A stretch of 64,000 nt of DNA from an uncultured Verrucomicrobiae bacterium. GTDB lineage: Bacteria; Verrucomicrobiota; Verrucomicrobiia; Chthoniobacterales; JAFAMB01. The notes below the pieces were generated by a model. It made no database searches, was not told the DNA's origin, and saw nothing but the letters and a program-made list of their open reading frames with translations. The position numbers and the translations under genes are program-made. The stretch's first letter is position 1; each line of letters begins with the position of its first letter. Below are positions 1-64,000 of the stretch, in pieces. Location of the stretch: contig CAVXLD010000003.1 in the NCBI GenBank assembly GCA_963762565.1, positions 480,001-544,000 of the forward strand, given 5' to 3'.

Positions 1-7
1 CGGGCGT

Positions 8-138
8 GGGAGGGATCGCGTCCTCGTCCGGCAGCTGCCGGATCGTTCGCGGAGCCGACCGCCCTTTGATATCGCGGATTTACATACGTTCACAGGGGAG
101 GAACATCTTCGCGGCGCGCGAGGACGCGCGCCCTCCCA
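8..138. repeat. REP-like inverted repeat unit (GGGAGGGATCGCGTCCTCG ... CGAGGACGCGCGCCCTCCC); related copies at ~9240-9344 and, partially, ~59034-59121
   Basis: Imperfect inverted arms visible in the sequence; the same arms recur in other intergenic regions. Confidence 0.65.
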
Positions 139-476
139 GTCAGGGCGTTATCCCCGTTTCGCCCATTCGCCCCCTGGCTTTCTTTGGTGGGGCGAGGTTC
201 CCGCAGAATGTTGCGATTTCGCGGAGGATTAGATTTTGAGCGGGCAACATTGCGGCTAGGTCGGTAAGCGCGCCGAGCCGCGGTCCAGCGCTGGGCCCGG
301 CTCGGCGCGCTTATCCCCATAGCCAGACGCCTTGTTGCCGCGAGCTTAATCTCTCCGCCAAGCCCGCAAGGTCGTTCGGGAGCCTCGCCCCACCAAATTG
401 CTTCGCCCATCGCTCCGCTCCCGGCGCTGTCGGCGTTGTCATTGACGCTATTCAAGTCCATCGGTAATTTTCAGGC

Positions 477-1097
477 GTGCCGAAGTTGGTCATACCGCGC
501 AAGGCTGTCTATCGTCTGTCGCTTTACTATCGGGTATTGGAACGCCTCAATCAGAACCGAATTGAGACAGTTTCGTCGGACGCGTTAGCGAAAGCAGCCG
601 GTGTGAAGCCGACTCAACTCCGCAAAGATCTGACCTATTTCGGCCAATTCGGGACTCGTGGACTGGGTTATAAGGTCGATTCTTTGCTGGCGAAGCTTAC
701 CGGCGTCTTAAGAACCACCCGGTTTCAACCGGTGATCCTCGTCGGGGCCGGGAACCTTGGTTCCGCTTTGTTGCGCTATGACGGGTTCGCCAAGGAGGGG
801 TTCGAAATCGTAGCCGCTTTTGATAGCCGGCCCGAGGGAGTAAAAACCGATAATTGCAAGGTGCCGATTCAGCCCGTCGAACAAATGAAAGAGTTCGTCC
901 GGGAACACAGTATCAAATTAGCGATTTTAGCGGTCCCAGGGGTTGCGGCACAAGAGGTGACCAATCAGCTGGTGGAAGCGGGGATACAAGCTATTCTGAA
1001 CTTCTCGCCGTTGATCTTGCAGGTTCCGCCGCATGTGGTGGTCAACAACGTGAACCTGGCGATCGAGTTGGAAAATCTCACGTACTTTATTACTTAG
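477..1097 (+). CDS. rex: Redox-sensing transcriptional repressor Rex
   Basis: N-terminal winged helix (RLSLYYR, QLRKDLTYFGQFGTRGLGY), Rossmann motif VGAGNLG, C-terminal ILNFSP. Confidence 0.95.
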   Translation: MPKLVIPRKAVYRLSLYYRVLERLNQNRIETVSSDALAKAAGVKPTQLRKDLTYFGQFGTRGLGYKVDSLLAKLTGVLRTTRFQPVILVGAGNLGSALLRYDGFAKEGFEIVAAFDSRPEGVKTDNCKVPIQPVEQMKEFVREHSIKLAILAVPGVAAQEVTNQLVEAGIQAILNFSPLILQVPPHVVVNNVNLAIELENLTYFIT

Positions 1098-1158
1098 ATT
1101 GGACTTTGTGGGGTGGTAGAGGGGTGGGCGTGCGTTTCGCAATCTGGGTGGTGGCGGA

Positions 1159-1233
1159 GGCGAAACGGCGAATGGGCGACACGGCGATGGGGCGATTTCG
1201 CCGGCGCGCCCATTCGCCGAGTCGCCGTTTCGC
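1159..1233. repeat. Octamer-repeat hairpin (GGCGAAAC/GGCGAATG units followed by their reverse complements) between convergent genes
   Basis: Tandem 8-mers followed by an inverted set; located between the rex stop and the regulator stop. Confidence 0.6.
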
Positions 1234-1281
1234 CCCTTCGCGGCATCGGAGCTGCACGCTAATAACGTTCGGGCAGGAGCG

Positions 1282-1845
1282 TTACACCCCTAATCGCGGT
1301 CCCGTGTGGCCGAGAATTTTCACCGTTTGATTGAGCTGATCGATCTTTAAAGGCTTCTTCAAAACGGTGACTGGGCTAATCTGCAAGATGCGATCAAGAA
1401 CCTCGGAATCCGGATACCCAGTGATCACAATCACATTAAGGTCGGGATCAATCTGCTTGGCGTTCCGATAAACTTGGTCTCCTGGTGCATCAGGAAGCTG
1501 GAGGTCCAAGAACATCAGATCAAATTTCTGTTTTTTCAGGCTGGCAATCGCGTCCTTGGCTGTGCCGACCACGACCCGGCTAAACCCAACTTTCTTCAGG
1601 AAATTTCGGAATAGCTCTTGTAACCCGGGATCGTCGTCCACCACGAGAACGGTGGGTTGTCCCTGCTTATCCTGGTGCAAGATATCGCGATCCAGCGACG
1701 ATTTCTTAATCCGCCATCGTCCTCCGATCTGAATTGCCGGGATCTGACCTCGCTGGACCAAGTAGTAAACGGTTGGGAGAGGGATTCTTAGGTATTCCGC
1801 TGTTTCTTTAACCGTCAGCAGATTATGGTTCGGGGGCTCGCTCAC
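1282..1845 (-). CDS. Response regulator with N-terminal excisionase-like (HTH_17) DNA-binding domain and C-terminal receiver domain
   Basis: LLTVKETAEYLRIPLPTVYYLVQRGQIPAIQIGGRWRI, then receiver motifs VLVVDDD, FLDLQLP, ITG, KP. Confidence 0.88.
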   Translation of the reverse strand: MSEPPNHNLLTVKETAEYLRIPLPTVYYLVQRGQIPAIQIGGRWRIKKSSLDRDILHQDKQGQPTVLVVDDDPGLQELFRNFLKKVGFSRVVVGTAKDAIASLKKQKFDLMFLDLQLPDAPGDQVYRNAKQIDPDLNVIVITGYPDSEVLDRILQISPVTVLKKPLKIDQLNQTVKILGHTGPRLGV

Positions 1846-1967
1846 AAATATCGGCTTAGCAGATCCAGTTGAATTTGAATGTAGGATTGTTATGAGATTA
1901 CGACAGGTTCGTCAATAGAACGTTTTTTGGCCGCGATACAGGCGGACTCGCCCTGAAGCTCGTCCGC

Positions 1968-2064
1968 ATGACAAATGACAGATGACGGATGACAAATGTC
2001 AGAGATAGACTGCAGGTGACCGAAGGATCTCCGAATCTGTGATTTGTCATCTGTCATTTGCCAT
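1968..2064. repeat. Heptamer tandem-repeat hairpin (ATGACAA/ATGACAG units and inverse); same family at ~55455-55530, 56829-56955 and 62955-63025
   Basis: Direct 7-mer runs followed by reverse-complement runs. Confidence 0.8.
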
Positions 2065-2109
2065 TTCTAGTGAGCCTAAGGCGAATTCGGAAAACAGGAC
2101 GCTAAACTA

Positions 2110-3519
<1,410 letters not shown>

Positions 3520-3544
3520 CCTGTGCTCGGCTTAGCCTAGCACT

Positions 3545-3783
3545 GTGAGAAGTGAGAGGTGAGAGGTGAGAAGTGATTGGTAACGCTCTCGCGCAGGTCA
3601 CGCTGCAACCGCTTGCGTCCGTCCCATAAGTCCCATCTGTCCCATAGAGCCTGTCGCGCCGTAGGCTTGGCGGAGGCGGATCCCATTTGTGGCTGGCTCC
3701 CGGACTCTCACTTTGCGGGCGACTCGCCATCACCCAACACCCAACCACTTCTCACCTCTCACCAATCACCTCTCACTTCTCAC
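3545..3783. repeat. Heptamer-repeat (GTGAGAA/GTGAGAG) inverted structure between convergent fumC and peptidase genes, with an internal REP-like CCTGTCGCGCCGTAGGCTTGGCGGAGGCGG unit
   Basis: 7-mer run at 3545-3580 and its reverse complement at ~3748-3783; related runs at ~8892-8927 and ~58799-58830. Confidence 0.7.
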
Positions 3784-3791
3784 GTGCGAGG

Positions 3792-4556
3792 CTAACCGAG
3801 CACAATCTCGACCGCTCGCTGAATAGCCGCAGCATGCGCTTGTACCCGTGAGCTTAACTCATATTCAGACGGCGTTTCGAAGGTAATCGTGTGGTGACTA
3901 TGATTGAAGGCGAGATAGGCGGCCTCGGGCATCACTGGATATTGTTTTACCCGGATGCGACGTTTGATCGAGCCTTGGAGGGCCCTACGGCCCTCGATCT
4001 TTTTCCGGAGATCGATCGGCACGTAATAGCCGGCCGCAGTGAGTAATTCGAGGCCGATAGGACGGTCAGCCGATCCTCCCTGCCTGACTTCGTACAGATA
4101 AACTCCCTGAGCGTCATAGTCCTCATGCAAACACATGGACAGGGAAAAAGAGTAACCTTTTAACAATTCCTTCTGAGCCTTGATCTCGGGGACGTTGTCC
4201 AAGTGATAGCTACGATTAAGGTCACGGCCGTCAGCGTCGACTCGAGTGTTATGAACCAGGCCCCAAGGATTTAAACAAGGCAGAAGGAACAACGGCAAAC
4301 GGCGAAGGTACTTCAGGTTCAATTCGGCCCACAGATAGAGACCTTCGGTGGAAGCGGGTTCATCGCCGTGAATCCCGGCCGAGAGATAGATTCCCTCCGT
4401 GGTTTCAAGCGCAGGGGAGCGGACACAGAGAAGTTCGTACTGGTCGGAAGTGGCGAAAGACTCGCAACCGAGCTGCGCCCTGCGCGCCAAGCTCTTCCAC
4501 CGACGAGCAAGATAGAGATAATCGTGAGCGCGATGGGTTTGAAAATCGAACGTCAT
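3792..4556 (-). CDS. M14-family zinc carboxypeptidase, MpaA-like (putative murein peptide amidase)
   Basis: Zinc motif GIHGDE, NPWG...R...DLNR, LHED, ETPS; overlaps the mpl stop by 4 nt. Confidence 0.78.
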   Translation of the reverse strand: MTFDFQTHRAHDYLYLARRWKSLARRAQLGCESFATSDQYELLCVRSPALETTEGIYLSAGIHGDEPASTEGLYLWAELNLKYLRRLPLFLLPCLNPWGLVHNTRVDADGRDLNRSYHLDNVPEIKAQKELLKGYSFSLSMCLHEDYDAQGVYLYEVRQGGSADRPIGLELLTAAGYYVPIDLRKKIEGRRALQGSIKRRIRVKQYPVMPEAAYLAFNHSHHTITFETPSEYELSSRVQAHAAAIQRAVEIVLG

Positions 4557-5947
4557 CCAGCGGCTAATTCTTTCAGCAACTTATCGTGGATACCGCCGAA
4601 GCCGCCATTACTAAATACCACTACCGCGTCACCAGAGCTGGCCAATGGTTTGACCCGTTTTACGATTTCATCGACGCCGGCCTCGCAAAAAGCTGGCTTA
4701 CCGGCGTCTTTGATCGTCTGGATCACTTTAGCCGGGTCTAACCGCTCATTAACCGGTAGTTGATCGAGCCGGGCTACCGGCGCCATGATCACTCCGTCCG
4801 CCAGACCGAGCGCCGCTGCTAATTCAGACTGAAACACCGCCCGCCGCGTGGTGTTAGTTCTGGGTTCAAAGATGGCCCAAAGCCGGCCCTTGGGATAGCG
4901 GCAACGCAACGCAAGCAGGGTCTCTTTAATCGCGGTTGGATGATGCCCGAAATCGTCGATAACCTTGATTCCGTTTACTTCTCCACGCACGTCCTGCCTC
5001 CTGGCCACCCCGCTGAAACTCCTGACGGCTTTTTGAATGACCTCCGTTGGAATCCCGTAAGTCCGCGCAACCGAGATCGCCATCGTAGCATTACGGACGT
5101 TGAATGCACCCAACAGTTGCATTTCAAACCTGTCAGCGCCCAGCGTGAAAGCCGAGCCGTACTCATGATATTCAACGTTTGTTATCCGAATGTTAGCCGA
5201 TTCCGCCAACCCAACGGTATAGACAGGAGCGAATGAATGATCGGTAACCGCGGCGCAGCGCGGGTCATCCCCGTTGATGAAAATCCGGCCGCTGTGCGGG
5301 ACTATGTTTACCAGACGTCGGAAGCTGACCAGGATCTCCTCTAAGTTCTGAAAGATGTCTGCGTGATCGAACTCGACGTTATTGATTACTAACGTTTGAG
5401 GTAAGTAATGCAAAAACTTTGAGCGCTTGTCGAAAAAGGCGGTGTCGTATTCGTCACCTTCAATCACGAAATAGGGAGAATCAGGGAACGCCGCGCCCTG
5501 TCCCAAGTCCTTCGCGATCCCACCGATTAGGAAACCTGGATCCAAATCAGCCGTCCGAAAAATCCAGGTTAGTAACGAAGTCGTGGTCGTTTTCCCGTGG
5601 GTTCCGGTGACCACAACGTTTTGTTTTCCCTGCAAAAAGAATTCTTTTAGCGTCTCCGGAAGTGACCGGTACAAAAGGTTCCGATCTAGGACCGCTTCCA
5701 GTTCCGGGTTCCCTCTCGAGATCGCATTACCGATTATCACTAAGTCGACATCGGGAGGCAGATTCTCCGGACGAAACCCGCTGGCAATTGGGATCTCCTT
5801 TGTGGCCAGGAAGGTTGACATTGGAGGATAGACATTGTCGTCGGAGCCGGAGACAACGTACCCACGATCACGGATGGCGGCAGCGACCGCTCCCATAGCG
5901 GTTCCGCAGATACCAATAAAATGAATTCGCCGGACAGGTTTCAGCAT
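4553..5947 (-). CDS. mpl: UDP-N-acetylmuramate:L-Ala-gamma-D-Glu-meso-DAP ligase (murein peptide ligase)
   Basis: IHFIGICGTAMG, YPPMST, GTHGKTTT, EGDEYDTAFFDKRSKFLHY, DDFGHHPTAI, FSNGGFGGIH; ATG at 5947 chosen as start. Confidence 0.93.
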   Translation of the reverse strand: MLKPVRRIHFIGICGTAMGAVAAAIRDRGYVVSGSDDNVYPPMSTFLATKEIPIASGFRPENLPPDVDLVIIGNAISRGNPELEAVLDRNLLYRSLPETLKEFFLQGKQNVVVTGTHGKTTTTSLLTWIFRTADLDPGFLIGGIAKDLGQGAAFPDSPYFVIEGDEYDTAFFDKRSKFLHYLPQTLVINNVEFDHADIFQNLEEILVSFRRLVNIVPHSGRIFINGDDPRCAAVTDHSFAPVYTVGLAESANIRITNVEYHEYGSAFTLGADRFEMQLLGAFNVRNATMAISVARTYGIPTEVIQKAVRSFSGVARRQDVRGEVNGIKVIDDFGHHPTAIKETLLALRCRYPKGRLWAIFEPRTNTTRRAVFQSELAAALGLADGVIMAPVARLDQLPVNERLDPAKVIQTIKDAGKPAFCEAGVDEIVKRVKPLASSGDAVVVFSNGGFGGIHDKLLKELAAG

Positions 5948-6040
5948 TAAATACAAAGTGCCTGATAGTTACGTGCCTGCAGATCGGACCCCGACACTAT
6001 GCCGAAGGTCGGCGGAAGCGAAAGGGGAAAAAGGGGAGCT

Positions 6041-6247
6041 GGTAGGGCGAGGCTCCCGAACGACCTTAATAGGTTCGCGGAGCGACCGACGCGCTCTGAC
6101 CGGACGATCCTTCTATACCGTTAAGCCTGCCGAGCCGGGATCCGCGCAAACCACGGCTCGGCGGGCGCATTGGCCTAGCAGCACCACGTGCATCGGTAAG
6201 TTTATTCCTTCGCGAACCGTCAAAGGTCATTCGGGAGCCTCGCCCTA
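6041..6247. repeat. REP doublet/MITE-like unit with arms GGTAGGGCGAGGCTCCCGAA ... TTCGGGAGCCTCGCCCT; related at ~375-393 and 60670-60936
   Basis: Near-perfect inverted arms ~200 bp apart; the arm recurs elsewhere in the window. Confidence 0.75.
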
Positions 6248-6261
6248 ACAGCGTAAATTAA

Positions 6262-6606
6262 TTACTTTGGCTCCAGCATCTCAATTAATGCCTGATCGCC
6301 GTTGAGCAGGTAAAACGCGACGAAGGTCATCGATTCTGAGTTGGAGGCATTTCCGAAATTCGCAATGATGGCGCCCGCAGGCTCATGGAAGGCAGACCCG
6401 GCAGGTAGAATTTGCTCGCGTTCACCCTCGATCTGGTAGGTGGCGGTTCCTTCTACGATATATCCTAATACGGCGCAGGGGTGCAGATGACGCCCCGACT
6501 GTTGTCCCGGTTGCAACCGGATTTCACGCACATCCGCCGAAGTGAAAACGCCGTTTTTGAAAACCGCTTTCAGAAGTTCTTTTCGTTCAATCGGTGGTTG
6601 GCTCAT
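6262..6606 (-). CDS. Cupin domain protein
   Basis: Cupin motifs GRHLHP...GYIVEG and LPAGSAFHEPAG; likely start MSQPP at 6606. Confidence 0.8.
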   Translation of the reverse strand: MSQPPIERKELLKAVFKNGVFTSADVREIRLQPGQQSGRHLHPCAVLGYIVEGTATYQIEGEREQILPAGSAFHEPAGAIIANFGNASNSESMTFVAFYLLNGDQALIEMLEPK

Positions 6607-6699
6607 GGGACGAAAATAGCAAATAGCAGATGTCGCTTTACGTGGTTCATCATTTTTGTTCTTCTCCAAGGGCTGTGACGCGAGAAGCCAGCCTCCGAA

Positions 6700-7038
6700 T
6701 TGGAAAATCTTCTGGGATGGGTCGCCTTTGAGATAGTTGCCGGAGTTGCCGGCATTGCTCTTTTGAATCAACTCGGTCAGGGGCGTTTCGGTCTGCCCTG
6801 GCTAGGGCTCGTTGTCGGTGTTCATTTCTTTGGCATGGGCGCCGCTTTTCATACGTCGATCCATCATTGGGTGGGGGCCGCCATGTGTTTGGTGGCCCTC
6901 GTTTCACTGATTTGGTTGCCGTCAAAGCAAGCTGGCGCCGGCACGGTTAGGGTTTCTGACTTGGTAGCGGGGATAGGTTGTGCGGTGACTCTTTGGGGTT
7001 TCGTTCTGATCAGTTCTCGAAGTGGAGCTAGGAGGTAG
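6700..7038 (+). CDS. Hypothetical membrane protein (possibly 5'-truncated)
   Basis: Four hydrophobic segments and a VVGVHFF motif; start uncertain. Confidence 0.5.
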   Translation: MENLLGWVAFEIVAGVAGIALLNQLGQGRFGLPWLGLVVGVHFFGMGAAFHTSIHHWVGAAMCLVALVSLIWLPSKQAGAGTVRVSDLVAGIGCAVTLWGFVLISSRSGARR

Positions 7039-7049
7039 AAGGGGTACGC

Positions 7050-7240
7050 GGGGAATAACCCAGCGCGATGCATCTGCCCTAACGGCTTCGGTTCATTGTG
7101 GACCCAGGCCAGGTATAACTGCAAACCCCTGGGTCGTTCCCGGGAGCCGCCTGTTTTCACACGTTCCGGTTGGGCTACCGCTGAGCCAAATATCGCGGGA
7201 CCGGCTGAGGTACGCGCTAAAGCGGCTCCCCTCCAGACGT
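7050..7240. repeat. Partial copy of the nested-IR MITE-like family (CCCGGGAGCCGCCTGTT / AAAGCGGCTCCCCTCCAG)
   Basis: Shares arms with copies at 29297-29582, 44952-45237 and 54798-55066. Confidence 0.65.
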
Positions 7241-7410
7241 TGGGCGACAATACGCCGCATCGACGTGCCGGCCTCTTCCGAGGACGAGGACGACGACGAG
7301 GACGAGAACGATTCCTGCAGGTCAGCCTCTCCTAGCTCCTCCACTGCTTACTGCTTACTGCTTACTGATTACCGCTTGCGGCTGACCCGTCCCCGGTCTC
7401 CTTTCTCCCC

Positions 7411-8895
7411 ATGGACCCCTATCAAAAGCTTTTGGAACGGTTTAAGGAGGCACGCCTACTCACTTCGACCTCATCGATCCTCAATTGGGACGAAGAGACG
7501 TACTTACCGAAAAAAGGCGTTCGATATCGAGCGGAGCAGCTCAGTTATTTAGCTTCCAAAGCCCATGTGCTTAGCACGGCTCCGGAGGTGGGGGAATGGC
7601 TGAGTGCGTGCGAACAGGCCGGTTATCCTAAGGACTCGGATGAGGAGGCCAATGTTTATAATTGGCGGCATGATTACGATTTAGCCACTAAGTTGCCGGT
7701 TAGTTTCGTTGAAGACTTCGAACGGTCCGCCGCTCTGGCCCGGGAAGCGTGGAAAGAGGCTCGTCTGGCCGGCAATTTCGCCGGGTTCCAACCGCACTTG
7801 CAGAAGATGGTGGATCTGAACAAACAGAAGGCCGACCTGTTCGGCTATAAAGCGTCCCCGTACGACGCTTTGTTGGACCAGTTCGAGGCGGGTGCGACGG
7901 TCAGTTACATCCGGCCGCTGTTCGCGGAATTGAAATCGGCTCTGGTGGACCTGGTCCGAGCGATCGGCTCAGAAGCTTCTGACCATGAGCCACTTGCTGG
8001 CCATTACCCTGTCGCTGAGCAACAAGCGTTTAACCAACTGATTTCGTCGGCGCTTGGTTACGATTTTGATGGTGGCCGGATCGATACCACCACTCATCCT
8101 TTTGCCACGACGCTAGGGCCGGACGATCAGAGAATCACGACCCGGTACAATGAAAATCTGTTCCAGATGTCGCTTTACGGGATCATGCATGAGACCGGGC
8201 ACGCTCTTTACGAGCAAGGACTACCGAAGGAAGCTTTTGGAACCCCTTTAGGAAGTGCGGTGTCGCTCGGTATCCATGAATCCCAATCGCGGCTTTGGGA
8301 AAATCACGTGGGCCGCAGCGCTTCCTTTTGGGACCGTTGGTATCCGGAAGCGGTCCGTTGTTTAACGGATCTGAAGCGATTCGACCCAGCAACGGTTATA
8401 CGAGGAGTACAACAAGTCCGTCCGTCGCTTATCCGAGTGGAAGCGGACGAAGTCACTTACGACCTCCATATCCTCTTACGGTTTGAGATCGAAGTCGGTC
8501 TGATTGAAGGGACCATCGCCGTACCCGATCTGCCGGCGCTTTGGAACGAACGCTTCGCCGAGTTTTTTGGGATCAAGGTCCCGAACGATCGAGTCGGCGT
8601 ACTGCAAGATATCCATTGGAGCATGGGCATGCTCGGTTATTTCCCGACGTACACCTTGGGAAATCTCAATGCCGCCCAATTGATGAATCGTGCTTCCACC
8701 GATATCGCCGGATTGAACGATGCGTTGGTCCGCGGTGAATACCGTCCATTGTTGGATTGGCTCCGGAACAATGTCCACCGGTATGGCCGCCGTTATTTGC
8801 CGAATGACCTGATGACCCGCGCCACCGGTGAACCGACCAAAGCGAAGTACCGGATTGAGTATTTGCGGGCGAAGTACGGCGGCGCTTCGCGGTGA
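7411..8895 (+). CDS. Carboxypeptidase, M32 (Taq-like) family
   Basis: HPF, HETGHALYEQG (HEXXH), HESQSRLWEN, IRVEADE, GVLQDIHW, GYFPTYTLG. Confidence 0.95.
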   Translation: MDPYQKLLERFKEARLLTSTSSILNWDEETYLPKKGVRYRAEQLSYLASKAHVLSTAPEVGEWLSACEQAGYPKDSDEEANVYNWRHDYDLATKLPVSFVEDFERSAALAREAWKEARLAGNFAGFQPHLQKMVDLNKQKADLFGYKASPYDALLDQFEAGATVSYIRPLFAELKSALVDLVRAIGSEASDHEPLAGHYPVAEQQAFNQLISSALGYDFDGGRIDTTTHPFATTLGPDDQRITTRYNENLFQMSLYGIMHETGHALYEQGLPKEAFGTPLGSAVSLGIHESQSRLWENHVGRSASFWDRWYPEAVRCLTDLKRFDPATVIRGVQQVRPSLIRVEADEVTYDLHILLRFEIEVGLIEGTIAVPDLPALWNERFAEFFGIKVPNDRVGVLQDIHWSMGMLGYFPTYTLGNLNAAQLMNRASTDIAGLNDALVRGEYRPLLDWLRNNVHRYGRRYLPNDLMTRATGEPTKAKYRIEYLRAKYGGASR

Positions 8896-9053
8896 GAAGT
8901 GATTGGTGATTGGTGAGAGGTGATTGGTAGGGCCGAGGAGGAGGCGCGAAGCGTTTAGCGCTCACAAGGCGCTTCGTTCTCCCGACTTCGCTGGCGAACA
9001 GGGGTTGCAGCTTACAGACAACAAGCTACGACGGGCAGGCTGTCCTCGTCGTC

Positions 9054-9163
9054 GTCCTTCCGACTTCGCCAACGTCCCGGTTGTGGAGCGCGCCTCGCTT
9101 GCGAGGCCGACTTCGAGCGGTTGGCAACATAGTCCATGGGCTTCGTCGGACAAGCTGTCCTCG
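9054..9163. repeat. Dispersed ~110-bp intergenic repeat (CTTCCGACTTCGCCAACGTCCCGGTTGTGGAGCGCGCCTCGCTTGCGAGGCC...); copies at ~10424-10531, 44517-44588 (reverse), 44808-44916 and 58861-58966
   Basis: Near-identical sequence at several loci, with an internal palindrome GCCTCGCTTGCGAGGC. Confidence 0.85.
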
Positions 9164-9556
9164 AATCCGGCCACGCGGAGTGATGCCCACCCGCATCGCT
9201 ACGCGAAGCGTTGCGGGTGGGGAGTGTGGGAGTGTTGCCGGGAGGGATCGCGTCCTCGCGATCCGTTGTGATAGAAACCGCGAACGTGTTTTGATCGCGG
9301 GTGGGTGGCAGGTCCTCGCGGCGCGCGGGGACGCGCGCCCTCCCCGAAAAGCATCCGCCTTGGCGGATTGGAGATGCTGAAGGCGCGACAGAAAATCGGC
9401 CACCGAGTTCAAGGAGCAGACGGCGTCAAGCGTCTGCGAGTGCCGCGCCGGAGGATGATAGATCCCTGACCTCAGGATTCTTGAACTCCTCGAACTCCTT
9501 GAACTCCTTTTTTGAACAGTTGTTGCCCCGAGCGAAGTAAAGTATCCTGCACAGCT

Positions 9557-10369
9557 GTGTACCGCCGCATCGGAGTCGCCACCACTTTTTCCCCGCGTTT
9601 CCTAGCTGTTTTAGCAGAAGCAGCCAGGATCAGTCGATTATTCGATAGCCCGTTGCATCTCATTCATGCAGCGGAAGAAACGCCGGAGAAATTGTCCCGA
9701 TTCAAAGCGGCGCTGCAAGTGCTGGACTTGCCTTCCGGGTCACCAATCCATTTCGAAAGTGGGGAAGCGTCCGAAGCAATTTTACGGGTTCAAAGCGAAA
9801 ATCAGATTGATTTGCTGATTGCGGGTGCACTGGAACATGAAAGTTTACACCGGAATTTTACCGGTGATGTTGCCCGCAAGTTGCTGGTTCAGGCGCCCTG
9901 CGATCTCTTGCTCTTTGTGGCGCCTGAGGAACAAGCCGTACAACCGGCACAGATCTTTGTTGCCATCCCGGATTTTAGTCCGTTCAGCCGGGAGACATTT
10001 CTTCGGAGTACAGAGTTTGCCGAGAAAATCGGGGCCCAAGAAGTGACTCTCCTGCATGTACAGAGCACGTTCGCCGAAGCTAAGGAGAAAGCGCTCGGGA
10101 ACGAACTCCCGGCGGTAGAAGATGCGTTGACTGAATGGATAGGCGACCGGCAAACCGGCGTGAGCCTGGATAGCCGTTCGGTGCGCGGTAACACCGGGTT
10201 TACCGCCTGCGAATTCATCCAATCGAGCGAAGCGAACCTGCTGGTTTTACCGTCTCATGTCGGTCACCCAAACCTACCGGTATTCGCTCCGGTCCTGGAC
10301 TGGATTATTCAGGTTATCCCGACCAATCTCTGGGTGATGCGCCAGGTCGGCGCCGCCGTCTCGGTGTAA
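9557..10369 (+). CDS. Universal stress protein (tandem USP domains)
   Basis: YRRIGVAT...LHLIHA, G.ASEAIL...IDLLIAG, GDVARKLL..APCDLLL, then a second USP-like domain; GTG at 9557 chosen as start. Confidence 0.8.
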   Translation: MYRRIGVATTFSPRFLAVLAEAARISRLFDSPLHLIHAAEETPEKLSRFKAALQVLDLPSGSPIHFESGEASEAILRVQSENQIDLLIAGALEHESLHRNFTGDVARKLLVQAPCDLLLFVAPEEQAVQPAQIFVAIPDFSPFSRETFLRSTEFAEKIGAQEVTLLHVQSTFAEAKEKALGNELPAVEDALTEWIGDRQTGVSLDSRSVRGNTGFTACEFIQSSEANLLVLPSHVGHPNLPVFAPVLDWIIQVIPTNLWVMRQVGAAVSV

Positions 10370-10702
10370 CCGAATCGTCCTCCCGCCTCCGCCAAGCCTA
10401 CCGCGCGGCAGGCCGTGCTCGTGCTTCCGACTTCGCCAGCGTCCAGGTTGTGGAGCGCGCCTCGCTTGCGAGGCCGACCTCGAGCGGATGGCAACCTAGA
10501 CCATGGGCTTCGTCGGACAGGCTGTGCTCGAAAAGCGCCACGAAGCCCAAGATAAAATCTCGCGCCGAGTACGCAAAGGACGCCAAGACGCAGAATTACA
10601 GAGACACAGAGAACACGGAGGTTGGAGACAGAGGTTAGGTAAAAGTTGAGCTGGGACGGCGCCGCATCCCCGGTCTCCACTCCTTTGGGGACACTAAACT
10701 GA

Positions 10703-10903
10703 AAATTTTCACAGCAAAGGTCTCAAAGGCCACAAAGATCGAATTTTAAACAGGGGCTAACAGAGGTAACGGGGTAGCTGGAATCGAGATTTGCCCGATA
10801 GCAGATCGTCTACCTTTGTTACCGTTCGGCTGAGCTCAGGTCGAAGCCTCCCTTTCCTCCTGTTCAAGGTGTCCGATCTTTGAGACCTTTGCTGTGAAAA
10901 TTT
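10703..10903. repeat. Inverted repeat unit with 26-bp arms (AAATTTTCACAGCAAAGGTCTCAAAG)
   Basis: Arms at ~10703-10728 and ~10878-10903 are reverse complements; related arms flank vapBC. Confidence 0.75.
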
Positions 10904-11058
10904 AGGTTTGCCGAGTCCCGTGTACTGGAGGTCGGAGAATCCGGTAAAGCCCACGATCAAATCCAAGCAAGGTCTTCTCCAAACTCTGTGTTCTCTGTGT
11001 CTCTGTGGTGAATTTTTTTTGACGGGGTTTCTCACCGACCCTATTGTCAAAACCTGCC

Positions 11059-11132
<74 letters not shown>

Positions 11133-11205
11133 GTGACAACGCCGTCAGCGCCGGGAAGATGATGTAGGGATATAGCGGTGGTCGCCCTTGCTTGGCGACA
11201 AGGCC

Positions 11206-11946
11206 ATGAAAAAGCAAGCACGCAATCACATCAACCGCAAGCTGAGTGAGTCCGACGGAGCGCCCGCCCAGCCCACCGGCGCAGTCTCGGGAGAGTTTGA
11301 CACCGACATGCTCGACTACGACGGAGGAAGGCAGGTCACGGTGTACGTTCCACCGGACCCACCCGAAGCAATCGTCTTCGCCGGTGACGGTCAGGAAATC
11401 TCGAAGTGGGGCCGGTTGCTCGAGAAGGCCAACGTACCGTCCACAATGATCGTCGGTGTACATGGGGTGACTGATCAGACGCTTCGGCTCCATGAGTACT
11501 CACCGGGCTTTGAGCCGGACCGGTTCGCGGCACATGAGAAGTTCTTCGTCGAGGACGTTCGCCGATGGACGGAGTCGCGGTTTGGCGTGGCGCTGCCCGC
11601 TGAACGTATCGCAGTGTTCGGCGTCTCGGCGGGTGGAGAGCTGGCCCTCGCTCTTGGGATTCGGCATCCACATGTCTACGGTGCGGTCTTGTGCGCCTCG
11701 CCTGGCGGCGGTTACAAGCCGCCTGGCATTATGCCGAGTCCGCTTCCGCGCACATACTTTGTCGCTGGCACACAGGAGCCGTTCTTCCTGGAGAATGCAA
11801 GGAGGTGGGCGAAGGCGCTGAGCGATGCAGATGCGGATGTCGTCATGAATGAGCGAACTGGGTCGCACGGTGGCGCATTCTGGCGAGAAGAGTTCCCGCT
11901 GATGGTGGCGTGGGCATTCGGTAATCACAACGAGGGTCGCGTCTAA
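11206..11946 (+). CDS. Alpha/beta-hydrolase (putative esterase)
   Basis: RQVTVYVPP, nucleophile elbow GVSAGG, C-terminal GSHGG; ATG at 11206 chosen as start. Confidence 0.85.
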   Translation: MKKQARNHINRKLSESDGAPAQPTGAVSGEFDTDMLDYDGGRQVTVYVPPDPPEAIVFAGDGQEISKWGRLLEKANVPSTMIVGVHGVTDQTLRLHEYSPGFEPDRFAAHEKFFVEDVRRWTESRFGVALPAERIAVFGVSAGGELALALGIRHPHVYGAVLCASPGGGYKPPGIMPSPLPRTYFVAGTQEPFFLENARRWAKALSDADADVVMNERTGSHGGAFWREEFPLMVAWAFGNHNEGRV

Positions 11947-11949
11947 ATC

Positions 11950-13562
11950 GGGGCTGTTGCCCAATAGCGCCTAATTAGTATGAGAATTTTGGGTTAGTAA
12001 TTGGAAGGTTTGGCGAAGGGTTAGCTTGGCAAGAAGGAGGTTGAAATCGGGTGAAGGAGCCGGGTGAGCCAGCGGAGCAACTGAGTAAGGCGATAGGCTA
12101 GCGCAGGGTTGGTTTGGGAGAGATGCCTGAGGAGTTTTCTCAGGTTCTGTACCGTAGCAATGAGTAAGTCTTGGATAGCTTGCTTCCAAAGTCCACGCCA
12201 ACGAGAACGCTTGAGCCCATGACGATTGGCGGCGTCGGCAAAGCTCCTTTCCATGAGATGTTGGCGGCGTTTAAGGTCGGCTTTAGCAGCCTTGGAGTTA
12301 GCAATTTTGCGAGCCTTTTCTAACCAGGCTTGATCCCGATGGCGGTGAATGGTGCGTCCGGTGCGGGAACGAGTGCACAAGGCGCGCAGCTTGCACACTA
12401 AACAGGTCCCCTTGGCGGTGACATATTCCCAGGTCAAGCGCTTGGGGTGTAAGCGCCTGGCTTTCATGATCTGCTTGGCGGGACAGAGGTAGGTATTAGT
12501 CTGTGCATCGTATCTAAAATGCTCGTCGGAATAAATGCCCTCGCTTCGTCCCTTACCTCGGATCGACTCCCCCAGCAGCTTCACATGGGCTTTAATCCCC
12601 GCTTTTTGACAGCTAATCAGGTTGCTGACGCTGCCGTAACGCGCATCAGCAATCACAGTTCGCACTGCTTGATCGGTAGTATCTTCATGAGCTTCAATGA
12701 GCCTCAACAGTTGCGAGGCTTCGTCGACCGCACCGGTGGTGGTCTCTACGGCGGTGATGATCTCATGGGCATCGTCGACTACTCGATGAGTCTTATAGCG
12801 TAAGCGGCTCTTTAGGCCGGCGTGTCGAACTAGAGTCGCATCCGGGTCGGTCGTACTGCGGAACTGGCGATTGGTTTTGGAGTATTGGCCAATGGCAGAA
12901 CCGCCGCTGCCGCTGTCCCCTGATGGCGGATCTTGGTCTTGGTCGGGTTCATCGAGCTTTTGCACTTGCTCTTTGGCAGTTTGCTCGATGGCATTGAGCG
13001 TCTCCGCAGACAGGGGCTTAACTGAACCCAGATTGGCATCGGCCTCCACTAGGCTCGCATCCACGTGGATCTTACGGCCTTCTACCAGACCAGCCTCCAC
13101 GCACTGCTGCACTACCCGGCTAAATAGCGAGACAAACACTTCTTTACCCCAGCGCTTGCGCGCCTTGCTCAACACACTGTGGTCGGGAATCTGATCGTCT
13201 AGCCCATAGCCAAGAAACCAAAGGTAATCCAGCCGTTCAGGGATGATGCGCATCAGCTCCCGCTCGCTCTTGATATCATCCAAGAATAACAACAACATCA
13301 TCCGGACAATCACTTCGGGCGGAACCGACTTGTTGCCTCTTCGCCCATAAGTGTGCGCTACCTCCTTACGCACAAAACTCAAATCTAACGCCGCCCTGAT
13401 CCGCCGCAGTGGATGATCGTCCCGCACCCGCTTATCTAAATTGACCCGATAGCTCCAGATCGGAACCTGCGAGTCTTCTTCGTCCATCATGGGAACAATA
13501 CACTATCAAATCTGTAACCAGCAAAGCAATACTATAATGGTTATTAATTGGGCAACACGCCC
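11950..13562 (-). mobile_element. IS1182-family insertion sequence, copy 1
   Basis: Terminal IRs GGGGCTGTTGCCCAAT / GGGCGTGTTGCCCAAT (14/16); flanking direct repeat TAAATC at 11944-11949 and 13563-13568. Confidence 0.9.
12021..13490 (-). CDS. IS1182-family DDE transposase (intact)
   Basis: DHPLRRI, SERELM, PDHSVLS, HVDASLVEADA, TDPDA, ADARYGS, YLCPAKQ, CLVC...C, ERSFADA. Confidence 0.92.
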   Translation of the reverse strand: MMDEEDSQVPIWSYRVNLDKRVRDDHPLRRIRAALDLSFVRKEVAHTYGRRGNKSVPPEVIVRMMLLLFLDDIKSERELMRIIPERLDYLWFLGYGLDDQIPDHSVLSKARKRWGKEVFVSLFSRVVQQCVEAGLVEGRKIHVDASLVEADANLGSVKPLSAETLNAIEQTAKEQVQKLDEPDQDQDPPSGDSGSGGSAIGQYSKTNRQFRSTTDPDATLVRHAGLKSRLRYKTHRVVDDAHEIITAVETTTGAVDEASQLLRLIEAHEDTTDQAVRTVIADARYGSVSNLISCQKAGIKAHVKLLGESIRGKGRSEGIYSDEHFRYDAQTNTYLCPAKQIMKARRLHPKRLTWEYVTAKGTCLVCKLRALCTRSRTGRTIHRHRDQAWLEKARKIANSKAAKADLKRRQHLMERSFADAANRHGLKRSRWRGLWKQAIQDLLIATVQNLRKLLRHLSQTNPALAYRLTQLLRWLTRLLHPISTSFLPS

Positions 13563-13648
13563 TAAATCTTCAACACATTAACAAGCCTTACAGCGGCCTG
13601 GCAAAGGGTCGCTGACTTCAAGTCTCACATCTTGACGGGTAATGCGGA

Positions 13649-13678
13649 CCCGCCGGATGCATATACAACGCCGTCAGC
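13649..13678 (+). repeat. att-like direct repeat of the tRNA-Arg 3' end (CCCGCCGGATGCA...ACAACGCCGTCAGC)
   Basis: 13649-13661 is identical to 11120-11132; the downstream 14-mer ACAACGCCGTCAGC is also shared. Confidence 0.8.
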
Positions 13679-13734
13679 ACCGTCAGCGCGTCAGGCGGCT
13701 GCCGGACCGGCAACGGACGCAGGCGCAAAGACTT

Positions 13735-13947
13735 CTAGTCTTCCGGAACGAGCTGGACTCCGTAGAAGGTGCTGCCACCGTTGAGCGTGGCGCTTGCCGG
13801 GATCACCCCGTTGGCGTTGATCCCTGAGGTATAAGCAACGTGGTATCCGTCCGTGGAACTGTGCAGCTTATCTAAAATGTACCAATGACCGTCCTGACAA
13901 AGGTAACCATTCGCAGTGGCGTAGTCGTTATCTTTGCCCGCAGGGCC
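13735..13947 (-). pseudogene. 3' fragment of a secreted repeat protein (HAF-repeat-like C-terminus), truncated at a REP unit
   Basis: Minus-strand frame ...GYLCQDGHWYILDKLHSSTDGYHVAYTSGINANGVIPASATLNGGSTFYGVQLVPED*; 144 bp duplicated at 27946-28089. Confidence 0.55.
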
Positions 13948-14126
13948 AAAAGGGGTCAGTCAACAATTTCTGACAGTTTGACTTCGTGTTCGTACTCGGC
14001 GAGCAAGTTGATCCGGCCGAGGTCAGGTTCTCAGCATTTCAGAATCGGCATTGTCGCCTAAAACGCCGGCGCCCCGATCAGTTAATCGGGATCCGACGGA
14101 TTCTGTCAGAATTTGTTGACTGACCC
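13948..14126 (+). mobile_element. RAYT-associated REP/MITE unit (~180 bp)
   Basis: Left arm AAAAGGGGTCAGTCAACAATTTCTGACA, right arm TGTCAGAATTTGTTGACTGACCC; internal sequence shared with units at 15693 and 26428. Confidence 0.85.
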
Positions 14127-14785
14127 ATTGGTCAACCAGGTGTCGGTTGTCATCGTCTTCTCCAAAGCTGGAACAATCTCAGCAACGGTTCACACTAACC
14201 TTCTTCGTGGATCAAAGCCGTCTGCCTTTGAGCGAGCGGATTTCAGTGCTGGCGGCGGCACTTCTATCATGGCACCGCAAATCAGATGGACCGTCTTGTT
14301 AGTAGGTAACGCTGTCGGGAGGCGTGCGGCAGCTAGGTTTTCACGATGACAGCGCTCTGGCCGGTGGCTCTAGGAACGACCGCAGGCTACGGCACGATAG
14401 GCGGGACCTCGACAAAAAGAAAATCCCTAGCGACTTTGTGGGGCCAGGGAGGGGGTTTCTGTAGCGGCTGACCGACTACAAATTCCACGCACCACCTATC
14501 TCGTCAGGCTCTTACTGACAAATGTACCGGACGGGCCATAGTGATTTGCCCACCCTCAATTAAGATAGCACGAACGGGTCTATAACTGTTTCGAACTCTC
14601 CGCATTCATTTAATCGAGCAACACAATCGAAATTGCCTGAACAGAAATCCTTTAAAGCATCGACGGCTAATTCTCGAAATGGGCCACAGTATTTTTTCAC
14701 GAAAGAGTCGGATATGTCCCAAAACAGTACGACTCGTTCGTCAATGTGTTCTTTATAGTAAATTCGCGCATCATCACCTGAATAG

Positions 14786-15394
14786 GTGTTCGATGTGCCT
14801 TGGCGTGATGGTGTCGACATCACCAGCCAGACCATCTTGGAGCGGCGAGCATTGTTAGAACGCATCATAAGGCCGGGGCCTGGAATCCAGCTTGGCACTT
14901 ATGTCCAGAATGAAGGAAAAGCGCTGTTTCAACTGGTTAAAGAGAAGGGGATGGAAGGTATAATTGCCAAACGAAAAGAAAGCATTTACCGCCCAGGGAA
15001 GCGAAGCCCCGATTGGCTTAAGATCAAAGCTCGGTTACAACAGGAATTCGTTGTCGGTGGATTTACAGCACCCAAAGGCAGCCGAAAGCATCTAGGCGCG
15101 GTCGTTATCGGCGCTTACACTGGAGGAAAGCTCCGGCATTATGGCTATGCTGGCTCCGGCTTCAGCGAAAAGGGATTGAAGGAAGCCGTTGAGCGAATGA
15201 ACCCCTACTTCACTGATAAGTCTCCATTCGTAAATCCTCCAAACATCAAAGAGAAAATCCAATGGGTGCAGCCCAAGCTTGTTTGTGAAATTGAGTACGC
15301 AGAATTGACGGATGATGAGCAGTTGCGACAGACAACGTTCTTGGGCTGGCGGGACGATAAGAAGCCTAAAGAGGTAGTGCTGGAACGCCCGTAA
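14786..15394 (+). pseudogene. ATP-dependent DNA ligase (LigD/LigC-type), N-terminally truncated
   Basis: Starts at motif IIIa (FD); has EGIIAKR...YRPGKRS..WLKIK and the OB fold; lacks the KxDG adenylation motif. Confidence 0.85.
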
Positions 15395-15546
15395 TCGCTT
15401 TTAGTGCTGAGTGACAGCGCCAGCCGAAGTCTGCCTCCTTACCGAATACCGACCGTGCGGCCGTTGCCAGCTTCCCCAGGCCTGTCACGCCACTCGCATC
15501 ACAGACCCAGTGAGCAGATTACGATCATGTTCGCGGCTCCCTACAG

Positions 15547-15684
15547 TTAATCGCTTAAACGAATGCCTGCTTCCTGAACTTCTTGGTATGGCAATAGCCA
15601 CATTAGGGACTCGTCGTGAAGGTCGACCACATCAATCCGATTATTGAACGAGTCGCGAAAAGCGCACCGAAATCCGGGAATTAG
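15547..15684 (-). pseudogene. Duplicated 3' fragment of the VOC gene at 25960-26370
   Basis: 138 bp nearly identical to 25960-26097; ends immediately before a REP unit. Confidence 0.85.
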
Positions 15685-15692
15685 AGTGAGAC

Positions 15693-15802
15693 AAAAGGGG
15701 GCAGTCAACAATTTCTGACAGTTTGACTTCGTGTTCGTACTCAGCGAGCAAGTTGATCCGGCCGAGGTCGGGTTCTGTCAGAAATTGTTGACTGACCCCT
15801 TT
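15693..15802 (+). mobile_element. RAYT-associated REP/MITE unit (110 bp, internally shortened)
   Basis: GTGAGAC + AAAAGGGGGCAGTCAACAATTTCTGACA ... TGTCAGAAATTGTTGACTGACCCCTTT + CGCTTTCTGCA. Confidence 0.88.
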
Positions 15803-16756
15803 CGCTTTCTGCAGTTTCTGCGTATTGAAACGTTTGACGATTACCAGGCGGGGAATGGTGTTGTGCAGGTTCTGTTTCGGAATGCTGACGAGGAAAATCC
15901 TTATATCGTGACGATCAACACCACAAGAGGAACGCAAACGAGCGTTGCCTCACGTATCCAAGGCGAGCTTTCCGAAGGGAGTAATGATTCGATTTTGATC
16001 AAGCCAAATATGATGCCTATGTGACCGGTAGTATCTTCTAGCTGCCGTCTTTCTTGATCAATTTCCCGGCGACGTAACCGAACGCTAGCACCGGATACAA
16101 CTGCGCTCTTAAACGATTCTAGAGCGTTGGTGAGCTCGTCTAGGGGAACGTGTGAAAACGAGTGACGACTTCGCCCACTTACAGCACCAGCCTTGGCTTC
16201 GGATCAAAAGCGAAGGCATTTGCGTACCTATCGACTGATGCCAACCACACTTTCCTGCGCTCCCCGGCCCATTGCAGGTTGTTGGCTATCTGAATTGCCA
16301 AACCTAAGATATCGACCGCTGGCCTACCGCTAGTGCCGATACTGTAGGGTAAGGCTTTGAATTCTCCGCTCGTCACTCCACTAGAATAGCCCAAGCCTCG
16401 ATCTTTAGCTAAGGACTTTGCGATTTGAATGTTCGCTCACGGAATTAAAAATCAAAGGGTACTGAACTAGCTGGTCCAGCATCTCTTTGGAGACTTCTAA
16501 AAATCGAGGCTCTCAAATACCTTTCTCCGTAGCTCTTCGTTGAGCCGATCCAGGTCGTCACGCTGGCCTTCAAAGATTAGCTGCATCAACGTCTTAGGTT
16601 CTGCCGTTACCGGCAGCCGATGTCTTCAAGTTCGACGTGAACCAGAGTGATTTCACGCAAGGGTTTGTCGCGTGCGTCTGTGATCGTGCTGGCCAAGTGG
16701 ATTAAAAACCCAATCTGGAATTCAGCGCCTAATCGACGACCGGCTGCGATCTTTGG

Positions 16757-17284
16757 GTGATGCGTGCCGGGTTTTCCCTTTATCGTTACGTAATACCTGT
16801 AATTGCCGTCTGTTTTGCCGTCATTAGCACGCTATGGCTAGGGCCAGCGCTAAAGTATAGTTCCGCTATCTTCTTTTGCTCCGTGATGTTGAGCAGCTGG
16901 TATGGTGGGCTTTTGCCTGGTCTTTTTGCCGCCGTGCTATCATGGCTCGCTCTGGATTATTATTTCATCCCACCGATTGGTTCCCTTGCCATGAAGCCGG
17001 AGGAAGTGCCTACGATGATCATCTTTGGCGCTGCGGCTTGTTTCATCAGTTGGCTAAATAGCGGTGCCAGGAGGGTGAGAGAGCCGCTTCGACAGGACCG
17101 AGAAATTGAATCCGGCCTGCTGGGTATTGTGGTAAAATTCACCCTAGCTGTCTTACTATCAGTGGCATCCTGCGCCGCAGCCGTCACGACATCGATTCGA
17201 TCCGACTTCTGGCTGACTATTAGTTTCGCCAGCTGTTGCTCAGCCGTCTTTTTAATCATTTTGGCATCCCGAGATTTGCTCTAG
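16757..17284 (+). CDS. Membrane protein with a DUF4118/KdpD-type transmembrane sensor domain, no kinase
   Basis: VMLSSWYGGLLPGLFAAVLSWLALDYYFIPP pattern. Confidence 0.7.
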   Translation: MMRAGFSLYRYVIPVIAVCFAVISTLWLGPALKYSSAIFFCSVMLSSWYGGLLPGLFAAVLSWLALDYYFIPPIGSLAMKPEEVPTMIIFGAAACFISWLNSGARRVREPLRQDREIESGLLGIVVKFTLAVLLSVASCAAAVTTSIRSDFWLTISFASCCSAVFLIILASRDLL

Positions 17285-17695
17285 CTGTTTCTTGATGAGG
17301 CTGCGGTCTCGATCAATCAAGCCAGTCCCCCCGGATTTTCGCTTTAGGAAATCATTGATGTTAGCCACGCTCTCCTTCCGGCCAAAGCGCTGTGGTGTCA
17401 TGAGCAGAAACGCAACATCCTGAAACGATGTTTGCAGCCCAGAGTGCTCGAAAGGTCGGGTTGCGTAATGCAAACCAAGTTGACGTTCTAATCATAGAAA
17501 CAGCTCAGACGCTTTTAAAGTCAATCCCTTTACCTCAGTCATGAGAGGGCGTTTGAAAAGTCTTAAGCTGGGCAGGCTTTTTTGGGGTCAGATCATTCCT
17601 TACCGAGATCCAGAATTAGAGTGCTATGGCGATGCTAGCTTTGGTTTTGGGGCAAGGTCAACTTGAGCCTATGAGTACATTGGAGGCGCAACGGT

Positions 17696-17826
17696 ATGAG
17701 TGGACGGTTCCCTGTCGTCTTTCTGGTCGATGTGGACAATACCTTGCTCGATAACGACCACATTCAAAACAACCTTTGGGAGCATCTCGAACGCGAGTTC
17801 GGCGCAGCTTGTCGGGACCGTTACTG
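17696..17826 (+). pseudogene. HAD-superfamily hydrolase, N-terminal fragment
   Basis: Motif I VVFLVDVDNTLLDND; similarity apparently lost after ~44 codons. Confidence 0.65.
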
Positions 17827-18507
17827 CGTCAACAGCATCAAACTAGCGCATAGTGAGCCATCCCCAGCTCATTCATCGCGAATTCTTAGTCGACCCGTGG
17901 CACTTCAAGCCTGCCTTTCGTACTCTGAAAACCGGGAACGGCGACGACAGGCAACCCGAAGATGTTGTCCATCGTTGGATTCGATACACGATGGGGCTTG
18001 GCCAATTGTAGTGCCTTGGTGCCTAAAATAGCGTCCCTCCGCCATCGGGCTCTAGAGTCAGCGCTATCTTAGTGTGCCCAAATCATCGCGCTTGCATGCA
18101 TCGCAAACATGTCGGCAAACTTCTTGGCGTGCGCGTCATCGGTAATGCCGTGGTTCTTGGCAGCCAGAAGTTACTGCTGGCGGCAGCACCGAACCGTTTC
18201 GGCGTACCACGGACAACGCGGATAGCTCCAAAGCAGGAACTAGGGCGATAAATTCACGGTTACACCGCAACAGATGCTTGACCACTTAGTGCGCGATCGC
18301 CAGCGAACCGAGGAAAAGCTAGCTATTCAGCGGCAAATAAACACTGAGAGAAAGCGAGCGCTTAAAGCGCGGATTGAACTGGCTGCGGCTAAGAAAGAAA
18401 GTTTGTTCTCAACCAAGTTTTCGTCTCGCCGGCCAGCCTCTGCTCGCAACTTTCTGGCCGTTACCGCGTCGACGCGAAATCGCGATGGTTTTCTCGCGCT
18501 TGCCAGG

Positions 18508-18771
18508 TTAAGGCGGGTAATGCTCTGCATCGTACCCTTCCGCGTAGCGCATCGCCTGTATGATAGGGTCGGCCTCTTCGGTTGGATCGAAAAACTTGTG
18601 CTTCGGATGATCGTCAGGAAAAATGTCTAATACCACTCCACCGCCTGCTATGAGAGTGATCTGGTATTTTGGCGTGTTCCCGGCTTGTCGATACGAACAG
18701 AGCCGTTCGCCATCCCTGTCGCCCTGATACCAAAATGCGTCGTTGACAACAATTTGAAGGTGTTTTGCCAT
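18508..18771 (-). CDS. Small hypothetical protein
   Basis: MAKHLQIVV... preceded by a GGGGG SD-like sequence; protein-like composition. Confidence 0.5.
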   Translation of the reverse strand: MAKHLQIVVNDAFWYQGDRDGERLCSYRQAGNTPKYQITLIAGGGVVLDIFPDDHPKHKFFDPTEEADPIIQAMRYAEGYDAEHYPP

Positions 18772-19228
18772 AATGCCCCCAAGAGAATCGGCGTCAGTGA
18801 TGGTTAAAGTCGCTGACGCTTTAGCGTGCAAAATACTGGCACAGAAGAGGGAGCGCAACGGAGGAGGTGAGTTGTTCCATACTACTTCCGCTAGCCATAA
18901 TTACAATAGCTTCGTAACCTCCTAGTTTCGTGCACCTTTTTTTGCTTGCAGAGGCAATTCGAGGGAGAAAAACAAGTAAACTAGCACCATACATTATTTT
19001 TGTTATGAGTTTTCTGCCTTGCAATTCTGGAGTTTATCAGAATTATAGGCAAGCCAAATCACTCGGTCAGCGCGCTCGTTCTTCCGGCACAAGAAAAAGG
19101 AAGAAAAAGAAAGCAAAGGGAATAATAAACGATAAAAAACAAGCAAAATAAAGAAACGTTATCTTATTGTGTTGTTACTTCTCGTGCAATCGCCCTTAAG
19201 TTAACGAACACGGAGCGGAGTGAACGTG

Positions 19229-19259
19229 AAAGGGGTCAGTCAAATTGACTGACCCCTTT
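19229..19259 (+). repeat. Minimal REP palindrome AAAGGGGTCAGTCAA-A-TTGACTGACCCCTTT
   Basis: Perfect 15-bp arms. Confidence 0.92.
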
Positions 19260-19369
19260 CGCAGTCAATACGCCGAGTGACGTACAGGTGGAACGTTGAG
19301 CGAGGCAGGAGAAATCTCGACACGTCCATTCTAGTTATGATAAACAGGCTGGCTCGGTCGCCATCCAGA

Positions 19370-20038
19370 ATGAGATTCTATCAATATATCTCGGATTCCA
19401 AGGTTGACATGTTGCTGCCGCAGATCCCGCTGAAGGCGAAACAAAAGATCACCGCTGAAATCGGTTTTGATATCAAGATTTTGACGGCAAAACTAAAGAC
19501 TGAACGCGATAGCCTGGATGATCGGGTTAGCCGCCTTCTCGTGGTAGAGCGATATTTGAGAGAGAGCCAACGAATAGGCTCATTGATTGAGCCGGCTCCC
19601 TGGGTTTCTGGTGCCGAAGAGGTGTCTGTTACAATGCCCGCTCCTGGTGCGGTTGTGTTCGTCGGCGACAAAGGAGATGCCTATTTTCTGCTAACTGGCT
19701 CCGCCGACCATCTCATTGGTTCTAAACCGGACCGTGACTTCGGAGGTTCTTCGTTCTCAATGTTGGCTATGATTCTTCATCACGTTATGTTGGATTGGCA
19801 CGACTTTATTGTCCACGATATCGAGGGAAAGGAAGAGAAGAAACCCCTGATTGAAACTTCGTCTCGGACAGAACGGGAGATTCTTGAGCGTGTCGCTGAA
19901 CGCTTTCCCATAGGAAATGTTCGAACGCGAGTAGAGTTTCTGGTGCGAAGACTATTGGTGGGAACGATTGACGGTAAGGAAGTGTTTGTAGGAACTCCAC
20001 TCTACGTCGCCCAGACGGACGACGACTACGTACACTGA
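19370..20038 (+). CDS. Hypothetical protein resembling the DUF7019/SAVMC3_10250-like family
   Basis: N-terminal MRFYQYISDSKVDMLLPQI, internal LTGSADHLIG, C-terminal VEFLVRRL...GTPLYVA; family recalled, not searched. Confidence 0.65.
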   Translation: MRFYQYISDSKVDMLLPQIPLKAKQKITAEIGFDIKILTAKLKTERDSLDDRVSRLLVVERYLRESQRIGSLIEPAPWVSGAEEVSVTMPAPGAVVFVGDKGDAYFLLTGSADHLIGSKPDRDFGGSSFSMLAMILHHVMLDWHDFIVHDIEGKEEKKPLIETSSRTEREILERVAERFPIGNVRTRVEFLVRRLLVGTIDGKEVFVGTPLYVAQTDDDYVH

Positions 20039-20090
20039 ACTTCGTCGGCGCGCCGAATCGGTCAAACATAACCGGTTAGCGGAGGAGAAC

Positions 20091-20122
20091 AAAAGGGGTC
20101 AGTCAATTTGACTGACCCCTTT
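20091..20122 (+). repeat. Minimal REP palindrome followed by CGCTTTCTGCA
   Basis: AAAAGGGGTCAGTCAA-T-TTGACTGACCCCTTT. Confidence 0.92.
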
Positions 20123-20135
20123 CGCTTTCTGCACC

Positions 20136-20456
20136 CTACGGCTTTTCGATCATGTAGTAAGACTTAAGGCGGCCATCTACGAACTCAAAACGATAGAATT
20201 GTTTGCTAAGATTCAAAGATCGTAGCATGCCGCTGTACATCGCGGCCCGAACTTGATCAGTTGCCAAATCGTAGATCAAAATCTCAGCGCCATCGTGAAG
20301 TTCCCTGCCATAGGGTTCGCCAAGAATGCTTATAACTTCGTCCTCGCTCATTCCGGCATGCACCGTCCCCAGGCTTGTGACAGGTGTCGCGCACCCTGTC
20401 AGGATCACCAGAGCAAAAGGCAACGCCAAGAACGGTAAGCGCAAGAGCGTTTTCAT
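20136..20456 (-). CDS. Lipoprotein, SmpA/BamE-like
   Basis: Signal peptide with lipobox LTGC, then GMSEDEVISILGEP and F.F.DGRLKSY; ATG at 20456 chosen as start. Confidence 0.72.
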   Translation of the reverse strand: MKTLLRLPFLALPFALVILTGCATPVTSLGTVHAGMSEDEVISILGEPYGRELHDGAEILIYDLATDQVRAAMYSGMLRSLNLSKQFYRFEFVDGRLKSYYMIEKP

Positions 20457-20545
20457 ACGATCCTGACATCGTACCAAGTTCGAAGCCTGCTTGTCGCGCT
20501 CTTCCTTTCCCAACGTTAAGTGCTTGGCTGCAGCAAAAGTGAGAC

Positions 20546-20574
20546 AAAAGGGGTCAGTCAAATTGACTGACCCC
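20546..20574 (+). repeat. Minimal REP palindrome with GTGAGAC left flank and CGCTTTCTG right flank
   Basis: AAAAGGGGTCAGTCAA-A-TTGACTGACCCC. Confidence 0.9.
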
Positions 20575-20783
20575 ATTCGCTTTCTGTTTTGCAAAACGGA
20601 CAACGCCGCGGCTTGGCAATCCCTCGCCGACTAACCATTTGCCATACGCAGAAACTGTTACAACTGTTCGCAATACATATTGGAGACCGTGCCCTGTTAG
20701 CGAAATACTTCCCAAGGATTAGTAGGGCGGATGCGAGCATCTCAGCGCTCGCCGGACTTCTAGACCTTGGCCGGCGAGCGTCT

Positions 20784-21017
20784 TTATTTTGAGGAGGCAA
20801 AAGCCCACTCCTCAGACCTCCAACAACGCCGCGCACGCTTGATGCGATCCGGTCGCGCCGGCCGGCTGGCATGCGAAAGCCACGCATAGAGCGTCTGGGC
20901 TCTTACGCCAAGCCTGCGAGCCAGTTCGGTCGTCGTGTTGTAGTCGAGGCGAAGAAAATCACAGAGACGCCCGACAACCGCGTCTCGTTCGTCCTTCGTG
21001 TTCCGTTTCCGCGGCAC
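20784..21017 (-). CDS. Small helix-turn-helix (XRE/Cro-like) protein, possibly degenerate
   Basis: TTTELARRLGVRAQTLYAWL..SRP. Confidence 0.55.
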   Translation of the reverse strand: MPRKRNTKDERDAVVGRLCDFLRLDYNTTTELARRLGVRAQTLYAWLSHASRPARPDRIKRARRCWRSEEWAFASSK

Positions 21018-21062
21018 GATTCGGGCGAATTCTTGGATAACTTGGAACGAAAATCAAGAAAT

Positions 21063-21107
21063 GACCGGCGGAAAGGTTCCTGCTCACCTTATCCGCCGGT
21101 CTTTTTT
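21063..21107 (+). terminator. Rho-independent terminator-like hairpin
   Basis: GACCGGCGGAAAGG ... CCTTATCCGCCGGTC followed by T6. Confidence 0.55.
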
Positions 21108-21479
21108 GGGTGGATAGGGCTTCTGCGACCTACCTATGGCTCCGTTCATTAGAGCCTGCAATTACACCTCGGTACTAACGGACTAGTGCTTTGGGGCTAG
21201 GAGAGGGTGTTCCGCGCCTACAAAATCGGCGTCCTGCATTTAGCGCTCATACCGCCGCGCGGCGGCCTCGTCCGACCCCAACCAAACGCCAATCCTTTAA
21301 CCTTTGCGCCGGAGAAAGACCGGTTGCTGAAGGTTGCGGAGGCCGTGGCCTACTGCCATGTGTCGCGCACGTGGATCGACGCCGCGCTGACAACCAAACG
21401 AGCTCCGACACGTCAAGCTTGGGCCGAATACGCGCCGGATCCCGGTACAGGCGGAATAAGCCCAAAACTTGCATCCGAC

Positions 21480-22593
21480 AAAAGGGGTCAGTCAACAAAT
21501 CTTGACAAATGGTATCATGTGACGAACTGAGGGGGTAATGCCGAGACAGGTTCGAGTTGAGTATCCTGGAGCCTTTTATCATGTGATGGCGCGAGGGGAC
21601 CGAGGCGAGAGCATCTTTGTGGATGACAAGGACCGAGAGCAGATCCTGCGAAGTTTGGGCCAAGTCTGCGCGAAGACGGGATGGCGGATCCATGCCTGGG
21701 TGTTAATGAGTAACCACTACCACTGGCTAGTGGAAACGCCGCAACCCAACTTGGTCGCAGGAATGCGCTGGGTACAGAACACCTATACCCGGCGGCTAAA
21801 TCATCGGCATAAGCTCTGGGGTCATGTCTTTGGCGGCCGCTATAAAGCGGTTCTGATCGAGAACGACCTGGATTCAGACTACTTTGCAAACCTTTGGGAT
21901 TATATCCATCTAAACCCAGTTCGAGCCAGGTTGGTCGATCCGAAGGAAGGGGTAGGTTTATTGGACTATCCCTGGAGCAGCCTTACCCAGGTGTATTCCG
22001 CCGGGCCCAATCGCCGGCCAGCATGGTGCGCGACTGAGCGCTCTTTTGCCGCCTTCGGCCTCAAAGACACCGTCAGTGGGCGAAAAGCATTAATTGAGCG
22101 TTTGGAGCAACGCGCCATCGCTGAGGAGGCAGAAAAGTGCGGTTGGATAGTGCGAGATGGTCAGTCGCTGAATAGTACGCTGCGTCGTGGCTGGTACTGG
22201 GGCGGTGAAGCGTTTAGGCAAAAGCTGTTGGATTTGGCGGCAGAACCATTGAGCAGGCTACGTAATCGCAACCGGCGTGCCACTCGTCAATGGCGCGATC
22301 ACGCCCAAGTTAGCGCCAGCGACTTAATTCGCCAGGGACTCGAGGCGCTTGGCCTGAGCGAGGACCAACTTAAAGCCAGTAAAGGCAGCGAAACCCGGAA
22401 GGTGAGTCTCGCATGGGCGATAGCCCGTTCGACCACGATGAGTCAAAGCTGGATTGCCGATCGCCTTAACATGCGCAGCGCGGCAAATGTTAGCCAGCAG
22501 GTGCGGCGATTCGAAAGAGAGCTGAAAGGTCAGAGCGACTCGCGAATTAAAGGATGGGTCAAGATTGTCAAGAATTGTTGACTGACCCCTTTT
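21480..22593 (+). mobile_element. RAYT/Y1-transposase element bounded by 28-bp inverted repeats
   Basis: AAAAGGGGTCAGTCAACAAATCTTGACA (21480-21507) and TGTCAAGAATTGTTGACTGACCCCTTTT (22566-22593), 27/28 complementary. Confidence 0.88.
21538..22581 (+). CDS. REP-associated tyrosine (Y1/HUH) transposase with C-terminal helical/HTH extension
   Basis: YHVMARG, IHAWVLMSNHYH (HUH), GHVFGGRYK, YIHLNPVRA (catalytic Tyr), YPWSS; C-terminal SQSWIADRLNM; stop codon lies inside the right IR. Confidence 0.92.
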   Translation: MPRQVRVEYPGAFYHVMARGDRGESIFVDDKDREQILRSLGQVCAKTGWRIHAWVLMSNHYHWLVETPQPNLVAGMRWVQNTYTRRLNHRHKLWGHVFGGRYKAVLIENDLDSDYFANLWDYIHLNPVRARLVDPKEGVGLLDYPWSSLTQVYSAGPNRRPAWCATERSFAAFGLKDTVSGRKALIERLEQRAIAEEAEKCGWIVRDGQSLNSTLRRGWYWGGEAFRQKLLDLAAEPLSRLRNRNRRATRQWRDHAQVSASDLIRQGLEALGLSEDQLKASKGSETRKVSLAWAIARSTTMSQSWIADRLNMRSAANVSQQVRRFERELKGQSDSRIKGWVKIVKNC

Positions 22594-22601
22594 GACCCCT
22601 T

Positions 22602-22714
22602 GGTGCGGCGATTCGAAAGAGAGCTGAAAGGTCAGAGCGACTCGCGAATTAAAGGATGGATCAAGATTGTCAAGAATTGTTGACTGACCCCTTTTCCTGT
22701 GACTGACCCCTTTT
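22602..22714 (+). repeat. Tandem duplication of the transposase 3' end plus right IR, followed by partial IR stutters
   Basis: 22602-22695 matches 22500-22593 with one mismatch, then GACTGACCCCTTTT recurs. Confidence 0.85.
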
Positions 22715-22869
22715 CCTGTGCTTTTCCTGGGTCCCCTTAGTTCGCGAAGGAAAGGACGAGACCCGGATAGAGAGCGGGAATGCGGTGCAACCAGAGTGCA
22801 CTAGGCTAATTTGGTGCAGCTCGACATCTGCCTAATTCTTCCACGTGAGCTGCGCTTACAGAGACTGCC

Positions 22870-25641
22870 CTAATCTCTTGGCGCCAATTCAGCTAACAGT
22901 GTTTTATATCGTGGATCCTCACGTAGAGGATCCCACATGGGATCGAGCTTCAAATTGCTGTAGTAAATGCCGCTCGGCGTTTTCGTCAACGAACTTAACG
23001 TTTCAAAAGCGAGGTCAGGCTCACCGGTCCAAGCATAAACAACCGCTAAATTTATCAGAAGACCCGGCCCATCCACTGCGTCCCTGCTGATCGGCAACAT
23101 ATCTACGGCACGTTTGCCTTCCGCAGTCGCGTCTTGTTTCTTCCCCAAGAGAGCATCGACCACAGCCAATTGGGTGAGCAACTTAGCTTTCGCATCCCCT
23201 TGTGACTCCTGGACCCTCTGATTTAATTGTTCCCGTGTTTCCGCAAAGCCAAAATTGTCGTCCGGCTGTTGTCCCTGCATTCGGGCAATAAGAATGAGAT
23301 AACACCCAGCCGGAACCGGCACCTCCATATAAGCAAAACCACCTTCGTCATCACCGCCCTTCAACTCCTCGACCAGTCTAATTGCCTGGTGCCAATCACG
23401 ATCATATAACGCGCAGCCCAGGCGCCAGGTGACAACATCCCGATCCTCTGCTATCGACAGCGGAAGCGCCGCAAGCGCCGAACGCAACGCAGTACCGTCT
23501 CCTGTGTTGGCTAAGGTTACATAATACGCCTTTAGAACCTTGAGTTCTGGGTGATCGGGAGCGAGATCGATCGCCCGATCGTACGCCTCTCCGGCGGCAG
23601 AAAGCTGACGCGCCATCTGAAGCGAATTTGGCAACTCAGTCATCGGATTGCGTGGGTCGAGAGTGATCGCTGCTTTCAATTCCTGAATTGCTTTTTCAAA
23701 GTTGCCCTGCCGGCGATCCATCAATGCCTGGAGAGTCATCACCTCAGTGTTATTGGGCATACCGCGCCTGGCGATGGCTAGCTGCACGCGCGCCCTTTCG
23801 TAATCACGATAGCTGACATAAAGGTGGTGGGCATACGCATAGTGCACTTCTGGAAGGTCGGGTTGCAAGCGCAGCGCGTTGTTCACCGCTGTATCTCCCA
23901 AGGAGCGTCGATTAGGAGTCGGATCGTGCCTATAAAGACCATCGTGCACGTAAGCCTCCGCGCAGTAGGCGAGCGTGAACTTCGGGTCGAGTTGTACCGC
24001 CTGATCAAGTAAATTTATCGCATCGCGAAGTGGCTTTTCATAGCCCGTCAGGACAGCGTTAACATCTGCATAGTCGATCAATTCCTTTGCCCGTAGGTAA
24101 AGATCGTACGCTTCGAGATTTTCTGTTAGCTTCGCTTCAATGCTCTGCTTCTCTTGCGGAGAAAGCGTAGCGGTCAACTTGGTGGCGATGGTCTGAGCTA
24201 CTTCGCTCTGAATGGCGAAAATATCAGTCAGATCCCGGTCATAGCTCTCGGACCAGAGAGCTTGGTCTGTTAGAGCATTGACAAGCCGAATTGTAATTCG
24301 AACGCGATTATCTTCTCTTCTCACGGTACCCTCGACAACATTAGCTACTCCGAGCACGCGAGCGATTGACCGCAGGTCCCGCGCTCCAGTAGGGCGAAAT
24401 GTCATTACCGAGGTCCGACTGATTACCTTGAGTTGGGATACTTTGGCGAGGCTGGATAGAATCTCGTCGTGAATACCGTCTGCAAAGTAACTGTTGCGGG
24501 GACCGCGGCTAAGCGTCTCAAATGGCAAAACGGCAATACTTCTCTTTCGAGCTCTGGGTACAGGCTGTTCTTTTGCTTGAGAGCCAAGCCTTTGCGTAGG
24601 ACTCGCCAACAGCTTTCGTCGTCCAATAGTGCGCCTACCCTTCGCGGACGTTTTCGATAGCGCGTTCGAGAGTTCTTTCGGGGTCTGAAAGCGCTTTGTA
24701 GGATCTTTCTCAAGAAGCCTCTCGATGAGATCAACCACCGGACCGTGGAACGCGGCAAGTTGCTCAATGGGGAAGCGTTTGTATAGATGTTGGTACATAA
24801 GCTCAGGCACAGATCCCGTAAATGGAACTTTGTCGGTGAGCATGTTCCAAAGCACTATGCCCAGCGAATAAAGGTCAGAACGGATATCTACTGCGAGGCC
24901 GGCAAATTGCTCTGGACTTGCGAACGCTGGTGTTCCAATAAAAGCGCCCGCCGTGGAAACAACTGCATCGGCTGGCTCGATAGCTACCTTGGCGAGGCCA
25001 AGGTCGATAATCTTCGCACTGGTAGATCCCCCGTTCTTCATTGCAACCATGACATTGCTAGGTTTGATGTCGCGGTGAACGAGACCTCTTTCATGGATCG
25101 CGCCCAAACCTGCTGCGACTTGAGTTGCGATTTCCAATGCGAGCTTTACTTCAAGCCTGCCAGAGCGTTTGATGAGATTCTCCAGAGTCTCACCCTCTAC
25201 AAACTCCATCGCGTAGAAGTAGCTAGTGACGCTCTTTCCGAGGTGAAATACAGAAGCAACGTTCGGATGCCGTACACTTGCCGCCGCCCGTGCCTCTCGT
25301 ACGAATCGTCGCCGGGCTGATTCGTCGCCAAGAAGCCGCGAGTTGATCACCTTCAACGCCACGACGGTTTGGAGATTCACATCGATCGCCTTATAGGTCA
25401 CTCCCATAGCGCCTCGACCTAGTTCAAGCGGCTTTCCATCCTCGCGAGTAACAAGCTGGTAGTGTTCAAACCGAAAATCCGGCGACAAACCAGTCGGGTC
25501 TAAATGTAACTCGGTGGTCGCGGCTTGGTCGGCGAGGGCACCCCGGAAAGCGCAAACCGGACAAAGCCCTAAGCCGTCGACAATTTGCGCCCCACAAATG
25601 GGGCAGACGCGTCTCGATTCTTGTTCCACAAACTCAACCAC
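22870..25641 (-). CDS. Hanks-type Ser/Thr protein kinase with TolB-like domain and TPR repeats
   Basis: LGRGAMG, VALK, HRDIKPSN, DLG, GTPAFASPEQ, SDLYSLG; SIAVLPF...YFADG...LKVISRTS; C-terminal WDPLREDPRY. Confidence 0.93.
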   Translation of the reverse strand: MVEFVEQESRRVCPICGAQIVDGLGLCPVCAFRGALADQAATTELHLDPTGLSPDFRFEHYQLVTREDGKPLELGRGAMGVTYKAIDVNLQTVVALKVINSRLLGDESARRRFVREARAAASVRHPNVASVFHLGKSVTSYFYAMEFVEGETLENLIKRSGRLEVKLALEIATQVAAGLGAIHERGLVHRDIKPSNVMVAMKNGGSTSAKIIDLGLAKVAIEPADAVVSTAGAFIGTPAFASPEQFAGLAVDIRSDLYSLGIVLWNMLTDKVPFTGSVPELMYQHLYKRFPIEQLAAFHGPVVDLIERLLEKDPTKRFQTPKELSNALSKTSAKGRRTIGRRKLLASPTQRLGSQAKEQPVPRARKRSIAVLPFETLSRGPRNSYFADGIHDEILSSLAKVSQLKVISRTSVMTFRPTGARDLRSIARVLGVANVVEGTVRREDNRVRITIRLVNALTDQALWSESYDRDLTDIFAIQSEVAQTIATKLTATLSPQEKQSIEAKLTENLEAYDLYLRAKELIDYADVNAVLTGYEKPLRDAINLLDQAVQLDPKFTLAYCAEAYVHDGLYRHDPTPNRRSLGDTAVNNALRLQPDLPEVHYAYAHHLYVSYRDYERARVQLAIARRGMPNNTEVMTLQALMDRRQGNFEKAIQELKAAITLDPRNPMTELPNSLQMARQLSAAGEAYDRAIDLAPDHPELKVLKAYYVTLANTGDGTALRSALAALPLSIAEDRDVVTWRLGCALYDRDWHQAIRLVEELKGGDDEGGFAYMEVPVPAGCYLILIARMQGQQPDDNFGFAETREQLNQRVQESQGDAKAKLLTQLAVVDALLGKKQDATAEGKRAVDMLPISRDAVDGPGLLINLAVVYAWTGEPDLAFETLSSLTKTPSGIYYSNLKLDPMWDPLREDPRYKTLLAELAPRD

Positions 25642-25959
25642 GGTTTTTCGGACAGGAGAGTAATATATTCCCGTTTATCTACCGTCCTTCCAATCCGTAC
25701 TCGGTTCGTCCGAAATCTTCAAAGCTGATCAAGAGACAACGCGTTCTAGACGAGAAAAGCTGCAAATGTCGTTTTTGATGGTCGCATTTTCGTTTCAAGC
25801 GCTGTTTGCTACGGAAAACGGCAAAGACTCTTACAACCAAATAGAACTGGCTGCTCTGATCAGGGAGGAAGAGGGCCAAGATATGGACAAACTTCCCGTG
25901 CCTGGCGAAGTGGAGCGTTATACTGGTATTCGGTTTGATCTCGGATGCCTGCGTAAAGC

Positions 25960-26370
25960 TTAATCGCTGAAACGAATGCCTGCTTCCTGAACTTCTTGGT
26001 ATGGCAATAGCCACACTAGGGACTCGTCGTGAAGGTCGACCACATCAATCCGATTATTGAACGGGTCGCGAAAAGCGCACCGAAATCCGGGAATTAGTTG
26101 TAACCCGTATTTCTGCGTGACTTTGTCTCTCACCTCCGCGAGTTGCCGCTCATCCCGAACAATTAGGCCAAAATGCCAGCCGCCCTTGTCGCGAACCTGA
26201 TCAACCTGGGTCATAGCGAGAAACTGATGATTCCCGAGCTTGAAAAACGCATTACCTTCGCCACGCGACTTAAGTTTAAGTTCGAAGACGTCCTCGTAAA
26301 ACGCTTGCGCCTTTGCAAGATCATCAACCTCGATCGCCACGTGATTGCACCCATAGACTTGAACGCTCAT
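25960..26370 (-). CDS. VOC/glyoxalase family protein
   Basis: NHVAIEVDDL..A..FYEDVF, HFGL, FRDPFNNRID. Confidence 0.88.
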   Translation of the reverse strand: MSVQVYGCNHVAIEVDDLAKAQAFYEDVFELKLKSRGEGNAFFKLGNHQFLAMTQVDQVRDKGGWHFGLIVRDERQLAEVRDKVTQKYGLQLIPGFRCAFRDPFNNRIDVVDLHDESLVWLLPYQEVQEAGIRFSD

Positions 26371-26427
26371 AATCCTGCATTCTGCGCCAATGGCTCTTTG
26401 ATCTCCATGCTTTTGAGTTAGCGAGAC

Positions 26428-26536
26428 AAAAGGGGCCAGTCAACGATTTCTGACAGTTTGACTTCGTGTTCGTACTCGGCGAGCAAGTTGATCCGCCCGA
26501 GGTCAGGTTCTGGGCATTTCAGAATCGGCATTGTCG
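26428..26536 (+). mobile_element. Left portion of a RAYT-associated REP/MITE unit (no right arm found)
   Basis: GAGAC + AAAAGGGGCCAGTCAACGATTTCTGACA plus the same internal sequence as 13948-14056. Confidence 0.8.
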
Positions 26537-26721
26537 ATCAAGCATCGCAGGCATTTTTGTCGCCAGAGCGAGATTCAAGGCGAGGGCGCAGGCGAATATC
26601 GGAAGCCGAGGTTGAAAGCGTTCCAGCCGTTGCCCATCGACGAGCGATCTCAATAAGGCCGGTCAGGCAAGGAGTAGCGAACCTTGCTGAGGGCTTCCTG
26701 GACTAACGCGGAGTAGTACTT

Positions 26722-26988
26722 ATGATCATCACGCTTTTTGAAGGACAGCGCTCTGAGACCTACGAAAGCCTCTCTGAGGCCGCCGATGCCGCCAAGAAGT
26801 GGTATTCAGATTTAGGGGAAGACGCTCCTCCGTGGGATTATGAGATTCAAACCTATGATGATTTGCTCGAAGCGATAGAAGAACACAAGAAGCGAGTTGC
26901 TTCTTGGGTGGCGAATAGGGACGACTATTACCCGAAGCCTCGGCTGACAGTTATTGGTATCGACGGCACTCCAGCAAAAGGTCGGTAA
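26722..26988 (+). CDS. Hypothetical protein
   Basis: ATG preceded by GGAG; next ORF starts 3 nt after the stop. Confidence 0.6.
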   Translation: MIITLFEGQRSETYESLSEAADAAKKWYSDLGEDAPPWDYEIQTYDDLLEAIEEHKKRVASWVANRDDYYPKPRLTVIGIDGTPAKGR

Positions 26989-26991
26989 TTA

Positions 26992-27294
26992 ATGGGTGAA
27001 ACCGCAGAAGCCATAGTAATGACCTGTATAGAAAACCCTCACAGCGAAGTGGAGGGCCTGGAATCCCGAACATTTTCAGTTCACGCAGTGCTATGCGTGC
27101 CCAAGGGCTTCGAAGAAATATATGTGACCAAAATTATTGAGCCGAACGAGATCGCGAGACTCGTGGCTGCGGAACCAATCCTAATGGAACGCGATGAGTT
27201 CTACTTTAAGACGAAAGCCAAAGTCGAACCGGATACCAAACTTAAGATCGAGATTTCTCTAGCCGGGGAATCCGATCAGCCGTCATCGAACTGA
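26992..27294 (+). CDS. Hypothetical protein
   Basis: Operon-like spacing; protein-like composition. Confidence 0.55.
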   Translation: MGETAEAIVMTCIENPHSEVEGLESRTFSVHAVLCVPKGFEEIYVTKIIEPNEIARLVAAEPILMERDEFYFKTKAKVEPDTKLKIEISLAGESDQPSSN

Positions 27295-27476
27295 TACCTA
27301 AGTCTCCTTGGTAGGAACACATTTGCGCGGCACTCAGAGTATTAAGCTATTCCGAACTCAGAACGTTGACTGGGTGAACGAATTTTGGTCTGTAGACTCA
27401 AACAGAGCCGCGGCAGCTCCAACGGCCGCCTCTCCTGTTATCATCGATCCTTCGGGGATCGATTTGTTTTCACACG

Positions 27477-27749
27477 TTAATCGTGTATTTCAATCTTGAT
27501 CTTGTGACCGGTCTGGAGATCGCGGTAGGTTGCTTTGTCACGGTCTCCCTTGAGCAAATGGTACCGCGTGCCGATCGCACGGATCCCGTCCTGGTTTATA
27601 ATAATCTGAGATGGCACTGTCTTGATCGTCGTGGTCGTAACCACTTGTCCAATCGGCTGCATCGTAGATTGGATCTCGTCTCCTCTACTCACTGTGAAAA
27701 AGCAAAGGCTGAGGACGGCTATTGCTATGAAGTGACTTACTCTGTTCAT
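27477..27749 (-). CDS. Small secreted hypothetical protein
   Basis: N-terminal signal-peptide-like hydrophobic stretch. Confidence 0.5.
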   Translation of the reverse strand: MNRVSHFIAIAVLSLCFFTVSRGDEIQSTMQPIGQVVTTTTIKTVPSQIIINQDGIRAIGTRYHLLKGDRDKATYRDLQTGHKIKIEIHD

Positions 27750-27945
27750 AATATTCGAGTGTTTGAAAGAGCCCTAGCGTGTCGGCGTAGAAAACCTACA
27801 CCTCCATTCGGGCGTTCGCTTTCAAACCGCAGGCTGGATTTACGGCCTTGACGCGAAATAAACCTGGGCGCTCTTTTCGGCGTCGCATTTTCCTAGGGAA
27901 ACGCTGCGGATTGCACCCATTTGCTATCGGAACCCGATTTCCAAG

Positions 27946-28089
27946 GGCGCAAAGACTTCTAGTCTTCGGGCACGAGCTGGACTCCGTACAAGGTGCTGCC
28001 ACCGTTCAGCGTGGCGCTTGCCAGGATCACCCCGTTGGCGTTGGTCCCTGATGTATAAGCAACGTGGTATCCGTCCGCGGAACTGTGCA
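27946..28089 (-). repeat. Second copy of the 144-bp gene-end fragment at 13722-13865
   Basis: About 90% identity by eye; encodes ...HSSADGYHVAYTSGTNANGVILASATLNGGSTLYGVQLVPED*. Confidence 0.85.
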
Positions 28090-28176
28090 TCCGACCAATG
28101 CTTCTTTTGCGGTTTGAACCTTTGAAGGCAGTCAGAACGAGGGGCAATTTACTGGCTCGCAATTATTACCGGCTGT

Positions 28177-28437
28177 TTGTTAGCATTCCAAACGATGCCA
28201 ATTCGTTATAGAGAAGTTCTTGAGCACATGAAGGGCTTTCTAGCCGCGTACCCTTTAGGTTTTCAGGCTGATGAGACCGGCCAGCGAAACATTGTCGCGG
28301 ACAGAAACGGTTACCGGCTCGGAGAATCGGTCGATCCAAAGGTAGTCGAAGAAATGGTTAAAGGCGAAAACGAGGCTTTCACGAATAGCATGGAGCGTAA
28401 ATCTTTTCGCCAATTGCTCGCAATGTTTGCTGGATGA
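28177..28437 (+). CDS. Hypothetical protein
   Basis: ORF with an internal ATG (MPIRY); no recognisable motif. Confidence 0.4.
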   Translation: MLAFQTMPIRYREVLEHMKGFLAAYPLGFQADETGQRNIVADRNGYRLGESVDPKVVEEMVKGENEAFTNSMERKSFRQLLAMFAG

Positions 28438-28509
28438 CGAGCCATCATCTTCCAGCCAATTGCTTATTCGTTCCCAGATAAAGAACGGGAAACAGAGGGC
28501 CGTTGAGAC

Positions 28510-28525
28510 AAAAGGGGTCAGTCAA
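28510..28525 (+). repeat. Solo left REP arm (GAGAC + AAAAGGGGTCAGTCAA)
   Basis: Exact 16-mer match with the GAGAC flank. Confidence 0.8.
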
Positions 28526-28633
28526 GGGATCAGTACTGCGACCAATACGGTCATCGCGACCGTAGGATAATCATTGACAGGATCGAGTCTTAACCAGCAA
28601 CAGATTTTCGCGATGTTTGTTCGCCTACCGTTC

Positions 28634-28980
28634 TCACCGCATCCTGGCCCGATAACAGAAGCCGATGATGATAATGACTAAGGGCAAGAACAACGCGACC
28701 GGCGTCCACACATGCATCATCGTGAGCACAATCTGGTTGAGGACAAAAAGCGCGCAGTAAAGATAAAGGCCCCACAGCCGCATCAACCAGAAGCCGATGA
28801 GCGAAACCAGTCCTACTAACGTGCTAACCGCCAGAAGGGTGGATACCAAGAGCCGATCTGCGACGCGTAGCTGGAAAAAACCAGAGGAATAGCAAATAGG
28901 ACACCGATAAAGGCGAGGATACAGATAATCGTAATTATGACAGGCCGGCCCTTCGCGGCCGCAGAGGGAGATTCACTCAT
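28634..28980 (-). pseudogene. Small four-helix membrane protein with a frameshift near 28835
   Basis: MSESPSAAAKGRPVIITIICIL...SWYPPF continues in another frame as LAVSTLVGLVSLIGFWLM...; span of 347 bp is not a multiple of 3. Confidence 0.6.
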
Positions 28981-29069
28981 GAGCTGGTAATAGGTATTGA
29001 AGGGGACTAGGCTCGAGGAATTAACAGGTGCGCTCTCTCGTGGCGAGCCTTTTCCGAGCCGTCCAAGCG

Positions 29070-29209
29070 GCGGTCAAAATGCAATCGGGACAGGCACCAT
29101 CGGGGGTATGCTTTCCGCCACGGTCTTGGCCATCTTTTTTGTGCCGCTCTTTTTCGTCGCCACTTTGCGGTTGTTGAGAGTGAAACCGAAGACACTTACT
29201 AGCAAGTAA
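29070..29209 (+). pseudogene. RND efflux permease (AcrB-type), C-terminal fragment
   Basis: [28 protein letters not shown] corresponds to the last TM helix of HAE1 RND pumps. Confidence 0.8.
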
Positions 29210-29239
29210 CCGGGGTGAGGCCTCGCAGACTCAGCCTAG

Positions 29240-29612
29240 CAGACTGTCGAAAAACGCAGGTGTCCGTCCCGGAGGGACAAGGTAATAGCAGCCTGGCCTG
29301 GAGGGGAGCCGCTTTGGAACGAGCCTAAAGATCTCGTGATATTCTATCCATTGCGAGGAACGCAAAATAGGGTGTTAAACAGGCGGCTCCCGGGAATTAC
29401 CGCACGAATGTTTTGTCCATAGTTCCGTTCGGAGATTGTTCATCCGGGCGTCGTGCCAACAAACCTAACGCGCGTTGAAACGTTCCCGGGAGCCGCCTGT
29501 TTAAGGAGATTTCCGGTCATGCACGCGTCCAGGCAAATATCGCGGGGTCTTCTGTTACGTGCCAAAGCGGCTCCCCTCCAGGCCAGCAGACATGCGTTTT
29601 TTCAACAGTTTG
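29240..29612. mobile_element. Non-autonomous composite MITE with IS5/IS1182-like ends and CTAG flanks, containing a nested-IR unit (29297-29582)
   Basis: CAGACTGTCGAAAAACGCA ... TGCGTTTTTTCAACAGTTTG; CTAG at 29236-29239 and 29613-29616. Confidence 0.7.
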
Positions 29613-29873
29613 CTAGGCTAAAATCTATCAGCCCCGAAATGCTTCGGGGTAAACGCTTCGCGCCTTTGAGATAATTGGGCAACAGCCCCGACGTTTGCCG
29701 GCGAAAGCAAGAATATCCGATGCGAACCGGCTTCCATTAGGTCTAAGAAAAAATATAATTTTTTGAGTATATGTTCCTTTGGTCGGCATCTCTAAGGAAA
29801 AGCTCAGACGGTGATGATCCTCTGTCTGTGCAACCTGAATACCCATAGAAAGCGTCGATTTGGCGCGTGTGAC

Positions 29874-30932
29874 ATGAAAAACTCCGAAAAAATCAGATTG
29901 TATCTGCCTCTCAATCTTAACCTCGCCGCCATCACGTTCGCTCTGTTAATCATTTCTTCCGCTATGACGCCGGTATGGGCGCAGGACCAATCCGGCGGAC
30001 CTTTGGTTACAAGGCTGCCGATGAACAAGGTCATCGCCACCGTGCCCGTTGGCAGTGCTCCCCAGGGAATCGTGGTTACCCCCAATACCAGCTTTGTCTA
30101 CGTTGCCAACGGTGGTTCAATCTCACTTTCCGAAATAGACACTAAGACCAATACCGTTGCGCTTAATGTGCCTTTGAACAACTCGCCAGGCGCTCTAGCG
30201 ATCAAACCAGATGGGAGTACGCTGTACATCGCCAATTACTATGCCTCAAGCGTTTCTGTATTCGATACTGCGAGCAACACCGTTACGCAGGACTTAGCTT
30301 TAAGCGAGGGGCCAAGCTATCTGGCAATGAGCCCGGACGGAACCCAGCTCTATGTCCTCTGCAATTACGAAGAGGGTAATGGGATAATCGCGATTATAGA
30401 TACTCAAACCAATCAGGTTTTGTCGACCACGATCAATGTAGGCGGGTTTCCCCAGTCGCTCGTATTCACAGCGGATGGCAACCACGCCTACGAAGTGAAC
30501 GATCCAGCTACCGCAGTTACTGTGATCGACACAACGACCCAAAGCATATCCGGTACCTTGGCTACTTCCCAGCTCCATGCCGGAGGTCTTGCGCTCCTAC
30601 CCAACGGCGCAAAATTGTTTGTTACCGGTGATAGTACCTACATACAGGTCCTTTTTACGAGTGGAACGGGAAAAAGAAAGATCACACTACCGGAATCCAG
30701 TGGATTTAATACCCCAGCGCTAACCCCAAACGGTCTCTATCTGTATTTACCTATTTTTACTGGTGGCAGCACCACCGTGCTGATGATCGATACTAGGACA
30801 AGTCAAGTTACCGGAAACCCAATTACGGTGGGTCTCCAACCGTATGCCATCGCGATTTCGTCGAATGCCAGACGGGCATACGTTTCTAACTATGCCGATG
30901 GCACAGTCTCGGTGATTAATATTGCTCTCTGA
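29874..30932 (+). CDS. Secreted YVTN/YncE-type beta-propeller protein
   Basis: Signal peptide and repeats such as VIATVPVGSAPQGIVVTP...YVAN and YVSNYADGTVSVI. Confidence 0.88.
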   Translation: MKNSEKIRLYLPLNLNLAAITFALLIISSAMTPVWAQDQSGGPLVTRLPMNKVIATVPVGSAPQGIVVTPNTSFVYVANGGSISLSEIDTKTNTVALNVPLNNSPGALAIKPDGSTLYIANYYASSVSVFDTASNTVTQDLALSEGPSYLAMSPDGTQLYVLCNYEEGNGIIAIIDTQTNQVLSTTINVGGFPQSLVFTADGNHAYEVNDPATAVTVIDTTTQSISGTLATSQLHAGGLALLPNGAKLFVTGDSTYIQVLFTSGTGKRKITLPESSGFNTPALTPNGLYLYLPIFTGGSTTVLMIDTRTSQVTGNPITVGLQPYAIAISSNARRAYVSNYADGTVSVINIAL

Positions 30933-30940
30933 GGCGCTGT

Positions 30941-32428
30941 CTACTTGCCGATCGTTTCCAAATTGATTCCAGCGGTCTCGATCTGGAAAGCCCGGGTGAC
31001 CGCCGCACCCAACAAAGATGTTCCGACCAGGATATAAAGTAGCGTCTGGGTTCCTATATCAGCCAGCAGGATTGGAAACAGGAACGCGGTCATGACAGCG
31101 CCGATCTTGGCAAACGCAGCGGCGAATCCCGCGCCCATCCCGCGCACAGGCGTCGGGAAGACCTCACCAGCTAGCAAGTAGGTCTGCGCGTTCGGACCGA
31201 GATTGGTCATGAAGTTGAACAACATGAAGCCGAGAAAGATCAGCAGAACATGCAGTTCTCCGGTGCAAAAGCCGGAAAACGAGGCCAGCAACAGACCGGC
31301 GGCGCAGCCAGCAAAGCCGATTATCTGCAGCCGGATCCTGCCGACTCGATCGGCGAGCAGGATGGCGCAAATAACGCCCACGATCAGCAAGATGTCGATC
31401 AGGGCCGCGCCTCTCGCGGCCAGGATGTCGTTGTTGATGAGCTCGGCCAGGTTGCGCACATACTTAGTCTTGTGACCGATTGAGGCTGCGAGGATCGCGG
31501 GTGTAAAGATCCCGATTCCATAAGTCCCGAGATCCTGTAAGAACCAAGGCACCGACGCCAGGATCGTCGCGCGCCGGTTGTGCTTGCTGAATAGAGCCCC
31601 GTAGCCGCGGTTTTGCCTATGATCCCCGGTGGCTTGTCTATAACCGCCGCCCAGCGTAACACCGCGGGGGTAAGGAGGGGTGCGCCGCAGCAGCCGAGCT
31701 GTCTGCTGCTTAGCCAACTCGATTTTACCGCGCGCGAGTAGCCAGTGCGCACTTTCGGTAATGGAAAGACGGCCAACGGTGACCACGAGCCCCGGTACGA
31801 TTGCCGTCGCATACATCCAGCGCCAAGCGCCGATCTGAGGGAGGTTCTTTAGGATAACGTAGCCTACTGCCGTGCCGGTTAGCGCACCGAGCGCCTGGAA
31901 TCCGAAGGCAGCCAGCACTAGTCGACCGCGCAGGCTGCTGGGAATACTTTCGGAAATGATCAAGTGCGCGGTCGGGTAGTCGCAGCCGAGAGCAACGCCG
32001 ATACCGAACAGGAAGACAACCAGCCAGAGATAACTGGGGCTCACTACAAGAAGGCACAGGAAGATCATGAAGATGAACATCTCGATAACGAACATCCGCT
32101 TCCGACCAAAATGGTCCGACAAGCTGCCAAGACCGACCGCGCCGACCAGGATGCCAAATAGGCTCGCTGCACCGACGACGCCATGTTGGGCAGGGCTCAT
32201 CCGGAACTCATCAGAAATGAGCGGCATCGCGACACCGGTCATGAAAACGACTAACCCTTCGAAGAATTTCCCGGCGGCCGCTAGTGTCCAGATACGCCAT
32301 TGCATGCCGGTCATTGGCGTCGTCTGCAGCACGGTGCCATCGCGCCATACTGGCGTTTCGTCGATGTACTCTTGGACCGATTTCGGGCCCACCGCCGCCC
32401 CAAGGTCTCCGGGCAACCCACTGTTCAT
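30941..32428 (-). CDS. MFS transporter (sugar porter/PHS-like)
   Basis: About 12 TM segments; LSDHFGRKR, ADRVGR, GEVFPTPVRG motifs. Confidence 0.9.
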   Translation of the reverse strand: MNSGLPGDLGAAVGPKSVQEYIDETPVWRDGTVLQTTPMTGMQWRIWTLAAAGKFFEGLVVFMTGVAMPLISDEFRMSPAQHGVVGAASLFGILVGAVGLGSLSDHFGRKRMFVIEMFIFMIFLCLLVVSPSYLWLVVFLFGIGVALGCDYPTAHLIISESIPSSLRGRLVLAAFGFQALGALTGTAVGYVILKNLPQIGAWRWMYATAIVPGLVVTVGRLSITESAHWLLARGKIELAKQQTARLLRRTPPYPRGVTLGGGYRQATGDHRQNRGYGALFSKHNRRATILASVPWFLQDLGTYGIGIFTPAILAASIGHKTKYVRNLAELINNDILAARGAALIDILLIVGVICAILLADRVGRIRLQIIGFAGCAAGLLLASFSGFCTGELHVLLIFLGFMLFNFMTNLGPNAQTYLLAGEVFPTPVRGMGAGFAAAFAKIGAVMTAFLFPILLADIGTQTLLYILVGTSLLGAAVTRAFQIETAGINLETIGK

Positions 32429-32612
32429 GGTAGTCGGCTCCGTTATTACTGAGGCGCCGCCAACACGTCAATCCTAGATGTGGAAGAGCACTTTCTACGA
32501 TAAGTGGAACAGTACCAATGACTAAAGAACAAGGTCTCCCTCACTTAAAAGCGTGCTCGCTGGAACGCCCAATCCAATTTTCTCTCTCCAATCCTGATGG
32601 TACTGATCTGCG

Positions 32613-33749
32613 ATGTCCAACCAGTTTGAGGTAATTGTAGTAGGTGTCGGTGCCATGGGCGCTTGTACGTGCTTTCATTTGGCGCGTCGCGGCCTTCGCG
32701 TCCTTGGCTTAGAGCAGTTTGGCATTCCGAACACCCTTGGGAGTTCGCATGGCGATACGCGAGCCATCCGTTTAGCATATTACGAGCACCCAGATTACGT
32801 CCCCCTTCTACGTCGTTCATATCATCTTTGGCGAGAAGCTGAATCACTATCTGGTCAGAAGCTTTTGTATATAACAGGCGGTCTGTATCTGGGACAGTCG
32901 GAATCAGATCTTGTAACTGGATCAATAAGATCAGCCGAAACGTTCGATCTGCCGTATGAGAAATTGGATCGTTCGATGGTGGCAGATCGATTTCCGCAAT
33001 TTGAAGTGCCAGAAGAGTACACTGGGATATATGAGCCGGAAGGCGGTCTGCTTCGGCCAGAACTATCGATATCGGTCAACACGGGTTTGGCGATACGTCA
33101 CGGTGCGGAAATCCACGGTTGCGAGAAGGTTCTAGACTGGAAGACTACTGGTTCAGGAGCGACAGTGAAGACAGATCGCGCTATCTATCAAGCAAGGCGG
33201 CTGATCTTTTGTGGTGGTGCCTGGACCGGTAAGCTGATGTTGGACATCGGCGTTAACGTAAAAGTAACCCGACAAATTGTTGGCTGGGTTTGGCCAAGAA
33301 AACCTGAGCAATTTGAGCTTGGACGCTTTCCGATATGGGCGATCGCCCATGAAAATCAGGCTCTGCATTACGGCTTTCCGATGCTCTCTGATAGACCTGG
33401 GGTCAAAGTCGCACATCACTCGCCTGGGATTCTGACAGACCCAGATTTGTGCGTGCGTAGCGCAACCCTTGGTGATGAAAATGACTTTCTGCCCGCGCTT
33501 AAGCGATTTTTGCCGGATGCAAGCGGGCCATTGCTTTCGATGTCTGTCTGTCTCTACGAAAATAGTCCCGACTCACACTTTATTATCGACCGCTATCAGA
33601 ATTCCGACTCTGTGTTCGTCGCTTGCGGTTTCAGCGGCCACGGCTTTAAATTTGCTACAGTAGTGGGAGAAGCCTTAGCGGATCTTGCCGAACATGGGCA
33701 GACTCAACTTCCAATTGGATTCCTAGGTTTGCACCGATTTGGAATTTAG
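32613..33749 (+). CDS. solA: N-methyl-L-tryptophan oxidase / monomeric sarcosine oxidase
   Basis: VVGVGAMG, GSSHGDTRAIR, FAD-attachment Cys in CLYENSPD, GFSGHGFKF. Confidence 0.85.
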   Translation: MSNQFEVIVVGVGAMGACTCFHLARRGLRVLGLEQFGIPNTLGSSHGDTRAIRLAYYEHPDYVPLLRRSYHLWREAESLSGQKLLYITGGLYLGQSESDLVTGSIRSAETFDLPYEKLDRSMVADRFPQFEVPEEYTGIYEPEGGLLRPELSISVNTGLAIRHGAEIHGCEKVLDWKTTGSGATVKTDRAIYQARRLIFCGGAWTGKLMLDIGVNVKVTRQIVGWVWPRKPEQFELGRFPIWAIAHENQALHYGFPMLSDRPGVKVAHHSPGILTDPDLCVRSATLGDENDFLPALKRFLPDASGPLLSMSVCLYENSPDSHFIIDRYQNSDSVFVACGFSGHGFKFATVVGEALADLAEHGQTQLPIGFLGLHRFGI

Positions 33750-33785
33750 TGTCCTGTCCCATAAATAACGTGGCTTTCGTTGCGA

Positions 33786-34295
33786 TCAAAATTTAAATGC
33801 GTCACGCGTTGCTGACATAATTGCTGCCAAACCTTGCCTTAAGCTTTCATCAAGATTTCCCTTGCGAAATTGTGGTGCGAAATCCTCAGCGATGATTTGC
33901 GCGCATAAGGCGTTAGGAAGGGCTCCTTTCTCGAAACCTCGTCCAGTATGAATCCTAATTCTTCCTTCCTTGAGCGATAAAAGCACCAGGACACCGTTGT
34001 CCTTCCCTTGTTGACCAATCTTAGCTGCGTGAAACAGCTTCTGCGCATAATCATCAAAAACCAGATCAGGCGGCCAATCCGGGAAGATTACAACCAGAAT
34101 CTGGTTAGACGTTTCTCGTTCAAAATTAGCCAAAGCGTGGTTCAAGCTGGCCGCTGTGGCCGGTTTCAGTACCTGACTCTAGTCGTTAAAATATTGCGTC
34201 GGCAGATGTATCAAAAGGTCGCTCGGGGTGATCGCCAAACAGGCGGAGCAGAGTGCGACCAGCATCAAGAAGGCACGCGGCACAGCCGTGATCAT
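33786..34295 (-). pseudogene. TPM-domain protein with an in-frame TAG at 34179-34181
   Basis: Signal peptide, then YFND*SQVL...FERETSNQILVV...KIGQQGKDNGVL...IHTGRGFE. Confidence 0.75.
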
Positions 34296-34414
34296 ATATT
34301 TTTGCTGCGGTTCAAACGGTTTACTGACGCTGTGGCCCGGACGCAGAGTCAGCTGAAAGTAGGGTCACGTCTTAACAAGCAACATTTAAGGTGGATTGGT
34401 TGTGACTTGTTAAA

Positions 34415-36041
34415 GGGGCTGTTGCCCAATAGCGCCTAATTAGTATGAGGATTTTGGGTTAGTAATTGGAAGGTTTGGCGAAGGGTTAGCTTGGCAAGAA
34501 GGAGGTTGAAATCGGGTGAAGGAGCCGGGTGAGCCAGCGGAGCAACTGAGTAAGGCGATAGGCTAGCGCAGGGTTGGTTTGGGAGAGATGCCTGAGGAGT
34601 TTTCTCAGGTTCTGTACCGTAGCAATGAGTAAGTCTTGGATAGCTTGCTTCCAAAGTCCACGCCAACGAGAACGCTTGAGCCCATGACGATTGGCGGCGT
34701 CGGCAAAGCTCCTTTCCATGAGATGTTGGCGGCGTTTAAGGTCGGCTTTAGCAGCCTTGGAGTTAGCAATTTTGCGAGCCTTTTCTAACCAGGCTTGATC
34801 CCGATGGCGGTGAATGGTGCGTCCGGTGCGGGAACGAGTGCACAAGGCGCGCAGCTTGCACACTAAACAGGTCCCCTTGGCGGTGACATATTCCCAGGTC
34901 AAGCGCTTGGGGTGTAAGCGCCTGGCTTTCATGATCTGCTTGGCGGGACAGAGATAGGTATTAGTCTGTGCATCGTATCTAAAATGCTCGTCGGAATAAA
35001 TGCCCTCGCTTCGTCCCTTACCTCGGATCGACTCCCCCAGCAGCTTCACATGGGCTTTAATCCCCGCTTTTTGACAGCTAATCAGGTTGCTGACGCTGCC
35101 GTAACGCGCATCAGCAATCACAGTTCGCACTGCTTGATCGGTAGTATCTTCATGAGCTTCAATGAGCCTCAACAGTTGCGAGGCTTCGTCGACCGCACCG
35201 GTGGTGGTCTCTACGGCGGTGATGATCTCATGGGCATCGTCGACTACTCGATGAGTCTTATAGCGTAAGCGGCTCTTTAGGCCGGCGTGTCGAACTAGAG
35301 TCGCATCCGGGTCGGTCGTACTGCGGAACTGGCGATTGGTAGATTTGGAGTATTGGCCAATGGCAGAACCGCCGCTGCCGCTGTCCCCTGATGGCGGATC
35401 TTGGTCTTGGTCGTGTTCATCGAGCTTTTGCACTTGCTCTTTGGCAGTTTGCTCGATGGCATTGAGCGTCTCCGCAGACAGGGGCTTAACTGAACCCAGA
35501 TTGGCATCGGCCTCCACTAGGCTCGCATCCACGTGGATCTTACGGCCTTCTACCAGACCAGCCTCCACGCACTGCTGCACTACCCGGCTAAATAGCGAGA
35601 CAAACACTTCTTTACCCCAGCGCTTGCGCGCCTTGCTCAACACACTGTGGTCGGGAATCTGATCGTCTAGCCCATAGCCAAGAAACCAAAGGTAATCCAG
35701 CCGTTCAGGGATGATGCGCATCAGCTCCCGCTCGCTCTTGATATCATCCAAGAATAACAACAACATCATCCGGACAATCACTTCGGGCGGAACCGACTTG
35801 TTGCCTCTTCGCCCATAAGTGTGCGCTACCTCCTTACGCACAAAACTCAAATCTAACGCCGCCCTGATCCGCCGCAGTGGATGATCGTTAAATAAAAATC
35901 CCGCACCCGCTTATCTAAATTGACCCGATAGCTCCAGATCGGAACCTGCGAGTCTTCTTCGTCCATCATGGGAACAATACACTATCAAATCTGTAACCAG
36001 CAAAGCAATACTATAATGGTTATTAATTGGGCAACACGCCC
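34415..36041 (-). mobile_element. IS1182-family insertion sequence, copy 2, with a ~42-bp flanking direct repeat
   Basis: Same IRs and nearly the same sequence as copy 1; TTAACAAGC...GACTTGTTAA at 34372-34413 and 36042-36083. Confidence 0.9.
34486..35969 (-). pseudogene. IS1182 transposase frameshifted by an 11-bp insertion at 35889-35899
   Basis: TAAATAAAAAT is present here and absent from copy 1; also a 3-bp in-frame insertion near 35341. Confidence 0.85.
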
Positions 36042-36134
36042 TTAACAAGCAACATTTAAGGTGGATTGGTTGTGACTTGTTAAGATATGACCCTGACATG
36101 CCTCCCCAATTCGGCCAGCATTCCATTGCGTCAA

Positions 36135-36410
36135 TCACCACTTCCCATAGTTAGTAACTGTACCAGCGTAGTCTTTGAGATAAAGATGGTCGTCGATGCA
36201 CTGCGCTTCAAACAGAGTTTTGCCGTGGTTATCGACCAGGGTTAAGTGGGGGGTCCGCACTTCGGCAGCGGTGACGATGGACGCTGAGTGATTCGTGGCT
36301 GCGATGGAGGCGAAGCCAACAATTGCGCAAAGCGCGACGATCAAAATGCGATTGTGCCGTTCAAGACGGTGAAGCCGGGCTCGGATTTCTACTAAGGTAT
36401 CGTTGTTCAC
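36135..36410 (-). CDS. Hypothetical single-TM protein
   Basis: Coiled-coil RARLHRLERHNR followed by a hydrophobic helix. Confidence 0.55.
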   Translation of the reverse strand: MNNDTLVEIRARLHRLERHNRILIVALCAIVGFASIAATNHSASIVTAAEVRTPHLTLVDNHGKTLFEAQCIDDHLYLKDYAGTVTNYGKW

Positions 36411-36563
36411 TGAGCGAGTTTAGCTAGAGCTTGGAACACATGGAATGGCAATTTGAGCGGTCGCCTGAAAGTGACGACGGCGGCTTAGGCGGACGCGCTC
36501 TTAAAGCATTTCGGTTGTAGCATTTCCAGGCTCGACGCAATACACTGCGCGGATTTAGCGGCA

Positions 36564-38127
36564 ATGCACCACATCAATAAGACCAAACAGACTGCAGCGA
36601 GCGGCGCCTGGCTCACCACTGATCTCGCGAATAAAGAGGACGAGGGATCCCTCCGTGGCGGCCGCGGACTGCAGCCGAAAACCAACCCTAAAACGTCGAG
36701 GATTCTTGGTTCGGCTTGTGTGCTCGTCGCGACAGTCGTCTTTGCGATCTTTATCACGGGCTGTGCCGCTTATGGTCCTTATCACGCGAATACATCGGGT
36801 GAACCTTTCAACTCGGTAAGAGGACCTAAAGACGGTCGCTACAAACTGGCAATAATCGAATTCGGGGATCAAGGCTCGATGTTGGATCCATCGCAATTAG
36901 CGGCTGCTCTCCAAGTCATCGATAAAGCGGACCGTCCACTGCTCTTCGTTTACATCCACGGCTGGCAAAACAACGCCGTTTCCAGGGATGTTTGCCGGTT
37001 CGAACATTTTATCGATACCGTATCGGGTTTTCCCGAGATGACAGGCCGAAAGATTAACGTGATCGGCGTCTATATCGCATGGCGGGGCAAAGACGTGACT
37101 GTGCCCGGGTTGAATTTACTCACGTTCTGGAGCCGCAAAGCTACCGGTCAAACCGTAGCCTCGCAAAACAGCTGTTTAGCCGCCATCAGCGAGATCGCCT
37201 TAACTGCTCGCTCGCCAGCTAAGAAATATCATCATTGTGTGCTGCTAGGTCATTCTTTTGGCGGACTGGTACTAGGGAATACAATTTCCCACTCCATTCT
37301 CGATGCGAGCAGCAACGGCGTCCGCAATTCCAGCCCATGGGACAATGGCGGTGATATTCAATTCAGCGGATAGTTCTATTGGGGCTCGGCAATTGATGTC
37401 GGAACTGAATTACCTTTATAAATATGACGAAAAACGGCATGCCTATGTAGCTCGAACATCTCTAGAAAGCGGTACGGTTATAGAGGAAAACCATCCCTTC
37501 CTGACCATCTTGCAATCAGAAAACGATGAGGCGACCGGCGCCTACTTCCCCGTCGGTACGACGCTTTACAACACCCTCAATCTTAGGTTTCATTGGGATA
37601 AGGTATCAGTGCCCGGCCGGCACGGAACCAAAGTATCTGAAGAGGTGTTCGACACTCGGACGCCCGGCAACAACCCATACCTAGTCAATTTCCACGTTGT
37701 GCCTCTTGGAGAAACGACTGCGCCAAGCGATCTAAGGGCAAAGGAGAATAGGGCGTTCGAAGCCAATATCAGGGAAAACATCAAAGACAGAATCTTTTAC
37801 ACCAGCGAGCGTAACGACGGCCACGAAGACCGTTTCTGCCGGAACGGTGACTATAATCCGGACGAGGAGAGGCCATCTACCGGCAAAGAAATTTGGCGAC
37901 GCTGGCAATTCGTTTATTCGGGTAATGCCCGTCAACCCTTCTGGATTGTCAGGGTGCCAAAGGATATCATTTGGGGTCACCGCGGACTTTGGAGTGACAA
38001 CTCCGTAGCCATGTTGGCAGCCCTTTTCCGCATGCAGTTCCCGCTAACAGAAGGACGAGTTGTGCTACCTCCGCAGCGCGCCACGGTTCCAGGGTCTTCG
38101 GACCGGCAAGAGATGAACCAGGATTAG
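36564..38127 (+). pseudogene. Alpha/beta-hydrolase-fold lipoprotein split by a +1 frameshift at ~37344
   Basis: Lipobox ITGC, YIHGW, GHSFGG; removing one A from GACAATGGCG joins ORFs 36564-37373 and 37303-38127 (PWDMAVIFN). Confidence 0.75.
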
Positions 38128-38145
38128 CGGCAGAGAGGAAAACCT

Positions 38146-39219
38146 ATGTCCCATCATTTCGATACCAAACTTTCGAAAGAGGATCCAAGCCTGAACGTGT
38201 GTGATTTCTATCTGTTTCAGGGCGCTCCCGACACAACGGTGATGGCGATGACCGTCAATCCTGATGTTATCCTCTCTGGACCGGATACCCTTCACATTGA
38301 GGGTTTGTATGCCTTCCGCCTGGACCTGACTGGTGACGCTCGCGAAGACGTTGTCTTCAAGTTCAGGTTCAACGAACCGAGACATGTGAATGGGGACGAG
38401 CATGTCCATGTTCAGAAGTTTCAGGTTCGTAGAGCCACTGGCGAGGCTATTGGCGGGGAGAAGGGCGACCTTCTGATAGAAGGGGACACGGGCAAAGTCC
38501 ATAGCCAGTCCGGTGTTCGCGCCTTCGTCGGAATCGCTCCCGATCTGTTCGCTGCTGCCGCTGTCGCAACGCGTGATCTTCAGAATGCCTTTTACAACGA
38601 ACACAGGTTTGACGGCGATGCGTTCCTGCGCCATCGCCAGAACTTCTTCTACCATCGCAATATCACTGCGATTGTTCTCGAAGTCCCAAACCAACTGATC
38701 GGCAAGGGAACGGTCCACGCCTGGGCCACCGTGTCACTTTACGGCCATGCTCCCGAGGTGCAGGTGTCACGCTGGGGCCTGCCGATGGTCACGCACCTCT
38801 TTCTCAACGATCCCGGCAACCAAGAGGTGAAAGAGACCTTCAACAAATCGGCGCCATCAGATGACATCGCTTTATTCTCGGGATACATCGCAGACTATAC
38901 CCAGAAGATGACTACCTACGCCGGATCTGTCACGAACCCGGAAGAATACGGAAAGGAAGTGGTCGCTCGACTATGCCCGAACACCTTGCCCTATGAATTA
39001 GGAACGGTAGCTGCATTTAATGTCGCGGGATTCAATGGGAGGCCACTGGGTGATGATGTTATGGATGTGATGCTTACATTGGCGACAAACAGGGAGCTCC
39101 AGCACGGCGCGGCCCCTGATCGCAATCGGATCCGGAGCGAGTTCCCATATTTTGGTGAGCCCTATTCGAAGGAAGAACAGAAGGATGTCGTACCATGGCA
39201 TCCACGTCGTAGTCATTGA
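38146..39219 (+). CDS. DUF4331-family protein
   Basis: MSHHFD...NVCDFYLF, NITAIVLEVP, QVSRWGLP, NGRPLGDDVMD, FPY. Confidence 0.8.
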   Translation: MSHHFDTKLSKEDPSLNVCDFYLFQGAPDTTVMAMTVNPDVILSGPDTLHIEGLYAFRLDLTGDAREDVVFKFRFNEPRHVNGDEHVHVQKFQVRRATGEAIGGEKGDLLIEGDTGKVHSQSGVRAFVGIAPDLFAAAAVATRDLQNAFYNEHRFDGDAFLRHRQNFFYHRNITAIVLEVPNQLIGKGTVHAWATVSLYGHAPEVQVSRWGLPMVTHLFLNDPGNQEVKETFNKSAPSDDIALFSGYIADYTQKMTTYAGSVTNPEEYGKEVVARLCPNTLPYELGTVAAFNVAGFNGRPLGDDVMDVMLTLATNRELQHGAAPDRNRIRSEFPYFGEPYSKEEQKDVVPWHPRRSH

Positions 39220-39291
39220 GATTCCGGAAGCAAAGCTAAAGGCTACAAGGTCTCGTGATTGGGGACACCTCACGAGGGGTTGTTGCCCAAA

Positions 39292-39735
39292 TCACGCCAA
39301 TCTGTCGCTGACGTTGATCTCGTGGCAGATGACAGCGCTGTTTGTCCATTGAACTCCTGCTCGCGCCCGAAGCGTCTCGATCACGCGCACGAGGTCGGAC
39401 TGATCCCGGCACGCGACTCGAACGCGAAAGTCGAAATCGCCCGTCACAATCGCGGCGCTCACGATCCCAGGAATCTTCGCCACCTCAGTCTCAAAATTCT
39501 GCGCGCTCCTCCCAGGCTGGAGTCTCACATCGATGTACGCCTCCACAGCATAACCTAAGTGCGGCCAGTTCACCACCGCACCAAAGCCGCCTATCACCCC
39601 GCTCGACTGCATTCGGCGAACGCGTTCCGCCGTAGCATTCGGACTTAGGTGGATGCGTTCGCCTAGATCGCGGAAGCTAATCCGCCCGTCGCTAACCAGG
39701 CTTCGGATGATCTTGCGGTCAATTTCATCGATCAC
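39292..39735 (-). CDS. Lrp/AsnC family transcriptional regulator
   Basis: IDEIDRKII..L..DGRISF..LG..I.LS...ERVRRM...GVI; VTGDFDF. Confidence 0.92.
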   Translation of the reverse strand: MIDEIDRKIIRSLVSDGRISFRDLGERIHLSPNATAERVRRMQSSGVIGGFGAVVNWPHLGYAVEAYIDVRLQPGRSAQNFETEVAKIPGIVSAAIVTGDFDFRVRVACRDQSDLVRVIETLRARAGVQWTNSAVICHEINVSDRLA

Positions 39736-39902
39736 CGAAGTTTCCTCCGTCCAAAGTGCTCACCAGTCTTCGAGACCGCGCGAACCACTGTTCTTTAGTA
39801 GAATGAATAATAATAGTCTGCATTCTGTATCCATTCAGTATAATAGATTCAAAAATACTCTGTCTACAGATTTAAACACTGGGTGGAGGAGAGTGAGATC
39901 CA

Positions 39903-40817
39903 TTGCCTAAGAAAGTTCCAATAGCAATCCTGGCAGCCACGATCGCGTGTTCGTCCCAGCTGCAGGCTCAGGTGCGCGTCGGCCCGCAGGTTCCCGAGCC
40001 GGCAAGCATCAAGGTGCCCGCGGATGGCGTTACGGTCCCGATGCAGGACATGGGAGGAAGGCCGGTAGTCGAACTGAGAATCAACGGAAAGGGGCCGTTT
40101 CCCTTTATCCTCGACACGGGCGCAACAATGACGGTGATCAGTGAGGAATTGAGCCGCCAGTTGTCATTGTCGGCACCAGGGGACATGCACGTGGTCGCAA
40201 GGGGCGCTGGAACGCCGCCGCGGATCGTCGCTATTCACGAAGTTCGCATCGGCAACGCGGTGCTGGAAGATGTGATTGCGGGCATGATGCCTTCGGGTGC
40301 ATTTTCCGTAGGCGGAGACGCTCCCCGCGGCGTTTTGACCGCTGCAAGCTTTCCCGGCTATTTGCTTACCTACGACTATCGCGGCAAACGAATCTCAATC
40401 AAGAAGGGATCGCTCGCGGGAGCCGATTCGAAGAGCATTTTTCAATACAGCGAAGACCACCTTTTGCCCACCGTTCCGATTCGGGTTGCCGGCCATGACA
40501 CGCAAGTCGACTTGGACACAGGCTCTCCCTATGGACTGACGCTTCCAGTGAAGTTCCTTACGGAGCTGCCCCTGGCGACGGAGCCGAAGGAATCCGGCAA
40601 AGTGCGCACGGGCGGCGGGGGCGAGTTCCCGGTTTCGATTGCGCGCGTGCACGGGGTGATCGAAGTGGGCAAGTATAAGCTTGACGCTGGAGAGGTGAGC
40701 TTCAGCGATGCACGCCCTGGTCCTGGCCCTTCCACGGGTAATATCGGATACGAAGTATTGCGTCATTTCGTGGTGACTATCGATTCGAAAAACCGGCGTA
40801 TCGAGCTGGACCAGTAG
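39903..40817 (+). CDS. Secreted aspartyl protease with two retropepsin-like domains
   Basis: Signal peptide; FILDTGA and VDLDTGS; C-terminal GNIGYEVLRHFVVTID. Confidence 0.85.
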   Translation: MPKKVPIAILAATIACSSQLQAQVRVGPQVPEPASIKVPADGVTVPMQDMGGRPVVELRINGKGPFPFILDTGATMTVISEELSRQLSLSAPGDMHVVARGAGTPPRIVAIHEVRIGNAVLEDVIAGMMPSGAFSVGGDAPRGVLTAASFPGYLLTYDYRGKRISIKKGSLAGADSKSIFQYSEDHLLPTVPIRVAGHDTQVDLDTGSPYGLTLPVKFLTELPLATEPKESGKVRTGGGGEFPVSIARVHGVIEVGKYKLDAGEVSFSDARPGPGPSTGNIGYEVLRHFVVTIDSKNRRIELDQ

Positions 40818-40930
40818 CCTCCGGAATCACACGTGCCTGATCGAACCTCTTGGTCGGAACGTCTTTGCAGGGAGAGAGAATCTTCTATTAACCTACAGGG
40901 TCACGTCTTAACGGTCCGTTGCCGTAATGG

Positions 40931-41083
40931 TACGGAATCGCAAAATTCTACGGCACTAAAGGCAATATTTCAGAAGATCCAGTGGTCATTATGAAAGATG
41001 ATGCTGTTGCTGTTTTTGGATAATGTGCGCAGCGAAAGAGAGTTGATGCGGATTATCCCGGAACGACTCGATTACATGTGGTT
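40931..41083 (+). pseudogene. Fragment of a diverged IS1182-family transposase
   Basis: Translates with one frameshift to FYGTKGNISEDPVVIMK/MMLLLFLDNVRSERELMRIIPERLDYMWF, matching copy 1 YGRRGNKSVPPEVIVRMMLLLFLDDIKSERELMRIIPERLDYLWF. Confidence 0.85.
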
Positions 41084-41387
41084 TTCGATTTCGACGCGAT
41101 AGATCGAGTTGGCGAGCGAAGTTAATCTGAGGGCCGAGCCACTAAGGAACGGCTCCTTATGAATGATTCTATCCCCATCATGCCCTCGTCCTTTTGCAGT
41201 GAGGTTAGCAGCTGTCTTAAGCTTTGCGCCTTTGCGTCTTTGCCTGAGATTTTCTGTGCTTTGGCTGCGGCTAAGCTGCTTTGTGGCCTTCTGTTTGAAA
41301 GCTGATTGGGCAACGAGCCCTCAAGAAACGACCCTGTTCGCCGGTCCCGGCGATTTGCTATTTGCTGTAGGCGCAGCGCCGGCGCCG

Positions 41388-41699
41388 CTACCAGTATTTC
41401 TCGTCCATCATTCTTCGCCCAACGGCCTCGAGATCGTTTGGCATCAGTTGAACATTGTGCGCCACCTGGACTAGGAATTGGTCGATCGGCATTTTTCGCC
41501 GTTGCTTGCCGGGTCGCTCGGTCTTTTCTTCGCAACCCCTACAAAGAAAAATGGGCTTTAGAACTTTTTCCGGTTCCGCACTAGGAGCCTCCAGAATCGC
41601 GACGCCGTCCTTGTGGTCCTTGATCAGCCCACCGCAACCGTCGCAAGTTATTTCCGGGATTGGATTCCCGGCCTTATCCAACTGAAGTACGATTGCCAT
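41388..41699 (-). CDS. Small protein with two CxxC motifs (putative zinc-binding)
   Basis: CDGC and CRGC; likely start MAIVLQ at 41699. Confidence 0.55.
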   Translation of the reverse strand: MAIVLQLDKAGNPIPEITCDGCGGLIKDHKDGVAILEAPSAEPEKVLKPIFLCRGCEEKTERPGKQRRKMPIDQFLVQVAHNVQLMPNDLEAVGRRMMDEKYW

Positions 41700-41794
41700 A
41701 TGTGAGCTTACGTTACCCAATTTCATCGGCAACCGGATACCGAAGCTCGGAAACGAACCGCAGCCCCGAAATTCTCCGGGGTGAAATGGACGCA

Positions 41795-41923
41795 GAACCT
41801 GTCGCGCCGTAGGCCTTTGCGGAGGCGGAACCTGTCGCGCCGTAGGCCTTTGCGGAGGCGGAACCTGTCGCGCCGTAGGCTGCGGAGGCGGAACCTGTCG
41901 CGCCGTAGGCCTTTGCGGAGGCG
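41795..41923 (+). repeat. Tandem repeat, 4 units of 33/33/30/33 bp (GAACCTGTCGCGCCGTAGGCCTTTGCGGAGGCG)
   Basis: Direct, spacer-less units; single copies of the unit at ~3650 and ~10384 (reverse). Confidence 0.9.
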
Positions 41924-42179
41924 GATTTACGCAGATGATGAGGTCCGGACGACCAATACGGTATAGCGAAACACGCTGCGGATCGTGGAACACTCTGAAA
42001 ACGGGAAAGATCCGCAGATTACACAGATTACGCAGATTTCGTTTTGAGCTTTGATACGGCCGGCCATACAAATAAATCTTTCGTACCGACAAGTTCTCTC
42101 TTGCGCTGTCGCGCGACTCAGATTGAAAGCGAAATCTGCGGTTCGTTTTCTGTTTTCGCGGCTATGGTTGTCTTCGGCG

Positions 42180-43064
42180 ATGAAACCGAAACTGGCTGCT
42201 TTTCCCAAGTGCTTCATACAAGAACTCTGTGTTCGACACACGATGACGCTGGTCGATTGGATCGAAATGGCGTCCACTCTTGCGGTCGATGGGCTTGAAT
42301 TTTATTCCGGGTTCTTGAACGACGATCAGGCGTTTCTCGGCCAGGTGAAAGATCGCCTGCAAAAGCATGGGTTAGAAATGCCGATGCTGTGTTGTTCACC
42401 GGATTTTACGCAGCCGGATCCCGAACTGTTGAATGTAGAAATCGAACGGGAAAAGCGGATGATCGAGCTGACTGCATTTCTTGGAGGAAAGTTTTGTCGC
42501 GTACTTTCAGGCCAACGCTATCCAGGTCTGTCGCGTGAAGCCGGCGTATCTCAGGTAGTAAAAATTATCAAGTCACTGTTACCTTTTGCAGAGAAGCAGG
42601 GGGTCGTCCTAACCCTGGAGAACCACTATAAAGATAGCTTTTGGCGGTACCCCGAGTTCGCCCAAAAGATGGATGTTTTCCTGGAGATTGTGGAACAGAT
42701 CGATTCGCCTTGGTTCGGAGTGAATTTCGATCCTTCCAACACGATGTTAGCCGGTGAAGATCCAATCCAACTCCTTACAAGGATTAAACATCGGGTGGTA
42801 TCGATGCATGCCAGCGACCGTTATCTCACCAGCGGCACGCTCGAAGATTTACGTAAAGAAGAGAACGAGATCGGCTACGCCAACCGCCTGGCGCATGGCG
42901 TCATCGGGAAGGGACTTAATGACTATGACACTATCTTCACAATATTGCGTGAAGTTGGATTTAACTCATGGATCTCTATCGAAGACGGGATGCACGGGAT
43001 GGACGAACTGAGTGAGTCAGTGCGCTTCTTGAGGTCAAAAATAGATCAATATTTCGGCGCCTAA
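42180..43064 (+). CDS. Sugar phosphate isomerase/epimerase (xylose isomerase-like TIM barrel)
   Basis: DGLEF, LTLENH, VNFDPSN, SMHASD, WISIED metal ligands; ATG at 42180 chosen as start. Confidence 0.88.
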   Translation: MKPKLAAFPKCFIQELCVRHTMTLVDWIEMASTLAVDGLEFYSGFLNDDQAFLGQVKDRLQKHGLEMPMLCCSPDFTQPDPELLNVEIEREKRMIELTAFLGGKFCRVLSGQRYPGLSREAGVSQVVKIIKSLLPFAEKQGVVLTLENHYKDSFWRYPEFAQKMDVFLEIVEQIDSPWFGVNFDPSNTMLAGEDPIQLLTRIKHRVVSMHASDRYLTSGTLEDLRKEENEIGYANRLAHGVIGKGLNDYDTIFTILREVGFNSWISIEDGMHGMDELSESVRFLRSKIDQYFGA

Positions 43065-43378
43065 GGAAAGGTTAGCTTTGTCCCGGAGTGACTGGATGAT
43101 AGTAGCCCGACTCCGCAAGGCCTACGTCGCGATCGCTGGGGTTGGTCGTGCAAAATCAAAAGCTTCGGGTGCGCCGTAGTCTGCGAAGGCGACCTGGCAG
43201 TTTACTGCCTGGAATAGGTAAGAAAAATGAGTCCGTCTCGTAGAGATGGTTTGATCTCATTGGTTCTGGTGCGGCTTCATTTGGCATATCAAGATCCGGC
43301 AGGCTGAATCACACCGTCCCTACGGGACGAAGACATCCGGGCCCTTAGGTTGACGCGCGTGGGCAGCCACCGGACCGG

Positions 43379-43828
43379 TCAGTCGAGGATAGCGCCGGTG
43401 AGGTACTGTTCGAGGTTATCGATCGTCTCTGCCTGGGCCGAAATGAGGCACTTAACCAGATCACCGATCGAGAGAACTCCGACCATCTTAGCTCCTTTTA
43501 TGACCGGCAGATGTCGCACCCGCTCTTCGGTCATAACTCGCATGCAATCGACCACCGAGTCGGTCGGATCTGCGGTTACGAGATCCTGAGTCATTATCTC
43601 CTCCACGCGAGTCTCCTGTGAGGATTTTCCCTTGAGGATGACTTTCCGGGTATAATCGCGCTCGGAGATGATTCCAATCAGCCTGTTGTTTTCTAACACC
43701 GGGAGGGCTCCGATGTTTTTGTCCGCCATCAAGGCGATGGCGTCGAATACCATCGCGGTTGGTGCTATCGACCACACGGTCGAGCCCTTTCGCGCCAGAA
43801 TCCCGCTGATCGTGCCAGCGATTTTCAT
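43379..43828 (-). CDS. CBS domain protein
   Basis: NIGALPV...GIISERDY, VRHLPV...GVLSIGDLVK. Confidence 0.92.
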   Translation of the reverse strand: MKIAGTISGILARKGSTVWSIAPTAMVFDAIALMADKNIGALPVLENNRLIGIISERDYTRKVILKGKSSQETRVEEIMTQDLVTADPTDSVVDCMRVMTEERVRHLPVIKGAKMVGVLSIGDLVKCLISAQAETIDNLEQYLTGAILD

Positions 43829-43908
43829 GTGTTACCTTCGGCCCGGCGGAGGAAGGATTCAAAAACAATCTGGGGGCTGAAAGAAAAATCGATCCCGCGG
43901 CGCTAACT

Positions 43909-44415
43909 CTAATGTAAGCCGCTTAGCTGTCGCTTTACTTTGTGGCCGGTTACAATGTCGGTGGGGTCTGCCTTGGTACCTTGGACGGTTACTTCTATCC
44001 AATCAGGAGGGGAGATCGTGAAATCGCGCTTAATAATCGGTCCGGTAAAATTATCTAACTGCAGGAATTTGTTGGTTGTGCGGTTGTAAAAGTAGGTTTG
44101 CCAATTCCATGGGGAATGGCCGCCGGAACTGGCCGTGCTGCACACGAAGAACTGGGAATCTGGTGTCCAGGCCGTCTTCTGAAGATTCCGGCCGTTGGAT
44201 TGGGTACTCGACCGGAAATTGTCGGTAGCAAGAACGCGATTACTTACATCGTGAATTTCGACGACAGATTCATTCAGGGGGGAAGGATTCCCGAACGACG
44301 AGATACAGGCCATCAGCTTTTGGTCCGGTGATGTTACTCCATCACAATTCCACTGAGATTGATGAGCGCAGCCCGCCGATAAAGTTATCAAGAGCAGGGG
44401 TAGAAAGGGGCGCAT
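43909..44415 (-). CDS. Hypothetical lipoprotein
   Basis: MRPFLPLLLITLSAGC lipobox; WTPDSQFFV...SSGGHSPW. Confidence 0.65.
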   Translation of the reverse strand: MRPFLPLLLITLSAGCAHQSQWNCDGVTSPDQKLMACISSFGNPSPLNESVVEIHDVSNRVLATDNFRSSTQSNGRNLQKTAWTPDSQFFVCSTASSGGHSPWNWQTYFYNRTTNKFLQLDNFTGPIIKRDFTISPPDWIEVTVQGTKADPTDIVTGHKVKRQLSGLH

Positions 44416-44951
44416 ACAAACTGCCAACAACCTGCCACGGGTTGATAGGAACGCCAATACTAAATAGGGTGGAATACCTTGATTGTGAGTCACTTATAGG
44501 CAATGCTACGCTCTATGTTGCCAACCGCTCGGAGTCGGCCTCGCAAGCGAGGCGCGCTCCACAACCAGGCGTTGGCGAAGTCGGAAGGGCTTGGATCAAA
44601 TGGCGAGATGCCGAGGCTCTGATGCGAGCTTATGCCGGCGGGGCGGTAGGGGGGAGCGCATTAAATGAGGATCTGCCTTCGGCGCTCCTCGATCTAATAA
44701 AGGAGCAAAAAGAGTATCTCCAGAGCCTCCTTGAAGGCAGTTAGCAAGGAGCTCGGAGCTAGAATCTAGGAGCTAGGAGGCGGTGTCGCGGCTCCATCGT
44801 AATCGTCGTCCTTCCGCCTTCGCCAACGTCCCGGTTGTGGAGCGCGCCTCGCTTGCGAGGCCGACTTCCAGCGGTTGGCTACATAGACCCTGGGCTACGG
44901 CGAACAGGCTGTCCTCATTGGGGCGTGGCACGTCGATTCGATAGGCGGTTC

Positions 44952-45237
44952 CCAGCGCCTGGAGGGGAGCCGCTTTGGCGCGAAGCAGACGGCCTCGCAA
45001 TAGTTGTTTCAGCGCTCAATCCGGCTGAGAAATGTCGCAACAGGCGGCTCCCGGGAATAACCCAGGGCAATGTTTTATCTGTGGCTCGGGATCGTTTACA
45101 CCTGGCCACAAAGCTGCGAAGCGCTGGATTATTCCCGGGAGCCGCCTGTTTTTGCACGTTTCGGCCGGATTAGTGTTGGGACGAATTCGCGAGGGTGGAA
45201 AGGTAATGCGCCAAAGCGGCTCCCCTCCAGGCGCTGG
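44952..45237. repeat. Nested-IR MITE-like unit (~285 bp)
   Basis: Outer arms CCAGCGCCTGGAGGGGAGCCGCTTTGGCGC / inverse; inner arms AACAGGCGGCTCCCGGGAATAA / inverse. Confidence 0.82.
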
Positions 45238-45519
45238 ACAGCTTGCCGACCGGAAGGAGTTAGCACTGATGTGTAACAGCCTAATCGGAATAAATCCGTT
45301 TGGCCCTCGGCCCGCATAGTGACGATCTTTATCGCCAATCCAGGGAGGGCTTCGGCTAATTTGTCCCGTAGTTCGTTAACTCTGGAATCGATGTCCCAGC
45401 TCGAGACTCCTTTCGTTTGCCCTACGCGGATTTTCGTCACCCGGAGTACATTGGACTTTTCGTCGGATTCCACCCTGATTATGCTTGGAGGGGAAAGGAA
45501 ACGTAGGGGGCGAGAGTAA

Positions 45520-45749
45520 CTGCGGCGGTCAATCGAAATCTCCGAGCGATCGACACATCGGCAGCTATGGCGAGAGCGCGGCCGCTGGCTTCTATGAATC
45601 GTTTCGACCACAGAAGCCGCCTCTTCAGCGCGTTCGCGATAGTTCACGGCGACCCCGGCACCCAAGTTAGCGAGCGCTAAAGCAATCGCCTTGCCGATGC
45701 CGCGCGAGCCGCCGGTGACCAACGCAATCCGGTTATTTAATCCTGACAT
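45520..45749 (-). pseudogene. SDR oxidoreductase (FabG-like), N-terminal fragment
   Basis: IALVTGGSRGIGKAIALALA..GAGVAVNY; frameshifted and truncated after ~60-70 codons. Confidence 0.8.
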
Positions 45750-46069
45750 TTCGAAGAAACTTTCACAGCAAGATCGCAAAGGCCACAAAGACTTCTTTAA
45801 ACAGGAGGCTTTGACGACAACCGCGAATGGACCCGCGTTCGCAAGGCCGACGGCGTGGCAGGCCGCGAATTAACAACCAATACAAACCCAACCGCAGATT
45901 AAGCAGATGTACGCAGATTATAGTCAGGGGCGTAGCCGGAGCCCAGAGTCAAAATCTGCGTAAATCTGCGTCCATTTCACCCCGGAGAATTTCGGGGCTG
46001 CGGTTTCTTTTCCCTTTGTCGCGTTCCATACGCAGTTCTCGTCGGCTGGGGAGCGCCTTCCTTAGCGCT

Positions 46070-46501
46070 TCATTGCGCCTCGTCTGGAAGGGTTGCTTCC
46101 GGATCTCCCGGCCGATGGAACGCCTGAAAGTTTGCCACATCCAGCGTATAGATGCGGTCAGCTTTGGCTTTGCGTGCTGCCGCGAGGTGCAGATAGTCGT
46201 AAATCGCGGCACCGCGTACTCCGTGCAAGGGAGCCTCTTTAAGGCTGGCGATCAGTTCTCTGGCGGACAGCGTAACTACTTCAACATTAGGGAGCACGCT
46301 TTGCTCAAGGAGCTGGATCGCGATTTCTGGCGACACTCGAAAACCTAATCGACCGCCGGTTAAAACACTGTAGACTTCGCCTAGGGCATGCGCATAGACA
46401 TGCTTCCGAGGCGGATCAAGCAACTGTCCACAGGCATCATGGTGCAGCTCAGCCTCAACCAGAGCGGCGATCAAAACCGATGAATCTAACGCCGCACTCA
46501 T
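46070..46501 (-). CDS. PIN-domain toxin (VapC-like)
   Basis: LDSSVLIA, EVYSVLT, IYDYLH, IYTLD; ATG at 46501 overlaps the antitoxin stop. Confidence 0.88.
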   Translation of the reverse strand: MSAALDSSVLIAALVEAELHHDACGQLLDPPRKHVYAHALGEVYSVLTGGRLGFRVSPEIAIQLLEQSVLPNVEVVTLSARELIASLKEAPLHGVRGAAIYDYLHLAAARKAKADRIYTLDVANFQAFHRPGDPEATLPDEAQ

Positions 46502-46779
46502 CTTGATCGACGCACCCGTCGAATAACCTGTTGGTCTTGATCCTCGCGGTCTGCTTGGATGGCTTCGGCTGCATTTAGGCCTTTGGGCGGACCAACGATG
46601 ACCAGGCGGTCGCCCCGCCGAGTCACCTTTACCTGGTCGTCCGCCTGGGGCGATAGTTCGATTTTGCTGGCCGAAACCTTTAACATCAACTTCGCGCCCC
46701 CTCGCAAGTGGAGGAGTTCCCGGACCGTCTTTGGCAAGACGATACGTCCGGCTGAGTCCATAGTTATGGTAACGTCCAT
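46498..46779 (-). CDS. AbrB/MazE-type antitoxin (VapB-like)
   Basis: TITMDSAGRIVLPKTVRELLHL swapped-hairpin motif; upstream of the PIN gene. Confidence 0.88.
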   Translation of the reverse strand: MDVTITMDSAGRIVLPKTVRELLHLRGGAKLMLKVSASKIELSPQADDQVKVTRRGDRLVIVGPPKGLNAAEAIQADREDQDQQVIRRVRRSR

Positions 46780-46780
46780 A

Positions 46781-46806
46781 CCATAAATTGTGCCATGGAT
46801 TATGGT
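46781..46806. promoter_or_regulatory. Putative TA autoregulatory operator (CCATAA-N14-TTATGG)
   Basis: Inverted repeat immediately upstream of the antitoxin start. Confidence 0.45.
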
Positions 46807-47436
46807 TTACGGCAATCCGACCAGCCAGACGGCAAGACAAGACACATTTGAACGGGAGACTTCGACAGCTGGATGACTGCCCGACGGCCATCCGCGTCAC
46901 TAGTCCGCCCAGACCAGATCTCAGAATTCTGGCGGGACGAACATGAAGACAGGTTGATTATCCGCAGATTAACGCAGCCCCGAAATTCTCCGGGGTAAAA
47001 TTACGCAGATTACGGTTTGGGCTCGGGCTCGGCTTTGTCAGATAAATAGATCTTTGTGGCTGGATCAGGTTTTAGTAACCCTGGGCAACGTCCGAACCGA
47101 AAACCGAAATCTGCGTAATCTGCGGATATTAAAAACCCGATCCAACGCTTAATCCGGAGCTGCAACACTTGCCCGACCGCCATCCGCGTCTCTCTGCGGT
47201 TAGGCTTTCATTTGCGCTCTTTTGTTTCGATCGGTGGGTACCGCGGAAGCCTTCTGTTTAAAGTCTGTCTTTGTGGCCTTTGTGATCTTCCTGTGAAATT
47301 TCAGATCCGGTTCGACGAGAGGGCGGAACTAGCTTGACGCCGGGGCATTTTCCCGATGGAATCTTGGATAGCTTTAACTTCCAAACGGGTCCTCGGTTTG
47401 GCGGTTGTTTTGCTTCCAAAAAAGGGAACCCCCTCC

Positions 47437-48297
47437 ATGAAGATAAGTATTAGTTTCAATAAGAGGCTGCTTATTCGCGCCCTCTGTCTACTCTCAATTA
47501 CTGGTGCCGCGGTTTTGGCCATGCCAACACGGGCCGGCGCCCAGCTCTATGTCAGTCAAGTGCAAGCAGGGATTGTGAGCGAATACAATGCGAGCACCGG
47601 AGCACTCATCAAGGCCGACTTCATAACCGGGCTGAACACCCCTAACGCTCTCTTGCTGTCCGGCAGCGATCTTCTGGTTGCGAACGAAGCCGGATCAGTC
47701 GGTAAATACAACGCATCAACAGGGGCGGCCATTAATCAGAGCTTTATCACGGGCACGAACTTCCAGCCGATCGGCCTTGCCTTGTCGGGTACAGACCTGT
47801 TCGTGGCGAACATCTCCAACGCCACGGTCGGCAAATACAATGCCAGCACGGGCGCGGCGATTAAGGTGCCTTTCATCAAGAAGCTGCCAGCCGCCAGCAG
47901 TATCGGACTCGGAGTGTTCAACACCATTCTTTTCGTGGCGGAAGAGGGCCAGAGCAAGCTTGACAAATACGCCATCTCCACCGGAGCGGCAAAGGCAGCG
48001 CTGACGCTGAAGAAGCCGAATCCGTATGGGGTTGCGGTCTTGAACGACGACCTTTTTGTGACCAGCTTGAGCGCCGGCACAATTAGTGAATACAACGTCA
48101 AGACGGGAGCGGCGATTAAAGCTAGCTTCATTACCGGGCTGAATTTTCCGACCCAAATCGCTATACTAAACGATACCCTCTACGTGGTTAACTATGGCGG
48201 CGGTACGGTTGGTGAATACAATGCCAAAACGGGAGCAGTGATTAACGCCAGCCTCATCTCGGGACTAACCGCACCTTGGGGAATCGCCGTTCAGTAG
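47437..48297 (+). CDS. Secreted beta-propeller repeat protein (NHL/virginiamycin-lyase-like)
   Basis: Signal peptide; six ~42-aa repeats of LFVAN....VG.YNA.TGA.I...FITGL..P. Confidence 0.82.
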   Translation: MKISISFNKRLLIRALCLLSITGAAVLAMPTRAGAQLYVSQVQAGIVSEYNASTGALIKADFITGLNTPNALLLSGSDLLVANEAGSVGKYNASTGAAINQSFITGTNFQPIGLALSGTDLFVANISNATVGKYNASTGAAIKVPFIKKLPAASSIGLGVFNTILFVAEEGQSKLDKYAISTGAAKAALTLKKPNPYGVAVLNDDLFVTSLSAGTISEYNVKTGAAIKASFITGLNFPTQIAILNDTLYVVNYGGGTVGEYNAKTGAVINASLISGLTAPWGIAVQ

Positions 48298-48464
48298 CCC
48301 CCTGACACCCTGGCGTGAGAGGTGAGAGGTGATCGGGGGAGGCGCGAAGCGCTGGCCCGTGGAGCGTTGCCTCGCTTGCGAGGCCGTGTGAGCAGCGCCG
48401 GACCGCACATCAGGTCCTTATTTTTTTGCGCTCTATGTTATAGCTCAAAAGCTTTGTCTTCGTT

Positions 48465-48878
48465 CTACGGCCCGCCGTCGTTAACTATGCGTTCAACCTG
48501 CGGTACAACGGACGGGTCACCGAACTTCTTTTGTAGGGCGTCAGCCAGATCTTTGACGAAAGTCTTTCCTTCTGCCGATCGCGACGAAGTGTCAATGCTT
48601 ATGTCATAAAAATACTTGCGTGCCTCGGGAGTTGGAAACGAAACGAGCGCGACGACGTTCCCCCGCCTTACGTTTATGCGCCGCCAATTGCCGCCTTGCG
48701 GTAAGCCTTTGGGAGGCAGACTATCAACGGAAACTCCGTTCAACCTACTGACCACGGCAATGACTTCACCCCGTCCAAGGGGTTCCAGGCGGAGCACATT
48801 TACGCCACTCCTCCAGCCGAGCATACATCCTGACAGGAATCCACACAGGAGAAGTAGCGGAACCATTTTTTTGATCAT
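48465..48878 (-). CDS. Hypothetical lipoprotein
   Basis: Lipobox LSGC after a hydrophobic stretch. Confidence 0.6.
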   Translation of the reverse strand: MIKKMVPLLLLCGFLSGCMLGWRSGVNVLRLEPLGRGEVIAVVSRLNGVSVDSLPPKGLPQGGNWRRINVRRGNVVALVSFPTPEARKYFYDISIDTSSRSAEGKTFVKDLADALQKKFGDPSVVPQVERIVNDGGP

Positions 48879-48886
48879 ACCTACAA

Positions 48887-49285
48887 CTACAACTCGCTCA
48901 TGGGAGTTCTCAGATACACCACGATATCGACCAGACGATTGCTCTCGTCGAAGCCGTACTCCGCTTTTACGCTGTAAGTAGTCAGACCGAAAAGGACCCT
49001 GTAGGTAGACTCAAAACCGAGTCGTTTGACACCAATAGAGGTCACTTCACGTCCTCGGTTCGCCAGATAACGGTACCGATAGACGGGTTGGGTCTGAACG
49101 AGTGGCAATATCGATGGCTCGTGCTCTCGAGCTTCCTTTTCCGCAAATTGTAAGACGGTCCTGAATGGAGTGCCGGCCGGGGTGATTGCCAAAAGCTGTT
49201 GCCTAACGGATTCACTGCTGCTCAGGAATCCTACGCGAAGCGTGTCAGCTCGCTCTTTGCGGCATCCGACAATTAAAGCAAACAA
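48887..49285 (-). CDS. Hypothetical protein (possible lipoprotein, start uncertain)
   Basis: IVGC motif near the N-terminus; 8 nt from the next gene. Confidence 0.5.
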   Translation of the reverse strand: MFALIVGCRKERADTLRVGFLSSSESVRQQLLAITPAGTPFRTVLQFAEKEAREHEPSILPLVQTQPVYRYRYLANRGREVTSIGVKRLGFESTYRVLFGLTTYSVKAEYGFDESNRLVDIVVYLRTPMSEL

Positions 49286-49685
49286 GAGGGCGGAGCTTAC
49301 AACGCTGAGAAACGGATTCGTCGGTAGCCAAATGGCTCTGCGGATTTACGGCGCACGTCGCCACTCTATTTTACCGGCTTCGGCTTCGGAAATCAGAAAA
49401 ATAGGGCGTTTCTATTGACAAAAATGATAGTGCGTCTAACGCGGCGGAGCGGTGGGGTATTTAAGTCTGGCAGCTGCCATAGGCGTCAAGTTAACAGGCG
49501 GTGTGCACGCACCACCCCTTGCGGAGGGGAGCCGCATTAAAATCGTTCCGTCCTTGGACCGAGAAAAAGGAATTATGGCGAGGTGGGCCGAAACGCGTGG
49601 ACTGCTGCGGCTCCCTGTGCGCGCGGAACAACCTAGAGACGTTTTCAACCCCAGATTGTAACTACAGCGCAGTTCGGGGAGAGGG

Positions 49686-49716
49686 TCGAACGACGCGCTG
49701 ATGGCGCGTCGTTCGA
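49686..49716. terminator. Perfect 13-bp hairpin (TCGAACGACGCGC-TGATG-GCGCGTCGTTCGA)
   Basis: 12 nt downstream of the stop of gene 49729-50616; no U-tract. Confidence 0.55.
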
Positions 49717-49728
49717 GGATTGGTAAGA

Positions 49729-50616
49729 TCAATAATAGATATTGACCGCGGCGTCGGTGGCGCCGTTGGTGACGACCGTGGTTTGAACACCACAACTGGT
49801 CGCGGCGTTGGTAACTCCCCAGTTAATCGACGGTGTCCCCTTGTTGGTTCGGACGTTCATTTTCGACATCTGGGAGTAGGCGGTGTTAGGAAATTGGGAG
49901 CATTCGTCGACGCTGTAAACTTCGAGGGTTTCGGTGCACCATGTCAATTGCGCGATTTGATTGATCGAGAAATCAGTTCCGCTGATGCCCGTGAATTCAC
50001 AAGTGTAGTCAAACTTCTTGTTGGTTTTTCCGACATAAGTAATGACCCCAGTTAACGACTGACCAACGCTGACTGTGACCAACGATGAATAGTAGGCTTG
50101 GTTTCCAGTTACGTACCAACTAGCAACTGCCCAGTCTTTCCCGCCTCCCGCGGCGCTGGGCCCATATTGTAATACCGGCTGCAGGATGGCCGTGCCGCTA
50201 TTCGGTTCGATAGAGTTAAATTGGAAAAGGGTTTGTCCATCGTAGGTCGAGGGCGCCGGAGGGACAGTCCAGGTGGTGGTAAAAGATTTAACCGGGCTTC
50301 CCGTTCTGTTGAGCCAGCTCGCGTAAGTAATCCAGCCGTTGTCGGTGAACGGAACTCTGGATTCGGTGACGTCCGGAACAGGAAAATCGACGTGGGCGCC
50401 AGTTTTTGGGTTCTCCATGCGGATATGGCCATCCGGCATGGTGGTTAAACTAAACCCTTGTGGAACGAAGTGGACGTTCGCGGCATCCCGATAGCCGAAC
50501 GGAGTCAGCACTTGGGTAGAGCTTTGAGCGGCTGCATTCTGAGGCACCAGGGCGGTTGATAGAGAAAACAGGATAACTCCTGCTGAGATATGATATCCGA
50601 TCGTTTTCAGTAACAT
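49729..50616 (-). CDS. Secreted protein, possibly with a peptidase G1/neprosin-like beta-sandwich
   Basis: Signal peptide, pro-region-like segment, NGW..YA.W, FTTTWTVP..P, ILQPVLQYG, ETLEVY, paired Cys. Confidence 0.65.
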   Translation of the reverse strand: MLLKTIGYHISAGVILFSLSTALVPQNAAAQSSTQVLTPFGYRDAANVHFVPQGFSLTTMPDGHIRMENPKTGAHVDFPVPDVTESRVPFTDNGWITYASWLNRTGSPVKSFTTTWTVPPAPSTYDGQTLFQFNSIEPNSGTAILQPVLQYGPSAAGGGKDWAVASWYVTGNQAYYSSLVTVSVGQSLTGVITYVGKTNKKFDYTCEFTGISGTDFSINQIAQLTWCTETLEVYSVDECSQFPNTAYSQMSKMNVRTNKGTPSINWGVTNAATSCGVQTTVVTNGATDAAVNIYY

Positions 50617-50770
50617 GGCCGCAGGTTACTGAAAACGAATTAGTCAAGGCAATACGTAAAAGGGCGTAACCGAATAAAATGCCGATTGTTCTTCAACGTC
50701 GCGGACCTGCATCAATACTGAATGAGGCGACAGAGATGTTGTTAGCAATGTCCGGCGAGAAATAGGCAAT

Positions 50771-51391
50771 TCAGTGTTTTTTACCGAATCGATCTTGATA
50801 TTGCCGGGGCTGTTGCTGAGTAGCGTCCGGATGTTCGCTTCGCTCATAATATTTCTGGGGATCAGGTCTTAACGGAAACATGGCTTTTTGGAACATGCCG
50901 CGGGACCTGTCCGGACCGGACATGAGACGGTAGACGGAGAGTTGCTGGTCTTGAAGCCAGTGTAAGGTGCCGAGGCGTTGTTCCGGGTCTTGCAGGTTCC
51001 TGAAAATATCTGATCGGAACCGGTCGTCGAGCAACGTCTCGATTAGCAGAGATGGAACCGAGTCAGTTGGTTCTTGCAGTGATAACAGGTCGTTCCGAGC
51101 CTTATCTACACCCCGTAAACGATTGTCTTCATGAAAGGGTTCGGCGCACTGGACACTCTTGATCAGGCAGAGGGTCTGCCGGTCTTGGCGCCACGCGAGA
51201 ACGTGACAGGTGCCGGATCGTTTTTCGTGAGCGTCTGTAAGGTACACAACGAGAGTGAATGAAAACGGATCCGGCGAGGCGGCAGGTTTAATGACAATGG
51301 AGCCGTACCATTTCATGTAATTGCGGTCCCAAGACCGTAGATCCGTAGTTTCGAGAAATTCGTCGAAGGTTTGTTCGGTTGAATCGCTCAT
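50771..51391 (-). CDS. Hypothetical protein
   Basis: 206-aa ORF with ATG start and no competing long ORF. Confidence 0.6.
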   Translation of the reverse strand: MSDSTEQTFDEFLETTDLRSWDRNYMKWYGSIVIKPAASPDPFSFTLVVYLTDAHEKRSGTCHVLAWRQDRQTLCLIKSVQCAEPFHEDNRLRGVDKARNDLLSLQEPTDSVPSLLIETLLDDRFRSDIFRNLQDPEQRLGTLHWLQDQQLSVYRLMSGPDRSRGMFQKAMFPLRPDPQKYYERSEHPDATQQQPRQYQDRFGKKH

Positions 51392-51437
51392 ATTCTTAGT
51401 TCGTTGGGGGTATCTGAGCGTAGCGTTTTTTAAGAAA

Positions 51438-51729
51438 GAATAGCCGCAAAAAGGCGCAAAAGGCGCAAAAAACTAGGGGTCGCCACCCCGTGGAGCGCTG
51501 CCTTGCTTGCAAGGCCGATGGTGAACAGGGAGACACCGCGCGATCCGCTCCTCCATTATCCACGCTCTGTACTGTACCAATAGAGGTCAGACCTCGGACG
51601 ATAGAGCGCAGCATGCACGAAGGTGTTACCTTACAGTATTTCTTTGTTCACCATCGGCCTCGCAAGCGAGGCGCGCTCCACGGGTGGCGACCCTATTTTT
51701 GTGCCTTTTGGGCCTTTTTGCGGCTATTC
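51438..51729. repeat. MITE-like unit with long composite inverted arms
   Basis: GAATAGCCGCAAAAAGG...GGGTCGCCACCCCGTGGAGCGC and its inverse at ~51656-51729. Confidence 0.75.
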
Positions 51730-51806
51730 CTCTTCGGTTTTCGCTCTGTAGGTTTCCCCGATGAGGCTTGCTCAACGACGGACGCATCAATTATAACGCT
51801 GAGCCT

Positions 51807-52826
51807 ATGGACTTTACCGTTATCCAAGCCTTCCTCGGTATACTGGCTGGGATCATAGCGTACTTGTTGATCTACTGTCTCTTGGGCGGCGTTTACACAG
51901 TGAACCAAAACGAGCGCGCCGTGGTGACGAATTTTGGCCGGGCGGAACGGCTTGGCCAGCGGACAACGCTCGACCTGCCGATCGCTCAGAGTTTGAGCCC
52001 TGAACATCGGGAAAGGTATGTTTATCCCCAGGTTCGGGTGGTTGGTCCCGGCGGGCCCTACCTGCGGATGCCGTGGCAACGGGTCTATAAGGCGTCGACT
52101 GCGATCCAAACCATCAATATCGCTTTTGATCCGGATACGCCCGGCGCCAATGCAAACGGCACCATTTTAGAAGCGGTCACGAAGGATCAATTGAACATCG
52201 GTTTAACGGGACAGGTTCGCTATCGGATCAGCGAACAGAACATTTACGCGTACTTGTTCGGCGTTAAGCGGCCAATCAGTCATGTCCTTGGGTATTTCAT
52301 CTCGATTCTTCGGGAACGAATCGCGAATTACGAAGCCCCGGTGATCAAGGATCCCACGGTCGACGTCAACGAACCGACTAGCGAAACTCTGGCTAAAGTC
52401 GGTGTGTCCATCAACGATCTGCGCAAGAATTTGAATGATCTTAACGATCAAATGGATCAGCAATGTCAGTCGTCAGCGGCGCGATACGGCATGGTATTGG
52501 ACGCATCGTTAATCACGGGGATCGATCCGCCGCCGGAGATTGAATCGGCGTTAGCGGCTATCAATACCGCTCACAACGAAGTCTCGTCCAAGATTAGTGT
52601 GGCCCAGGCGTCCGCTGATCAAAAGATAGAACAGTCTAAGCGGGCAGTAGAGATTGAGACTAACCGGGCCCAAGCCGAGGTACAGCCGCTGCGTTGGATA
52701 GCCCAGCAGATTGCCGAACTGAAAAATAGCGGCGAACATGCCTTACCGGCTTACTTGCGTAACGTTCGCCTCGATCTGTTTTCTAAAGCCAACCGAGTGG
52801 TGCTAACCCGAAAGGAGGAGAGATGA
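51807..52826 (+). CDS. SPFH/band-7 family membrane protein
   Basis: N-terminal TM, VYTVNQNERAVVTNFGR, PGGPYLRMPWQ, TKDQ, coiled-coil; ATG at 51807 chosen as start. Confidence 0.85.
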   Translation: MDFTVIQAFLGILAGIIAYLLIYCLLGGVYTVNQNERAVVTNFGRAERLGQRTTLDLPIAQSLSPEHRERYVYPQVRVVGPGGPYLRMPWQRVYKASTAIQTINIAFDPDTPGANANGTILEAVTKDQLNIGLTGQVRYRISEQNIYAYLFGVKRPISHVLGYFISILRERIANYEAPVIKDPTVDVNEPTSETLAKVGVSINDLRKNLNDLNDQMDQQCQSSAARYGMVLDASLITGIDPPPEIESALAAINTAHNEVSSKISVAQASADQKIEQSKRAVEIETNRAQAEVQPLRWIAQQIAELKNSGEHALPAYLRNVRLDLFSKANRVVLTRKEER

Positions 52827-53746
52827 CCTTTATTATCCTTTTTATTGTCACGTTTCTCCTCTCTATATTTACCGTTCCGCTTGCTCTAGGCGTGCTAAAG
52901 GGCATCAACTTTTACACCACCGTGAACGAGGGCCGGTGTAAGATGTACGTTTTGTTTGGCAAGGTATTAGGGGTCGTTGATCAACCGGGGTTGCATTTGC
53001 TTTGGCTAACCTTGGGGCCGCAGGCTGCGTTAGTGCGGTTTTTTGGGCGAGTGTATGAAATCGATCTTCGCCTCGATCAGGAGTATTTGCGAAGTAACCC
53101 GGTGAACTCCGAGGAAGGAACCCCGATGGGGGTTGGGGTTTGGTACGAAATGCGGATCAAGAATCCGGTTGATTTCTTATTTAAGAATGTTGATCCCCGA
53201 GGTTCGTTAAAAGCGAATGTGGCGAATGCTACCGTCCGTTCGCTTAGTAATATGCCTTTGGAAAAGCTGCTGGAGGACCGGCATGAAATGAGCCGCTTAG
53301 TTCGGCAGGAAGTATCACCTAAGTCGCAAGAATGGGGTTATGAGTTAGGTTCAATTTACGTCAGGAAAGTCCATTTCCGGGATGCGGAGATGATCCGGCA
53401 AATCGAGCAAAAAGTGGTTAACCGGTTGCGGCAGGTCACCTCGGCGATCCGGCAAGCAGGCAGTAACCAGGTGGATATCATTACCAGCGCGGCCGACCGC
53501 CAGGCTGCCACTGAGTTTGCCAAGGCGCGCTCGGTCCGGCCCCAGTTAGTAGGCGAAGCACTCCGCGAGATCGGTCAGGATCCGGATGTATTGAATGCCG
53601 TGTTCGAGACCTTAGAGGTTGACCGTATTACCAAGGGAGGAGCAGAGGTCACCCTGATCCCGGACGGTAAATACGAGACTTTGGTGGGCCTGCTCGCAGG
53701 TACAGGAGGGGATCTGCCGTCGCCAGCGCCGTTGAAAAACCGTTAA
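52823..53746 (+). CDS. SPFH/band-7 family membrane protein
   Basis: TM, LFGKV...PGLH, DLRL, EWGYELGSIYVR; ATGA overlap with the upstream gene. Confidence 0.85.
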   Translation: MTFIILFIVTFLLSIFTVPLALGVLKGINFYTTVNEGRCKMYVLFGKVLGVVDQPGLHLLWLTLGPQAALVRFFGRVYEIDLRLDQEYLRSNPVNSEEGTPMGVGVWYEMRIKNPVDFLFKNVDPRGSLKANVANATVRSLSNMPLEKLLEDRHEMSRLVRQEVSPKSQEWGYELGSIYVRKVHFRDAEMIRQIEQKVVNRLRQVTSAIRQAGSNQVDIITSAADRQAATEFAKARSVRPQLVGEALREIGQDPDVLNAVFETLEVDRITKGGAEVTLIPDGKYETLVGLLAGTGGDLPSPAPLKNR

Positions 53747-53945
53747 AATAAAAATTATCCGCAGATTACGCAGATTTCGCTCAAGACTTAGTTCACGCTG
53801 CAGACCAATGGAAACCGTTGAGCTACGAAAAGAGTCTCTTGCTCTTTGGTGTAATAGGCCTTTGAAACGTAGTCTGCGTAATCTGCGGATAACCTCTAAT
53901 CTGCCGTCATCGTCGTCCATCTGCGGTTAAACCCTTATTTTTCGC

Positions 53946-54734
53946 GTGCATTCGAGTCCATTCGCGGTTGAGAAGCTATTTTCTGCGGGGGAGTTTCGGT
54001 TCTCGCTGGGGATTGGGGCAGTGGAACCGGCGGAGTTTTTTCGGAACGGGCAAGGGGATCAGTTGCTCGAGTTCAGACAGCGAGCACTGGACTCAAGCCT
54101 TAGCGATTATCTGCAGCCGGTCTGGGATGAAGCGGTTTGGTCAGTGCTGCAGGATTTTGTTAACGGATTGGAGCCGGGGGCGAATACCGAGACGATCGAG
54201 ACTTTGGGGCGAAGCTGGGAGCCTGATTTTGTGATCTTAGATCGCGCGGCGCCGCATCAGGTGTGGGGCGGGTGTGTCTGTTTTCCTTCCGGATGGAGTT
54301 TAAGGGAGAAAATCGGCAAGAGTTTGTTTCTGACTCATGCGCCGGTGCCGGGTCTGAATGAGGATTTAGGGGCAAATATTTCGAAGTTGTTATCGAGGAT
54401 TGATGTTGGCCAATTCTTTCAGCGGACGAACTGGGGACTGACTGGGGCGTCGGCGCTCGATCAACATCCGCGGCACAAGATCGCGGCGATCGGGGCTTCC
54501 GTAGATCCGCGGACAGTTCACTTACGGGTTGAGTGGCAAGTGCTAACCGCGATTTCGGCGGCCGCATTGTTGTTCGGTATCAGAGTGTTTCATGTGCCGA
54601 TCGAGGAGGTGAAAGCGGCTCCGGAGTTGGGTTCACGATTGGCGATGAACCTGGAGACGATGCCGGCTGCGGTAGCGCGATATAAGCGGCTTGATCAGTG
54701 CCGGGAAATGTTGGTGAAGTATTTGCAAGGTTGA
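53946..54734 (+). CDS. DUF3445 / heme-dependent oxidative N-demethylase alpha-subunit-like protein
   Basis: EPDFVIL, CVCFPSGWSLREKIG, HAPVPG, RTNWG, LRVEWQVL, LFGIR. Confidence 0.8.
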   Translation: MHSSPFAVEKLFSAGEFRFSLGIGAVEPAEFFRNGQGDQLLEFRQRALDSSLSDYLQPVWDEAVWSVLQDFVNGLEPGANTETIETLGRSWEPDFVILDRAAPHQVWGGCVCFPSGWSLREKIGKSLFLTHAPVPGLNEDLGANISKLLSRIDVGQFFQRTNWGLTGASALDQHPRHKIAAIGASVDPRTVHLRVEWQVLTAISAAALLFGIRVFHVPIEEVKAAPELGSRLAMNLETMPAAVARYKRLDQCREMLVKYLQG

Positions 54735-54739
54735 GGGAG

Positions 54740-55110
54740 CGAGGGGTCGCCACCCGTGGAGCGTTGCCTCGCTTGCGAAGCCGTAGGGTTCGCCACCCCG
54801 GAGGGGAGCCGCTTTGGCACTTGGTTAGACGACGTAGCGAATTCAAGGTCGGGTGTCTTGTACCGCCAAGAAGGGCTTTAAACGGGCGGCTCCCGAGAAT
54901 GACCCAGCGCGATGTTCTTGGTCAACGCGTTCAAACTGGGTCAGTAGAAGTGCAGATCGCTCGGCCATTCTCGGGGGCCGCCTGCTATATCATTCTGGGG
55001 TCGTATCACGTAATTGACCTGGATTCGCGGGGGCGTGGCGGATAGCACCAAAGCGGCTCCCCTCCACGGGTGGCGACCCCTACGGCCTCGCAAGCGAGGC
55101 AGCGCTCACG
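54740..55110. repeat. Composite nested-IR MITE-like unit
   Basis: GGAGGGGAGCCGCTTTGG / CCAAAGCGGCTCCCCTCC arms embedded in GGGGTCGCCACCC and GCCTCGCTTGCGA arms. Confidence 0.75.
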
Positions 55111-55127
55111 GTTCCGACCGCATTGGA

Positions 55128-55370
55128 TCATTGCAGCTCCACCAGGAGAATATCGTTAGCGAGAGCGATCGCTTGCTCGACGGTTGGGCCATAGCGTTCC
55201 TTAAACGCGATCTCGTAGGTCACAGGATTGCCGAAGCAAGTTTGGCGTTTGTAAATCCTTAACGTCCAGCGGCGCGCGCATGAATCGAAAAGGAGAGAGA
55301 CGTCGGCGCTTTCAGCACGGATGAAAGATCCGTGTTCCTCGTGACTCCAAATAAAACCGCTTTGTTCCAA
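55128..55370 (-). CDS. Small hypothetical protein
   Basis: 80-aa ORF only. Confidence 0.3.
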   Translation of the reverse strand: MEQSGFIWSHEEHGSFIRAESADVSLLFDSCARRWTLRIYKRQTCFGNPVTYEIAFKERYGPTVEQAIALANDILLVELQ

Positions 55371-55574
55371 TCGCAGACCCGTTGACAGCAGGGATAATGC
55401 CAGGATCGCTGAGTGGATAGCAAACCAAAAGCGGACTCGCTTAGGCTCATCCGCATGACAGATGACAAATTACAAATGACAGATATGGAGCGACCCCATC
55501 GCCCAATTTGTCATGTGTCATCTGTCATTTGGCGAATCGCGCCTGGGCATGATCCGTGCTCTTAGACCGGCGGT

Positions 55575-56846
55575 ATGGCGGAAATGATTCTCGCTGAGGG
55601 TCCGGCGATTGCCCGCGTCAATCGTTGGTGGCAGCTCGGATGGGGGTTGGTTTGTATGATGGCGATCTCGAGCTCGCAATATGTATGGACATTGTTCACG
55701 ACGCCTTTAACCGGGCATTTAAATGCGACGTTGGCAGAGGTCCAGGTGACCTTCTCGGTTCTGATCGTTTTACAGACTTTTTTATCGCCTTTTCAAGGTT
55801 ATCTGGTGGACGTTTTTGGCCCGCGCGTCCTTCTCTCAATTGGCGCAATGCTTACAGGTCTAAGCTGGGTGTTTGCGGCCGGCGCGAGAAGCACCTTCGA
55901 GCTTTACCTCACTTACGGACTCTTTGGTGGGATCGGCACCGGCATCATCTACGTGGGGGTGGTAGGGCTCATGGCTCGCTGGTTCCCGGATCGGCGAGGG
56001 TTGGCTTGTGGAATCGTTGCTGCCGGCTATGGCATGGGAGCAATCATTACGACTTATCCGATCGCTTCCGCGATTAGCGGTGTTGGCTACCAGCAAACGT
56101 TGATCAGGTTTGGCGTGATCTTCGGTGTGGTCGGACTGCTGGCAGCTCAGGGAATGAGACGGCCACCGGAAACGCAGTCACGGACGAGCGGGCCGCCATC
56201 GCTACCGGGTATGGGAGTTGGTCCAAGCACGATGCTGCTTTCACCTATTTTCTGGGTGATGTTTCTCATGATGACCATGATGTCGACTTCGGGGCTTATG
56301 GTGATCTCGCAGATGGCCGCTTTTGCGAAAGATTTTGGTGTGGCCAACGCGATGGTATTCGGAACCGCGGCTCTGCCGTTGGCGCTAACCATTGATCGGT
56401 TTACGAATGGCTTAACTCGCCCGTTTTTCGGCTGGCTTTCCGACCGCATCGGCCGGGAACAGACGATGGGCCTGGCCTTCGGTTCAGAAGGTGTGGCCAT
56501 GTTCGTTTGGTTATCGACTCGAGAAAATCCGTTGTTATTTGTGCTGTTATCAGGGGTCGTTTTTTTCGGTTGGGGCGAAATTTTTTCTTTATTCCCGTCG
56601 ACCTTAACCGACACCTTTGGCGAGCGGTACGCCACGACGAACTACGGTTTTCTTTATATGGCGCAAGGGGTAGGGTCGGTATTCGGGGGACCGCTAGCGG
56701 CGTGGCTCCATGAAGCAACCAAGAGCTGGATCGTGGTGTTCTCGGTCATGATCGTGCTGGACCTGGTTGCCGCGGCGACGGCGGTCGCGGTACTGCGGCC
56801 ATTGCGGCGGCTTCGAGGGCCGCCGCGAATGACAAATGACAAATGA
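55575..56846 (+). CDS. oxlT: Oxalate/formate antiporter (OFA) family MFS transporter
   Basis: RWWQL...SSSQYVWTLF, WFPDRRGLACG..AAGYG, NGLTRPFFGWLSDRIGRE, GEIFSLFP, TTNYGFLY. Confidence 0.85.
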   Translation: MAEMILAEGPAIARVNRWWQLGWGLVCMMAISSSQYVWTLFTTPLTGHLNATLAEVQVTFSVLIVLQTFLSPFQGYLVDVFGPRVLLSIGAMLTGLSWVFAAGARSTFELYLTYGLFGGIGTGIIYVGVVGLMARWFPDRRGLACGIVAAGYGMGAIITTYPIASAISGVGYQQTLIRFGVIFGVVGLLAAQGMRRPPETQSRTSGPPSLPGMGVGPSTMLLSPIFWVMFLMMTMMSTSGLMVISQMAAFAKDFGVANAMVFGTAALPLALTIDRFTNGLTRPFFGWLSDRIGREQTMGLAFGSEGVAMFVWLSTRENPLLFVLLSGVVFFGWGEIFSLFPSTLTDTFGERYATTNYGFLYMAQGVGSVFGGPLAAWLHEATKSWIVVFSVMIVLDLVAAATAVAVLRPLRRLRGPPRMTNDK

Positions 56847-56950
56847 CAGATGACAGATTGTCCCGGGCCTAACATAAAGGCGATCAAAGTCCCGGCCGCC
56901 CGTGAGCGACTTTCGGCTGTGTTCGGTCCAGATCGCTAATTTGTCATCTG

Positions 56951-57640
56951 TCATTTCTTCAGTATCGGCTCAAGGTACCGGAACAGGACTGTTTTCAGCT
57001 CCTGGATTCCTTCTTTTTGCTGTTTGGGGGTGCCAGTAACGGCGGAATGCAGGAACGCTTTGACCAGCTGAACAGAGGTGGCGGCGGCTCGGTTAATTTC
57101 GGCGCGATTGGCGGCGGGGCAGTGGGCTCGGAACAATGCGGCCAAGCTCTTTTCTACGTGCTGTTTTAAGCCGTCGATGCTGGCAGTCAATTCATCTGAG
57201 ATCACTGATCCAGTTAATAGAGCTTCGAGACCCGGCCCCTGGCGCTGAAGAGAAATAAAAGGGTCCACGAGATGCGCAATCAGTTCTGCAAGCGGCGCAT
57301 CGGCTGAAGCGATATCGAAAGCGGCGCGATGGGTTTCGGGTAAACGCTCGAGATAACGAGCCGCTAAGGCGTCAGCAATAGCCTGTTTATTGGGGAAGAA
57401 TTGATAGAGGGTCCCAGGAGATACGCCGGCCTGTGCACAGATAGCGTTGGTGGTAGCTCGTTCATATCCGACCTGAGCAAAGACCGTGTCAGCGGCATCG
57501 AGCAATTGATCGATCCGGCGTTGGCCCCGGGCTTGGCGCCGGGGAGGAGCCGGAAGCGTGTCGGCGTGTGGGCGTATCGGCGTATCGGCGTGTTTGCGTA
57601 TGGGCGGGTGGACGGATAGACGGGAGGTATTTTTATTCAC
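56951..57640 (-). CDS. TetR/AcrR family transcriptional regulator
   Basis: RQARGQRRIDQLLDAA..VF...GYE..TTNAI...AGVSPGTLYQFFPNK. Confidence 0.92.
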   Translation of the reverse strand: MNKNTSRLSVHPPIRKHADTPIRPHADTLPAPPRRQARGQRRIDQLLDAADTVFAQVGYERATTNAICAQAGVSPGTLYQFFPNKQAIADALAARYLERLPETHRAAFDIASADAPLAELIAHLVDPFISLQRQGPGLEALLTGSVISDELTASIDGLKQHVEKSLAALFRAHCPAANRAEINRAAATSVQLVKAFLHSAVTGTPKQQKEGIQELKTVLFRYLEPILKK

Positions 57641-57687
57641 GAATAAAAACTCGCATTTGCTTAATATACGAATATATACTCGTATAT
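57639..57687. promoter_or_regulatory. Two putative TetR operators between the divergent genes
   Basis: ATATACGAATATATACTCGTATAT (57664-57687, 22/24 palindromic) and the related ACGAATAAAAACTCGC (57639-57654). Confidence 0.65.
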
Positions 57688-58785
57688 ATGACGGATGTGA
57701 ACCAAGACATCACAGCGGAGGCAGCGCCGGCATTGTCCGCGGCTAAGCCCGAGCAATCAGGCTGGAAGGCTGTTCCCGGGCAGACGGCGCTGGTAACCGG
57801 AGCTACCGGGCTACTAGGGAGTAACCTCGTTCGCGAGTTGGCAAAAAAGGGAGTCACGGTCAGAGCTTTGGTTAGATCCAAAGAGAAAGCGGAAAAGCAG
57901 TTCGGCTCCTTAGGTTTAGAAATTGTAGCGGGTGACATCAACGATCCGAAAACGTTTGTAGATCGCTTGCCAGGTGTCGACCTGGTTTTTCACACCGCAG
58001 CCTATTTTCGGGATAATTATAAAGGGGGCAAACATTGGGACCAACTCTATACCACTAATGTGGTGGGAACCGCGAACCTTCTCCAAGCCTGTTATCGGGC
58101 TGGGATTCGCCGGTTCGTGCAGATCAGTTCAACGGCGACGCTGCGCGGCCGGCCCGGAGAAGTGGCGGATGAGACGATGTTACGCCTGGAGAGTGAGGCC
58201 GATGACTATCAACGAAGCAAAATCCTTTCTGATCAGGAAGTGTTCAAGTTTTTGGGGTCGCATCCGGATTTTTGGACGGCGTTCGTATTACCTGGCTGGA
58301 TGCATGGCCCGGGTGACAGCGGGCCGACCGGTGCCGGCCAAACCGTGCTCGATTTTTTGAAAAGAAAATTGCCTGGTATTCCGCCCGGGTCCTTCTCGGT
58401 GGTGGATGTAAGAGACGTGGCCGACGTCGCCATCCGAGTCGCGGAAAGCGGAAAACGAGGTGACCGTTATCTGGCGGCCGGGAGAGCGGTAACCATGGAA
58501 AATCTGTTTAATGAGTTAGAGCGGGCCTCTGGGATCCGGGCGCCTCGTAATAAAGTACCAATGGCAGCCCTGTATCTGCTTGGAGCCATCGGCGAGCTTC
58601 GAGCTCGGATCACTCACCAACCTGCATTGATCAGTTGGGCAACAGTCCAGCTTCTGATTAAGGAAGCCGGTCGCCATCATTACGATCATCAAAAGAGCGA
58701 ACGCGAGTTAGGGATCCGGTTTAGAGAGGTACAGGAGACGTTGCGGGATGCGATAGGGTGGTTCAAGGCTAATGGGTATGCGTGA
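57688..58785 (+). CDS. NAD-dependent epimerase/dehydratase (extended SDR, dihydroflavonol-reductase-like)
   Basis: ALVTGATGLLGS, VFHTAA, NVVGT, ISS, YQRSK, VVDVRDVA; ATG at 57688 chosen as start. Confidence 0.9.
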   Translation: MTDVNQDITAEAAPALSAAKPEQSGWKAVPGQTALVTGATGLLGSNLVRELAKKGVTVRALVRSKEKAEKQFGSLGLEIVAGDINDPKTFVDRLPGVDLVFHTAAYFRDNYKGGKHWDQLYTTNVVGTANLLQACYRAGIRRFVQISSTATLRGRPGEVADETMLRLESEADDYQRSKILSDQEVFKFLGSHPDFWTAFVLPGWMHGPGDSGPTGAGQTVLDFLKRKLPGIPPGSFSVVDVRDVADVAIRVAESGKRGDRYLAAGRAVTMENLFNELERASGIRAPRNKVPMAALYLLGAIGELRARITHQPALISWATVQLLIKEAGRHHYDHQKSERELGIRFREVQETLRDAIGWFKANGYA

Positions 58786-59264
58786 GAGGGGGGAAGGGTG
58801 AGAAGTGATTGGTGATTGGTGGTAGGTGGTGGAGTGTCCCAGCGTTTCCGTTTCGTTCTCGTCCTTCCGACTTCGCCAGCGTCCCGGTTGTGGAGCGCGC
58901 CTCGCTTGCGAGGCCGTTCCAGCGTTGGCAACATAGACCATGGGCTTCTCGGACAGGCTGTCCTCGACTTGGGCGTGCACGTTCGACGTTCTAATCCCGG
59001 ACAAAAATACACCTTTGGGTCGTGGCACGTCCTTGCGGCGCGCGGGGATCCGACGTCGCCCCGCTGGGAGAAAAATCGATTGGTTGCCTCAGGCTATGTC
59101 GGACAGGCAGCGCGCCCTCCCCGATTTGCACCCTGCGACCACACCCCGCCTTGAAAATCATTTTTGCACGCTACATTGAGGGATGGCGAGGAACGTCCTA
59201 GATCCTAGATTCTAGCTTCCGCCTTCGCTACGCTATGGCGTGACAGGCCCTAGCTCCTCAAACT

Positions 59265-60218
59265 ATGCCTACGCAATTCAGGGACTATTACGAGACACTC
59301 GGCGTTAGCAAAACCGCCACGGCGGATGAGATCCGGTCTGCTTATCGAAAGCTGGCACGGAAATATCATCCAGATGTCGCAAAGGACAAAAAGGAAGGCG
59401 AAGAGAAAATTAAGGAGATCAATGAAGCGTACGAGGTTTTGAGTGATCCGGAGAAACGCACGAAATACGATCGTTTAGGGGCGGCTTGGCAAAGTGGCGA
59501 GTTTGCCGGAGCTCCCGGAGGTGCACCGGAAGGTTGGACCTTTCATCAGGGACCGTATGAGGAAGGCGCCGAGTTTCATTTCGGTGGTACCGGGTTCAGC
59601 GACTTTTTCGAACAATTCTTTGGTACCCGGCGATCGTACGCCGGGGCGCCGGACGTTGAGTTCGAAGCGGAGACAGCGCGGCGTCCGCGAAAGCGCGATG
59701 TTGAAGCGGACATGTTGGTCGGCCTTTCCGAGGCGCTACATGGTTCGACTCGGACGATCACTTTGCAGCGAGGGAATCAAACTGGGCAAGCGTCGAAGAC
59801 GGACACCTATAAGGTAAAAATCCCAGCTGGGATTCGGGAGGGCCAGCGAATCCGATTGGCCGGTCAGGGAGAAAATGGCGGCGATTTGTTCCTGCGGATT
59901 TCTTTCCAGAAACATCCCGATTTCCGGTGGCAAGACGCAGACCTTTACTATGATCTCGAACTGGCGCCATGGGAAGCCGTGTTGGGGTCCAGCGTGAATA
60001 TCCCAACACTGGATGGGCATGCGAAGCTGAAGGTTCCAGCCGGTACCGTCAACGGAGCGACTTTTCGGCTTGCCAACCTGGGTTTGACTGGCTCGGATGG
60101 AAAACGAGGGAACATTTATGCCGTGGTACGGATTGAGGTTCCAAAAACCGTTACAGCCGATGAACGCCGGTTATGGGAAGAACTGGCCAAAGGTTCTAAA
60201 TTTGACCCGCGAGCTTGA
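59265..60218 (+). CDS. cbpA: DnaJ-class co-chaperone CbpA (no zinc finger)
   Basis: J-domain with HPD, G/F region GFSDFFE, C-terminal [13 protein letters not shown]; followed by a CbpM-like gene. Confidence 0.85.
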
Positions 60219-60334
60219 GGAAGAAGAATTCAACCGCAGATTAACGCAGATGTACGCAGAAAATTTTGCGAACGGCGCCTTTTTAATAGACTTGGCCAGC
60301 ACTGATTACTGATTACTGATTACTGCGGTTTTTT

Positions 60335-60664
60335 ATGAGCGGTGAAAGCAGCCACGAGAGGACGGAGTACCTGCGATTGACGGTGATTAATCCGGACACC
60401 GGTAAATTGTACGATGTCCGGACTGCGGCGGAGTACACTGCGGTCGATCCGGACGGCATACGCGCCTATTTGCGGGAAGGATTGGTAAGAGCCATCAGTT
60501 ACAAGGACGACGGGGAACCGTTATTTGATGAGGATGGAATCTATTGGCTGCGCCGGATCCAAAGTTTACGAACGGAGATGCGATTGGAAGGTCCCGGGCT
60601 GCGAATCGTGCTGGATCTGATGCAGGAAGTCGAGCGATTGAGGCAGGAGCTGAGAAGGCTGTAG
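60335..60664 (+). CDS. cbpM: Chaperone modulator CbpM-like (MerR-type)
   Basis: LRRIQSLRTEMRLEGPGLRIVLDLMQEVERLRQEL; position downstream of cbpA. Confidence 0.75.
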   Translation: MSGESSHERTEYLRLTVINPDTGKLYDVRTAAEYTAVDPDGIRAYLREGLVRAISYKDDGEPLFDEDGIYWLRRIQSLRTEMRLEGPGLRIVLDLMQEVERLRQELRRL

Positions 60665-60669
60665 CGGGT

Positions 60670-60936
60670 TGGTAGGGCGAGGCTCCAATGAGGCCTCGAA
60701 ATGTCCGCAACGTTGCGAGCATTCTGAGGCAAGTGAATGTGATGGGCCTCTACGCGGCCGAGCCGGGACCCCTGATGTGCCATGTCCCCGGAGCGATTTA
60801 AGATCTGTCGCCAAGTGCCCGCAAACACGCGCAACCTCAACGGCTCGGCAGCGAGTCGGCGTTGACTTGGTGTCGGCGGCGGCAAGCTTTGATCTCTGCG
60901 AAAACGTATCGGTCTTTCAGGAGCCTCGCCCTACCA
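60670..60936. repeat. REP doublet between convergent genes (GGTAGGGCGAGGCTCC ... GGAGCCTCGCCCTACC)
   Basis: Same arm family as 6041-6247. Confidence 0.75.
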
Positions 60937-60939
60937 AAC

Positions 60940-62916
60940 CTAAATGACCCTGTCGTTGCCGCCGTCGATGGGGATTTGGGCGCCGGTGGTTGCGCAGAAT
61001 GTAGGGCCGCAGAGTTCGACGATGACGCGGGCGACGATCTTGCTAGTGACCTCAGTTCCGAGGACGTTATTGCGTTTATAGTCCTCGACAGACAAACCGT
61101 AGCTGGCAGCTCGTTGCTGAAGGACTTCGGGAGTCCACAGACCGGTATCGAATACAGCGTTAGGGTGGACAATGTTGACGCGGATTTTGTCTTTACCCCA
61201 TTCGAGAGCAGCGACCCGAGCCAATTGAGTAAGCGCGCTCTTAGAACTCGAATAAGCGCCTTGGCCCGGGCCAGGAGCCGGCACATTTTTGGAAGCGTTG
61301 ATGACGACGCGGCCGCCATTTGGAGCCAACCGCAGCAAAGGATAGGTCAAACGAAGCAGGGATAAATTGGCGTCGAGATTGACGCGCATCGTGCCGTGCC
61401 AAGTGGCAAGATCGAGGTCTTCAATGCGTTTGCTGGAAGGGAAAATGCCGGCGTTTAAGACTAACATATCCAAGCCGCCAAACCTGCGGACAGAGCTTTC
61501 CAGGGCAACAGCTAAAGCATCTTCGTCGGCAACGTCGCACTGGATACCGAGGAACGATTTGCCCGTCTCCGCCAAGCCTTCCTCCGCCGGATTGATATCG
61601 AGAGCGACCACAGCAGCGCCGCGTTGGATGAGTTCTTCCGCACACGCTTTCCCGATGCCAGATCCGGCCCCGGTTACCAGTGCAACCTCGCCGAGCAACG
61701 GCTTGGACGCCCCGGCTTTACCGAGTTTTGCCTGTTCGAGTTCCCAGTATTCAACATCGAACGCTTGATCCGGAGTGACGGGTTGCCATGTGTCTAAAAC
61801 CACGGCGCGTGAGATGACGTCGATGGTATGATCATATAACTCGGCAGCAATGGCAGCTTCTTCGGCACTTTTGCCGATGCTGATCATTCCGAGCTCTGGA
61901 TCCAAAACGATGCGAGGCGCCGGATCGAGCATTTGCAGAGATCGTTTTGATCGTGCGGCGTTGGTGTTGAAGTATTCCCTATAGGCTTGTGTGTATTGCT
62001 TTACGTTCCGGCCAAGCAGCGGAATCCTTTTTGTGCGGATCACATGATCTGGTGTGGCTGGTCCCTTGGTTGCAATCACATCGAGATCTTTTCGCCGGGC
62101 GAAAGCCAAAAATTTAGCTTCGTCATGAAGCGACAAGATCGTCGGTTTACCGGCAGCGGAAGCAATCGCGTTTCGTAGCGCGGCAATCTCGAACCGCGCT
62201 GGTGCGGGACTTGGGCCCGCGGCCTGGTACGTGATCTCCCAGCAGTTGTGTTTCTGGAGGTAACCTTCCGCCAGGTCAACCAGTTCGATCATCCGTTCGT
62301 ACGATTCTCTGGCGGTTGCACCAAAACAGAAAATACCGTGGTTAAGCAGCACCATCCCGATGGTGTTTTGGGTGGCTGCTTTGGGAAAGATTTCTGCGCA
62401 GGTCCTAGATAATGCGAATCCCGGCATCACATACGGGATTGTTACGACCCGATCGCCGTAGATCTCAGATAAGCGTTCGCAAGCAGAGGGCAGATTAACG
62501 ATCGACGCCAGAGCATCGGAGTGGGTGTGATCAACAAACTTATAAGGAAGAATAGCGTGCAGGATGGCTTCGACACTTGGGGCCGGAGCTCCTGCCCTGG
62601 TGGTGGCCATCCGAAGTTCGTTGGCCATTTGAGAATCACTCAGCTCCTTTAAATGGGATAGTCGCAGCAAATGCTCCATGCGTACCGGAGCGAATCCAGC
62701 GGCTTCAATAGTAGATAAATCCCAACCACTGCCTTTCACATACAGAAGGTCGACCGCGTTGCCGAAAAGGTTGGTTTCGGTCAACTTCACCGAGGTGTTA
62801 CCGCCGCCATGTAAGACCAGGGACGAATCGCTGCCTAAAAGACGAGAAGTATAAACCCGCTGTTCCAGGTCGGTTTTGAACTGAGCAGCATCTTGATCGT
62901 TCCAACGGCTTTTCAT
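60940..62916 (-). CDS. Bifunctional class II aldolase / short-chain dehydrogenase (RhaD/RhaEW-like)
   Basis: HGGGNTSVK, KGSGWDL, PSVEAILH, HTH, NHG; SDR domain VTGAGSGIG, NAG, YSSSK, IDGGN. Confidence 0.92.
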   Translation of the reverse strand: MKSRWNDQDAAQFKTDLEQRVYTSRLLGSDSSLVLHGGGNTSVKLTETNLFGNAVDLLYVKGSGWDLSTIEAAGFAPVRMEHLLRLSHLKELSDSQMANELRMATTRAGAPAPSVEAILHAILPYKFVDHTHSDALASIVNLPSACERLSEIYGDRVVTIPYVMPGFALSRTCAEIFPKAATQNTIGMVLLNHGIFCFGATARESYERMIELVDLAEGYLQKHNCWEITYQAAGPSPAPARFEIAALRNAIASAAGKPTILSLHDEAKFLAFARRKDLDVIATKGPATPDHVIRTKRIPLLGRNVKQYTQAYREYFNTNAARSKRSLQMLDPAPRIVLDPELGMISIGKSAEEAAIAAELYDHTIDVISRAVVLDTWQPVTPDQAFDVEYWELEQAKLGKAGASKPLLGEVALVTGAGSGIGKACAEELIQRGAAVVALDINPAEEGLAETGKSFLGIQCDVADEDALAVALESSVRRFGGLDMLVLNAGIFPSSKRIEDLDLATWHGTMRVNLDANLSLLRLTYPLLRLAPNGGRVVINASKNVPAPGPGQGAYSSSKSALTQLARVAALEWGKDKIRVNIVHPNAVFDTGLWTPEVLQQRAASYGLSVEDYKRNNVLGTEVTSKIVARVIVELCGPTFCATTGAQIPIDGGNDRVI

Positions 62917-63033
62917 GGTTCACAGTGCGCGTCTGGCGCGCGGTGAACCATGAAATGACAAATGACAGATGACAAATGACAGATTTTCGCCCCCGGCCAA
63001 TTTGTCATCTGTCATCTGTCATTTGTTATTTTT

Positions 63034-64000
63034 TCACCGGCGCGACCGCAGCCGGAACAGAATCGGCAGGCCATAGTAGCCTAAGTGCTCACGGATTTTG
63101 GACTCGAGGTACCGGCGATAATCGTCTGTCAGTGCGGCGGGATCGTTGACAAATAAGATGAACGCCGGCGGTTTGATGCCGGGCGCGTTGGTCGGATCGA
63201 TTTGAGTTGCGTAAAGAAGCTTTAAGCGGCGATTACTTCTTAAGGGGGGAGGATGCGCTTCCATCGCCGTCTGCAGCAACCGATTGAGCGGCCCAGTGCC
63301 AAGAGAACGTTGAGAATGTTTCTCGATCTTATCGATGCTCTTGAACAGGCGGTCGAGATTTTCTCGCGTGTGAGCAGAAAGGACATCAATGGGTGCGTAA
63401 GTCAGGAAGAAAAGGTTGGAGCGGATTTGGCCGAGCACCGCTTCAACGAAATCTCGGACCCGATTCGATGGTTTTACCAGGTCCAACTTGTTGACGACCA
63501 CTAAACAGGGTTTCTCGTTCTCCTGGATCAACCCTGCGATCTTCTTGTCCTGAGCGGTGATGCCGTCGACCGCATCAACCACTAGGGCGCAAATATCGGC
63601 TCGTTCGATGCTTTTTTCGGAGCGCATCACGCTAAAGACTTCCACCGAAGTGTTTTGTTTGCTCCGGGGCCGGATACCGGCGGTGTCAATTAAGACAAAG
63701 TCTCTCTCGTCGCGACGATAGGGAATATCGATGGCATCGCGAGTGGTCCCGGCTATGTGGCTGACGATGGTTCGTTGATCCTGCAGGATAGCGTTTATTA
63801 GCGATGATTTCCCGACATTAGGTCGTCCGACAATCGCGAGTTTAATCGCTTCGGGGACCTGTTCTTCACCGTTCTCAAGTGGGGATTGGCTCCACAATCC
63901 TGCCTTCAAAGCATCCGTAAGGTCAGCAATCCCCCGTCCGTGCTCCGCGCTTACGGGGAAGATATGTTCGAAACCGAGTTGGGAGAATTCCGTGTCGAAG
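63034..64000 (-). CDS. der: Ribosome biogenesis GTPase Der (5' part lies outside the window)
   Basis: Second G domain GRPNVGKSS, GTTRD, DTAG, NKLD and the KH-like C-terminus; frame open to the window edge. Confidence 0.95.
   Translation of the reverse strand, partial: FDTEFSQLGFEHIFPVSAEHGRGIADLTDALKAGLWSQSPLENGEEQVPEAIKLAIVGRPNVGKSSLINAILQDQRTIVSHIAGTTRDAIDIPYRRDERDFVLIDTAGIRPRSKQNTSVEVFSVMRSEKSIERADICALVVDAVDGITAQDKKIAGLIQENEKPCLVVVNKLDLVKPSNRVRDFVEAVLGQIRSNLFFLTYAPIDVLSAHTRENLDRLFKSIDKIEKHSQRSLGTGPLNRLLQTAMEAHPPPLRSNRRLKLLYATQIDPTNAPGIKPPAFILFVNDPAALTDDYRRYLESKIREHLGYYGLPILFRLRSRR

Follow-up and report, generated by a model that had tools for sequence, protein, structure and literature searches.

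Gene-less copies of putative TIRtron ends form a polarised array around a Y1 HUH transposase gene in an uncultured Verrucomicrobiae bacterium

Introduction

Short palindromes with asymmetric flanks, repeated around a single-strand transposase gene and between its neighbours, raise the question of whether the enzyme mobilises the intervening genes or only copies of its own ends. The question is posed by a locus in a 64-kb stretch of DNA from an uncultured Verrucomicrobiae bacterium, the whole of which is called the window here. The original prediction described the palindromes as RAYT-type REP sites bracketing single cargo genes, and proposed that they are directional recombination sites of an integron-like cassette system. 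Our analysis instead makes it quite probable that the locus is a TIRtron with gene-less copies of its ends, lying in a variable region, and that the genes in the intervals are not cassettes.

Distribution of the motif

With up to one mismatch allowed, the 14-mer GGGGTCAGTCAA has 16 matches in the window against 0.28 expected by chance, a count reached in none of 100 shuffles. All 16 lie at 13952-28525, with no match elsewhere in the 64 kb, as had been predicted, and the motif is present at every position originally listed, from 13948 to 28510. Further arms, missing from that list, lie at 14116-14130 and 15788-15803 (both right arms), at 22602-22695 (a duplicate of the right end) and at 22699-22716 (a partial copy). 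The whole genome holds 30 matches to the 14-mer, 16 of them in the window. Counted as loci, 8 of the genome's 16 fall within 14.6 kb of 6.1 Mb (Bonferroni-scaled binomial 5.5e-15), and the genome scan thus bears out the suspected clustering around the transposase. The 8 further loci are on C1, C2, C5 (two), C7 (three) and C10; one of the C5 loci is a second, broken copy of the transposase unit. Looser clusters occur in G012, G016 and G020 and in 12 of 121 metagenome loci, the same-genus genomes G003, G004 and G005 have 8-9 matches, and sites in relatives are spaced 5-25 kb apart.

The transposase unit and its classification

The complete unit (21480..22593, + strand) consists of a left terminal inverted repeat (TIR) at 21480-21508, a gene at 21538-22581 and a right TIR at 22565-22593, the two TIRs being 96.7% complementary over 30 nt. 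The gene, referred to below as the TIRYT gene, encodes 347 aa and is intact. Its product matches PF01797 (E 1.5e-9), and all catalytic residues are present; the HYH motif at residues 60-62 and Tyr122 in YIHLNP are invariant in 8 homologues. In a structure model of mean pLDDT 74, residues 1-218 align with TnpA-REP (4er8; Z 16.6, rmsd 2.2, 152 aligned) and residues 258-347 with DnaA domain IV (3pvp, Z 10.8; 1j1v, Z 10.7), and the family profile also matches DnaA (E 0.016). The modelled protein is best described as a predicted Y1 HUH nuclease of RAYT-like type whose C-terminal part folds like DnaA domain IV.

The GGGGTCAGTCAACAAWTCTTGACA ends are common to the C5 copy, which is broken by an 86-bp inversion, to an orthologue in G012 (75%) and to orthologues in G038 and G026 (~48%), and they flank many metagenome contigs too. 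These orthologues, which share the same 25-30 nt terminal sequence, come from other genera and families. Since it is found on both sides of the gene at this locus, at C5 and in the orthologues, the palindromes are the resident Y1 HUH transposase's own ends, in agreement with the earlier placement of the motif at the ends of the gene. Just beyond the unit lies a tandem right-end duplicate (22602..22716, + strand), comprising the last 94 bp of the unit with the right TIR (22602-22695; 98.9% identical to 22500-22593) and then a short partial right-end copy; one sequencing run, X2, omits 30 nt within it.

In part of the published TIRtron account (Di Nocera, De Gregorio & Rocco 2013, PMC3733652), these elements have a GGGGWSAS motif in TIRs that occur as single, dimeric or grouped repeats, and a section of a later classification (Quentin et al. 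2018, PMC6006769) equates TIRYT with TnpA-Y1 subclass 2.1, which has Bac_DnaA_C-type tails. Judged by its sequence, the 21480..22593 unit belongs to this class, since it joins a RAYT-like Y1 HUH gene to ~30-bp inverted repeats with GGGGWSAS, here GGGGTCAG. It is also like the class in the length of its protein, which ends in a DnaA_C-type DNA-binding domain, and in having TIR copies elsewhere in the genome, single, as dimers or in groups. Set against the portions of those two accounts, the present locus differs in its unusually tight, uniformly oriented array of 8 loci in 14.6 kb round a master copy, in its lineage-specific asymmetric leader and trailer, and in having one adjoining segment that is polymorphic in nature.

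RAYT/REPIN systems (Bertels & Rainey 2011, PMC3116915; 4er8, PMC3479197) provide the closest solved fold (the Z of 16.6 above) and likewise have a gene flanked by its own inverted repeats and dispersed gene-less, hairpin-forming doublets. The REP label nevertheless does not fit. The single ends of the transposase unit are non-palindromic, form no hairpin on folding (z 0.38 and -1.73) and have no GTAG tag, and loci number 16, against tens to hundreds in RAYT/REPIN systems. The genome has two copies of the gene, which is patchy among relatives and carries an extra DnaA-like domain, and its NCBIfam RAYT equivalog score is under the cut-off. IS200/IS605 elements (IS608, ISDra2) and their gene-less derivatives resemble the present system in Y1 HUH chemistry, in strand polarity with the active strand on the lagging-strand template, in what would by analogy be asymmetric cleavage positions outside the hairpin, and in that no target duplication was seen. 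They differ from it in lacking terminal inverted repeats and in placing their hairpins subterminally; their TnpA, of ~130-150 aa, has no dsDNA-binding tail, and TIRYT reaches 18.4 bits with the IS200 equivalog, whose cut-off is 55. Integron attC sites are folded single-strand recombination sites, and one-ended HUH transposition of the IS91/ISCR kind mobilises DNA adjacent to one fixed end (ISCR). The locus, however, lacks IntI, attC architecture and uniform one-gene cassettes, and its enzyme is a Y1 protein rather than an IS91-type rolling-circle transposase.

Gene-less derivatives

The other seven sites of the array read as gene-less derivatives of the TIRtron ends that form a deletion series: a pair of MITE-like copies, 183 and 111 bp long, then three fused-end palindromes of 31 bp and finally two remnants of left ends. 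The 183-bp element (13948..14130, + strand; arms 13948-13976 and 14103-14130, 92.6% complementary) folds as single-stranded DNA at -43.3 kcal/mol (z -5.1) and has an 84% identical copy at C7 636202-636398. The 111-bp, internally deleted MITE has arms at 15693-15721 and 15775-15803 that are 96.4% complementary (-36.4 kcal/mol, z -7.2); with leader AGTGAGAC and trailer CGCTTTCTGCAG it spans 15685..15814 (+ strand). It adjoins a small gene truncated at the 5' side, whose homology to an intact paralogue and orthologue begins at 15815.

In each of the three short sites, a left end is fused to a right end. The copy at 19229..19260 consists of the left and right tips and folds at -18.9 kcal/mol (z -7.7). 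That at 20086..20133 (+ strand; core 20091-20122, leader GAGAAC, trailer CGCTTTCTGCA; -16.4 kcal/mol, z -6.3) sits between convergent genes, and that at 20538..20586 (+ strand; core 20546-20577, leader AGTGAGAC, trailer CGCTTTCTG; -12.7 kcal/mol, z -4.6) is called terminator-like on both strands. The remnants, both on the + strand, are a 110-bp left half of the MITE without the right arm (26428..26536, leader AGCGAGAC, 95.5% identical to 13947-14056) and a solo left tip (28505..28525, leader GAGAC followed by AAAAGGGGTCAGTCAA, 22/22 nt identical to 20540-20561).

Flanks and strand orientation

The palindromes had been said to carry GAGAC, GAGAAC or CCGAC on the left and a distinct sequence on the right, always on the + strand, and this asymmetry is real. 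GAGAC lies immediately 5' of AAAA-GGGG at 15693, 20546, 26428 and 28510, GAGAAC at 20091 and CCGAC at 21480, and the trailer CGCTTTCTG lies 3' of the right arm at 15803, 20122 and 20577; every flank-bearing copy in the window is on the + strand. Genome-wide, GAGAC is found on 5/14 left arms and CGCTTTCTG on 3/16 right arms. The left flank is unconserved across metagenome copies, and single genomes have a common leader of their own (four copies with GGTCTATA in G012, two with GCAGCGAGCTGAAAA in G020), which argues that the leader is part of the element and not a general target.

At the three loci with positive skew (C3 +0.056, C7 +0.020, C5 +0.018), all orientable copies have the transposase-sense sequence on the G-rich strand. 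The same orientation, on the lagging-strand template, is reported for IS608 and ISDra2 in part of a published account (PMC5027513). The solo fragments on C10 and C2 have the opposite sense, in DNA of negative skew, and count against the preferred explanation.

Genes between the sites and the variable region

The array sits in a ~30-kb strain-variable, IS-rich and pseudogene-rich region behind a tRNA-Arg(CCG) gene (11059..11132, + strand; ARAGORN; Rfam RF00005, 67.2 bits), which forms the left border. In G003 and G005, the tRNA-Arg homologue lies 1-2 kb from the homologue of window position ~41.4 kb. The window contains one DDE IS twice, and the rest of the genome has further copies that are 100% identical; fragments of ligase, DUF4118 and glyoxalase (3' end) genes are present.

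Single genes occupy 2/7 inter-site intervals, and these two genes are convergent; the remaining intervals hold gene fragments or 3-4 ORFs. The gene between the palindromes at 19229 and 20091 (19277..20038, + strand) is DUF7019-like, as predicted (PF22880, E 1.9e-41); it lies in the 1-kb bin of lowest GC in the window (0.471) and has no homologue in the 42 other family genomes at E<=1e-10. The next interval (20122/20546) does contain one lipoprotein gene (20136..20456, - strand; 106 aa, lipobox LTGC) with its stop 13 bp from the palindrome. The likeness of its product to BamE falls below threshold (E 0.016, 15.5 bits, cut-off 23.2), and no homologue was found in the 42 other family genomes at E<=1e-5. 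Of the 15 proteins encoded in the intervals, not one recurs at full length elsewhere in the genome, nor is any encoded next to the motif in the 122 other motif-bearing loci examined (121 metagenome, 1 genome); the only outside matches were one to DUF4118, at a distance of 5.5 kb from the motif, and one to the ligase over 34 residues. The genes in the intervals are probably the usual accessory or decaying contents of an island rather than cassettes.

Population variation

The expected gain, loss or reordering of inter-site segments was observed in one respect only. Contigs from four soil runs kept the reference order wherever they bridge (20094-21509, 22661-26475, 26466-29200), and the sole dynamic event detected in them was the presence or absence of a 1,065-bp segment (14744..15808), which is missing from contigs in three of the four runs. 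The joint 14743>15809, with no shared letters, has depths of 12.5 (X1), 6.63 (X2) and 4.7 (X4), and the skipped part has depths of 3.9-5.1, 3.2-3.6 and 0.7-0.9. The segment contains a C-terminal ATP-ligase fragment, a 138-bp copy of the glyoxalase gene 3' end and the short MITE, and its right edge lies 6 nt past the right arm. Since it consists of gene fragments and a MITE with only that edge defined by a site, it does not qualify as an intact gene cassette. For no copy did the short-read contigs, which break at palindromes, reveal an empty site, an excision product or a circle junction.

Proposed mechanism and alternatives

We propose that the locus is a 1.1-kb TIRtron, with the TIRYT gene bounded by ~30-bp terminal inverted repeats beginning AAAAGGGGTCAGTCAAC. 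Every mechanistic step is suggested by analogy with IS608, ISDra2 and TnpA-REP. TIRYT, in which the model joins a RAYT-like Y1 HUH single-strand nuclease/transposase to a DNA-binding domain resembling DnaA domain IV, would work on the strand bearing its own sense sequence, whose arms would pair as a hairpin once that strand becomes single-stranded at a replication fork. Cleavage would fall a few nucleotides outside the palindrome, so that the leader (AG)TGAGAC and the trailer CGCTTTCTG would be carried along with each copy and make it polar. Insertion would take place near the source, in insertion-tolerant DNA, here the variable region behind tRNA-Arg, and a right end may at times serve as an anchor for the loss or gain of neighbouring DNA. 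Counting against this explanation, the motif is present in same-genus genomes, and in the five genomes of the genus (78-95% complete) the best match to the protein has 37% identity (E 6e-26).

Part of the array must be explained differently in any case: 15547-15777 copies 25960-26097 plus 26420-26512, that is, flank as well as the left part of the MITE, and at least this part arose by segmental duplication rather than clean transposition. Could the array be mainly the product of segmental duplication, deletion and homologous recombination in a decaying island, with hairpins that only stimulate replication slippage and a transposase that now has little or no activity? Flanks are indeed duplicated (13722-13865 with 27946-28089 at 94%; 15547-15684 with 25960-26097 at 98%, contiguous with the MITE left parts), right ends are duplicated in tandem at 22602-22716 and tips again in metagenome copies, the copies at 26428 and 28505 are truncated, and the C5 transposase copy is disrupted by its inversion. 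Among the three 31-bp palindromes and the copies on C7 and C1, however, similarity is limited to the element and 5-9 nt of leader or trailer, and their unrelated flanks fit insertion rather than duplicated surroundings. The intact window transposase, with every catalytic residue, and the absence of shared letters at the 14743>15809 joint, which is unlike slippage, also make this account unlikely.

The originally proposed cassette system, in which TIRYT captures, excises and reshuffles single-gene cassettes at directional palindromes, gains from the polarity of the sites and their clustering beside the enzyme, and from the two adjacent one-gene intervals with their two family orphans (0/42 each), which a capture model would also predict and one of which lies in the GC minimum. 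At C7, moreover, palindromes at 630223 and 631562 bracket a single frameshifted DUF3466 reading frame, and the 1,065-bp segment with its right-end edge does come and go in the population. Most intervals nonetheless contain pseudogene fragments or several ORFs, no interval gene recurs at other motif sites, gene order is conserved in the bridging soil-run contigs, the polymorphic segment has a single site-defined edge and carries no gene cassette, and sites in relatives are 5-25 kb apart. The cassette reading is not supported by these data, and we consider it very unlikely. We give still less credence to the idea that the host has kept the short palindromes because they act as transcription terminators in both directions or as insulators separating the genes of the island. 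Each does have a GC-rich stem of 11-14 bp with A-runs and T-runs beside it. The 20546 copy is terminator-like on both strands, and the genes next to the 20091 copy converge on it, one of them with its stop codon 13 bp away. But this function would leave leader, trailer and clustering unexplained; the region has 17 terminator-like calls against 18.3 in shuffles, which is no excess, and at 19229 and 20546 the palindrome is upstream of the gene that it adjoins.

The transposase and its ends

The locus is a genuine TIRtron, i.e. a gene for a Y1 HUH protein (TIRYT) between terminal inverted repeats (TIRs). Mini-elements derived from its own ends accompany it as a polar, locally amplified group, and the whole lies in a variable island. 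The central gene (21538-22581) encodes a Y1 HUH protein of 347 aa (PF01797, E 1.5e-9), in which the H60-Y61-H62 motif and Y122 (of YIHLNP) are invariant in 8 homologues. In an AlphaFold model of the protein (mean pLDDT 74), the N-terminal part (residues 1-218) matches E. coli TnpA-REP (4er8; Z 16.6, rmsd 2.2), with a further fold match to IS608 TnpA (Z 13.9), and the C-terminal part (residues 258-347) matches domain IV of DnaA bound to a DnaA box (3pvp, Z 10.8; 1j1v, Z 10.7). A family profile built from eight sequences also reaches DnaA (E 0.016), and the Pfam family Bac_DnaA_C matches two of the eight homologues (E 0.022) but not the window protein itself.

The inverted repeats that bracket the gene (21479-21508 versus 22594-22565) are 30 nt long and 96.7% complementary, and GGGGTCAG, which fits GGGGWSAS, is present at both ends of the unit (21480-22593). 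The single ends fold no better than shuffled sequence (z 0.38 and -1.73), arguing that they are terminal inverted repeats and not REP hairpins. The end GGGGTCAGTCAACAAWTCTTGACA also brackets a 75%-identical orthologue in another genus (genome G012) and orthologues of about 48% identity in other families (G038 and G026), and it flanks many soil-metagenome contigs. A 16-mer scan returned an estimated 650 or so matching stretches in stored metagenomes, and in many of the stretches examined the match runs on into the same TIR.

Two copies of the gene are present in the source genome; the second, on contig C5, is broken by an 86-bp inversion and has an extra right end 0.9 kb upstream. Across five genomes of the same genus the best match to the window TIRYT has an E value of 6e-26, while the 75% orthologue sits in another genus. 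Three of the same-genus genomes (G003, G004 and G005) carry 8-9 copies each of the TIR 14-mer (controls, 0-3). The TIRs in these genomes may have no gene of their own, or the gene may have been missed in the assembly of these MAGs, which are 78-84% complete.

Assignment to the TIRtron class

Di Nocera et al. (PMC3733652) described RAYT-like genes lying between TIRs that contain GGGGWSAS, with TIR copies that are single, dimeric or grouped, and Quentin et al. (PMC6006769) placed the TIRYTs in TnpA-Y1 subclass 2.1, which has members with Bac_DnaA_C-type tails; the GGGGWSAS motif is printed in both papers. The window locus is a member of this published class. Its protein has the Y1 HUH core with the HUH motif and catalytic tyrosine, its gene lies within TIRs instead of self-folding REPs, its TIRs contain GGGGWSAS, and the protein is long, with a C-terminal helix-turn-helix (of Bac_DnaA_C, HTH_23 or HTH_28 type in the class) that is recognized here by fold and by profile.

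The original prediction had called the palindromes RAYT-type REP sites, a label that does not survive comparison with RAYT/REPIN systems. The window protein scores 68.9 bits against the curated RAYT equivalog NF047646, below its cut-off of 80. A REP is by itself an imperfect palindrome of short length and has a GTAG or CGTC tag, whereas the window ends are not self-folding and neither tag adjoins any of the window arms. REPs number tens to hundreds of dispersed copies, in contrast to 16 loci here, half of them in 14.6 kb. RAYT genes are single-copy and vertically inherited; the gene here has two copies and a patchy distribution, with a 75% orthologue in another genus. The IS200/IS605 family is no closer a fit, since the protein scores 18.4 bits against the IS200 equivalog NF033573 (cut-off 55), and that family has a short TnpA and subterminal hairpins without TIRs, unlike the 347-aa protein and its TIRs.

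TIRtrons are very widespread, and no bench-tested member is known from the literature searched. The locus offers an intact enzyme, natural substrates graded in length (1.1 kb and 183, 111 and 31 bp) that have a defined leader and trailer (the short sequences before the left arm and after the right arm), and a structural polymorphism ending at a right end. It is thus a convenient system for studying DNA movement by a Y1 nuclease that has a DnaA-like tail.

Clustering, gene-less derivatives and polarity

Every motif position originally reported does hold the motif, and GGGGTCAGTCAA, with at most one mismatch, has 16 matches in the window, all of them at 13952-28525 (0.28 expected; none of 100 shuffles reaches 16). 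Beyond the arms first recognized, there is a right arm at 14116-14130 and another at 15788-15803, and the right end is duplicated at 22602-22716. Across the 6.1-Mb assembly the 14-mer AAGGGGTCAGTCAA, again with at most one mismatch, has 30 matches, compared to 4 for the reversed control, and 16 of the 30 are in the array. In terms of loci, 8 of the 16 are packed into 14.6 kb around the transposase (Bonferroni-scaled binomial, 5.5e-15), so that the genome scan bears out clustering and not random scatter. Apart from the C5 copy, contig C7 has three sites within 6 kb, and C1, C2 and C10 have one each. The exact 25-nt palindrome was found in one other species among 185,579 species genomes, a collection that may omit the source genome.

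Judged by their sequences, the remaining sites in the window are a deletion series of gene-less TIRtron derivatives. The longest is a 183-bp element with both arms (13948-14130), followed by an element of the same type minus 65 internal bp (111 bp; 15693-15803) and by the left half of an element only (26428-26536). The three 31-bp palindromes (19229, 20091 and 20546) consist of the first 16 nt of a left end and the last 16 nt of a right end, and a bare left tip lies at 28505-28525. As single strands the doublets fold at -12.7 to -43.3 kcal/mol (z -4.6 to -7.7). Parts of the array arose by segmental duplication that took in flanks as well; one example is 15547-15777, which copies 25960-26097 plus 26420-26512. 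Alignments of duplicated flanks (28401-28620 with C7; 13691-13960 with 27916-28200) contain no clean pre-insertion sites. A reading of the elements as DDE-type MITEs was rejected, as the neighboring DDE insertion sequence (IS; about 11945-13566) lacks the motif and the elements lack flanking target duplications.

The asymmetric flanks were originally described as lying always on the + strand of the window, and they do so at each flank site. GAGAC is directly 5' of AAAA-GGGG at 15693, 20546, 26428 and 28510, the corresponding left flanks being GAGAAC at 20091 and CCGAC at 21480, and at 15803, 20122 and 20577 the right arm runs on into the trailer CGCTTTCTG. It appears that leader and trailer are part of the mobile unit and not of a general target, because no consensus emerges from the left flanks of metagenome copies, which rules out GAGAC as a general insertion target, and because copies in one genome share a leader of their own (GGTCTATA in four G012 copies, and a 15-nt leader in two copies of another genome, G020). 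IS608-type Y1 enzymes cut outside the hairpin and differently at the two ends, and by analogy such unequal cut sites are probably the source of the polarity of the copies. At the C3 (the window's contig), C7 and C5 loci, which have positive skew, all orientable copies have the transposase-sense strand on the G-rich strand, the exceptions elsewhere being solo fragments on C10 and C2; IS608 and ISDra2 are described as having the same orientation, on the lagging-strand template (PMC5027513).

Unrelated copies of the TIR family repeatedly have a tandem duplication of the 11-12-nt TIR tip, with two or three successive GGGTCAGTCAA units, namely at nine metagenome loci (L045, L049, L054, L055, L071, L073, L092, L124 and L153) and in the source genome at C10 258329-258353 and C7 630236-630261. 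It may be a footprint of end processing.

Intervals between sites and the cassette question

A further part of the original prediction was an HUH-driven, integron-like cassette system with one gene per interval between sites. This description fits two of the seven intervals, the third and fourth, which hold a DUF7019 gene and a lipoprotein gene that are convergent. It fails for the other five: pseudogene fragments in the first, four or more ORFs in the second, two small ORFs in the fifth, three genes (kinase-TPR, a 111-aa ORF and glyoxalase) in the sixth, and four small ORFs in the seventh. Integron cassettes are mostly single, co-oriented ORFs with one site after each, and integrons have IntI beside the array, whereas no integrase family was matched here among the 38 window ORFs, of 60 aa or more, that were compared with Pfam. 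Integron cassettes also turn up in other contexts or in a different order in other genomes. Here, of 15 interval proteins, not one is fully duplicated elsewhere in the genome or sits next to a motif site at any of 122 other motif-bearing loci. Homologues of the DUF7019 and lipoprotein genes were each found in 0 of 42 other genomes of the family, an orphan status that fits island acquisition and capture alike.

Reordering of inter-site segments between strains, a further expectation, did not appear in one study's four soil-metagenome runs, whose contigs, though unable to show circles, starts or absence, keep the reference order wherever sites are bridged. Outside that study no near-identical strain was found, and JGI metagenomes gave no close strain covering the region. 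On present evidence an integron-like, integrase-free cassette reading is not supported.

A polymorphism ending at a right end

In three of the four runs a contig joint connects 14743 directly to 15809 (depths 12.5, 6.6 and 4.7). The joint involves no shared letter, and the 599 letters flanking it match the window exactly. Coverage of the 1,065 bp that it skips is just 3.9-5.1, 3.2-3.6 and 0.7-0.9 in those three runs. On its right side the skipped segment extends 6 nt beyond the right arm of the 111-bp element and stops where CGCTTT meets CTGCAG. CTGCAG is retained in the short form, and as far as CTGCA it is common to the 15803 and 20122 trailers. In neither form does the adjoining conserved gene (95 aa), which is intact on C7 and in G004, have its first 19 codons. 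The short form could be taken for the pristine ancestral gene; the absence of the 19 codons from both forms and the CTGCAG kept at the joint argue instead, from the contigs alone, that we should infer a right-end-anchored loss and not a pre-insertion state. The first record of run X1 has 573 further letters to the left of 14145, outside the pieces listed. Two joints found only in run X3, one between 19260 and 20092 on opposite strands (depth 3.9, 32 shared letters) and one from 25969 to 15557 (depth 4.5, 46 shared letters), are uninformative because the repeats they traverse are no shorter than the assembler's word length.

A weaker form of the cassette idea, resting on this one polymorphism, is that TIRYT right ends serve as anchors for one-ended events in which adjacent stretches are lost and possibly carried along and re-inserted; we consider this unlikely. 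The enzyme would cut just 3' of the right end, and the break would then be sealed to a distant 3' end, so that gene-sized stretches beside the site would be lost or perhaps moved to a new place. If true, the dense, co-oriented ends would make the tRNA-linked island a modular, fast-reshuffling zone, and the process would be an HUH analogue of ISCR-type mobilization of adjacent genes, acting on orphans such as the DUF7019 and lipoprotein genes.

A variable region beside a tRNA gene

Synteny with same-genus genomes extends up to a tRNA-Arg(CCG) gene at 11059-11132. The homologue of this tRNA gene lies 1.2 kb from the homologue of window position ~41.4 kb in G003, and 1.8 kb from it, in the opposite relative orientation, in G005, which argues that 11.2-41.3 kb of the window is a variable region in the species. 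For the other three same-genus genomes the matches listed end at or before the tRNA homologue, the G004 homologue being near the low end of its contig. The region's GC content is lower (about 0.47-0.55, compared to 0.54-0.55 for the contigs), and it contains remnants of genes (the C-terminus of an ATP ligase, a DUF4118 stub and a duplicate of a glyoxalase gene's 3' end) as well as two copies of one DDE IS with 100%-identical copies elsewhere in the genome. The idea of a defense island was dropped, as PADLOC gave generic kinase matches only.

The DDE IS (1.6 kb; DDE_Tnp_1_6 plus DUF772) has at least five copies, at 11945-13566 and 34415-36045 in the window and on C1, C5 and C8; their 99-100% identity argues that it was recently active. 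One copy is 0.4 kb from the first MITE and another is 2.3 kb from the C5 TIRtron copy. An element of about 290 bp (29293-29586 and 44951-45237), with inverted ends (29293-29343 versus 29586-29536), has dozens of copies at 73-87% identity in each of the same-genus genomes, and several copies lie in the source genome. A 150-bp stretch upstream of the TIRtron (21047-21199) recurs on C4 (83%) and, near the C7 TIR cluster, at C7 634415-634566 (94%) and 635083-635220 (74%). Finally, two small genes that belong to no known family, one of about 86-109 aa and the other of 95 aa, form a convergent pair on C7 (locus L030, 5135-5464 on the + strand and 5551-5838 on the - strand). Their window copies (15815-16041 and 28177-28437) are separated, each abutting a TIR end, and the 95-aa gene has 88% DNA identity in two other species of the genus, above that of the flanking DNA.
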